A DNA stretch of 64,000 nucleotides from Tubiluchus corallicola (GCA_030141605.1 JAQGDQ010000874.1:21868-85867); one strand, 5' to 3'; positions 1 through 64,000 are shown, counted from the stretch's first letter. Numbers and translations: made by a program. Notes: a model not told the origin generated them from the sequence alone.

Positions 1-588
1 ATAACTAAACGATGTTATTAACTATAAAACAATAACGATAAAAAACATCGCTGTGAATAAAAACGCGACCATCATTGTTCTCCTGTCCTTTCCTCTCCGC
101 ACTGCTCGTAGAGGGCAGCACCTTCCAATAAATAAGTGTCGTTATGCATATTGTAGTTACACTTAGTGTTTATCGTTTCACATTCATTCACTAACTGAAC
201 CATTGGTCAACTTACACTAACTAAACCATTGGTCAACTTACACGTGTTTCAATACCCTGTTTCGATTTATGGTTGCCACTTGCTCGCGAACCGAAATCAG
301 GAGCAAGAGCCAACTAGTGAGTCTGAGTCTTTTAGTTTAGTTTAAACATTATTTATTTACGATTTGATCAGACAGTTTGAACAACATGATTTAGGATCCT
401 CACCACAATAGACTACATACACTATTTACAAGAACATTTACAGTAAGAATAGACTATAACTACACAAGCTGACAAGTTTTACTACAAGATCACTTTAGGC
501 ATTAGTAGAAAATGACGGTTAGAAAATATTAATGTACGAATATTTAAGACTGACGCATTTCATATCAGATAGAAACTACTGGAAGCGT

Positions 589-891
589 TTAGTACGTAAT
601 ATAGTCATGTATGCAATGGAATATTTTACAGTTAGCAACATAGTTAAATTCATATTTTCTGAATAATAACAACTTCAACAGATCATTATTTCCTAAAACA
701 GTTATATTAAGGTTTTCGGGCTGAAGTATTACATTTAATTCATCAAACATAACTACCCTAGCTAGTTGATGCAATGGGCAGTACAACAAAAAGCGTTCAA
801 CAGACTCAAATCGAAATCCACAGTTACAATTCGGCAATATTTGATGACCGTTATTATCTTTACAGCCTTTATAGAAAAGGTCAAAGGTCAT
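589..891 (-). mobile_element. Degenerate 3' fragment of a non-LTR retrotransposon (LINE) ORF2
   Basis: The translation contains CNCG..ESVERFLLYCP...R, matching the C-x-CG..E..H(F)LL-x-CP zinc-knuckle tail found after LINE reverse transcriptases. No intact RT is visible. Confidence 0.6.
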
Positions 892-1465
892 AGTTTAGCT
901 GAGAAAATGCGATTCTCATGCGCGTATGATGCACTGATATTGGAGGTTTACCGGGTCTGGGTCTTTTCACAAACAAACCTCTTTTAACGTCTAAAGAAGC
1001 CTTTAGTCTAAAACTTGCAATAGTGCAAGAAGTGTACAACAATTTTGGGAATTCCAATTCCCTTTTGCAGTCCCATTTCTCACGGTTGTGAGATTTCTGG
1101 AGATAGCATTAATCAATCTATCTATCTATCTATGAATCAATCAATTTATTTCACTCCAGCAATACATATACAATACATCAACATACAATATTATTGAAAC
1201 AAAAAGAAACAGTATAGGTAAAAAACGTTGATGAAGTCAAATTAACCAAATAAAAGGCTAAAAAGGAAGAACACTTGTGTTGCAGCAAAAGTTCGTTTAA
1301 ATTTTGTTTCCTAAGTTTACTAGTTTTCTGCTTAAATTTCAATGTGATGGTCGAAATCAGGAGATTTCAGAATTTTTTAAATTTATGGCAGAATACCAGA
1401 AGCATCTGCGCCAAATAGGGAGTGATGGCAACCCTATTTCAATTGGTTATGTGAAAATAAAACTG

Positions 1466-2233
1466 GGCCAAGTTTCACAAAACCGTCACTAACTTAACGA
1501 CGTTGTTATTAACAGTTAATGAATGTAATAACGATGTAGTTAACTTAGTGAAGGCTTTATGAGACCGTCACTAACTTAACGACGTCGTTATTAACAGTTA
1601 ATGAATGTAATAACGATTTCGTTAACTTAGTGAAGGCTTTGTTTAACCGTCAGTAACTTAACGACGTCGTTATTAATAACTAAGTGAATGTAATAACGAT
1701 ATAGTTAACTTAGTGAAGGCTTTGTGAGACCGTCACTAACACAACGACGTCGTTATTAACAGTTAAGTGAATGTAATAACGATTTCGTTAACTTAGTGAT
1801 AGTTTTGTGAAACCGTCAGTAACTTAACGACGTCGTTATTAATAACTAAGTGAATGTAATAACGATATAGTTAACTTAGTGAAGGCTTTGTGAGACCGTC
1901 ACTAACATAACGACGTCGTTATTAACAGTTAAGTGAATGTAATAACGATTTCGTTAACTTAGTGATAGTTTTGTGAAACCGTCACTAACCTAACGACGTC
2001 GTTATTAATAGTTAATGAATGTAATAACGATATAGTTAACTTAGTGAAGGCTTTGTGAGACCGTCACTAACTTAACGACGTCGTTATTAACAGTTAAGTG
2101 AATGTAATAACGATTTCGTTAACTTAGTGAAGATTTTGTGAAACCCTCACTAACTTAACGACGTCGTTATTAACAGCTAAGTGAATGTAATAACGATGTC
2201 GTTAACTTAGCGACATCTTTGTGAAACTAACCC
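1466..2233. mobile_element. Harbinger/PIF-like MITE filled with about 9 tandem ~84-bp palindromic units
   Basis: Imperfect TIRs ggccaagtttcacaaa (1466-1481) and tttgtgaaactaaccc (2218-2233) are flanked by CTG on both sides (1463-65, 2234-36). The internal unit is aaccgtcactaacttaacgacgtcgttatta...taataacgatttcgttaacttagtgaaggctttgtga. Confidence 0.6.
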
Positions 2234-2282
2234 CTGGTATTTAAGAGTTAATGTTAATCATAATAATGTGGGCTTTTGGTAG

Positions 2283-8699
<6,417 letters not shown>

Positions 8700-9656
8700 C
8701 TTACAATGAACTCAAAATGCTGTTACAATACGAAACTAAGCAACATTCAACTGACGAAAGACATGCTGAAACATTTAACAATGAAGGTCAACCATGAGGC
8801 ATCATGATGAAATAGTTCACTACGAAAGTCAACCAACATTCCTGAATGGACTAATCAAAACAGTAACATTTGAATGCCCCACACTGGAAAACGTTTTCGA
8901 TATCAACTCACGTTTTACTGTACATAGTTAATGCGTGTTGGTGTGTACATAGCTGTATTATTGTCTTCCTCGCTTTTATTTGTAGAAATGCTTGACTTCA
9001 AGGACGTAATTGTCACTTCCGGGTTACAGAATCAGACGTTGTTGATTCAGACCTCGTGGAGACGCTCACAAGTAGCGTGAACTGTAACAAATTTGATGCT
9101 ATACAACTTAACAGGAAGAAATCTTTCATCGCGGAAACCTTTTGATGTTTTCGTGACAAGTTCTATTCAATTTATTTGACTCGCAACAGTTTGTGAAATG
9201 CACTGTTTGCAAAGTTGTTTGTGTAACTGTATTATTAATGAATGAATAATTTCATGGCCTGGTTAACTCATCATGTAATCTTGTAAAGCATTTTTTGAGA
9301 TTGTGACGCTTCACGAATTAAACGGATTATGAGAAAACCTGATTTGTTTGCTTGTGTATACTTGCGATAATTTTCACGGAATTAATATGCTTATTTGTAA
9401 GCAACTTACTTAAACCTGTTGAAAACTAATAATTAATATAGTAGGCAATTATCCACTTTTATAATGCAAACAGAGCACAAAATCGTACATTTTACTGTAA
9501 TGTGAAACATCACAGGCCAAAATAACTTAGTAAATTACAATGCATTTTGTGTAGCATTATCAAATTTTATTATTATTATTAAAACATTTCAAAAAATTAC
9601 ATAATTTTATAAAAGCTGAGACTGGTAGGCTATGTTAGCTCTTAGGCCAGCCTATA

Positions 9657-9942
9657 TTGTTACAACACAAAAGTATGAAGGAACACGAAATGATTACACT
9701 AAACGTGAATCTGGAAAACGTTTGAGTGTATCTGAAAATGTAAGCATACAAGAGAATGTGTAAGTATATGTCCGTGCGAAATCTGCGTGCCTCTGTCAGC
9801 GGCCTGCTTCGCCTTATATAGCGCCCCAAGAACTTTCCAGAAGTAATGTTCCAGAACATTCCAGACGGTAAGACGATCATTCCAACAGAACATTCTACAA
9901 TGTTCTATGTAATTCTAATAGATGCTAGCGATCTCCACAACA
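9657..9942 (-). mobile_element. Partial solo LTR, same family as 58315-58686
   Basis: The reverse complement starts tgttgtggagatcgctagcatctattagaatt and aligns by eye with 58315 onward. Confidence 0.6.
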
Positions 9943-11063
9943 TCACTTTGGGAGGTTCCTTTCACTGTTATGCCAGAAAGTCATCCTTTGCTAAATAGAT
10001 AAACGCTTTTAAAACTTCTGTATTGCTTTCGTCTATAATCTGATTCATATCTAATGTTGGTAAATTATCTATTAAATCATTTCTGTTGATCGTATTGACT
10101 AGATGGTATTCAAACAATAAACAATGTGAAGCTTGTCTACCATTCATACATTTACATACATCAGTATTAGCATAAATCACATTGTTATGTAGCCTTCACT
10201 ATTTCATTCATGTTCCAAAGTCGTTTATTCTAAAGAGAATAATAAAGAGAACATTAACAAGTAAGAAAAATAAATAGAATGATAAACAGAAGATTAATAA
10301 TTAAGAAGAAGTCAACTTATTGGTAAAAGTACTTTCTCAAATTTCAGAGATCGAATTCATAAACTTAATTAAATTATTTAAATTCATGTAACTTACATCG
10401 TTGGCTCTGCGTCAAGATTTAACATTTCTCAAGGTACAAAGTTGGTCATAACTAAACGCTGTTATTAACTATAACACAATAACGATAAAAAACATTGCTG
10501 TAAATAAAAACACGACCATCATTGTTCTCCTCATGTTCTTGCCTCTCCGCACTGCTCTTAGAGGGCAGCACCTTCCCATTAATAAGTGTCGTTATGCATA
10601 TTCCAGTTACACACATATAAATGTTTAAACAAGTAAGATGGTTATTCTCCTACAAGTAAAGTCTGTGCTCATACAGTCATAGGTCATAGGTCTTATATAA
10701 GACGTATTTTAGTTTAGTTTATTTTTATTTCTAAAATGCCAATAAGTACAACATTGTTATAGTTTTATATAGAAACTGTTACTACAGCAAATAAATTAAA
10801 TTTAAATTCACCATAAATTGATATAACGACTCAGACCAAGAAGATAGACTTGTACTGAGCTGAGCAGAAACCAAAACGGAAAGAGAAAGATCAGAAGTAA
10901 AAGGTGCAGGATGAAGAAGCAAAAAATGAAATACAAGGGGGTAAGAAGGATAAGGATATGACAATGCAGGGCGAATGGGATGGTGATGAAAATGAAGATT
11001 AGACTCAGCCGAGTCACTGCAAACATCAGTACGAATCAAGGCAGGGACAAATAACCTCAGTAG

Positions 11064-11440
11064 CAGGGGCGAGCATCGAACGTTCGAACTCGATTCGAAT
11101 CCAAAACTATAGATTCGAATAATTCAGCACTTCAATCATATATGTTCTTTATCACTAAAACGATTGAAACAACATGCAACTAACATAATTTAGCTGTGAT
11201 TTCTGCGCACAATTTTAAAGCAATTACTAGTCGTTTTATTGTAGAACAAAATCTAGTGATATGCATGATCTTTGTAAGACAAATTTTTACTGGTGGTGCG
11301 AAAACTTGTTCGAAAATCTTTCAATCTCAATTCGAATTCGGTTCGAATTCGAAACACTGAAGTTCCGTTCGATTCGAATTCGAAAGTCACAAATTCGGTT
11401 CGATTCGAATTCGCTTTCTGGTAGAAAATGATCACCCCTA
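11064..11440 (+). mobile_element. hAT-type MITE with 8-bp TSD
   Basis: Ends CAGGGGCGAGCAT and ATGATCACCCCTA, with TSD ctcagtag at 11056-63 and 11441-48. Homologous to 38834-39240 and about 61828-62224. Confidence 0.8.
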
Positions 11441-11551
11441 CTCAGTAGTTCTTCTATGCTTCTTGGTGCGGTCCTGAAAGAGCTATACTTCTTGGTGCGG
11501 TCCTGAAAGAGTTAATATCCAATAAAGCCTGGTGAAAGTGCCAGTGCTGTC

Positions 11552-12556
11552 CTAATTCAATGTAGGCCTACTGACTTCGGAATTAATCACAACTACATTT
11601 CTTTTACAAACGACCTTCAAGAAGATCAAGCGAAGATTTTTCACTTTCCAAAAATATAATATTGCATTCATGAGTCCGTCCATGTTCAACATGATGAGAC
11701 CAAAACGCTTCAGTGATTCGTTTGCTATGCCACAAGCGTGGTAAAGAGTTAAATGCAAAAAGATTGGTGTGAGACATATTATCGAACTACAGGCAATCAG
11801 AAAAACCGAAGTGGCAGTTTTGAATTGTTCTTTTAGTCTCGGATACCATCTATCACCATTTGCAACCACAGGTAATATCATCGGCACGAGTCTGGACTTG
11901 TGCTGCAACACAATTTTGAATATGTTAACATAAACAAATGTTATTGCAGTAAAAATTGCCAAAAACTGGGCAGTAAAATAATGAGCGACACCAGGCAGAA
12001 CTAAACGATCAATGAGACAAGCTCTGGCATCCTTCGTTTCTGAAAATGACTCCAGTATGAATTTAGCTGATCCTGCGATTCCAACGAGAACTGAATAAAT
12101 CCAGGATGAAACGATCATAACGGCTGCCACTCGTTTAGAGAATATCGTGGAATAATGCATGGGGTATATGATGGCTACATATCGGTCAAAGGTCAAGAGT
12201 AGTTGAGTGACCAAGCTCTGAGTGACCAATGTAAAGACAGCAGAGACGTTCAAGGAGCAGTAAACTTTATTAAAACCGACTATTACCTGCCTCGTTGCGA
12301 ACAGCTGTAAACCATAGATACCAAGAATACCATCATTAAGTGCCAGATTTGCCAAAAGTAAGTTAGCTGCTGTTCTCAACGAGTCGACAGAAACCAGAAG
12401 GACGACGACACAGGCATCTAGTCCAATAAGAACCATCATTAACGTCATGAATACGACTAAGAAGATCACCATGACAACCACATTATTTGCAGCATCTTCA
12501 TCAGTATCAATGACAGATTCCACTGTGCTATTCCACGGTGACAGTGAAACATTCAT
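11552..12556 (-). CDS. Intronless rhodopsin-like (class A) GPCR, orphan
   Basis: 334-aa ORF with 7 hydrophobic segments and N-terminal N-glycosylation sequons (NVS, NST). Motifs: TM2 NLALND, TM3 Cys and FDRYVAI, TM4 W, TM6 CLTP, TM7 MNAILY, helix 8. Confidence 0.9.
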   Translation of the reverse strand: MNVSLSPWNSTVESVIDTDEDAANNVVVMVIFLVVFMTLMMVLIGLDACVVVLLVSVDSLRTAANLLLANLALNDGILGIYGLQLFATRQVIVGFNKVYCSLNVSAVFTLVTQSLVTQLLLTFDRYVAIIYPMHYSTIFSKRVAAVMIVSSWIYSVLVGIAGSAKFILESFSETKDARACLIDRLVLPGVAHYFTAQFLAIFTAITFVYVNIFKIVLQHKSRLVPMILPVVANGDRWYPRLKEQFKTATSVFLIACSSIICLTPIFLHLTLYHACGIANESLKRFGLIMLNMDGLMNAILYFWKVKNLRLIFLKVVCKRNVVVINSEVSRPTLN

Positions 12557-13868
12557 TCTTCTGCTTTTTTATTGTTACTGGAACTTGGAAAAATGTCTAG
12601 TAGGCTGAAGGTTCTGCTTGACTATCTTGCTATGTTACAGCCTTGACACCATTTAACATAATCTAAACTTCTATTCAAATCTTAGCTCTGATAACATAAT
12701 TTTGCACGCGCATGCGCAGGATTACAAAACGTTTAATGCAAATCTTAGCTCTGATAACTAAACATTGCACGCGCATGCGCAGGATAACAGAACGTTTAAT
12801 TTAATTATGTAAGACTAAGGTTAGGTTTTCTGTCCTTTAACAATAACAATGTCATGCAGTCACTTATCCAACTGAACAATTAGGTTTAAATTCAGCGATT
12901 TAAATACAAATGACTGCACAGCGCGATAAATAAGCTTCAAACAAATCGAAAATCAACTCAGCACCGTATTGCATGTCAAAGTAATTATGTGAAGCCAGAC
13001 AATTATGTGAAGCCACAATAATAGCATTAAAATGTAACTTCAAAGCGCCTACGCAGAGGAAATGTCGTGCACTGCACAAAAAAGGCAAAATCATGATCAT
13101 TATTTTATTGATGTTTTAATTCAACTGACAATAAACGCCACGCTGCCGTCAACACAAATATTGAAAAAAGCACAAAGAAACTATTGCAGGAGGCGTTGGC
13201 ACTGCTTTTAACTCCTTCGGGAGTGTGCGCCATTCAAAATAGGACTGACAACACCTATGGTTTTTCTGCTACTATACGAGCACAGACACAGGACCGCACC
13301 ATGAAGGACAGGTCTTATAAGATTTGTGACTTTCTGCTACTGTACGAGCACAGACATAACTAAATGATTACAAATTAGGTACTGTTCTATTCGGGAGAAT
13401 CTCGGCTATCCAATCGTGCTATTTGTTTAAACATTTATAAGTGATTTAATTGGATAAGATTAAAAAAAGCCCACCCTTTTCAGGCACTCAAACTTAGCCT
13501 ATTGAGTAGCATAGTCTGGTGTACAGTTGCATGATCGTACACACTATTTTATTGGTCGCCTGTTTGTTGAGCCCAAGAGAACTGTCTGCTGTACAGATTT
13601 CCAGGAAAAACCAACCGATCAATCAAGGATAAATTAAGGTCGTCTCAAATTCCAACAGGAATTTCTGCTTAAAAATAGAATATACTTGAGGCCAAAGTAT
13701 ATCAGAGTGTTATGCCTGGACAGTTGAAATTTTCTGCAAAAGCCGATTTCATACAAGTGATACTGTACACTGAGTTCCCAAATACAAATATTTGCTTGGA
13801 ATTCATGTAATACTTATTAAAACATTGAATTTCTGATGACTAGATTTGACCAAATGACTAATGCATTT

Positions 13869-16142
13869 CTAATATGCACTTTGCTGTTTCTTATCACTTT
13901 CTTCTATCCAATCCCAAACGTTTCTTAAATACAAATCAGTTTCTCCAATTTGCGCCTTGTTCAATATTCCTTCCCCCTGTTTTACTGCATGTGTTTTTAG
14001 TATAGCATGGTACTTTTCAAAATCTGGTTCCATTACACCTTTTTTTGATGGTATGGCATCAATATCAAATTTGTTGGCTATAGCATGTGCTGCGTTTTCT
14101 GCCAATGTTAACAATGGAATGCCACTCATTTCTTTATGTTTTAGATCTTCTAAGATATTGACATCATTTAGCAGTGGGTGAAACATTGCGCCTTCTCGGC
14201 AACAGTCCCCAATGTACTGGAATATAGAGACAGCATGAGCTTTCAAGTTTTCTGTGCTCCAGTCATCTTTAGTGGTCACCACTTCATGCAAGAAGGCAAC
14301 TTTTAACATGTAAGAGTCAATGACCTTATCTGGTTGATACTTTATTGCTCTGTATAATTCTGGCAAGTTGACATCTAAACTGACCAAAATGGGGTGGAAT
14401 GCTGAAGCATCAGGATTGGGATATAAATGTATTTCTTTGTTGCAAGAATACAGGACAGGCTTTACTAGCACCTTTATGAGGATCAACACCATCTTACGGC
14501 TGTTGTCTAAGTTCTTTATAAATTCACATTCAGCAACAGCAAATGTGGGTTCAACTTTTGTTTTTGATTCGTCTGGTTTGACCACGTAGTGATAACTCTT
14601 GACAAACTTTGGCCATTTATCATTGGCATTCTTTGGTACTCCCACTTTTTCAAAACATGGTGTCACATCTACAGAGACTTGTACTATTTTTTTGTTTGGC
14701 AACAGAACACATAATTTCAAACATGTACAGACTTTATTCCATTCCACTACACGTGGAAAGCTGTTTGGCACAATTATTTCTTTAAATTTCTCTTCTTGCA
14801 AAGCTGTTGCCACGGCTCTGCACAGGGATTGGGAAAACATCTCCTTTAATTTTCGTAAATCTGCTGTGAAATCTCCGTGCAGCTTTTCATATTGTACCAC
14901 AACAAAAAAATCAAACTCATCTGGCTGGCCAATCTTTACTCCACAAGCTGAACTGCCAACCAGTATGGGCACAAATCTTATACGATGATTTTCGTAAAGA
15001 ATTCTGCTAACGGCATCTAACAATTCCTTTATATTGGTTCTAATATCGTCAAATTCTTCCACATTTGAAATTGTTCCTAATCCAGGCTCGGAAACCAAGC
15101 CCTTTAGAGGCAATCCACAAATATTTTTTGACACTGTTTCATCATCCCCTGTGACAGAAAGCTCTGAAGACACTTCTTGCCACATTTGAAAGTACCGATA
15201 AGAAAGAAAAAGTCCTGCAATTTGTTTGAAATTTTGGTTCAATGCCTTTTCGTAAGCTCGTTGGATGCACATATCATAAGCCGTTTCATGAAAGTCATTT
15301 AACATTTCGGTCTGAACTCCTACATCAATGAGGTATTTAACAACGTCTACACTTTGAGCTGATGAGTGAGCATTATAACAAGCCAGATGAATTAGACTTC
15401 CTCCATTGTAAAGTTTATTTACTATCTGCCTTACTACTTCGCCTGAATACGTATCTTGCACATTTTCATATATTAATTTAAGAACATCCAGTCTACCTTT
15501 CATACATGCTAGGGTGAGTGGGGTCCAACCCTGATTATTTTCTGCCAGAATGTCAGAGCCCGCAAAAATCAGAACTGCTGCACAATGAACATGTCCTTGC
15601 ATTGCTGCCGTATGCAGAGCGGTATCACCTTTTGTGTCTAGGTAGCAGACATTTGCACCTTTGAGAAGCAGCAAAACAAGGGTTCCAAAGTGCCCTTGAT
15701 TTGCTGCAGCACGGAGGGGAGGACCACCAACTGAAATGTAAGGATGTTCATCAATTTTGGCGCCATATTTAATTAACAGCTTCACTATTTCAGTGTGGCC
15801 TTCCGATGATGCATGCTGTATAGGTCGTAGTTTAAACTTTTCTGAGAAGCAATCAACTTCTGCTCCATGAACCAACAGCATTTCACAAATTTCTGTATGT
15901 CCCGCTAAAGCTGCTAATATTAAAGGCGACCATGCTTTGCTTCTAGAAAGACAGTTTATTTCAGCACCCCGTTCAATGAGTTGCTGTACAAGAGAAGTGT
16001 GTCCCAAATAACATGCAATTCCAAGGGGGGTTCTTAAACTCTCATTAAATCTGAAGCCTGGATCATCTAGTTTTCTAGTGATTCGTGATTCACTTTCCAT
16101 TTCTGCTCCTCTGTTGAGAAGTTCATCAACAAGCTCAGGCAT
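13869..16142 (-). CDS. Ankyrin-repeat + Mab-21/cGAS-like nucleotidyltransferase (cGLR candidate), intronless
   Basis: 757-aa ORF with about 8 ankyrin repeats (TPLGIAC..GH, SPLILAA..GH, TALHTAA..GH etc.). These are followed by the NTase motifs LVGSSACGVKIGQPDEFDF, VSVDVTP and LILIKVL, then the Mab-21 C-lobe motifs DSYMLKVAFLH and FHPLLNDVNIL. Confidence 0.88.
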   Translation of the reverse strand: MPELVDELLNRGAEMESESRITRKLDDPGFRFNESLRTPLGIACYLGHTSLVQQLIERGAEINCLSRSKAWSPLILAALAGHTEICEMLLVHGAEVDCFSEKFKLRPIQHASSEGHTEIVKLLIKYGAKIDEHPYISVGGPPLRAAANQGHFGTLVLLLLKGANVCYLDTKGDTALHTAAMQGHVHCAAVLIFAGSDILAENNQGWTPLTLACMKGRLDVLKLIYENVQDTYSGEVVRQIVNKLYNGGSLIHLACYNAHSSAQSVDVVKYLIDVGVQTEMLNDFHETAYDMCIQRAYEKALNQNFKQIAGLFLSYRYFQMWQEVSSELSVTGDDETVSKNICGLPLKGLVSEPGLGTISNVEEFDDIRTNIKELLDAVSRILYENHRIRFVPILVGSSACGVKIGQPDEFDFFVVVQYEKLHGDFTADLRKLKEMFSQSLCRAVATALQEEKFKEIIVPNSFPRVVEWNKVCTCLKLCVLLPNKKIVQVSVDVTPCFEKVGVPKNANDKWPKFVKSYHYVVKPDESKTKVEPTFAVAECEFIKNLDNSRKMVLILIKVLVKPVLYSCNKEIHLYPNPDASAFHPILVSLDVNLPELYRAIKYQPDKVIDSYMLKVAFLHEVVTTKDDWSTENLKAHAVSIFQYIGDCCREGAMFHPLLNDVNILEDLKHKEMSGIPLLTLAENAAHAIANKFDIDAIPSKKGVMEPDFEKYHAILKTHAVKQGEGILNKAQIGETDLYLRNVWDWIEESDKKQQSAY

Positions 16143-17709
16143 GTTAAAGTGCGTAGCAGAATGTAGCAGCTTGTTGAGCCCTCGTGTTCTGTCTTCACCA
16201 ACTGAAGGAGCTAATTGAGTTGTAACGTCACGAGTGCCGATTTTTGTTCAGCGTCTGACACACTGTCAATAAGTACCTCGATTCTTTCCATATCAACAAT
16301 CAAAAACACTTCTCACTGTAATCTTTTAGTCAGGTAGCAAAAAACCGAAGTGGCTAATTTATATTGTGTATCAAAACTATCACACAAACAGCATACAAAA
16401 TGGTCTTATGTTTTATTTTATTTTCAAGCACGTAAACTTGTACCAGATAGTAGAACGTTCTAGCGAATAATAATTCCACAAGGTGTAATAGTAAAATTTG
16501 TGCATATTGTGCATCGTGATATTAAGACTGACCTTTGCACCTTAATCACAGCAAACTGATGACAAACAAACAAACAACTTTTCTTGGCAAATAAGACGCA
16601 GTTTGTCTAAGCACTGTTATCAGATGTAAATAAGGAAGCATGGCGTCTTGGAGAAATTGTTGCTGTATATTTAATTCTAAACATGGACTCTTGATACAGT
16701 CTTTTAGGTTCATTTTGTTTATTTATTGGTGGCCATTACATATTTTCAAGGCTTGATAATGTAGTTGTACTCAAAATGAAAATATAATTACTATAGAGCT
16801 AGCAATAATTATATATGTACAAGAAAAATATACCCAGTCTAAAGGTTGCTGTGACGTCAGCCTGGAATATAAGAACTACCGAGCAGCATTGCAACCCATT
16901 TTAATATAGTTGACTTTGTATTCTAGTATGATTTTGTGTATATCCTATACTTAGGTTGCTCTTAATTTAGTTAATTACTTATGTTAATTGAATGAGTCAT
17001 TAGTTAATTACTCATTAAGCGAATTTATCTACTACAATAAAGCAAGTAGTGACTGTAGGTATATGAGCATGCACCTAGTTCGCTCTGGGAAGGGTCCCAC
17101 CTCATACCTGTCCTAGATCTCCTTTACAAGAAAGTAAGTGATTGGTCATACGCTCAACTGAACAGGCTATCTAGCCAATAAATTGTCGTGTTAAAGGACA
17201 AGGTCATCCAGTTTTACCTGTTCTAGAAATTGAAACCCGGTTCAACACAGTGTGGCTTCCGATGAACATTTATTAATAATCGAAGTCAAGACTTAATTAC
17301 TGTGGCGTCAGAAAGTGATTAAAGGGCACTGACACACCAAAGGGTTTGGTGTTCGAGCCGTGAGGCGAAAACACCAATAAACTGGCTATTATTCGTTATT
17401 TTATGTTCTGCTGTAAACGGAAATTCAGGAGATCTGATGCAGAAACAACCAAGCGATGACCAGACGTTGTATCAGTGGTTCCACGAGCTCCACGGGCCAG
17501 GACTCCACTGCACTCCACTAGGATTGGAGTACTTTACCACTTATGACTCCGGTACACCTGACACGCATTGTAGAAGTGGTCACATTCCGCCCTGCTCGAG
17601 CTTTGGACGAGTAACTGCTCAAGATTCCACGAAGTTCGCATAGTCACGTTATTCCAGCTTCCAGAGTGATGGAGAACGTCAAATGTTGGAATCCAACAGT
17701 GTCCGACTT

Positions 17710-18244
17710 TTCAGGCACTCCAACGTAGCCTATTGAGTAGCTTAGCCTGGTGTACACTTGCGTGATCGTACACATTATTTTATTCATTGCCTGCTTGCTA
17801 CAGCCTAAGCTGTTTCACTGTTCTACTGCTATTCCAGGAAAAAACAACTCGTCTGCCAAGAAGAAATTAAGGTCGTTTCATCTTTTAATGAGAATTTCGC
17901 CTTAAAACTAGAGTAGAGTTGAGACCAAAGTTTATCAGAGTGTTGTGTCTGGACAGTTGAAATTTTCAACATTAGCTGATTTCACACAAGTGACACTGTA
18001 CATTGTTACAGTGCAAACACTGCAGTTGCTGCAAGCTCTTTGCAATTTATTCGTCAAAAATCGATTTTTAAGTTGTCTAAGGTAAGCAAATGCATTTCAT
18101 TTATAATTTTGCATGAAAATCCATTGTGTGAGGAGTAGAAACCTACAAAAATTGTCAAATATAATGTAATTGTTGGATAGTAAGAGCAATGTCTCATGAA
18201 CCCGTGCAAAATGCAGCGAGCCCTTGTGGTCATGAAGAAGTTAA
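17710..18244 (+). mobile_element. piggyBac-like non-autonomous element, right arm; family copies at about 13208-13772, 39455-39963, 41880-42275, 59028-59430(-)
   Basis: Homologous ~500-bp body ending in gaag(a/g)agTTAA. Confidence 0.6.
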
Positions 18245-18489
18245 TAGAGTTAAAGGAAGACAAAATGATTTTTCATATACTACCCCATTTTCAAGTACGG
18301 TAAAAATACACATTTTAACACATATAATAATGCCAAACCGTTTCTGGTAATTAATACGTTAAAAACTTAATTAACGACGGGCGAGCCCAGCTAGTGATGA
18401 CTAGTGATACTACGTCATTAGAGATAGTATGTTTTAAATTTATGCTTTATAGGCAGTACTTTGCAAATTTCTTTGTCATATTTTTCTAA

Positions 18490-18848
18490 GTTTAAGTGAT
18501 GCTAGTGATAAATAAATCCAACACACTGAATGACTTGTTCTTTCCTTTAGCACACCACAAACAGTTTAAGTGATGGGAGTGATAAATAAATCCAACACAC
18601 TGAGAGTCTTGTTCTTTCCTTTAGCACACCACAAACAGTTTAAGTGATGATAGTAGCGATAAATAAATCCAACACACTGAGTGACTTGTTCTTTCCTTTA
18701 GCACACCACAAACAGTTTAAGTGATGATAGTGATAAATAAATCCAACACACTGAGGGACTTCTTCTTTCCTTCAGCACACCACAAACAGTTTAAGTGATG
18801 ACAGTGATAAATAAATCCAACACACTGAGTGACTTGTTTTTTCCTTTA
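18490..18848. repeat. ~74-bp minisatellite (about 5 copies)
   Basis: Unit gtttaagtgatgatagtgataaataaatccaacacactgagtgacttgttctttcctttagcacaccacaaaca. Confidence 0.9.
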
Positions 18849-19085
18849 AACAAACTTAAGAACAAAACAATTACAGATCAACTTAGGACAATTAAAAATG
18901 CCAACAAAACACCAAAAATTATAAAAAACAGTTGTATCTATTAACATATAAAAACAGTAGCCATACTATATAGCCTTGTAGCTACACTGGATTTTATATA
19001 ATGTCTAAAAACAAAAGTAAAAATGTAACAACAAAAATTAGTTTTTCATGATATGTGATAACAATATAAACAATAGATTTTATCA

Positions 19086-19561
19086 TGAAGCCACCTACAG
19101 ATCCAATGAAGCCATTACGGATCCACTGAAGCCACCTACAGATCCAATGAAGCCATTACGGATCCACTGAAGCCATTACGGATCCACTGAAGCTACCTAC
19201 AGATCCAGTGAAGCCACCTACAGATCCACTGAAGCCACCTACAGATCCAGTGAAGCCACCTACAGATCCAGTGGAGCCACCTACAGATCCAATGAAGCCA
19301 CTTATAGATCCAATGAAGCCACCTACAGATCCAGTGGAGCCACCTACAGATCCAATGAAGCCACTATGGATCCAATGAAGCCACTGACATATCCAGTGGA
19401 GCTACCTACAGATCCGTTGAAGCTACATACAGATCCAGCGAACCCACTTACAGATCCGTTGAAGCTACATACAGATTCGTGAAGCCGCCTGCAGATCCAG
19501 TGACTCCACTAGCATATTCCGTGAAGCCAACTACAGATCCGATGAAGCCACCTACAGATCC
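19086..19561. repeat. ~21-bp tandem repeat (about 22 copies) overlapping the MASTL stop codon and 3'UTR
   Basis: Unit gaagccacctacagatcca(a/g/c)t. Its reverse complement contains GAT CTG TAG, the last codons of MASTL. Confidence 0.9.
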
Positions 19562-22500
19562 ACATCTGACACCGAAAGCTGCTGAAGATTATTTCTTGCT
19601 GTGAAGAGAAACATAAAAACAAGAACTAATAAGTGCCGACTACAAGTAATCACCATAGATCCTAGAAGAACTAGAACCTTTACTCTTCACTTGCTGCATT
19701 CACCAAATAAAAAGTCCAATCTTTAATGAGTAGCACACCACAAACAGTTATTCCAAATTACGAAAAAAGGCAAAGCAACAACAACTTCAGGCATAGTAAT
19801 AAGCCTTTTCACAGTTTTCTTGCGCACATGCACACCTGCTGCAGGCCAAAGGTCACCTGTACCGCAGCAATGAGTCTTAAATACAACCGTCATATGACAC
19901 CAAAGCCGTCAGCCGCATCAGTTCAATAACGTCAGTTGTTTTACATGGACTTTACTTAATTATGCATTAGTCTGTGCGTAGAATAATTTACTAGCAGGAC
20001 CTTACTAGAAAACAAAGGAAACAAAGAACTAGGTAAGGGTCTAGCTAGCAGTTAAAACTGTTACTATTACAATAGCAGGGGCTGCGAGGCGTTGTCAAGT
20101 GTACACAAATGCGTTGTCTGGCACGCTTAACCTTTGACCTTTTCACGATCATCATCAATTGCTGGAACTGCGAAAAGGCTTATTCTGCCATCAACAATGG
20201 TCATTAAAAATACAATAATATAGTAAGTATTTCACTATTATACATACAATCACTTCACAAGGCAAACGTTCCATAAACGTATTGTAATAAAAAAATCAAA
20301 CATGTCTGGCGAAATGGGTGTTTTGTTTTAATTTCTTTGCTCTCTAGCAAAGCCCAGAACTCAGAAAACGAGAGACCTGCAAAATCACTGCGATTGGTAC
20401 AACGTATTTCAAGCAGTCTTAGACAAAAGTGACAACAGTTGTTAAACTCACCATCAAAGTAGCCAGTATCAAACTGATCGTTCGGCTGTGGAACAAACAG
20501 CGGCGTTGTCATTAACAGGTTCTCCCAGTCAACATTGGAAAACATTTCCAAAGTCTTCACACCTGCGTTAAAAATCGGTTTTAACCCTTTCTGTCCCAAA
20601 TTATTTTTCTAACAAGAAAAATTTTTTTAGCTTGGCACTTTTGTTCAGTATGTCCATCTTGTTTACACATAATAATTATTTTTTCTACCTGTGCCCGCAC
20701 GCTAAATATAGGATGTATCCCACGGGATACATTAGAATTCAATGGAAGCATAAAATGTGCTTCATTTTGCAACTGCTGATAATTTTTTAAAGTATTTAAG
20801 ACATTTAGCATGCATGCTACACTGTTCTGTACAAAGTCGTCTCTAAAGTACTGTACCTTGCACAGTTTTTTATGCAATGTAGATTTTTTAATTTGCCATT
20901 TTATCACCATTTTTAGTCTATTGTTATTGGCTTAAATCAAAATAACTATTAACAGAGCGAATAACTGTCAGTTTTAAAATTTTATTAATTTTAAAGGTAG
21001 AGAATATTCTCGTATCCCACGGGATACAACGGGTATGAAAGGGTTAAGCGATTAGACAAGAGTTAACCATTTAAGCATTAAAAATTACGTTAATTTTATA
21101 CGAAAACCGGTGAAACCAGCCACTAAACAACTAACTAATAACAAAAGCTACGTTTTCCGACCACTAGGTGGCTCTTGCGGTGGCTGAGAACCCTGCCAAA
21201 ATGTTGCATTACGTACCAGGGGTAGAGTCAGGTGCACAGTAGCAATAACGCAGAATATTTTCACGTTACTAACTAAGTTTTTTAACTAACTTTAATTATA
21301 TTATCCACCATCTATGTCACATGGGGAACAGTCATCATTTATTAATCCCAGCATGAATAGCACAATTTATAAGGTCATAACAAAACCACATTAGTGATTA
21401 AACATAAAAAATGTAGAATGTAAAAATAGAATGTAATTAAAAGCGGCGATTCTTAGTTAAAATCACTTTAAAATAGAATAAAATTTAAAGCTACTATAAT
21501 CAAAATCACACAGAAGTAGAAATAAAACAGTATTAAATTGAATTAAAGTAAAATCACACTGGCGCAAAAACTATTAGCGTCGAACTGCCCTAATGAATGT
21601 CGGTTAGCTAACGCAGCGTGAAGCTAGCCTGTTTAACACCTGGGTGAATAGAACAAGCCTGTTCTGAAGTTGCTTTGCAATGTTACGTATTTGCTTTGAT
21701 AGCTGTTTAATTAGGCGTTACGTATTCTTACACAAGAGGAGCAAGAAAGCTTAGATGCGGATTTACGTAAAACGGTTTTCAGCCAAGATGTCAAAAAATG
21801 CAAACTGAATGCAAGAACACTTCAAACCAAACAAATTTGTTTTCTAAGTTTAAGTGATGATAGTAATAAATAAATCCAACACACTGAGCCACTTGTTTTT
21901 TCCTTTAGCACACCACAAACAGTTTAAGTGATAACAGTAAAATGAACCCAACATACTGAGTGACTTGTTCTTTCCTTTAGCACACCACAAACAGTTTAAG
22001 TGATAACAGTAAAATAAACCCAACATACTGAGTGAATTGTTCTTTCCTTTAGCACACCACAAACACTTTACTGATGATAACAGTAAAATAAACCCAACAT
22101 ACTGAGTGAATTGTTCTTTCCTTTAGCACACCACAAACAATTTACAGATGATAACAGTAAAATAAACCCAACATACTGAGTGACTTGTTCTTTCCTTTAG
22201 CACACCACAAACAGTTTAAGTGATAACAGTAAAATAAACCCAACATACTGAGTGAATTGTTCTTTCCTTTAGCACACCACAAACAATTTACTGATGATAA
22301 CAGTAAAATAAACCCAACATACTGAGTGAATTGTTCTTTCCTTTAGCACACCACAAACAGTTTAAGTGATGATAGTGATAAATACATCCAACACCTTAGT
22401 TAAAACGCGTTGAAAATTTTCTTCTGTAGCTGACTTTGAAACTCGAAGCTGGTTCGAAACTCAAGGCCGGCAAACATTTTTTACATTTGATTTCAGAGCT

Positions 22501-25500
22501 AAGTTCCAAAACACTAGCAAGGAAAACTAGCAAGTTCAAATAGGGTTCCCACAGAATTTTCAAATAATTTTCCTGGATTTTGAGTATGGACATTCATACA
22601 TAATGCGTCGGCAGTTGCAGTAGTGCTAATGAAATTACACTAATCACATTAAACCTTCTTAATCTAAATCATTATTTTTGGAACAGAAATTGAAACAGGG
22701 AACCTGCCGTAGCAAAATTTTATTTGAACACGAATCACTGAGAAATATGTTTGGAAAAATATCGGTTCATGGCGATTATTTTTGCAACCCTTTCCAATTT
22801 CCCTGACTTTTCGCATGATTTTCGTCATTTCCATGATAGCTCGTATTTTCAAGGATCTTCCAGGATTTTCCGTGACCCTGGGAATCGTGTCAGAAGCATC
22901 AGTAGAGTTGGGGTCACCCGGAGCGGCCCGCAACCCCCCCCCCCGTCTAGCGATGCCACTGCACAAGACCCAAGTGTAAAATCTACTGCAACTTACTGTA
23001 CCTTTTAGCCGAGGTCTACTGGAAGGATTCATCGTAAGAAGCGTTTCAACGGCCGTGACGGCACGTCCGGAGAGGGCTTCATCCCCATCAGGCCATTCCA
23101 CTTCTACAAAAAGTCATTATTTGTACTGCTGCTTCACAAAAGTTTTTTGTTAACAAATATAACAACAATACAGGTGGTCAGTACATCAGAATTTTGCCAT
23201 AAATAAGTCTTTTCACGGTTTCGTTGTGCGCATGCACAGTTGCTGCAGGTGAGAGGTAAAGTGTGTGGGTAAAGCAAAGCCGTCTGCCACATCAGTTCAG
23301 TAACTTCAGTCGTTTTACGCAGCATTTACTTACATCATACAACACAACACAACACAACATAATATAACATTACATAACATAATATAACAATGCCGTTAAC
23401 TACAACCGTTACGTGACGTGTGTGTAAAACAAAGCCGTCTGTCGCGTCAGTTCAGTAACTTCAGTCGTTTTACATGACATTTACTTAATCGTGCAATAGT
23501 CTGTACGTAGAGTGATTTACTAACAAGATTTTGCTTGGGAACAAAAAAATGAACTAGGTAAGGTTCTAGCTAGCTGTTAAAACTGTTACTGTTATAACAG
23601 CATGGGCTGCGAGGCGTTGTCAAGTGCGCACAAATGCGTTGTCTGGTACTCTTAACCTCTGACCTTTTCACGATCATCATCGATCGTTGGAACTGTGAAA
23701 AGACTTATTAAATAACTCCATATAAGACCTGATAACCTTCAAATTTGAGTGTTGATACTTAGTTAAAGTGAAGAAAACGACTTACCTCTGCTGAGAATGT
23801 GTTGAAATACTAAATCTGGTGTTTGATCGTTAAAGGGTGGAACACCTGTCAAGAACTCATACAGGCAGACACCAAGTGCCCACCAGTCAACTTCCACACC
23901 TGTAATTAAAGGAAAACACACCTGTAATCAACGGAAGACACACCTGTAATTAAAGGAAGACACACCTGTAACTAAAGGATGACACACCTGTAATTAAAGT
24001 AAGACACACCTGTAATTAAAGGAAGACACAGCTGTAATTAAAGGAAGACACAGCTGTAATTAAAGGAAGACACACCTGTGATTAAAGTAAGACACACCTG
24101 TAATTAAAGGAAGACACACCTGTAATTAAAGGAAGACACACCTGTAATTAAAGGAAGACACAGCTGTAATTAAAGGAAGACACAGCTGTAATTAAAGGAA
24201 GACACACATGTGATTAAAGTAAGACACACCTGTAATTAAAGGAAGACACAGCTGTAATTAAAGGAAGACACACCTGTAATTAAAGGAAGACACACCTGTA
24301 ATTAAAGGAAGACACACCTGTGATTAAAGGAAGACACACCTGTAATTAAAGGAAGACACGCCTGTAACTAAAGGATGACACACCTGTAATTAAAGTAAGA
24401 CACACCTGTAATTAAAGGAAGACACACCTGTAATTAAAGGAAGACACACCTGTAATTAAAGGAAGACACACCTGTGATTAAAGGAAGACACACCTGTAAT
24501 TAAAGGAAGACACGCCTGTAACTAAAGGATGACACACCTGTAATTAAAGTAAGACACACCTGTAATTAAAGGAAGACACAGCTGTAATTAAAGGAAGACA
24601 CACCTGTAATTAAAGGAAGACACGCCTGTAACTAAAGGAAGACACAGCTGTAATTAAAGGAAGACACACCTGTAATTAAAGTAAGACACACCTGTAATTA
24701 AAGGAAGACACAGCTGTAATTAAAGGAAGACACACCTGTAATTAAAGGAAGACACACCTGTAATTAAGGAAGACACACCTGTAATTAACGGAATACACAC
24801 CTGTAATTAAAGGAAGACACACCTGTAATTAAAGGAAGACACGCCTGTAACTAAAGGATGACACACCTGTGATTAAAGTAAGACACACCTGTGATTAAAG
24901 GAAGACACACCTGTAATTAAGGAAGACACACCTGTAATTAAAGGAAGACACACCTGTAATTAAAGGAAGGCACAGCGTGATTTTTCATATCCATTTTCAA
25001 GTTAGATAAAAAGTATACATTTTAACACAATTAATACTGCAAAAGCGTTTCTGATAATTAAATAATAGATTAAAAGCTTAATTAATGGCAGCCGATCCCA
25101 GCTATTGATGACATCACAAACTAACGCAATTTTCAACAGCAAAAATATTCCACGAGCATGTTGGCACGTGTATGTGAAAGAGAAATACAGTGCTGCTGTA
25201 AGATATTCAGCGTGCTGTTCTAAAACTTGGCAAGTTTTAAGATAAAAATTCAAACTTCAAATTTACTGCTGTACTCACGCATGAGCTGTCGAACGTGTGC
25301 AGATCGTCACAAACTAATACATCTGAACTGAGAAATACAGCACTTGTTGTTTGTGCAAAACATTTCTGAAATGCAGGCGCAGGTGGCCATCTAACTAGCA
25401 AAGTGCATGTAACAGCGAAGAATTAGTGGCGCGAACTCAAAATTGTGTTTACGCGTTAATAATTCTTTCATGCAAGTCATTTTTGAAAAAACAGTGCAGT

Positions 25501-28500
25501 TTACAAGGCTGTTTTTCTTTGAGGATTTAGATTTTGGGACGGCACGATGTCAGGGCTGGATGATGACCTTCTGGGGCCCCTGGGCTAATTAAATTATGGG
25601 GGCTTCTCAGACAGAGATGCCCACTAACTCGCCCAAACTCATCTGGAATATTTTTTACTCGTGATATGTTCACGATTTTACATAAATTTGAAGTAAACTT
25701 ATTGGCAAATTCCTTAAATAACCTAGAATAGCTATCATTTCATTTGTTTGTCAATAAAAATATTGTTTAAGAAATGCTACTATTTTATGAACTATGAACT
25801 ATGAATTTTATTTCACACATCAAAATACAATATTATACACATAAATAAACAATAAATAAAATGATTGGAGTAGTGTGAGGTGAGTGTACGACCATACAGT
25901 CATTAACACACTCACCTTACTTAAATGAAAAAGTTATGCATGCTTTTTTAGATGACTCAATTCAATGAAATTGATGTAATAAAGTAAATGATGTAATAAT
26001 AGTAAGGAAACATAAGGACAACATAATAGGGAATTACGATTTTGATATGAATATTGAAATAATTTTGAAATAAAGTAAATGCTGTAATAATAGCAAGGAA
26101 ACATTAGAAAAACATAATATGGAATTACGATTTTGATATGAATATTGAAATAATTATGAAATAAAGTAAATGATGTAATAATAGCAAGTATTTTACTATC
26201 CTAACTTTGTATTTGTTCAAGTAAACAATGTACCATGTTCGTTGCCCAGTAACAATTCTGGTGCTAGGTAATCTGGCGTGCCCAGGACGCGAGTGCACCG
26301 ATCGCGAGGTTCGGGACCTCGACGGACGCTCTTCGGGGTCCGGAATGGACTCTTGTGCTTGTACACGCATCCGGGGGTCCGGAATGGACTCTTGTGCTTG
26401 TACACGCATCCGGGGGTTTGCTGCAAGACCTACAACAACGAACAAATTATCGTTACGATAACTTATCAAAATGCAAACTGTAGGGAATTTCGCTAAGTAT
26501 CTCGCTGGTCACGTGACCACGGGCACTCACCTGTGCAGATCTGTTTCTACCTGGGCAAGTGAGTTAGTTGGCAGACGTTAACAGGCTTCTTTAAAAGTAG
26601 TTTTTCACAGTATGATAGTGATAATTTGTCAGATATATTGGTAAATACTAGATTTGCTGTATGGAGACATTCGATGTAAGCAAATACGTCACTTTGCATT
26701 TTTTTGAATGAACCGATCACTTTGAGCATTTTAGTTTATTGAATGACAATCTTATAAATTCGATAGAACGTGGTATAAATTAGTAAAATTACCAAATTAG
26801 GTTTACTTAATGTTTGTGTTTAGTAAAGTCTAGAACTACAGAATTTAATGCAGATTTGTAAAATAGCTTTTTTTTATTTTCTTTTTTCAATAGAAATGAA
26901 GTATAAAACTCTACAATATGGCGGACATTGAATGTAGTACATATACACTCGGGAATTTACTGACATATATATATATATAATGAGATTGAGTCCAAACAAT
27001 CGTCCGGTCTTCATTTAACATAAATCGTTTTGGCAGAAACCGAAAAATCTAGTTCGTTGATAAAGATGATCTTCTAAGATGAGGTACTGAGTTGCAGTAA
27101 TGTCCTAGCCTTATAAGTTTTGGAGGCCATATAAAACGGACTTTCAGACCAGAAGCAGCATGTATGTTTTAGTTGAAACAGCAAACACTTTCATGACAAT
27201 CACCCATCTAATTACTAATTAGGCATAGGTGTTTTCCCGACAGCTTAATTAGAATTGTGGGTATGTTTTGCATACACATATATTAAATAAATCTATATGT
27301 ATAACGTGTGCTTGCATAGCAAAATCGTCCGGAATTCGGCATTGAGTTTCACAGGTTATTCACACGTCATTGATCTCAATTTCATGAGGATCATTTTGAC
27401 GCATCTGCACAACAGCCGTCCATTATGGAAGTCACCGGACAAGCAGTTGTACTTGAGTCTCTATCTAGATAGTTTGTAAGATCATACGTTATTTCTAAGC
27501 TGAGATAATCCACGTTGAAGTTGAGGTGTTGAGTTGGGTTGAATCTTGAAAAACTCACTGTTAAAGTCAGCCATTGCTTCTACAAAACACTTAGCAATCA
27601 CGCAAATGTTGGTTGCTACGGACTTTGCAACAACACATTGAAGTTATGTTTAAATCCAGTAGATGATTCTTCCTGATGAAGATCTGGGCTTGGCAACAGA
27701 AAAAGCTGCACATCTGCACAAGAGCTGTCCATAATGGAAGTCACCGGCCAAGCAGTTGTACTTGAGGAACCACTTTAAAATAGGATCTTCAGACTTCCTG
27801 GCCTAATCTTTCAAAGTCAGCTATGCAAAGTATGGGCCCTTCAAGCCTGAGAGGTCCTAGACTACAACCTAAACTGGCCCATAGAGTAATCCAGTCTTCT
27901 GCATATGTAGTCGAGTAAAGGAAGTGTTTATTGAGAGGTCCTAGACTACAGCCTAAACTGGCCCATAGAGTAACCCAGTCTTCTACATATGTAGTCGAGT
28001 AAAGGAAGTGTTTATTGAGAGGTCCTAGACTACAGCCTACACTGGCCCATAGAGTAATCCAGTCTTCTGCATATGTAGTCGAGTAAAGGAAGTGTTTATT
28101 GAGGGGTCCTAGACTACAGCCTAAACTGGCCCATAGAGTAATCCAGTCTTCTACACATGTAGTCGAGTAAAGGAAGTGTTTATTGAGGGGTCCTAGCTAC
28201 AGCCTAAACTGGGCCATAGAGTAACCCAGTCTTCTGCATATGTAGTCGAGTAAAGGAAGTGTTTATTGAGGGGTTCTAGACTACAGCCTAAACTGGCCCA
28301 TAGAGTAACCCAGTCTTCTGCATATGTAGTCGAGTAAAGGAAGTGTTTATTGAGGGGTCCTAGACTACAGCCTAAACTGGCCCATAGAGTAATCCAGTCT
28401 TCTGCATATGTAGTCGAGTAAAGGAAGTGTTTATTGAGGGGTCCTAGCTACAGCCTAAACTGGCCCATAGAGTAACCCAGTCTTCTGCATATGTAGTCGA

Positions 28501-31500
28501 GTAAAGGAAGTGTTTATTGAGGGGTCCTAGACTACAGCCTAAACTGGCCCATAGAGTAACCCAGTCTTCTACATATGTAGTCGAGTAAAGGAAGTGTTTA
28601 TTGAAGGCTCCTAGACTACAACCTAAACTGGCCCATAGAGTAACCCAGTCTTCTGCATATGTAGTCGAGTAAAGGAAGTGTTTATTGAGAGGTCCTAGAC
28701 TACAGTCTAAACTGGCCCATAGAGTAACCCAGTCTTCTGCATATGTAGTCGAGTAAAGGAAGTGTTTATTGAGGGGTCCTAGACTACAACCTAAACTGGC
28801 CCATAGAGTAACCCAGTCTTCTGCATATGTAGTCGAGTAAAGGAAGTGTTTATTGAGAGGTCCTAGACTACAGCCTAAACTGGCACATAGAGTAATCCAG
28901 TCTTCTACATATGTAGTCGAGTAAAGGAAGTGTTTATTGAGGGGTCCTAGACTACAGCCTAAACTGGCCCATAGAGTAATCCAGTCTTCTTCATATGTAG
29001 TCGAGTAAAGGAAGTGTTTATTGAGGGGTCCTAGACTACAGCCTAAACTGGCCCATAGAGTAATCCAGTCTTCTGCATATGTAGTCGAGTAAAGGAAGTG
29101 TTTATTGAGGGGTCCTAGACTACAGCCTAAACTGGCCCATAGAGTAATCCAGTCTTCTGCATATGTAGTCGAGTAAAGGAAGTGTTTATTGAGGGGTCCT
29201 AGACTACAGCCTAAACTGGCCCATAGAGTAATCCAGTCTTCTACATATGTAGTCGAGTAAAGGAAGTGTTTATTGAGGGGTCCTAGACTACAGCCTAAAC
29301 TGGCCCATAGAGTAATCCAGTCTTCTACATATGTAGTCGAGTAAAGGAAGTGTTTATTGAGGGGTCCTAGACTACAGCCTAAACTGGCCCATAGAGTAAT
29401 CCAGTCTTCTGCATATGTAGTCGAGTAAAGGAAGTGTTTATTGAGGGGTCCTAGACTACAGCCTAAACTGGCCCATAGAGTAATCCAGTCTTCTACATAT
29501 GTAGTCGAGTAAAGGAAGTGTTTATTGAGGGGTCCTAGACTACAGCCTAAACTGGCCCATAGAGTAATCCAGTCTTCTGCATATGTAGTCGAGTAAAGGA
29601 AGTGTTTATTGAGGGGTCCTAGACTACAGCCTAAACTGGCCCATAGAGTAACCCAGTCTTCTGCATATGTAGTCGAGTAAAGGAAGTGTTTATTGAGAGG
29701 TCCTAGACTACAGCCTAAACTGGCACATAGAGTAATCCAGTCTTCTACATATGTAGTCGAGTAAAGGAAGTGTTTATTGAGGGGTCCTAGACTACAGCCT
29801 AAACTGGCCCATAGAGTAATCCAGTCTTCTACATATGTAGTCGAGTAAAGGAAGTGTTTATTGAGGGGTCCTAGACTACAGCCTAAACTGGCCCATAGAG
29901 TAATCCAGTCTTCTGCATATGTAGTCGAGTAAAGGAAGTGTTTATTGAGGGGTCCTAGACTACAGCCTAAACTGGCCCATAGAGTAATCCAGTCTTCTTC
30001 ATATGTAGTCGAGTAAAGGAAGTGTTTATTGAGGGGTCCTAGACTACAGCCTAAACTGGCCCATAGAGTAATCCAGTCTTCTACATATGTAGTCGAGTAA
30101 AGGAAGTGTTTATTGAGAGGTCCTAGACTACAGCCTAAACTGGCCCATAGAGTAATCCAGTCTTCTGCATATGTAGTCGAGTAAAGGAAGTGTTTATTGA
30201 GGGGTCCTAGACTACAGCCTAAACTGGCCCATAGAGTAATCCAGTCTTCTGCATATGTAGTCGAGTAAAGGAAGTGTTTATTGAGGGGTCCTAGACTACA
30301 GCCTAAACTGGCACATAGAGTAATCCAGTCTTCTGCATATGTAGTCGAGTAAAGGAAGTGTTTATTGAGGGGTCCTAGACTACAGCCTAAACTGGCCCAT
30401 AGAGTAATCCAGTCTTCTACATATGTAGTCGAGTAAAGGAAGTGTTTATTGAGGGGTCCTAGACTACAGCCTAAACTGGCCCATAGAGTAACCCAGTCTT
30501 CTGCATATGTAGTCGAGTAAAGGAAGTGTTTATTGAGGGGTCCTAGACTACAACCTAAACTGGCCCATAGAGTAATCCAGTCTTCTGCATATGTAGTCGA
30601 GTAAAGGAAGCGTTTATTGAGAGGTCCTAGACTACAGCCTAAACTGGCCCATAGAGTAACCCAGTCTTCTGCATATGTAGTCGAGTAAAGGAAGTGTTTA
30701 TTGAGGGGTCCTAGACTACAGCCTAAACTGGCCCATAGAGTAATCCAGTCTTCTGCATATGTAGTCGAGTAAAGGAAGTGTTTATTGAGGGGTCCTAGAC
30801 TACAGCCTAAACTGGCCCATAGAGTAACCCAGTCTTCTGCATATGTAGTCGAGTAAAGGAAGTGTTTATTATGTAAACAAAAAGTTATTTAAAAATAATA
30901 ATAATAAGATGGCTGATCTTGAACGAGTCATTAATTAACAAATGATTAATTTAACAATTTTCTCTTTTAATTCATTAACCTTCATAGAGTGAAAATTGAA
31001 GACTAATCTGCATCTGACTGTTTTGTGATTTGTCTATGGCAAAACTTAACACGCCTCGTTATAATGTCAACTTTCTTCCAGTCCGAAGGAGGGTGGCATA
31101 AAGTGCTTCAACTACAGTCGACCCTCGTTAAACCGGACCCCGTTAGCCCGGATATCGGATAAGACGGACGTCATCCGTGGTAAAGGAAACTGACTGATTT
31201 CCGTCCGAGCCGGAGCGCTAAACACAACACGGCCTAACAACTGTACAATAATTTCTTTATCCTCACAGGTTAACTATTTTAAAGTAATATACAGTATAGC
31301 ATATAGTGCAATGTATATAGGCTTTATTAAGGTGATTATTCCTGTATAATATTGACCATATATAGGCATATCGGATAAATCGGACAATCGGCTAAACCGG
31401 ACCACACCCCCAATTATTCCTGTTTAACGAGGGTTGACTGTATATGGTATATTTCCTAACCTTAGACAATGTATGTCTACAGCTCAGAGCTGGGCTGTTT

Positions 31501-34500
31501 CAGCTGAGCTCCAGCTGGTTTACTTCTGCAGCCAACCTTACTTCTATAGCCAATAGGAAACCCAGCTTTAGTCACGCCAGTTACTCAGTGATAGGTGCAG
31601 CGCTAACTGGTTTACTGTGTGTGAGTCAGCTGATGTAGTAGCAACTGACTCAGCTTCAACCGAGCTAGCTGATTTACTGTGTGAGTCAGCTGATGTAGTA
31701 GCAAGTTACTCAGCTTCAGCCGAGCTAGCTGATTCACTGTGTGAGTCAGCTGATGTAGTAGCAACTGACTCCGCTTCAACCGAGCTAGCTGATTTACTGT
31801 GTGAGTCAACTGATGTAGTAGCAACTGACTCAGCTTCAGCCGAGCTAGCTGATTTACTGTGTGAGTCAGCTGATGTAGTAGCAACTGGCTCAGCTTCAGC
31901 CGAGCTAGCTGATTTACTGTGTGAGTCAGCTGATGTAGTAGCAACTGACTCAGCTTCAACCGAGCTACCTGATTTACTGTATGAGTCAGGTGATGTAGTA
32001 GCAACTGACTCCGCTTCAGCCGAGCTAGCTGATTTACTGTGAGAGTCAGCTGATGTAGTAGCAACTGACTCCGCTTCAGCTGTGCTAGCTGATTTACTGT
32101 GTGAGTCAGCTGATGTAGTAGCAACTGACTCCGCTTCAGCCGAGCTAGCTGATTTACTGTGTGAGCCAGCTGATGTAATAGCAACTGACTCAGCTTCAGC
32201 CGAGCTAGCTGATTTACTGTGTGAGTCAGCTGATGTAGTAGCAACTGACTCCGCTTCAGCCGAGCTAGCTGATTTACTGTGTGAGCCAGCTGATGTAATA
32301 GCAACTGACTCAGCTTCAACCGAGCTAGCTGATTTACTGTGAGTCAGCTGATGAGTAGCAACTGATTCAGCTTCAGTCGAGCTAGCTGATTTACTGTGTG
32401 AGTCAGCTGATGTAGTAGCAACTGACTCAACTTCAGCCGAGCAACTGACTCCGCTTCAGCCGAGCTAGCTGATTTACTGTGTGTGAGTCAGCTGATGTAG
32501 TGGCAAGTTACTCAGCTTCAGCCGTGCTAGCTGATTTACTGTGTGAGTCAACTGATGTAGTAGCAAGTGACTCAGCTTCAGCCGAGCTAGCTGATTTACT
32601 GTGTGAGTCAGCTGATGTAGTAGCAAGTGACTCAGCTTCAGCCGAGCTAGCTGATTTACTGTGTGAGTCAGCTGATGTAGTAGCAACTGACTCAGCTTCA
32701 GCCGAACTAGCTGATTTACTGTGTGAGTCAGCTGATGTAGTAGCAACTGACTCAGCTTCAGCCGAACTAGCTGATTTACTGTGTGTGAGTCAGCTGATGT
32801 AGTAGCAACTGACTCACCTTCAGACCCCAGACACTTTTAATAAGAACCACTATTCCTTTGATCATACTTCCTAATCCAAAAGAACCATACCTCATTTTTG
32901 CTCTCAGAGTGAAACGTCGAGAACTCAGTTTTTGTAGCATCACTATCTCTTTCTGCAAAGACAAGATGAGAGTCATTCAAAATTTCAAGACGAATCAACA
33001 AAGTAATATTTAATATAAAATATCTAATATCGCAGCAGCTAAAACACACACTTAAATGTCTCATAAAAATATTGTTAAAACAGAATTGTTTTTGATAAAA
33101 CCCTGCAGTTGAAAGTTAGAACTCTACATGGGAATAATGCATGATGCATATTGTCTGTGTTTCCATGATCCGTGAATGCTATGCGTATTAAAGGAAGACA
33201 GGACGATTTTTCATATACTAGTCCATTTTCAAGTCCGATAAATACATTTTAACACAAATAATACAGCAAAAGCCTTTCTGATAATTAAATAATAGATTAA
33301 AATCTTTATTAATGCGCGTCGGGCGAGCCTAACTGTTGATGACATCACAAACTAACATAATTTTCAACAGTAAAAATACTTCACGAGCGTGTTGCACGTG
33401 TTTGCAAAAGCGAAAACTGAAGTACAGTCCTACTGTAACATATTCAGTGTGTTGTACTAAAACTAGACAACTTTTAAGATAAAAATTCAAATTTCAAATT
33501 TACTGCTGTGCCCGTGCATGAGCTGTCGAGCGCGTGCAGGTCATCACAAACTAACACATCTGAACTGAGTGGTACAGCACCTGTTTTTTGTGCAATGCGC
33601 TACCGAAATGCAGGTGCTAGTGCCCGTCTAACTAGCAAATGGCGAAATGCATGTAACAGGGAAGAACTAGTGGCGCGAACGTGAAATTGTGCTTGTGCGG
33701 TAATAATTTGGAATGGTGGATGAATGGTTCTTTCACGTTAGTAATTTTTGAAATAACAGTTTCCTTTCAATATTTTAAAGAGCAGATTGTTTTAATCTAC
33801 AGTTTAAGGATGGGTTAGGTTTTGCTTTAAAAATACAATGGGGCCATTCACTGTACTTTTACCCACATACAGTCTAGCCTCGTTATCTCGCCCCTCGTTA
33901 TGCCGCCAAGCTCGTCTCTCGCCATAGAAAGTACCAGGACGGATTTCCTGCTTTGACATTTACCTCGTTAAGTCGCCACCCTCGCTTCTCGCCCTCGCCA
34001 CGTCATGCTAGGATGGGTGCTTATGTAAACTACATTCGTTATGCCGCCAAACTCGTCTCTCGCCATAGAAAGTACCAGGACGGATTTCCTGCTTTGATAT
34101 TTACCTCGTTAAGTCGCCACCCTCACTTCTCGCCCTCGCCACGTCATGCTAGGATGAGTGCTTATGTAAACTATATTCGTTATGTCGCGAAACAGACAAA
34201 CTCAGAGGTGAATCGATCAATATAACCGCGGTATGTAGACAATGCTGCTGTACTCGATAGACAGACATCATTACTCTAGTGTGTGTCTCACCAGGATTAG
34301 ATTAGGAGTGCTGTGGTTGGTTAATGTGCAGAGAAACTAAAGTATCACCGATATCCTTACTCTATAACACTATAATGCTAAGTTTATTGCATTTAAGTGT
34401 ATACTCGAAAAAGGTTTTTTAAATAAAAAAGTAACATTCTAAGATTATTTTTATGACATTTTTTCATTTCTGATTTAATGTTGATTGGTATCATAATGCG

Positions 34501-36862
34501 AAATATATTTTATATGTACATAGAGGAACACTATGTTAATCAACTATTATGCATATACATATAGACTAATTTCGTTATATTCCCGTTATCTCGCCATACT
34601 CGCCTCTCGCCAAAAATTTGCCCTAGACGGACAGTGGCTAGATAACGGGAATAAACTGTACATCACGTGCATGTAGAGTGGTACCTTTGGTTGTTAAGAC
34701 ACGTTCAGAAGGTAAAGATTGAAGTCGTCTAACCGATCTAGCAGGCAAGACTTTGCTGCTTGTTTCTCTCACCATTTCTGATGAAAATGCATCCACATCG
34801 TTACTTTCATTCGCTATTTTATCACTAGATGGCGAAAACGTCTTGTCGAATTCCCAGTCGATGCTGTCGACTGTCGAATTGCCATGGGTACCAATGCTAG
34901 ACAAAGCGCGCTTCTTTTTTATGTCGTCGGGTGTCAGCACCATATCGCAGGGCGTGAAACAACGCATGCGTTTCACCGGCCGGGGCTGGAAATTCCCCGG
35001 ACTGGTAAGACTAAACACAGAATCGCTTTCGTCAGCCGTGCGGGATTCAAAGCTTGTCGGAGAAGATAAAACAAAGTCATTTGCGGGTACTTCTAAAAGA
35101 ACGGAACTAGTTCTCACTGTACCACGGCACTTGTTTCTCGTGTTCGCTGCGGAATTTTCCCTGTTAACACTTGAATGTCTCAAACACATTTCAGTAAATA
35201 TTCCGCTAACTCCAGTGTGCTGATCTACGGGTGACTTGTCTATGCAGGCAAAGCTACGTTTCTTTCCAGCCTTTTTGTCATTTGCGTGTTTGTCATTTGC
35301 ATAATTGTCATTTGCATGTTTGTGGTTTTCATATTCGTCATTTGCATGTTTGTCATTTCCATATTTGTCATTTGCATGTTTTTCATTTACATTTTTGTCG
35401 TTTTCATATTTGTCAATTGCATGTTTGTCATTTTCATGTTTGTCATTTTGATGTTTGTCATTTGCATGTTTGTCATTTGCATGTTTGTCAATTGCATGTT
35501 TGTCATTTGCATGTTTGTCATTTCCACATATGTCATTTGCATTTTTGTCATTTGCATGTTTGTCATTTGCACGATTGTCAATTGCATGTTTGTCATTTCC
35601 ACATTTGTCAATTGCATGTTTGTCATTTGCATGTTTGTCATTGACACGTTCGGACGGCTCTACACCTTTGACAGAGTCGCCAGCAAATGACCCCACGTTA
35701 CGCGGGGAATGTTTACGTAATATCTCAAACGAGTTATCGGCATTTCTTTGCATCATTCGCAAATTTACCGCGGAGTACGATTCATCTATTTGCTCTTTTG
35801 CACGATAAAGCTGCGGCGTTTCCACTATACCGAGCTTTGGAGAACGAAACTTATAGCCCAGTAGTGAACTGTCGATACTGTTATTGACATCTTGACCGGC
35901 CGTGTCGTCTACGAACGACGAACTGTCGTTAATTTTACTAGAATTCCAACTGACGTTCTCGCAATCTTCACCAACCGACAACCCGTCGTCTTCTCTAGAC
36001 GTGTTACGGCTTCTAGATTCGTTTCCCTCTTCCAAGAAAGAGGGCGATTTAAACACGATATGTTTGCTGACCGCGTCTTTGCTACTCTGCGTCTGCTGCG
36101 CTGATATGGACAGAGGTTGTAAGTACTGAGAGTCGACACTCATAGGTGAACATGCCGACGTCTCTCCAGACACCAGAGACACATCCATGGAACAAACTGA
36201 TAAAGAACGGTTTTCTTTTTCAGGCAAATGATCTTTCACTGTTTGTGTTGAATTCTGTAAATAAAGATTAAGATTAAGAATAAGATTAAGATTAAGGTTG
36301 TTTATTTTTAAGTTTTACTGTACAAGAGAGACATCATAATAATTTTCACAATTTATAAACTAATAACAGCAACAACAACAACAACAACAACAGCAGCAAC
36401 AAGATTAAGGTTGTTTATCTTTAAGTTTTACTGTACAAGAGAGACGTGATAATAATTTCCATAATTTACAAACTAACAACAGCAACAGCAACAGCAACAG
36501 CAACAACAACAACAACAACTTCAACAACAACAACAACAACAACAACAAGTACCCTACCTGGTGTTCAACAGAAAAGTTAATTATATCCAGAAACGTCGGC
36601 GAAAAGACCAAATGGTCAGCTAAGTCAACCACCCCTATTTACAGAGCTAATATCTTTTGTACAAGGCTGGATTAGAGTTCATTTATAACATTATTGATTT
36701 TAGAAATTCCTTCATTGAAGTTCATTTTAGCATAATAAAGAAAAATAATACAGAAGTTATTCATGTTATGATGGATAATTAAGTAAAGCAAAAACAAAAT
36801 TAAATAATATAACATAATAATAATAATAATAATAGTAATAATAATAATAACGTAATAATAGC

Positions 36863-36897
<35 letters not shown>

Positions 36898-39800
36898 TAA
36901 TAATAAATATAATATGATGATGTTGATGACAATGATGATGTTGATGATGATGATGATGTTGAAGACAATGATGATGATGATGATGATGATGTCGATGATG
37001 TTGATGATGTTGAAGACAATGATGATGATGATGATGTCGATGATGTTGATGATGTTGAAGACAATGATGATGATGATGATGATGATGATGTCGATGATGT
37101 TGATGACAATGATGATGATGATGATAATGATGATGTTGATGATGATGTTGATGATGATAATGATGATGTTGATGATGATGATGTTGATGACAATGATGAT
37201 GATGATGATGATGATGTTGATGATGATAATGATGATGTTGATGATGGTGACGATAATGATGATGATGATGATGATGACGATGATAATAATAACATGACTT
37301 ATCAGCACAATAATTGTGAAAGTAAATACTTGCACAAAACTCAAATTTGTACAATGACAAAGAAAGAACAAAAGAAAATCAAAAAACTCATCAAGGTGGC
37401 AAGTCAAAATAGATAAAGAAGTAAATTAAAAACAGTGCAAGACATTTGACATTGATAAATGATAATTCCACTCAATATATGTAAAGTACTTTCAGTCTGG
37501 ACGGTAAACAAATAAACAAAGAGAGCTATAAAATGGATAAACAGTAATTGAATGTAGCCCAAACTTTTCTATATAAAATCTATTGTATATATATAATCTA
37601 TGTATTACTAAGGTAATAAATGTTGTATCAAAAAAACACTTACAAATGCTAAGTGACTAGTAAGGGAGAGCACTTGTCCAGGCGTCCGAAAATTCGAGTT
37701 TCCGGAGTAAGTAACAGATGGCGTTCCCATCACGTCCATCGCAGCAAGCTCTGTAAAAACAAAAATGAAAATTTGAAAGCAAGAAAACTGACTGAATTAG
37801 ACACTTTTCAAAGCAACTGACTAAAGAAAATAGACTTATTACAATGAATGTTATCGATAATATCGAGCTAAAGTAGAGGGCGCTGCAGTGCTATACACGA
37901 GTCGCCATAACGACAATAACAACAACTGAGGTAATAAAGAACTTACGCCTGTTAAGAGATGTTTTGGACAATCCAAAATCTGTGAGCTTCACGTGACCCG
38001 TCTCTGAAATAAGCATGTTGTCTGGCTTCAAATCTCTACATACAGAAGAAAGTTAATTAGAAAACCATCGGCGAAAAACAAAAAAATTCTAAATAGTGTA
38101 ATCTGTACATTATGGTACGGTGCGTTGTGTCAAAATTTTGGGGTTAGCTCGAGTTACTGCCGAGTTAGCGGAATTCAAGAATGATAGGTACCATTTTTTA
38201 TGCATATCTTCGGGTGCCATGTTGGATTTCAAAATGGCCACCACTAACATTTAAAAATTAAGCTTGTTGTCTCCCGAGTTAGCTAAATTCAAGAATGATA
38301 AGTACCATTTTTTATGCATATCTTCAGCTGCCATTTTGGATTTCAAAATGGCCACCACTAACATTTAAAAATTAAGCTTGTTGCCGAGTTACTCATAGGA
38401 CGTTAAGCTCTGTTCAATGTTATTAAATGTTAAAAATTTAAAAGTTAAATCCTAATTTTTAAATATTAATGGCAGCCATTTTGGTATCAAAAATGGCACC
38501 TGAAGCTGTGCACAAAAAAAGGATACCTATCATTTTTTAATTCAGCGCCCCCAATTGACATTAACTAACCGAAAAAATCAATTTTGGCACAAAAATCGAA
38601 TTGAGTACATAAAGGCCCATGCTATTATCAGTAAACTAGTGTATGTGCAATGATGCAATCACAGATAACATTAGTCCCTTGACATCAAATAATATGAAAT
38701 AATAATATGAAAAACCATCATCAAAGCCTATTTCTCTTTGCCAATTACAGTAAGTCCTCGCTCAACAACGACCCGTTTAGTGACGTTTCGTTTAACGACG
38801 CTGAACATTTGACACCTTTTTTCACTTAACGACTAGGGGTGAGCATCGAACGTTCAAGTTCGATTCGAACGAGTTTTTTTAGTTCGAACTCGATTCGAAT
38901 CCAAAACTATAGATTCGAATAATTCAGCACTTCAATCACATATGTTCCTGATCACTAAAACGAGTGAAACATCATGCAATTAGCATAATTTAGCTGTGAT
39001 TTCTCTGCACAATTTTAAAGAAATTACTAGTCGTTTTATTGCAGAACAAAATCTAGTGATATGCATGATCTTTGTGAGACTAATTTTTACTGGTGGTTCG
39101 AAAACTTGTTCGAAAATAATTCAACCTCAATTCGAATTTGGTTCGCATTCGAAACACTGAAGTTCGGTTTGATTCGAATTCGAGAGTCACAAATTCGGTT
39201 CGATTCGAATTCGCTTTCTGGTAGAGAATGCTCACCCCTATTAACGACACAGCATTTCGTTTTAACGACGATTCTTTTGCTTTGCAGAAAGCCAATTTTC
39301 ATGTTATCAACAATTTGTTTATTTAATTTGATGCCTGAAAACAGTACGTATTGCATTATTCTGTTCTAAAAATGTACTAGTAATGTAAGTACTGCAATTA
39401 TTATATAAGTGCTTTACTGACCGACTGACCACTAGTGTTAGCAGTTCGTATCAAGCCTTTAGCCTATTACATTTGTCTGGTGTACACAAGCGTGAACGTA
39501 CACACTATTTTACTGATCACCTGCTTACTATAGCCCGAGAGGACTGTCTGATGTACAGAGTTCCAGAGAAAATACAACCGATAGGCCAAATAAAAATTAA
39601 GATCATTTCATCTTTTAACAGGAATTTCTCCTTAAAAATAGAGAAGACACAAGGTCAAAGTTTGTGTCTGGATAGTTGAAATTTTCTACATTAGCCGATT
39701 TCACACAAGTGACGCTGTACATTGTTACAGTGCAAACACTGCAGTTACTAAAAACATTTTATAATTTTATAGTCAAAAATCGATTTTTAAATTGTCTAAG

Positions 39801-41668
39801 GTAAGCAAATGCATTTCATATATAATTATGCATGAAAGTTCATTGTATGAGGAGTAGAAACTTACAAAATTTATTAAATATAACGTAATCACTGCTCAGT
39901 GAGAGCAGTTTTTCATGAACCCACGCAAAGTGCAGCAAATGTTAACGGTCTCGAAGGAGTTAATAAAACAGATTACACGTTTAAAGTTTAGTAATCTGAC
40001 TTTGAATTCTGTTATTTACTAATAGCACCAAATATTACAGTTGGGAACAGACAACTGCAATAACATGCAAAGAATTTGTGTGGCTGCATAGCAAAATTGT
40101 TCGAAAGGCGGTAAATAAACTTTCTAGTTATTCACGTATCCTGAGTCTAGATTTCATGAGGATCATTTTGATACCAAGTTCATCACTCTACGTTATTTCT
40201 AAGCTGAGATAATCCATGTTGAAGTTGAGGTGCAGGCTGCACATTGAAAAACATAATCTTGAGAAAATCACTGTTAAAGTTAGTCATTGTTTTTTGTCAC
40301 ATTTCTACAAAACACTTAGCTACCGTGCAAATTTTGGTTGCTACAGACTTTGCAAGAACACATTGAAGTTATGTTTAAATCCACAAGATGGCTCTTCCTG
40401 ATGAAGATCTGGATTTGGCAACAGAAAAAATGTTTACGGTCGTGAAGAAGTCAATACGCATAAATACCTGTGAATGATACCATGAGAATGGAGGTAGTCG
40501 AGAGCAAGCGCCACCTCGGCCGCATACATCGTAGCCATGGCTTCGTCAAAGAAGCCGTACACTGTGAGCAAGGATTTCAAATCTCCACCGATCATGTATT
40601 CCATCACCTAGTAGCAGAAAAAATGATTTTCCACAAAATTATTCAATCATATTTACACTTAATCACAAGTTTTGGATAGTGCTGCCACCTTCAGGTGTTT
40701 TTGTTAAAATTATTCAATCATATTTACACTTAATCACAGCAGCAACTACAAACTCTGGACAGAGGAAAATCATTTTAATTACTCTAAATTTAAATTTATG
40801 TTGTATTGTCATCATACTTTTGCATAATTTAAAATACCCAACTATCAAGGATACATGATACCTAATTGTCTCAAACACGCCTAAGTACTGGCCGCTCCTA
40901 TGCAAAAGTATATAAAAACTGTCTGCAATTGACTCAAATAACTCCACACAATTGATTCTATATTTTTATACATAGAGATATACACGTGGTTACACTGATG
41001 TACGTGATGTAAACAAAGTGACGGCCTGCCAACTAGCAGTCAGCTTGTGAAATAATGTACTGGGTCCGTAAAAATTTTCTCAATGAATTTACGTGATTTA
41101 CAAAAATGGCACTACTGGTCTTCCAAAAACTCGGAATTCCGCGTATCCGCGGAAAATTCTCATCCCTGCTTTCACCTTTTCACGATCATCATCAATCGCT
41201 GGAACTGTGAAAAGACTGTAACTGAATCAAATACTCTGATTGCAAAAATCGCAGTACTTACCAGAAAAATATGCTTCTCTGTCTGCAATGAATAGTACAG
41301 CTTAACAATGAATGGACTGGTAGACAAGGCGAGAGCGTCTCTTTCTGCTTTAACTGAAAATTACAACAAAAATGGCTGATTTACAAAAACACTAGACAAG
41401 CTTTACTATCCTTTGACCAGACGGTTTAGTCTAGTGGTAATGCGTCTGCTTTCCGTCTGGGAGGTCGTGAGTTCGAACCAGCGGCCGGGTCATACAAAAG
41501 ACTTTAAAAATGGTACCTGCTGTTGCCCTGCCTGACGCGTGGTATTTAGGGTAAAAGTGGGGTAATAATAGTCTCTGTTATGAAGTTGTAGGTTGTTATT
41601 TACAGTCGGCGATAATAGCTCTTTGAGCTAATACTAATTGTTGACCCAAAAGCCGACTTTAAATAAAG

Positions 41669-41715
<47 letters not shown>

Positions 41716-44700
41716 GTGCAACTACATGTGCTTGTAAGTGTAATGCAGCATTATAAGTGCAATAATTTGCCGCATACTAAATCATACGAAAGATTTAAAA
41801 TCGTGACTTGGTGAATTTGCAACAAAGGCAGCCTAAATCTCATCAATTATCTAATTTTTACTTTTAAACATTTACAACCACCTGATCAGACAAGGACAAA
41901 TTAAGATCATTTCATCTTTTAATAGGAATTTCTCCTTAAATATAGAGTAGACTTGAGGTCAAAGTTTATCAGAGTGTTGAGTCTGGATAGTTGAAATTTT
42001 CTGCATTAGCCGATTTCACACAAGAGATACTGTACTTTGTTATAATGCAAACACTGCAGTTACTGAAAGTTTTTTCAATTTTTTTTGTCAAAAAAATTGA
42101 TTTTTAAGTTGTCTAAGGTAAGCAAATGCATTGCATATATAATTTTGCATTAACATTCATTGTGTGAGGAGTAGAAACAATGATAATATATATAATGTCA
42201 CTGCAGCTTAGTGAGAGCAGTTTTTCATAAACCCATGCAAAATGCTGAAAACATTTACGGTCCTGAAGAAGTTAACCCTTTCAGTCCCAAATTATTTTTT
42301 AATAAGAAACATTTTTTTGGCTTGGTACTTTTGTTCAGTATGTCCATCTTGTTTACACATAATAATTATTTTTTTTCTACCTGTGCCCGCGTGCTAAATA
42401 TAGGATGTATCCCACGGGATACATTGGGATTCAATGGAAGCATAAAATGTGCTTCATTTTGCAACTGCTGATAATTTTTTAAAGTATTTAAGACATTTAG
42501 TATGCATGCTATGCTGATCTGTACAAAGTCGTCTCTAAAGTACTGTACCTTGCACAGTTTTTTATGCTATGTAGATTTTCTAGTTTGCCATTTTATCACC
42601 ATTTTTAGTCTATTGTTATTGACTTAAATTAAAATAACTATTAACAGATCAAATAACTGTCAGTTTTAAAATTTTATTAATTTTAAAGGCAGAAAATATT
42701 CTCGTATCCCACGGGATACAACGGGTACGAAAGGGTTAAAGGAAAACAGGACCCATTCTTAAGCTATAGCTCAAAACAATCTAATATATGAAATATTAAA
42801 AAAACAAAGAATATACTATTGTTTAAAAAATGACCTAAGTGAAAGGCTAATTACCAAACAAACACAATTTCACATTCACACCATTAGTTCTTCACTGTTA
42901 CATACATTTCACCATTCTCTAGTAAGACAAACACTAGCTTCTGCATCTCAGAAATGCAACTGCACAAAAACAGATGCTGTACCTCGCAATTCAGATGTGC
43001 TAGTTTGTGATGAACTACACACGTTCGACAGCTCATGCGTGAGTACAGCAATTTGAAATTGAATTTTTATTGTAAAACTTGCCTAGTTTTAGTACAACAC
43101 ACTGAATATCTTACAGCAGCACTGTACTTCAATTTTTGTCTTCGCAAACACGTGCAACACGCTCATGGAATGTTTTTGCTGTTGAAAATTATGTTAGTTT
43201 GTGATGTCATCAACAGCTGGACTCGGCCGCCGTTAATTAAATTTTTAACCTATTATTTTATTACTAGGCATTATTACTGGTGTTAAAATGTATACTTCTT
43301 ACCGTAAGGACATGAAAAATCAATCTATTTCCCTTTAAGCACAAAAACGCACGCGCACACGCACCTTGACTAACCATGTTCTTGTTCACCATTTCTTCTT
43401 TCTTCATGATCTTAACGGCAAAAATTTGCTTCTCGTTTGTTTTCTTGCAGCCGAGAAACACTTTCCTAGAAAAAAAGAGATCATTCAACTTGTTGCTCAA
43501 CAGATTGACAGGAATGAGAATGACAAATTGCAAAAAATTCTGAAACAGACCGGGGGTTTTCGGGCCACCTAGGCCCCCAATGGGGTTGAGGAGCAAAGTC
43601 CCCATGGAGGTTCAAGGGGGCGAAGCAACAAATTGCAATTTTGTGACCATAGAGAGCCTCTAAGTGGACTTAAAGTATCAATTACCTTGTTTCATGCATA
43701 ATTTAAAATACCCAACTATCAAGGATACATGATACCTAATTGTCTCAAAAACGCCCAAGTACTGACCGCTCCTATGCAAAAGTATATAAAAACTGTCTGC
43801 AATTGACTCAAATAACTCCGCACAATTGATTCTATATTTTTATACATAGAGATATACACGTGGTCACACTGATGTACGTGATGTAAACAAAGTGACGACC
43901 TGCCAACTAGCGGTCAACTTGTGAAATAATGTACTGGGTCCGTAAAAATTTTCTCAACGAATTTACGAGATTTACAAAAATGGCACTACTGGTCTTCCAG
44001 AAACTCGGAATTACATGTATCCGCGGAAAATTCTCATTCCTGGATTAAGAAAGCGAAGAAACATTCTCATCACTCAAAGGAAAACCGGACGATTGATTAG
44101 GCTCAATCTCATTTTCATTTACTGTGGAAAAAATACATTTTCCTGCCTATAAAAGTTGGCAATTGTTTCTAATATTTGAATGATTAGATTGAAAAGTCTA
44201 ACGGCAACCAAACACAGCTATCGCTTACATCACAAACTAACCACAGTTTGTGCAATGGTGGGCATCTTTCCTGGTCGTCAAGCACGTTTCAGTAAGCAAA
44301 GTCTGCTATAGGATGCTGTTATGACGTCACGAAAACGGGATCTACGCACTGACGACACAGACAAACACTACAGCTCATGATCACTCCTATCACGGTACCG
44401 CGCATATTTTGTCGGTCGTGTGAATGTGACAAAAAGGTGCCATTGCCAGTCTTAGTGGATTCGCTGACCTGTGCACAGCTTTGAAAGTTTAGCAAAACTT
44501 AACTATCCGAGCTAATCATTATTTAATCTAAACTTTGATTCAAAAAACTGCTGTCATAGTTTTCAATATTTTAAAGCATATTTTATTTTGAATTAATGCT
44601 TACGCAACTGTAAGGTTTTCAGTTCAGCATATTACCGTATATACTCGCATATAAGCCGAATTTAGAACTATAAAATACAATACTGAAATCAGGGGGTCGG

Positions 44701-46081
44701 CTTATATGCGCATGAAACAAAATGAACACAAGGACAGACACTAATGCCAATTTTCCAGCCACACATTTTCATCGCTATCTGACTCTTTTTTTGGTTGTGT
44801 GTCACCAGTGGTGTATTGGAGGGGGATCGTGGGGGATCGCCGTCCACCCACTTTTTTTTTGAAAAAATTCAAATTTCAATAAATAGGGTGATCCTTGGAG
44901 TGGTAGTGACAATGATTTTGAAGGTTTCTAATTATTTTTAAGAACACTACGTTAAATTATAAACAGAAATGTTATAATTTTTTGTGAATAAATAGAAAAC
45001 AAAATATTTTCTTCTTTATTCATATCAAAATGTATCATTTCTTCTATTTCTTCTAGTATGTAACATAAAAGTAAGCATTTTACATCTTTATAGTAAAAAA
45101 TTTCTATGAACCAAAAATACCCAATTAACAAAATGTGACAAAAAGGGATCAATTTTGTTGATTGGGTAGGGAGTAAAATTAGACAAGTTGATGGTCGGCT
45201 TATATACGTGTTTTTGCAAAAACTGGCCATTTTAAAGCAGTTTTAGGGGGTCGGCTTATATGCGATGTAGGCTTATATGCGAGTATATACGGTACTTAGT
45301 TACTACCATGTTTATTAGTTTTGTACATACATGAACTGATGCAATACTAGTGCAAAACAGTCACTTATTCTTTTGAATCTTGCAAGGAAAATTTAAATAG
45401 GGGCACCGAGTAACTAATAATTAATATTATATATAATAAGCCTTTCTGCATTTCGTTGTGCACATGCAAAGCAAACCTGTGTGCGCATCAGTTCAGTAAC
45501 TTTAGTTGTTTTACGTGGACTTTGGTTAATTATGCATTAGTTTGTGCATAGAGTAACTTACTAGCAGGATCTTGCTTGGGAACAAGAAAAAATGAACTAG
45601 GTAAGGTTCTAGCTAGCTGTTAAAATTGTTATTATTACAACACCATGGGCTGAGAGGCATCAAGTGTACTCAAATGAGTTGTCTGGTAAATTTAAACTTT
45701 GACCTGTTCACGATCATCATCAATCGCTGGAACTATGAAAAGGCTTATTAAGCATAACAGACTGGATCATATATAACAGTACAAGACTAAATGCAAAACA
45801 ATCTTTCATTTTTGTGTAGATAAATTAGCATGCTACTTAGTAAAATAAATACGCAGCACTTATAATTTACAATATTCCCAAGTTACAGTCGTACTAAATA
45901 CTCACCCAAATGCTCCTCGACTGATTGGTTTTATCAAGCAAAAATCGTCAATGGTAGGAATCTGAATTAAATAACAAAAACAGTAAATTTTTGGCTCCCA
46001 TTTTCACTAATAATTTGAAAAACGTTACAGTGAACGACAGTTAGAACAAATACTAATTAAAATCTATATATTAATTCTACT

Positions 46082-46134
<53 letters not shown>

Positions 46135-47113
46135 TTTTTTTATATAAGATTCGAGGCTACAGCTTAGACGAGGGCACCATTTGCTGCGATCTATACATCA
46201 AACGAAAGATCTCAATCTAGTGGTGTCTCATTGGGGGTTTATTTTTCGAATCGGGCCCACCGGGACGAACAGGGGGCGAAAAACCTCCGAAAATTGGCCA
46301 TTTTTCGGCCGTTTTTTGCAAAAGTTATACGCCTGAGATCTAAAGAACTGGAGCGGGCCGAGGGTGGTGCTGGCTATGGATAGATAGCCCGTTCAGCGGT
46401 GGGTGTAGTAGTTCTACAATAAAGAAATAAAAACCGCAATATTTCCGTACACCACGCGGTACAAAACACCAGGCACAAGGAAAACAAAAATGAAAGAAAA
46501 TATAAAACATGAAAAAATGGATTTTTCTAATTTCATTCATTGCCAAACTTCTAGATTCAGATTCAGACTCATTTTATTTTCCCTTTTGTACATATCACAC
46601 TTATATTATTACTAAATTAAAAAATACAATTCAAGGGAAGGTTGGCGAAAACTAAACAGTTATTTAAATCAGCCACCCTTATGATTAGTAAAATTTGTTG
46701 GGTTAGCAAATGAGTATATAAGTTTACATTTATATATGTAGTGAATCTAAAGAAAATTATCAAATCAAAAACATGCATAAATGTAAAACAAAACTAAAGT
46801 AAAGAGAAACTATAAATTCTGCAAAGCAAAATAAAACAAGCAATATATAATTCTAGCACAGATCCATGAAACTTGCAGTATGCGACCAATAATGGATGCT
46901 ACGGTATTTTATACCACTGGTATTTTCTACCACTGATAGTAATTAAAAAATTTATAATTTGGTAAATTATAAGACCGAAAGTAAATAGGCCTACATAAAA
47001 CATGTAAGAATTTGTAAAAACATAAAATGTAGTTGGGCGAATAAGCCCTCCTTTAGCTTCGTTAAACGTGACCGATAAATATAGATGATTATGAGACTTA
47101 CACTCTGAGACAT
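19552..47113 (-). CDS. MASTL: Serine/threonine kinase Greatwall (MASTL), 14 coding exons, about 932 aa
   Basis: Phase-consistent exons: 47102-47113 (MSQS, least certain), 45906-45961 (KPISRGAFG), 43365-43465 (FAVKIMKK), 41262-41353 (AERDALA), 40468-40607 (VMEY..GIIHR), 37947-38035 (DLKPDN..DFG), 37644-37750 (RTPGQVLSL), 34685-36254 (large insert), 32891-32952, 26234-26429 ([18 protein letters not shown]), 23786-23899 (VDWWALG), 23002-23103, 20452-20562 (PQP..DTGYF), 19552-19598 ([15 protein letters not shown]). They sum to 2799 nt. The kinase is split by a long insert between DFG and APE, which is diagnostic of Greatwall. Confidence 0.92.
19798..20183. mobile_element. TIR MITE (aagccttttcacag...ctgtgaaaaggctt); copies at about 3934-4230, 23203-23708, 45437-45748, 55680-55978
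   Basis: Inverted termini and a shared internal sequence (tcacgatcatcatcaatcgctggaactg). Confidence 0.65.
20581..21047. mobile_element. piggyBac-type MITE (TTAA-CCCTTTC...GAAAGGG-TTAA)
   Basis: TTAA TSD and CCC/GGG termini. A highly similar copy lies at 42272-42739. Confidence 0.85.
21848..22395. repeat. ~73-bp minisatellite (about 7.5 copies), same family as 18490-18848
   Basis: Shared unit ...ctgagtgacttgttctttcctttagcacaccacaaacagtttaagtgat... Confidence 0.9.
23895..24970. repeat. 22-bp tandem array (about 49 copies) of the MASTL splice-acceptor junction
   Basis: Unit cacacctgtaattaaaggaaga, which on the sense strand reads tcttcctttaattacag|gtgtg. Confidence 0.95.
27848..30870. repeat. 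84-bp tandem array (about 36 copies), intronic
   Basis: Unit gaggggtcctagactacagcctaaactggcccatagagtaatccagtcttctgcatatgtagtcgagtaaaggaagtgtttatt. Confidence 0.95.
31095..31440. mobile_element. Tc1/pogo (Tigger-like) MITE
   Basis: TA|cagtcgaccctcgttaaac ... gtttaacgagggttgactg|TA. Confidence 0.8.
31611..32817. repeat. 60-bp tandem array (about 20 copies), intronic
   Basis: Unit gtgagtcagctgatgtagtagcaactgactcagcttcagccgagctagctgatttactgt. Confidence 0.95.
33870..34630. mobile_element. Tigger-like MITE relic with an internal ~127-bp tandem duplication
   Basis: Starts TA|cagtctagcctcgttatctcgcc. The block ctcgtctctcgccatagaaagtaccaggacgg... is duplicated at about 33895 and 34035. Confidence 0.5.
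34685..36254 (-). CDS. MASTL: MASTL large exon encoding the non-conserved middle region
   Basis: Matches ORF 34638-36239 in frame. Acceptor ttacag at 36255, donor ag|gtac at 34684. Ser/Asp-rich with many SP/TP sites. Confidence 0.85.
36810..37292. repeat. (AAT)n/(GAT)n microsatellite tract
   Basis: Seen directly. It produces the spurious poly-M/I/H/S ORFs. Confidence 0.95.
38834..39240 (+). mobile_element. hAT-type MITE with 8-bp TSD, nested in a Tigger-like element
   Basis: TAGGGGTGAGCAT...ATGCTCACCCCTA, with TSD ttaacgac at 38826-33 and 39241-48. Confidence 0.85.
41416..41712 (+). mobile_element. tRNA-derived SINE (central domain resembles Meta/MESC SINEs)
   Basis: Pol III box A tagtctagtggta and box B gttcgaacc. 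These are followed by ccgggtcatacaaaagactttaaaaatggtacc, then AATAAA and a (TAT)n tail. Confidence 0.75.
42272..42739. mobile_element. piggyBac-type MITE, second copy
   Basis: TTAA-CCCTTTC...GAAAGGG-TTAA, inserted at the TTAA end of another piggyBac-like element. Confidence 0.85.
43500..44042 (-). mobile_element. Dispersed DNA-element family (CAGGGATGAGAATTTTCC end); copies at about 40820-41168 and 63103-63588
   Basis: Near-identical ~350-bp blocks at three sites. Confidence 0.7.
44635..45292. mobile_element. Tc1/pogo-type MITE
   Basis: TA|ccgtatatactcgcatataagcc ... ggcttatatgcgagtatatacgg|TA. Confidence 0.85.
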
Positions 47114-47968
47114 GGCATCTAATTACAGAACTGAATTACTGGACAGCATAATACCAATATAATGTCAATAAGCTGAAGGAAAATTTGCAAATCATTTAAT
47201 GCCTAGTATAATAAAAATACACGATAATTATTAATTTACTAATGTTTCAAAATTCGTCTCCGAAAAATCAGCTGAGCGATGAAGCGCAAAACCTCGAATG
47301 TTGAAGTACGCGCACGATAAACTGCCTTTTCACAAAGCCCAATTCAATATTGATGGAATCGGTATGTGCACAATTAAAAATAAGAGTAATAATTCTTAGC
47401 CACTAAAGTAATATAAAAGAGGCACAAATAAAAACATTTATAAAAATGCTAGTTATCTTCATTTTTATGTTATGATAAAAATAACAAATTGTTATTAATA
47501 AAAAATTATGATCATTTATGTCGAAACAATGACTCTAATCGTTGGCAAATAATCCCTTTTCACTGCACATCCTAGGACAACTTTCCAGATTTACTTACTC
47601 TACTCATTATTCAAACAGTTGCTGAACAATATCTTACTTTACTAAAACTTTAGTTTAACTACATTTGCAAAACAATTAATGCACGAAGTTATACCAACTC
47701 AGCTACGGTATTTTTTATTATTATTTTGCTTTTTTGTTTCAGTTTCGAATTCATTCGCAATATTTCTACTTAAATACTTTTTTTACTGATAATTGCGAAT
47801 AATAATGATGATAATAGTGATATCTATGATAAGGCAACATCAACGATGATATTGTCATTGTCTGTTCTTTTATTCATTTATTTATCCATTCATCCATAAA
47901 TTGTCAATTTCAGTTCAATTCTTTCTTAGTCTCACACACTATTGTTCGTTTTGCAAATTTTTACAACA

Positions 47969-48184
47969 NNNNNNNNNNNNNNNNNNNNNNNNNNNNNNNN
48001 NNNNNNNNNNNNNNNNNNNNNNNNNNNNNNNNNNNNNNNNNNNNNNNNNNNNNNNNNNNNNNNNNNNNNNNNNNNNNNNNNNNNNNNNNNNNNNNNNNNN
48101 NNNNNNNNNNNNNNNNNNNNNNNNNNNNNNNNNNNNNNNNNNNNNNNNNNNNNNNNNNNNNNNNNNNNNNNNNNNNNNNNNNNN
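47969..48184. other. Assembly gap (216 N)
   Basis: Run of n. Confidence 1.
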
Positions 48185-50433
48185 TTTTATTTTGAGATTA
48201 TTTGACTATTTGTTCAAACATTGGTTTGTCTGTTTGTTTGTCGATTTACTCGAGTGTACGACATTTCTTCTTGCATCTATTGGAACCTTTGTGTGAAGCA
48301 ATGTGAGATTCCTAAGCAGTCTAATCAATTGCCAGGCTCAGCAACACTGCACTTCAGCAACCAATCACACGCCGTGGTGTCTCACTATTGCGTATATGCA
48401 AAGATAAACATGATTCGCTAGATAATCGTTCTGGAGTTACAAATCTACTTTGTTGCCTTAACGAGTTGACTAAATTTTTTTATAATATAATCGGCATTAA
48501 TCAATAGACGTAGTTAAAATAAGCTACTTTTGCTTTCGCATCATCTAACTGTGCTTTAAAAATGATTTTTTACACTTCCTGTGAATTTTATTTTCTGGGA
48601 AATGACGGTTCTGAGAACAACCTTTTCTGGAAAATGAGTGTTCTGGGAAAAATCTTTTCTGGGAAGTATTTTTTCTGTGAAACAAGTTTACTCCTTTTTT
48701 CATGAACCCACTTTCACGGCCTTAAAGGAGTGTTTAATAGGATATCAAACATTTTATGTTTTCGTAAGGCAAAACGATTAAGACTAGGTGTTATCGAAAT
48801 AAGTTTTGCAAACATCTTAAAACATTGTTGTAATAATTATGTTAAAAATTTATTTCTAAACTTATTAGTCCTGGCTGTATTTAGTGACTGGAGTAAAGGA
48901 AAGCTGTGTTAAATAGTGATTTTGATTAAATTGGTGATTAAATTATTAAATTAATAATTCAAGATTAAATGCTTGACGATGCAAGATTAAACTATCGTCG
49001 TGGCTAGAAGCCTAGTTAGGTGTGGCATCACGTGATCAGCTGATGTTCGACCGGCTGACTCAGAAGTAAAGATTGATGATGTAATCCTTATGCGCAGAAG
49101 CTCACGGCGCATTAGGTAGTTAGACAAAAGTGTTTTGAGGCCCGCACCTCGGGAGAGATTAGGAACTGACTTGAAGACGGAGGGCTGGCATTACTATCCT
49201 CTTATATTTACCGTGTTGTGTTTGATGCTAAATAAATGTGCAGTTTATTAAATGAAGTCTTGATAGTTTGCCATGCCCATCGTGGCTACCCCACACGCCA
49301 CGCAATAAACAACAATAATCAGCAAGCAGTTTTAACCACAAGAATAAACAGACTTTAACGCATCCACTGCACCAATTATTTTACTACTAAGTCCCTTTTC
49401 CTTAATAACTTTTCAATGTACATAGAATATTAATAGCAAACTATATATAATATTAGCATTGTTGCATGTGGTTAAAACATAGTAACTACCATCATACTAG
49501 TTTTAAAAAAAATAATAGTCAAATATTTTTGCGAAATGAGAATGGAAGACAGGATGATTTTACATACACTACGTGAGTGTTGAGCTCAGCCGTGAGACCA
49601 GGACAGGTGGTTGGCCAGGTGTATCATTGGCTTGGTGTAATTAATGAAGATCTCAATTAGATTTAAGATTAGATTAGATTTAATAGATTTATTTCGCAAT
49701 AAACATATACATTACAGCTTATGGTAGGCCACTAGAATTAGTTACGAAAAAATTACAATATATAGAGATACAATATATACAAATATAAATACGGGTGGGA
49801 AGTAATAAAAATATTATTATACTAGAGGGGAAGTCTTTGAAAATGAAAAACAACAAATCGTGATTGAGTGATCAGTTATATGTTTCAAGTAAGTTTAATT
49901 TATAATTTTTTTAAAAATATGGACAGCGATTTTGCTTTTTAATAGCTGGAGCAATTGAATTTCATATGTAAGAGCCATTGTGTTTAATAAAAAATTCTAA
50001 CATTAGTGTTGCACTGTATGTAGTGATAGTTCAGTAGTAACAATTCTGCTGATACAATGTTTGCAGAACTATAAATGAGAGTGCACTAGGAATCATGGTT
50101 CTTGCTATTACAACAAGACTTAAGATTTGCGACGAAACGTCTTTTAGGGACCGAAGGGACTGCTAAAATGGTAGGTACCAAGTACCAGCTTTGCGAAGCG
50201 ACTGTTGGAGCCAATATTCTAGCCATAAGCTGGTGAAGTTTATTCGATGCGATATTATTGGTCTAGTTTATTTTCCGGTGGAAATAAATTCGAATTGAAT
50301 ATCAGTTTACTGCTCCACTACTATAATTAAGTAATATTTAAAAAAACTTGTCATGTCAAACAAATGGAGAAAATAAATGTTCTATGTCTATGTCTATGTC
50401 TATGTCAGTTTCTCGCTGCTGTTCGCCCGGTGG

Positions 50434-51222
50434 ATGGCAGCACGGACTTATCGCAAAATGGCACATGTAAATTGTGGTGGATTTGGTTGTATTATTGCAA
50501 GAAGTGCTAAGAAGTTGAGTTCTTCTCTGTCGTTTTCTCCATTGAAGTCAGAAGTGTTCAGTCAGTCTTCTTATTGTGTCGCTCGAGCTTTTGCCTTTAA
50601 ACTGCAGTCGAAGGGATTCCACACATCGTCAGCATGTCGAAAGGAAGGGTTGCCGGAGGGACCCCAAAGGTGGCGTAAATATAACGAGGTCGTATGGAGT
50701 CCTCAGAAAGAAGGAGAACCTCGCAGAAATGCTGAAGTATTTCACTTTCGAGAGAATATTAAATATAGTCCGAAAAAAATGTGGTACCTTGCTTGCTGGA
50801 TTCGAGGAATGTCTGTTGATGAAGCCGTTAAACAACTTTCTTTTCATCCAAAGAAAGGTGCTCACATAATTAAAGATATTTTACTTGAAGCACAAGAACT
50901 AGCAGTTAGAGATCACAATGTGGAATATAAATCGAACTTGTGGATAGCTGAATCGTTTGTAGGAAAAGGAATTGTTGTGAAAGGTCTTCGACGCCATGCT
51001 AGAGCCCGTTATGGTACTGTACACTATCGTTATTGTCATTATTTTGTTAAATTAGCCGAAGGTTCACCACCTGCATACTATTACAAGCCAGAACTCACGG
51101 GATGGGACTACATGGAAGATTACTTAAATGACTGGAGGAGTCGAACAATACATTTCGGCCAGCAAGCTGTACCGGGCATAGCTAAGCATCCAAGAATGAG
51201 ACCACGAGAAGAAGAGTATTAA
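50434..51222 (+). CDS. MRPL22: Mitochondrial large ribosomal subunit protein uL22m, intronless CDS
   Basis: ORF with IKYSPKKMWYLACWIRGMSVDEAVKQL, HNVEYKSNLWIAESFVGKG and RRHARARYG..YCHYFVKL. The N-terminal mitochondrial presequence ends near FHTSSAC. The start ATG is uncertain (50377, 50434 or 50458). Confidence 0.93.
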   Translation: MAARTYRKMAHVNCGGFGCIIARSAKKLSSSLSFSPLKSEVFSQSSYCVARAFAFKLQSKGFHTSSACRKEGLPEGPQRWRKYNEVVWSPQKEGEPRRNAEVFHFRENIKYSPKKMWYLACWIRGMSVDEAVKQLSFHPKKGAHIIKDILLEAQELAVRDHNVEYKSNLWIAESFVGKGIVVKGLRRHARARYGTVHYRYCHYFVKLAEGSPPAYYYKPELTGWDYMEDYLNDWRSRTIHFGQQAVPGIAKHPRMRPREEEY

Positions 51223-51857
51223 CAAATATTGCATAGTTTTGGATAGTTGTTCATGCAATAATTCTGTTGCGTTTTGTGTGGATTTACAGTATGCATAAAC
51301 AGTCGACACTAGTTGCAAAAATCGTCCAATTTATAACGGGCATTCTCACATTTCATATATGCTTTGTAATATGTGTTTGCAGTTGTCGAATTGTTAAGAC
51401 TTTTTAAATAAGTGAACACCTATGAGTTAAAATACAAATGAGTTAAAGTTATGCAATAAAAATGTAAAACTTCTAGTTTTTTGAGCTAGATTTTTGTGTA
51501 AAGTGCTCTTTAGTTACTTAACTATGATGAAACTTCAAAGTCAAATACGTAAACTTAGAAAATTAGAAAATGGATTTGGCGATATGTTTTCGATAATCGA
51601 TCCTGTATTTTAGTCTACAAAAGTCTTTTTAATTGATAAATAATAACTGATAATTACAGTAGCTCAATGAAAAGTATTTTTTGGTAAAGCGCAAAACATG
51701 TACAAACATAGAAAAACAGATTTGCAAATATAGAATATAAAATATATGAACACAAATTATCACTATTTTCAAACCCAAAATTATTTGAATTTAGTATAAC
51801 TGTTTCATAAAACAGCTTTATACACTTATGGACGCAAATAAATATATTTAGGTGCTT

Positions 51858-53280
51858 AGATAACAACTGTTTTATAAATATAAATACTGCTTCGGCAACA
51901 TTTTGGTTGAATAACAACTGTTTTATAAATATAAATACTGCTTCGGCAACATTTTGGTTGGATAACAACTGTTTTATAAATATAAATACTGCTTCGGCAA
52001 CATTTTGGTTGGATAACAACTGTTTTATAAATATAAATACTGCTTCGGCAACATTTTGGTTGGATAACAACTGTTTTATAAATATAAATACTGCTTCGGC
52101 AACATTTTGGTTGGATAACAACTGTTTTATAAATATAAACACTGCTTCGGCAACATTTTGGTTGGATAACAACTGTTTTATAAATATAAACACTGCTTCG
52201 GCAACATTTTGGTTGGATAACAACTGTTTTATAAATATAAATACTGCTTCGGCAACATTTTGGTTGGATAACAACTGTTTTATAAATATAAATACTGCTT
52301 CGGCAACATTTTGGTTGGATAACAACTGTTTTATAAATATAAATACTGCTTCGGCAACATTTTGGTTGATAACAACTGTTTTATAAATATAAATACTGCT
52401 TCGGCAACATTTTGGTTGGATAACAACTGTTTTATAAATATAAATACTGCTTCGGCAACATTTTGGTTGGATAACAACTGTTTTATAAATATAAATACTG
52501 CTTCGGCAACATTTTGGTTGGATAACAACTGTTTTATAAATATAAATACTGCTTCGGCAACATTTTGGTTGGATAACAACTGTTTTATAAATATAAATAC
52601 TGCTTCGGCAACATTTTGGTTGGATAACAACTGTTTTATAAATATAAACCTGCTTCGGCAACATTTTGGTTGGATAACAACTGTTTTATAAATATAAATA
52701 CTGCTTCGGCAACATTTTGGTTGGATAACAACTGTTTTATAAATATAAATACTGCTTCGGCAACATTTTGGTTGGATAACAACTGTTTTATAAATATAAA
52801 TACTGCTTCGGCAACATTTTGGTTGGATAACAACTGTTTTATAAATATAAATACTGCTTCGGCAACATTTTGGTTGGATAACAACTGTTTTATAAATATA
52901 AATACTGCTTCGGCAACATTTTGGTTGGATAACAACTGTTTTATAAATATAAATACTGCTTCGGCAACATTTTGGTTGGATAACAACTGTTTTATAAATA
53001 TAAATACTGCTTCGGCAACATTTTGGTTGGATAACAACTGTTTTATAAATATAAATACTGCTTCGGCAACATTTTGGTTGGATAACAACTGTTTTATAAA
53101 TATAAATACTGCTTCGGCAACATTTTGGTTGGATAACAACTGTTTTATAAATATAAATACTGCTTCGGCAACATTTTGGTTGGATAACAACTGTTTTATA
53201 AATATAAATACTGCTTCGGCAACATTTTGGTTGGATAACAACTGTTTTATAAATATAAAGACTGCTTCGGCAACATTTTG
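51858..53280. repeat. 51-bp tandem array (about 28 near-identical copies)
   Basis: Unit gataacaactgttttataaatataaatactgcttcggcaacattttggttg. Confidence 0.95.
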
Positions 53281-56066
53281 TCAATTTTAACGGTGACAAT
53301 TTGACTCAACACAGGAGTATTTCACAAAACTATGGTTGCTATATGTTAGCATTGAACATTAAATAACACAATCCGACAATAGGATAAACTTTGACTTAAG
53401 CAGAACAAAATCAGACCAACTGATTTGTATTTTTATTTATAAATTCACTCATAAATTATTACCACCCTTATTTAATGATTATTTTTGTTTGAATGCTGAA
53501 ATACTTAATTATAATACAGGATATAGACTTAGATATCACTACATACAGTGTAAAACAAATGTTAGAAAATTTTCTATTAAATATAATGGCCCTTACATGA
53601 GGAATTCATTTGAAACATATAACTGATCACTCAATTAAGATTTTTGTTTTTCAAGAAATTGCCTTCTAGGATAACAATATAGTTAATAGTTCCCATCTGC
53701 ATATATATATGTACATACCTGCAGTGTAGTGAGTGCACACCTCCATATAGTCTAATCAAGTGTTCCCTTCTCCACAAATGCTTAGTGAATGTGTTAAAAC
53801 GTTAAATTTTAACCTTTTCTGTGTACGGTATTACAGTATTACATTACATTGTACTTACATTGTACATTACATTACATTAATCTACATTACATTGCTTACA
53901 TTACATTGTACAGTACATCAGTTTACATCGTAATTATGAAATACTAACGCCCACTGTAACTCATTCTAACGGACAGTTATATCGTCAATTTTTTCTCACT
54001 ATTAATTCTAGTGGCCTAATATAAGCTTGCTTCCCAGGGGTCTAGTGCAGAATTTAAGAATTGTGTTAACTAAGTTTTGATTTTATGTTTGCACTTGTGA
54101 TGCATAAGTATTTGTTTATTATGCTGAATAAATTGTTTCAATTGAATTGAAAAATGTTAGTTTTAGAAAATAAAAGATATTATTTGTTGGTCCTGATGTA
54201 ACCAATTAATAATTAAAGCCTAATAAAATGAAATTATTTTGAATTTTTTACCATGTTACCACCAGAGATGGTCAACAATGTGCAGAGGTTCTACATAGTA
54301 TCTTGTTTTCCTAGTCGCAAGCAGAAATAATGATTTTTTTCCACAACAGCAATAAAAAACGCTAGGATGCGTTCTGCCTTTAAGTGTATGGCACACTTTA
54401 TTTTCATTCTGTGTGTAGTGAGCCACTATAACTGTCGCCATCTTGTTCCTGACATTGCAAAAATTTTAACTTCTGAAGAAAAGTGGTGGAGAAGTACAGT
54501 TAGTTCATAAAATCTCATTTTTGTGAGTTTTTTATTTTATAGCTTTCTCACTGTTTCGCTTGCACTCAGGGTGTAACAGTTCGTAGTCCATGAGGCAGTC
54601 CTTTATTTTCGGGTAGCAATTAATCTTTTTTTCAAAACTATTACGATAAAATGATTATAGATGAGTATTTTGCGTGTTAGAGAAGAAGGAATGAATAACA
54701 AAGTCATTTAATAATAAGCAATATTGTAAATATGCTGTACTGCGCTCGTTGAAAGCGGCGGTATATTCGCAATGCTGCTGAAAAACTTTCACAAAGAGCT
54801 CCCATGTTGGGTCACGATTTTTTGAGAAAAGTTCTGAGATGAAATTAATAAGTCATAATTACCCTGCTTTAGAAATATTACTGCAGTATTAACGTTATAT
54901 TTAGTATTTACAGTCAGTCAACGAGCGTATTTTAAAAACACATGAATAAGCTGGAGCCATAAAACATAATGTGTGGGATTTTTTGTAAGTGTGGTTGGCC
55001 GTCCTACACTCGCATTATTTAGGCTACTGTTAATTTAGTCATTCGTTACGTCCGCCTCGTTCATTAAAATAATAAGTACTGATGTAAATGTTGTTTGTAA
55101 TCTTAATATGAAAAAGTAAATATAATAATGTGGCAAGACGAGACCCGGGCTTTCTACGTTTCACACTCATTTCTATTTGAAATGGTTGACAGCTCTGCCG
55201 TTAGCTATTCCAGTAATGTGATTCATGTAGGAATTCTACTTGAGATTACTGGAAATCATTGCTTCTAAGTTCTTGATGTGACTCTTTTAAACTATTTGAA
55301 CACTACTAAAAGTAAGGGGTTGTTGGTTAGGGCATATTCTGAGCAAACACATTTATTACATTTAAGGCTCATCAACCATTTGTTGCACCAGTCTAAGATT
55401 TCATTCATGTCGTTTTATAATTAGGCAAAAAGGCTTTAAATTATCAAGAAAAGGAGGAACCTATGCAATAGCTACTTGTCTAATATTTCTTGTTTATTTC
55501 TACCTCAGAATGGATTATTTTTTATCCATTCTTTCTATCCTTCCTGTTTTGTATTTTCATTCTTTGTTTTTCCATTTGCTGTCTCCCTTTTTTCTTGCAT
55601 TGTGACTGCAGTTTCAATATTTGTGAGTAAAACTGTGCTGCAGTTTAACGGACTTGAGAACAATTGAATTGCAGTAAATCTCTTCACAGTTCCAGCGATT
55701 GATGATGATTGTGAAAAGGTCAAAGACAAAGTGTACCAGACAACGCACCTTGACAACACCTCGTAGCCCATGCGATTGTAATAGTAACAGTTTTAACAGC
55801 TAACTAGAATGTTATGTAATTCATTTTTTATTGTTCCTAGCAAGATCCGGCTAGTAAATCACTGTACACACAGACTAATGCATAATTAAGTAAAATCCAT
55901 GTAAAACAATTGAAGTTACTGAACTGATACAGCAGACAGCTTTGCTTTACACACGTCAAAAAACTGTGAAAAGGCTTACTGCAATTTCTGCCTGTTTATA
56001 AAAATTCATAAGGAATTTGCACTCACTTTACAGGGATCTGTATGATGGTCTAACCCTCAAACCGAC

Positions 56067-59000
56067 ATGTCCGACGATGAACAGGTGACAGAGGATGGTG
56101 ACGGTAGCCAGGGGGCAAAAAAGCGAAAACTTTCAAATCCCGACAACGAAGGTACAAACAGCACGTCTGATTCTGCACCGGTCGTGGAGACCAGGGTTCC
56201 GGAACCGGTAACGTATTAGAATTTTATTTGTTTGCACAATTTGGCATGACACATAACATTGTTAATTCTTAGACTTGCACACGTAGAGTTGAGATGGTTA
56301 GGCTTTTTAACTAACCGTTTAACCCAGGGGTGTGCAAATTATCTGACTAGCCGGGCCACATTAAACTTTCCCGCAATTCCTGCGGGCCACAGGCACTTTG
56401 ATCAAGGAGTCAAGTACAGAAAGGCCTAATAACGATTTTTTGCATCCGACCTGCATACATCATTACTACTACACTCAAGAAACTATTTTAGAAGTTATTA
56501 AAATTGATATTACAAACCATATATTTCTACTTTCAGGACAGATAGTGGTAATTTCATTACAATGCATATTAGTAATCACACAGTCTGTGTAGAACAGTGA
56601 CATTAAGCTACAACCGTCTTGTAAGGGTTAATGGCATCCAATCTAGTAGAAAAAGCTACCCGCACTATCTTTGGGATCGTGGCACGGACTTCAGCTGGAT
56701 ACACTCAATTAATCGCCCGGGCCGCACTTTCATTAGGTTGACAAATCTCTTCGCGGCCGCACAAATTCTCTCGGCGGGCCACAAGTGGCCCGCGTTCCAC
56801 AATTTGCACACCCCTGGTTTAACCGCTACTAATTGCGGTTTGGTTAACCATTTAATCATTCCTAATGATGTCATACATATAAGAAAATAGTCTTAATAGT
56901 CTTTCTATCTTTTATATCATCTCATATATGAGCTTCATTCATTACATCATTCCATTTTGAAGCACTAAATGTTTTCTTTATCATACAATTCACTTCAAAT
57001 ATCTCTTATATTAATATTCTTGGTATCTTAATATATATATATATATAAGATTCGAGGCTACAGCCCGGACGAGGGCACCATTTGCGGCGATCTATATATC
57101 AAACGAAAGGTCTCGATCTAGTGTCGTGCCATTGATGGTTTATTTTTCGAATCGGGCCCACCGGGAGGAACGGGGGGCGAAAAACCTCCAAAAATGGCCA
57201 TTTTTCGGCCGTTTTTTGCAAAAGTTATACGGCTGAGATGTAGAGAACGGGAACGGGCCGAGGGGGGTGCTGGGTATGGATAGATAGCCCGTTCAGCGGT
57301 GGGTGTAGTAGGCATATTTAGAATTCCCGAGAGGACCACGGTGCCCCGCAACGGGCGTTTTCCCGGACACAACTCGCGATTTTTTTCGAAATTTTGACCA
57401 AACAGCCTGCGGAAAAAACGTTTTAGCGGCGCCCGGTGGGACTCTCGGAAGGAGATATATAGCTCTTTACAAAGAGGAAGGACAGGGCTACACGATGATG
57501 TGGGTTATATTTTAGGGCAGGTCCACCGAGAGGAGTACCGACGAGTTAATTAGCTGTTCTATTTTCGGCGATTTTCGCTTAGAAAACTGTTGTGACGAAT
57601 TCCATTGTGCTGACGTCATCCATTATTGCTTATAGCTTTAATTCAGCAAAAAGCTGCTTTGCGTTAGTTAAACATACAGTAGGCACGAGTACAGGTTTTG
57701 CGTTAGGTAAGTAGGCAGGATGTTACGGGCTTTGCGTTATACATGAGGACTAGGTAGGATGTTCGCGTATTATTAATTACACGTGTATTTATACGCAAAA
57801 TCTTTTGCGGGGCCTTTGCTAGTTCAGATTATTTTCATTGCTTTTTGTTTCTTTCACAATGTGGGACAATCTATCAAGCCCTGCTTTTTGATTGCCCGCA
57901 ACACATTTACATTTTTATATAGGTGAACAGTGTTTGAGGCTTTTCCTGTGCAGTATTTCTTATTTGTATCATGTTCATTGTAAGCCCTTTCACTAGATAT
58001 TGTAAATGTGTAATGTGAAATAAATGACTTATGACTAAAAGTCATTTCGCAAGTTTAACCCTTGCCCTGCAACATTTATAATGTAAAATTATACAGAAAT
58101 TTGGAAGTTTACAAAAGCCTTAAATTCAGTGAACTGTTATGCAGTTTCACTTTCACTGTAAAAGCTCACGTTATAAAATGCTCCTGTTCCCCTTTACGCT
58201 CGCCCGCCCGCCATTAATTAAGTTTTTAATCTATTATTTAATTATCAGAAACGCTTTTGTAGTATCAATTGTGTTAAAATGTACAGTTTCCATCGGACTT
58301 GAAAATGGGGTAGTTGTTGTGGAGATCGCTGGCATCTATTAGAATTAAATAGAACATTGTAGTATGTTCCGTTAGAATAATCGTCTTACCGTGTAGAATG
58401 TTCTGGAAAGAAACTTTTAGAAGCTTCTCGGGCACGCTATATAAGGCGAAGCAGGCCGCTGAGACAGACACACAGATTCGCAGGGACGTCACTTACATAT
58501 TCTCTTGTATACTTGCATTTTCAGATACACTCAAACGTTTTGCAGATTTTCACGTTTACTGTAATCATTTTACGTTCCTTCATACTTTTGTGTTGTAGAA
58601 TTCTCGCTTAATAATAAACTAGTTTAATTTGATGAAGTGTTTTCTGGTTTTCTCTACGAGCCTTCCGAGAGAAACAAAACACAACAGTTGTATATGAAAA
58701 ATCATCCTGTCTTCCTTTCATTTTTTTACCAAGAATATTTTTCTTTAGCCTACCGTATCCTGGGAAGAACAGAGTTTGTTTAATCTGAACAAAGACGAGT
58801 TGATAACTTTAGTCATCCTTCGCGGTAAAGAGATAAAACGACTAAAGGAGGAGAGCGAACTTCTCCGAGAGCTTAACTTCCAACTTCAGAAAGGTACGTG
58901 CTTCTCAAAGTGATTTGTGACAATTGAGCAGCTAAGTATTGATCATTGATTATTGATCAGCTGAGTAGCGATGATAATTGATCATCGCGATTATTGTAGA

Positions 59001-61543
59001 TTACTTTTTAACTCTTTCAGGATCGTAAGACTTCACTGCATTTTGCATGGCTTCATAAAAAACTGTTCTTACTAAGAAGAGATTACATTATATTTGATAA
59101 TTTTTGTAGGTTTCTACCCCTCACACAATGGACTTTCATGCAAAACATACATACATGAAATTCATTTGCTTACTTTAGACAAATTAAAAAGCGATTTTTG
59201 ACTAAAAAATTGAAAAAAGTTTTCAGTAACTGCAGTGTTTGCACGTAACAATGTACAGTATCACTTGTGTGAAATCAGCTAATGTAGAAAATTTCAACTA
59301 TCCAGACACAACACTCTGATACATTATGGCCTCAAGTCTATTCTATTTTTAAGGAGAAATTCCTGTTAAATAATGAAACGACCTTAATTTGTCCTTGGCT
59401 GATCGGTTAGTTTTTCCTGGAGCTCTGTAAAAGCTGTTAATTAGCTGTGGCAGCTTCGTGAAAAAAATGTAACGTTAAATCTCATTTTTCTCGTTTGTGG
59501 TTTCAGTTCTCTTTTAGATCTTGATCTTCCTCAACTACGGAAAGACTAATTACTAGTTTTGTATTAAAGGAAAACCGGACTAATTAGATCAAAATAAAGT
59601 AAGCTTTAGCATAGTGAAAACTACAACAGCTTTGTTAAGTTAAAGCTTAGATTAAATAATAATTACCCAGTAGTTAATTGTTGGTAAACTTCCAAAGCTA
59701 CGTGCGGCTCAGCGAATCCACTGAGACTGGCAGTGGCACCTCTTGTCGACAAATAGGCGCGGTACCGTGATAAGCATGATCATGAACTGCAGTGTTCGTC
59801 TTGTGACGTCAGTGTGACATAGAGCTCATTTTCATTACATCATATCAGTGTCTTATTGCAAGAAATCTTCGCTTACACAAACGCGCTTGACACGCAGGGA
59901 AGATGCCTACCATTGAACAAGCTGTGGTGAGTTTGTGACGTATGTGATACCCGTGTTTGGTTGCCATTAATTAACTTTCCAAGCTAATTATTCAAATATT
60001 AGAAGCAATTGCTAACTTTTATAGGCAAGAAAGTGTATATTTTTGGACAGTAAATTAAAATGAGATTTAGTTTAATCAATCATTCAGCTTTATTCAAGGC
60101 ACTTTGTTAAACTTTGGTGCTTAAAATTTCAGGGCTTCCCAGTTTATCAAGAGATTTGTTGAGGACGGCAGAAATCTTGAAAGAATCTCATCCCTCTGTG
60201 TATTTAAAAGGATCATCATCAGCTGAGTCTCACGACGGCAGATCCAACGATTATGGCTCCTTGCTGTCCAATTACCTTCCGAGACAATCTAGTCACGTGT
60301 CCGCTATGTATGGAGCGAATCCTGGTCACGAAGTGTTGCGGGACCTCTTGTCGCCCGCGAACGACGTGCGTAAGAATAACGACGTAAACCAGGGCAGCTC
60401 GCTTCACAAAAGAGGTGCACTTTCTCCCGGCTTGATTTGCACAACAGCCGGTGGTAATAATCCGCGTGTTCCGGTGCACGGTGGCACGGTGGAGCAGCTA
60501 GCGGCCATGGCGCAGCTGTCTCAAGCTAGTGTGGCATGCGATAGATATCTAGCCGCGGTCAATTCGGCTTTAGTAAACGGCTACGGGGGTCAGACGTGTG
60601 CAACTTATTCAACTAGTCCCACCTTACAACAGATGCGTCCGCCGATGGTACCGCCTTTATCACATTTCTCTCTCGCCGGCCCAAAAATGCCGACGTCGGT
60701 GCACTCCGTCGGCAAGAGTATAAACGACATTGCGAATGCCTTGCGCGTGCCGTTGATGGGGTCACCAGACTCTCAGCCTAGTCCGAGTACGTCGTTGAAA
60801 TGCAGTAACACGCAAGAAGTCTCTTCGGTTGGAAGCAACAATGCGAGTAACAACAGCTCTTGTTTCTCTCCGCCGGATTTGGCTCCAGATGACCAAACAC
60901 TTGCCGAAGATGATGAAATGGTACTGATATAATTAATAATATTAATATGCTTAAGCAGTTTTTTTTCCGCTAGTGCCTACAACTGTTTAATTGTGTACTT
61001 GCCTAGCAAAATCGTCCGTAAGTCGGCAGTTAAGCTTTTCTAGTTATTCACACGTCCTGAATCTCCATTTCATGAAGATCATTTTGATACCAAGTTCATC
61101 ACTTTATGTTATTTCTAAGCTGAGATAATCCACGTTGAAGTTGAGGTGCAGGTTGCACACTGAAAAACATAATCTTGAGAAAATCGCTGTTAAAGTCAGC
61201 CATTGTTTTTTGTCGTGTTGCTGCAAAACACTTAGCAACTGCACAAATGTTAGTTACTACGGACTTTGCAAGAACACACAGAGGTTATGTTTAAATCCAG
61301 TAGATGACTCTTCCTGACGAAGATTTAGGTTTGGCAACAGAAAAAAACTGAAGCAAAATGACTGCTTCCTCAAGCTACTATCAGAGTTTGAATATACAAG
61401 TTTTTTACAATTGCAGGACTAGTTTCTGGCCAGTAAAGTGGGTACAGAGTTATAAAATAAAATTTTTAGTATTTTTAAACATTTTCTTGATAATTTGATG
61501 CTGTATGTAAAATTCCAAAATATTTAGAACTTGTTTTCATAAA

Positions 61544-61611
<68 letters not shown>

Positions 61612-63034
61612 AAAAATTGACTTTTGACCAAATTTTTGATGCATTCCACTTTGACTATGGCGACTTATGGACGGTTTCGGTTTGCAAGCACGCAACTTTA
61701 ACAACGTATGCTGTGTTCATTTTAATTGTACAAACAGACGTTGTCCAAGTTTCGTTTTGATATCTATGTGCAAAGTTCTTCATTGTTTCTGTGCCGTTAA
61801 GATTATTAAATAAGAATTGAATTGTGAGCAGTGGAGAGCATAGAACCTTTGAGTTTGAACATTCGAATTCGATTCAAACCTGAAATTATAGATTCGAATA
61901 ATTCAGCACTTCGGCCACGTACATTCTTTATCATTAAAATATTTAAAGCATCATCCAATTAGTGCAATTTAGCTGCAGTTTCTGTGCAAAATTTTTAACA
62001 AACTAATAATGGTTTTACTGCAGAACAAAAGCAAGCAATATGCATCATCTTTGTAAGACAACTTTTTACTAATGTTTCAAAAACGTGTTCAAAAATCTTT
62101 CGAACTCAATTTATTTGAATTCGATGCAGATTCGACATACTGAAATTCGGTTCGATTCAAATTCCAAAGGCACGAATTTGATTCGATTAGAATTTGTTTG
62201 CTGGTAGAGAATGTTCACCCCCTGATTAGGACTAATCGCTTATTAAATTTGCCATTTTACGACTGATAAACGGCGTGCATAAGATTATGGATATGTATAA
62301 AATAAATAAAATAGCTTATTTTATGGATTTTTGAAATTTTATTTTATGGATATCAATAAAATAAGAAATAGACTATATCTGGAACGAGATGCCCAGGGGG
62401 AAATCAATTAAAAAGTAAAAACAGGAGGCTTGAAACGTGTTTTTAAACACGCAGGACTTAGTTTTAATTTTATCGGTTTCATATCACTTCAAATTTAATC
62501 AAATTTTACAAGACAATGCCTTGTAATTCATCACTTCAGTTCAAATAATTCATCTATTTGGTACGAATGTAGAATGCCCTCTAGGCTGAAGTTTCCGATC
62601 CAATGCCTGTATTCAGTTTTGATTGCCTTATTTTGTACAAAGATCACAAAAAAAATTTTTTTTTTATTTTATGCATTTCTTATTTTATGGATTTTTTAAA
62701 TTTTATTTTATGGATTTTTGGTCTTATTTTATGGATATCCATAATTTTATGCAGCCTGCTTATAAACATTTGGTAAACCGTATCCCTTGGGAAAACATTC
62801 CGAATGTTTTGCTTTTGTAGGTGGAGTTGTCTCCTAGTGTGAGTATCTCTCGTCGTCAGCTAGACTACTGCAATACAGCATGGACGTACACGCGCTTAGT
62901 CAGACAGTTAATGATAGCCTTGTTTGATCGCCAGACTTTGGCTTCTTCATCTGTGATGGGTCGACGACCTACAGTTCTCAAAGATGCTGATGCTAAACCT
63001 GCCCTTGATGCACTAAAGAGGGATGCAATTATCA
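56067..63034 (+). CDS. Coiled-coil + BEN-domain nuclear protein (BEND5/6/Insensitive-like architecture), 3'-partial
   Basis: Phase-consistent exons: 56067-56207 (MSDDEQ..KKRK NLS), 58749-58893 (coiled coil EIKRLKEESELLRELNFQLQK), 60133-60920 (low complexity), 62821-63034 (TRLVRQLMIALFDRQTLASSSVMG..KPALDALKRDAII, a BEN-like pattern). The gene continues past the window. Confidence 0.75.
56325..56816. mobile_element. hAT (Charlie-like) MITE with 8-bp TSD
   Basis: CAGGGGTGTGCAAATT...AATTTGCACACCCCTG, with TSD gtttaacc on both sides. Confidence 0.9.
57026..57822 (+). mobile_element. Non-autonomous Helitron (truncated copy at about 46141-46412)
   Basis: Starts A|TC with a (TA)n tract. A subterminal hairpin cgcaaaa-tc-ttttgcg (57794-57809) precedes the CTAG|T end. 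No TSD. Confidence 0.7.
58315..58686 (+). mobile_element. Solo LTR nested in a Kolobok-type MITE
   Basis: TGTTGT...ACAACA ends with internal TATATAA and AATAAA. The 5-bp TSD is gtagt/gttgt, and the host MITE sequence resumes exactly after it. Confidence 0.75.
61544..61606. repeat. (AG)n microsatellite
   Basis: Seen directly. Confidence 0.95.
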
Positions 63035-63775
63035 GTGAGCTATTCTTCTCTTTTTAATTGTTTCTTCTTTTTAATTGTTTTTTATTGAACGAGAAGTAAG
63101 TCCCAGGGATGAGAATTTTCCAAGTTTTTGGAAGACCGGTAGTGCCATTTTTGTAAATCGTGTAAATTCGTCGAGAAAATGTTTACGGACCCAGTACATT
63201 ATTTCACAAGCTGACCGCTAGGTGGCAGGCCGTCACTTTGTTTGCATCACGTACATCAGTGTAACCACGTGTATATCTCTATGTATAAAAATATAGAATC
63301 AATTGTGTGGAGTTATTTGAGTCAATTGCAGACAGTTTTTATACTTTTGCATAGGAGCAGCCAGTACTTAGGCATTTTTGAGACAATTAGGTATCATGTA
63401 TCCTTGATAGTTGAGTATTTTAAATTATGCATGAAACAAGGTAACTGATATTTTAAGTCCACTTAGAGGCTCTCTATGGTCACAAAATTGAATTGGCTTC
63501 GCCTCCTTTGAACTCCCATGGGGGCCTAGACGGCCCCCAAAGCTCCGACCTGTTTCAGAGTTTTTGTAATTTGTCATTCTCATCCCTGCAAATCCTCGCT
63601 GAATGACCCCCCCCCCCCGTTTAACAACGTTTCATTTCAATGGCGCTAAACATTTGACTCTTTTTTCACTTAACAACACACGACAATTCAGTAGAAATAT
63701 GAATAAGACTCCGAAAACGTTGATTTATATGATTTAAGCAGCACCGATTTTTGCGTCTGGAACGTAGTCCCAAAC

Positions 63776-64000
63776 TCTTGTCTTTGTTTAACATGTTTCA
63801 CTTAACATCTTTGTCTTTGTTTAACGACGTTTCACTTAACATCTTTGACTTTGTTTAACATGTTTCACTTAACATCTTTGTCTTTGTTTAACGATGTTTC
63901 ACTTAACATCTTTGACTTTGTTTAACATGTTTCACTTAACATCTTTGTCTTTGTTTAACGATGTTTCACTTAACATATTTGTCTTTGTTTAACATGTTTC
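63776..64000. repeat. ~33-bp tandem repeat running off the window end
   Basis: Unit tttgtctttgtttaacatgtttcacttaacatc. Confidence 0.9.

What the first reader, a model, noticed from the sequence alone, without database searches (positions are those of the whole stretch)
13869..16142. Ankyrin-repeat / cGAS-like nucleotidyltransferase fusion: candidate protein-sensing cyclic-nucleotide immune receptor
Seen: about 8 ankyrin repeats fused to a Mab-21-fold domain that keeps the activation-loop GS, the acidic pair (PDEFDF), the third Asp (VSVDVTP) and the C-lobe SY-x-LK motif. No cGAS zinc-ribbon (H-x5-CC) is visible. Established: these motifs define cGAS/OAS/CD-NTase-type enzymes, and animal cGLRs make cyclic dinucleotides for STING. 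Ankyrin-containing cGLR architectures have been noted in invertebrates, but to my knowledge their ligands and products are largely uncharacterised. Inference: an active enzyme that is triggered or auto-inhibited through the ankyrin array, possibly by a protein ligand rather than nucleic acid. That would be a non-canonical innate signalling module.
Basis: partly seen in the sequence, partly recalled or inferred. Interest (0 to 1): 0.78.

Follow-up and report, generated by a model that had tools for sequence, protein, structure and literature searches.

The report
Ankyrin-fused cGAS-like sensor, frameshifted copy
This invertebrate gene joins ankyrin repeats to a cGAS-like enzyme domain that keeps its catalytic residues, and relatives are already catalogued; it likely works as an immune sensor that would be switched by a protein rather than by DNA or RNA, but this copy, one of likely seven or more, has a reading-frame break near its start.

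Summary
The fusion is real: six canonical and two degenerate ankyrin repeats precede a domain predicted to fold like cGLRs (Z 22.6 to oyster Cv-cGLR1), with GS, E-x-D and the third Asp kept. The kind is known. Li et al. 2023 list ankyrin-cGLRs, including two Priapulus proteins of this same small 'WNKVC' clade; I found neither among the proteins they screened.

The start is likely ATG 16291, and this copy has a one-base frameshift near 16221 that sister copies lack. Contig depths suggest about seven or more near-identical copies, and the listed variants show no excess of silent changes.

A non-nucleic-acid trigger has modest support: domain pI 6.6 (nucleic-acid sensors exceed 8.5), an acidic spine helix and a shortened post-EFD subdomain. 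Acceptor-side residues differ from cGAS, so the product is likely not 2'3'-cGAMP. Ligand, product, activity and expression are untested.

The scan noted an ankyrin-cGLR array earlier in a flatworm. Unchecked notes report caspase- and HEPN-twin-STING fusions in this genome; these are candidate receptors.

The parts
16222..16291 (-). Likely true start and first ~23 codons, in a frame upstream of the break; this frame stops at 16213-16211 in the window's copy
   Evidence: Matches the N-terminus of P0002, score 41, 0 of 5000 shuffles
16221..16222 (-). One-base frameshift relative to sister copies
   Evidence: Extra base in contigs of X1, X2, X3, X4. Exact 78-nt contigs 16192-16269 without it in X1 (depth 5.8) and X2 (127.5); these have only 30 letters on one side, one short of the tool's bridging rule
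13869..16220 (-).
15303..16175 (-). Ankyrin array: 6 canonical repeats (16034-15477) plus 2 degenerate repeats
15195..15293 (-). Conserved capping/linker helices (res. 319-351) between array and enzyme; 61% identical to P0002 against 25% for the following spacer
14025..15128 (-). cGLR-type NTase core (res. ~374-741)
   Evidence: Model range matched; profile hits to cGAS and cGLR at E 1e-16 to 1e-7
14907..14963 (-). Activation loop LVGSS and acidic pair in PDEFDF (E444, D446)
14727..14741 (-). Clade signature WNKVC, placed by eye where cGAS has GSPAVT
   Evidence: Present in 13 of 13 full-length proteins; 2 rows in Li Table S1, both Priapulus
14658..14678 (-). Third acidic residue D527 (VSVDVTP)
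14301..14321 (-). C-lobe DSYMLK motif
13869..14024 (-). C-terminal helical extension beyond the cGLR core, and stop codon
   Evidence: Helices in the model; outside the range matched by most rows
16292..16839 (-). Upstream non-coding DNA that appears to be duplicated with the gene
   Evidence: Raised depth continues here; single contig 16384-16480 at depth 67.3 in X1 and 1163 in X2
13476..13772 (.). Copy of a common interspersed repeat downstream of the gene
   Evidence: 79% identical to 17707-18005; also near 39475, 41876 and 59249
17707..18005 (.). Second copy of the same repeat upstream of the gene, same orientation

Best explanation
The locus is one copy, with a reading-frame break near its start, of a likely recently multiplied gene family that fuses ankyrin repeats to a cGAS-like receptor (cGLR) enzyme domain; intact copies likely act as innate immune sensors whose ankyrin array would bind a non-nucleic-acid ligand, likely a protein, and whose enzyme would then make a cyclic dinucleotide other than 2'3'-cGAMP for STING-type receptors.

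Shown: the architecture, the catalytic signature, membership of a clade with catalogued Priapulus cGLRs, and the two frames.

Predicted: the cGLR fold.

Inferred:
(1) The copy number.
(2) Gating through the conserved capping helix that joins arrays of about 2-16 repeats to one enzyme type.
(3) The ligand class.
(4) The product.
(5) The STING output.
(6) This copy is null, or makes at most an N-terminally shortened protein from ATG 16142.
For: Enzyme:
- Fold top hits are cGLRs and cGAS.
- The family profile hits cGAS and Sp-cGLR1 at E ~1e-14 or better.
- Metal and phosphate residues are conserved: GS, E444 and D527 in 11 of 11, D446 in 11 of 11, K592 and SY..K invariant.

Obligate fusion: 10 of 10 full-length hits among 13 carry ankyrin repeats; the other 3 are C-terminal fragments. 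Repeat number varies from about 2 to 16 while the linker helix is conserved.

Non-nucleic-acid trigger:
- pI is 6.6, the spine helix has 7 acidic against 3 basic residues, and 2 of 13 clade members reach 8.5, against the criterion in Li et al..
- The segment from D446 to F471 is 25 residues, against 32 in P0002 and 40-57 in the other 9. In cGAS this segment carries part of a DNA/nucleosome-binding surface (recalled).

Altered acceptor side: Val at the [QT] position, WNKVC in place of GSPAVT (by eye, against the cGAS sequences shown), and no Arg at the WRLSFS position.

Expansion: single contigs over the gene have about 7-10 times the depth of single contigs on the flanks (X1 64.6 vs 7.5-8.7; X2 1163 vs 166-179; X4 76.1 vs 7.2-8.2). 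At least six Priapulus paralogs exist.
Against: - No activity, ligand or product was tested. Many cGLRs with intact motifs were inactive in Li et al.'s screen.
- The same fold is held by MiD49 (Z 19.5) and MAB21L1 (Z 17.8), tied or close to the cGLR hits; these are non-immune or non-catalytic (Li et al. for Mab21L; MiD49 recalled).
- pI is a crude proxy; no surface map could be made. The Priapulus member P0006 has pI 8.73.
- Variants among copies show no excess of silent changes: 7 of 38 in the N-terminal 200 bases against 0.23 expected at random, and 5 of 19 elsewhere. These are only the best-supported rows that the tool listed (24 and 389 rows not shown), read one site at a time.
- Other copies also show frame-breaking indels (15936, 14682) and a 190-base skip.
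- STING in this genome rests only on unchecked notes.
Confidence: 0.5

Rival explanations
1. An ordinary nucleic-acid-sensing cGLR (most likely dsRNA) in which the ankyrin array only recruits partners or sets location.
For: 9 of the 15 active cGLRs in Li et al. respond to dsDNA or dsRNA. The best fold matches, Cv-cGLR1 and Sp-cGLR1, are nucleic-acid sensors. Two of 13 clade members have pI of 8.5 or more.
Against: This protein's domain pI is 6.6 with an acidic spine helix. It has no zinc ribbon, and its post-EFD subdomain is shortened.
Confidence: 0.2
2. An NTase that does not make a cyclic dinucleotide: the ankyrin array picks a protein substrate for AMP/UMP transfer, or the domain only binds nucleotide as a scaffold, as MiD49 does (recalled).
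For: Donor/metal residues are kept while acceptor-side residues are replaced clade-wide (VGS, WNKVC, no WR arginine). Ankyrin arrays bind proteins (established). MiD49 scores Z 19.5.
Against: The caged two-lobe cGLR architecture is complete (model range 60-414 aligned to Cv-cGLR1). Invariance of all three acidic residues argues against a dead scaffold. VGS is common among listed cGLRs.
Confidence: 0.15
3. The copies in this genome are a neutral by-product: a gene segment spread by neighbouring repeats and now decaying, with at most one or two working copies and no role for this locus.
For: Frameshift in this copy and indels in others. Near-neutral silent fraction among listed variants. The copy sits alone between a Greatwall kinase gene and a GPCR gene, flanked by high-copy repeats.
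Against: In X4 all depth at 16221 has the open form. The only listed variants at invariant residues, H654 and K468, are silent. No transposase-like ORF or long terminal inverted repeat was seen. Paralog expansion also occurs in Priapulus, which fits birth-and-death evolution of an immune family.
Confidence: 0.15

Closest known systems
Priapulus caudatus ANK-cGLRs XP_014668761.1 (P0006) and XP_014666123.1 (P0016) in Li et al. 2023, Tables S1/S2 (PMC9980059)
   Same: N-terminal ankyrin array, conserved linker helix, LVGS...K.G.PDE[FY]DF, WNKVC, D[VI]TP, SY.LK; E 8.7e-29 for P0006; listed as cGLRs
   Different: 29% identity in the enzyme domain. The window protein's post-EFD subdomain is about 20 residues shorter, its pI is lower (6.6 vs 8.7 and 8.1), and this copy is frameshifted. 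Neither Priapulus protein appears in the screen table.
Oyster Cv-cGLR1 (8gjw) and coral Sp-cGLR1 (8gjy)
   Same: Fold (Z 22.6, rmsd 3.0, 295 aligned; Z 19.7, rmsd 3.9, 289 aligned) and catalytic signature
   Different: These sense dsDNA and dsRNA and make 2'3'-cUA and 3'3'-cUA. Identity is 15-18%; neither has WNKVC by the Table S1 search.
Vertebrate cGAS
   Same: GS, K, E-F-D, VPK and SY..K motifs align; fold Z 18.7
   Different: No zinc ribbon; V for T before GS; no WRLSFS arginine; acidic spine; ankyrin array in place of the basic N-terminus (recalled)
Other ankyrin-cGLR fusions in Li et al. (cnidarian, decapod, bivalve and other rows)
   Same: Domain order ANK then cGLR
   Different: They lack WNKVC and were not returned by the exhaustive search with this enzyme domain, so they are likely separate lineages; this was not tested with a joint tree.

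Membership tests
cGLR (Li et al. 2023) | G[S/G] activation loop and [E/D]h[E/D] X50-90 [E/D] triad | tested here: met
   G431-S432, E444-F-D446, 80 residues, D527; GS to E spacing 11
cGLR (Li et al. 2023) | Strict motif h[QT]GS | tested here: not met
   LVGS: Val at the [QT] position. Li's own list includes LVGS proteins, among them two of this clade, and the methods also give the looser G[S/G] rule, so this does not exclude it.
cGLR (Li et al. 2023) | Homology over both the NTase core and the C-terminal helix bundle | tested here: met
   8 of 8 aligned members hit both Mab-21 and Mab-21_C at E up to 1 (best 1.6e-6 and 2.4e-11); the window protein's Mab-21 hit is below the curated cutoff. The profile matches cGAS over positions 33-341.
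cGLR (Li et al. 2023) | Predicted structural homology to cGLR/CD-NTase | tested here: met
   pLDDT 83.6; Foldseek and VIA-align top hit 8gjw
cGLR (functional) | Ligand-triggered synthesis of a cyclic dinucleotide | not testable with these tools
   Needs an in vitro assay
cGLR (functional) | STING receptor in the same genome | not testable with these tools
   No genome is held; only unchecked notes report STING fusions
Nucleic-acid-sensing cGLRs | pI above 8.5 with a basic ligand surface | tested here: not met
   pI 6.6, acidic spine helix; criterion. The surface itself was not mapped.
Vertebrate-type cGAS | Zinc ribbon H-x5-CC | tested here: not met
   Absent from the sequence
Ankyrin-WNKVC cGLR clade (Priapulus XP_014668761.1 group) | ANK array, linker helix and WNKVC on a Mab-21 NTase | tested here: met
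   13 of 13 full-length proteins; name and definition are mine
Intact protein-coding locus | One open frame from the homologous start codon | tested here: not met
   ATG 16291 and the main frame differ by a one-base shift
Virus- or prokaryote-borne gene | Relatives on viral or prokaryote contigs | tested here: inconclusive
   None confirmed; these scans use short patterns and can miss distant relatives

The most novel reading that the evidence does not exclude
The ankyrin-WNKVC cGLRs are the sensor-synthase half of a CBASS-like circuit in animals. A variable ankyrin array detects a pathogen protein and releases an enzyme core that needs no nucleic acid; its LVGS loop matches that of a designed DNA-independent cGAS (7lz3). 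The core makes a private nucleotide signal, read by single-chain twin-STING receptors fused directly to a caspase or HEPN RNase. Unchecked notes report both fusions in this genome and the caspase form in Priapulus, the only named animal in this cGLR clade.
Probability: 0.15. Interest if true: 0.82.

Novelty: new member of a known kind. Interest (0 to 1): 0.4.

Why it matters
Li et al. name unknown ligands of cGLRs as the main open question, and my searches found no ankyrin-cGLR with a characterised ligand or product. This clade is a compact test case: obligate ankyrin fusion, variable repeat number, a non-basic enzyme surface and a distinctive acceptor-side motif. If a protein trigger were shown, it would extend the animal cGLR family from nucleic-acid sensing to protein sensing. 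This particular copy is a poor reagent because it is frameshifted; an intact sister copy or P0002 is the better choice.

Tried and rejected
- Whole genome: none is held, so paralogs and STING could not be counted.
- Expression: no RNA holder was listed. X6 (RNA is a guess) had no contig on the gene. This is no evidence either way.
- The single-sequence fold of the whole protein failed (pLDDT 37).
- Ankyrin array against enzyme domain as a complex: no answer, score 0.00; the alignment was not used.
- PDB search with alignment A2 was swamped by ankyrins; repeated with an enzyme-only alignment.
- The flanking direct repeats were considered as LTRs and rejected: they belong to a common interspersed repeat found at three more places in the window.
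- Nesting inside the Greatwall gene was rejected: its likely last exon is near 19598-19550.
- An intron as the explanation of the two frames was considered less likely. The spacing to P0002 is near-colinear, and sister copies have the extra base.
- No viral, prokaryote or metagenome relatives were found. Rfam found nothing at 10000-22000.
- An NF-kB-like site at 17088-17098 is not above chance (12 of 100 shuffles give 5 or more matches).
- The LVGS match to designed constitutively active cGAS is kept only as a lead. LVGS[STAV] occurs 57 times in Li Table S1, about two per row, and the design paper was not available.
- Host placement from MRPL22: best named hits are spiders at 64-66%, but the tree of 29 of 67 available proteins does not group it with spiders, insects or inside the mollusc/annelid set; left as an unidentified invertebrate.
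- Priapulus STING sequences were not found in Li's file 4. The STING + caspase + Priapulus search gave one unrelated listing.

Full report
1. Observation. The minus strand holds one open frame from 16247 to 13869 (792 residues stop to stop; residue numbers refer to it). Pfam finds ankyrin repeats (Ank_2 E 1.3e-49) and Mab-21_C (E 4.3e-7). A repeat profile built from 39 repeats of homologs finds six canonical repeats at 72-257 and two degenerate ones. No H-x5-CC zinc ribbon is seen.

2. The gene model needs correcting. The closest homolog, P0002 (800 aa, 51% identical, unnamed source), begins about 50 residues earlier. Its N-terminus matches a peptide from ATG 16291 in another frame (score 41; 0 of 5000 shuffles). 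Contigs from all four runs laid show one more base at 16221. Exact 78-nt contigs without that base exist in X1 (depth 5.8) and X2 (127.5), about two thirds of flanking single-contig depth. They have 30 letters on one side, one short of the tool's bridging rule, and X1-X3 are one sample that may be the window's source. The break is therefore likely real rather than an assembly slip, either as an allele or as a fixed broken copy. The upstream frame stops after 26 codons, so this copy is likely null or at best shortened.

3. Copy number and setting. Summed depth is not a copy number, so I used single contigs. In X1 a 422-nt contig on the enzyme domain has depth 64.6 against 8.7 and 7.5 on the flanks. 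In X4 a 232-nt contig has 76.1 against 7.2-8.2. In X2 the contig at 16384-16480 has 1163 against 166-179. This suggests about seven or more near-identical copies plus more diverged ones. Only one copy lies in the window, between an intronless GPCR gene and the likely last exon of a Greatwall-type kinase gene (name recalled). Some sister contigs carry other frame-breaking indels. Among the variants that the tool listed, 7 of 38 in the N-terminal coding part and 5 of 19 elsewhere are silent, against 0.23 expected at random for the N-terminal part. These are selected rows (24 and 389 not shown) read one site at a time. They show no purifying selection among recent copies and cannot separate decay from diversification.

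4. Family. An exhaustive search with the enzyme domain returned 13 proteins. Ten are full length and all ten carry ankyrin repeats; three are C-terminal fragments. Four are named, all Priapulus caudatus, and a second search raised the Priapulus paralogs to six. In 11 aligned proteins G431, S432, K438, E444, D446, W503-C507, D527, K557, K592, S645, Y646 and K649 are invariant. WNKVC holds in 13 of 13, while the two added paralogs vary at some other sites. Repeat number runs from about 2 to 16, but a helix between array and enzyme is conserved. The model of residues 318-792 has pLDDT 83.6. Its best matches are Cv-cGLR1 (Z 22.6, rmsd 3.0, 295 aligned), Sp-cGLR1 (19.7), MiD49 (19.5) and mouse cGAS (18.7); Foldseek agrees. 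An enzyme-only profile of 8 of the 13 proteins hits cGAS and cGLRs at E 6e-16 to 3e-7.

5. What is known. Li et al. 2023 (PMC9980059; I read passages, sections 6, 7 and 10, and searched supplements 1-6) state that some cGLRs carry ankyrin modules. Their Table S1 holds two WNKVC proteins, both Priapulus ankyrin fusions and both among my hits. They are the only two cGLRs counted for that species, beside five STING genes. The screen table has no Priapulus, WNKVC or 'ankyrin' entry. Cells over 400 characters are cut and most descriptions are uninformative, so another ankyrin-cGLR may have been screened; the supplementary figure file could not be read. Searches for ankyrin with cGLR, cGAS-like receptor or Mab-21, for non-nucleic-acid ligands and for STING fusions listed no paper that characterises an ankyrin-cGLR; I saw only listings for most of these, and subscription journals are mostly missing. 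The choanoflagellate preprint (10.1101/2025.09.04.674280; passages) does not mention ankyrin.

6. Mechanism. The donor and metal site is complete, so intact copies are likely active (inferred). Three points argue against a nucleic-acid trigger. The domain pI is 6.6, and 11 of 13 members are under the 8.5 that Li et al. give for dsDNA/dsRNA sensors. The spine helix is acidic. The subdomain after EFD is 25 residues against 32 in P0002 and 40-57 in the rest; in cGAS it bears part of a DNA and nucleosome surface (recalled). The acceptor side differs from cGAS: Val for Thr before GS, no arginine at WRLSFS, and WNKVC where cGAS has GSPAVT (by eye from sequences shown). The product is thus likely not 2'3'-cGAMP (inferred). 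I favour ligand binding at the ankyrin array, passed on through the conserved linker helix, with output to STING-type receptors (0.5). The top profile hits were designed DNA-independent cGAS variants with LVGS or FVGS loops (design summarised in PMC12934549, passages). LVGS is not rare among cGLRs, so this is only a lead. Rivals: a dsRNA sensor with a scaffold array (0.2), a protein-modifying or non-cyclising NTase (0.15), neutral decaying duplicates (0.15).

7. Earlier notes. The scan recorded an ankyrin-cGLR array in a flatworm. It also recorded caspase-twin-STING and HEPN-twin-STING fusions in this genome, the caspase form also reported for Priapulus. I could not verify these. They supply the boldest reading: a protein-triggered synthase paired with STING-effector fusions, like bacterial CBASS (0.15).

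8. Verdict. A real ankyrin-cGLR fusion and a new member of a catalogued but apparently uncharacterised clade. This copy is frameshifted within a likely recent expansion. Interest 0.4.

Noticed in passing
window 45931-19550 (-): Multi-exon Greatwall/MASTL-type kinase gene (name recalled from motifs): exons near 45931, 41345, 37980, 26282, 23888, 22700-22750 region of the ORF 22664-23113, 20600, and a likely last exon at 19598.
   Followed up: partly
window 11552-12568 (-): Intronless rhodopsin-family GPCR, 338-aa frame (7tm_1 E 3.3e-24), at single-copy depth.
   Followed up: no
window 50377-51222 (+): Mitochondrial ribosomal protein L22 in one uninterrupted frame; used for host placement without a clear result.
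   Followed up: partly
window 20581-21047 and 42272-42739: 469-bp duplicated segment, 94% identical, both copies inside the kinase gene span.
   Followed up: no
window 27789-30888; 23895-24976; 18423-18872 and 21781-22394; 19086-19601; 1471-2228: Tandem repeat arrays (units of about 84, 66 or a divisor, 74, 21 and 83 bases); the 84-bp array gives an 814-aa open frame that is likely not a gene.
   Followed up: no
window 34638-36314 (-): 558-aa open frame with no Pfam hit; not examined further.
   Followed up: no
proteins P0016 and P0017 (Priapulus): Short branches separate these two paralogs and P0008 in the enzyme-domain tree; P0017 has changes in the acidic motif region, and P0009 has N for the D before E-F-D.
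   Followed up: no
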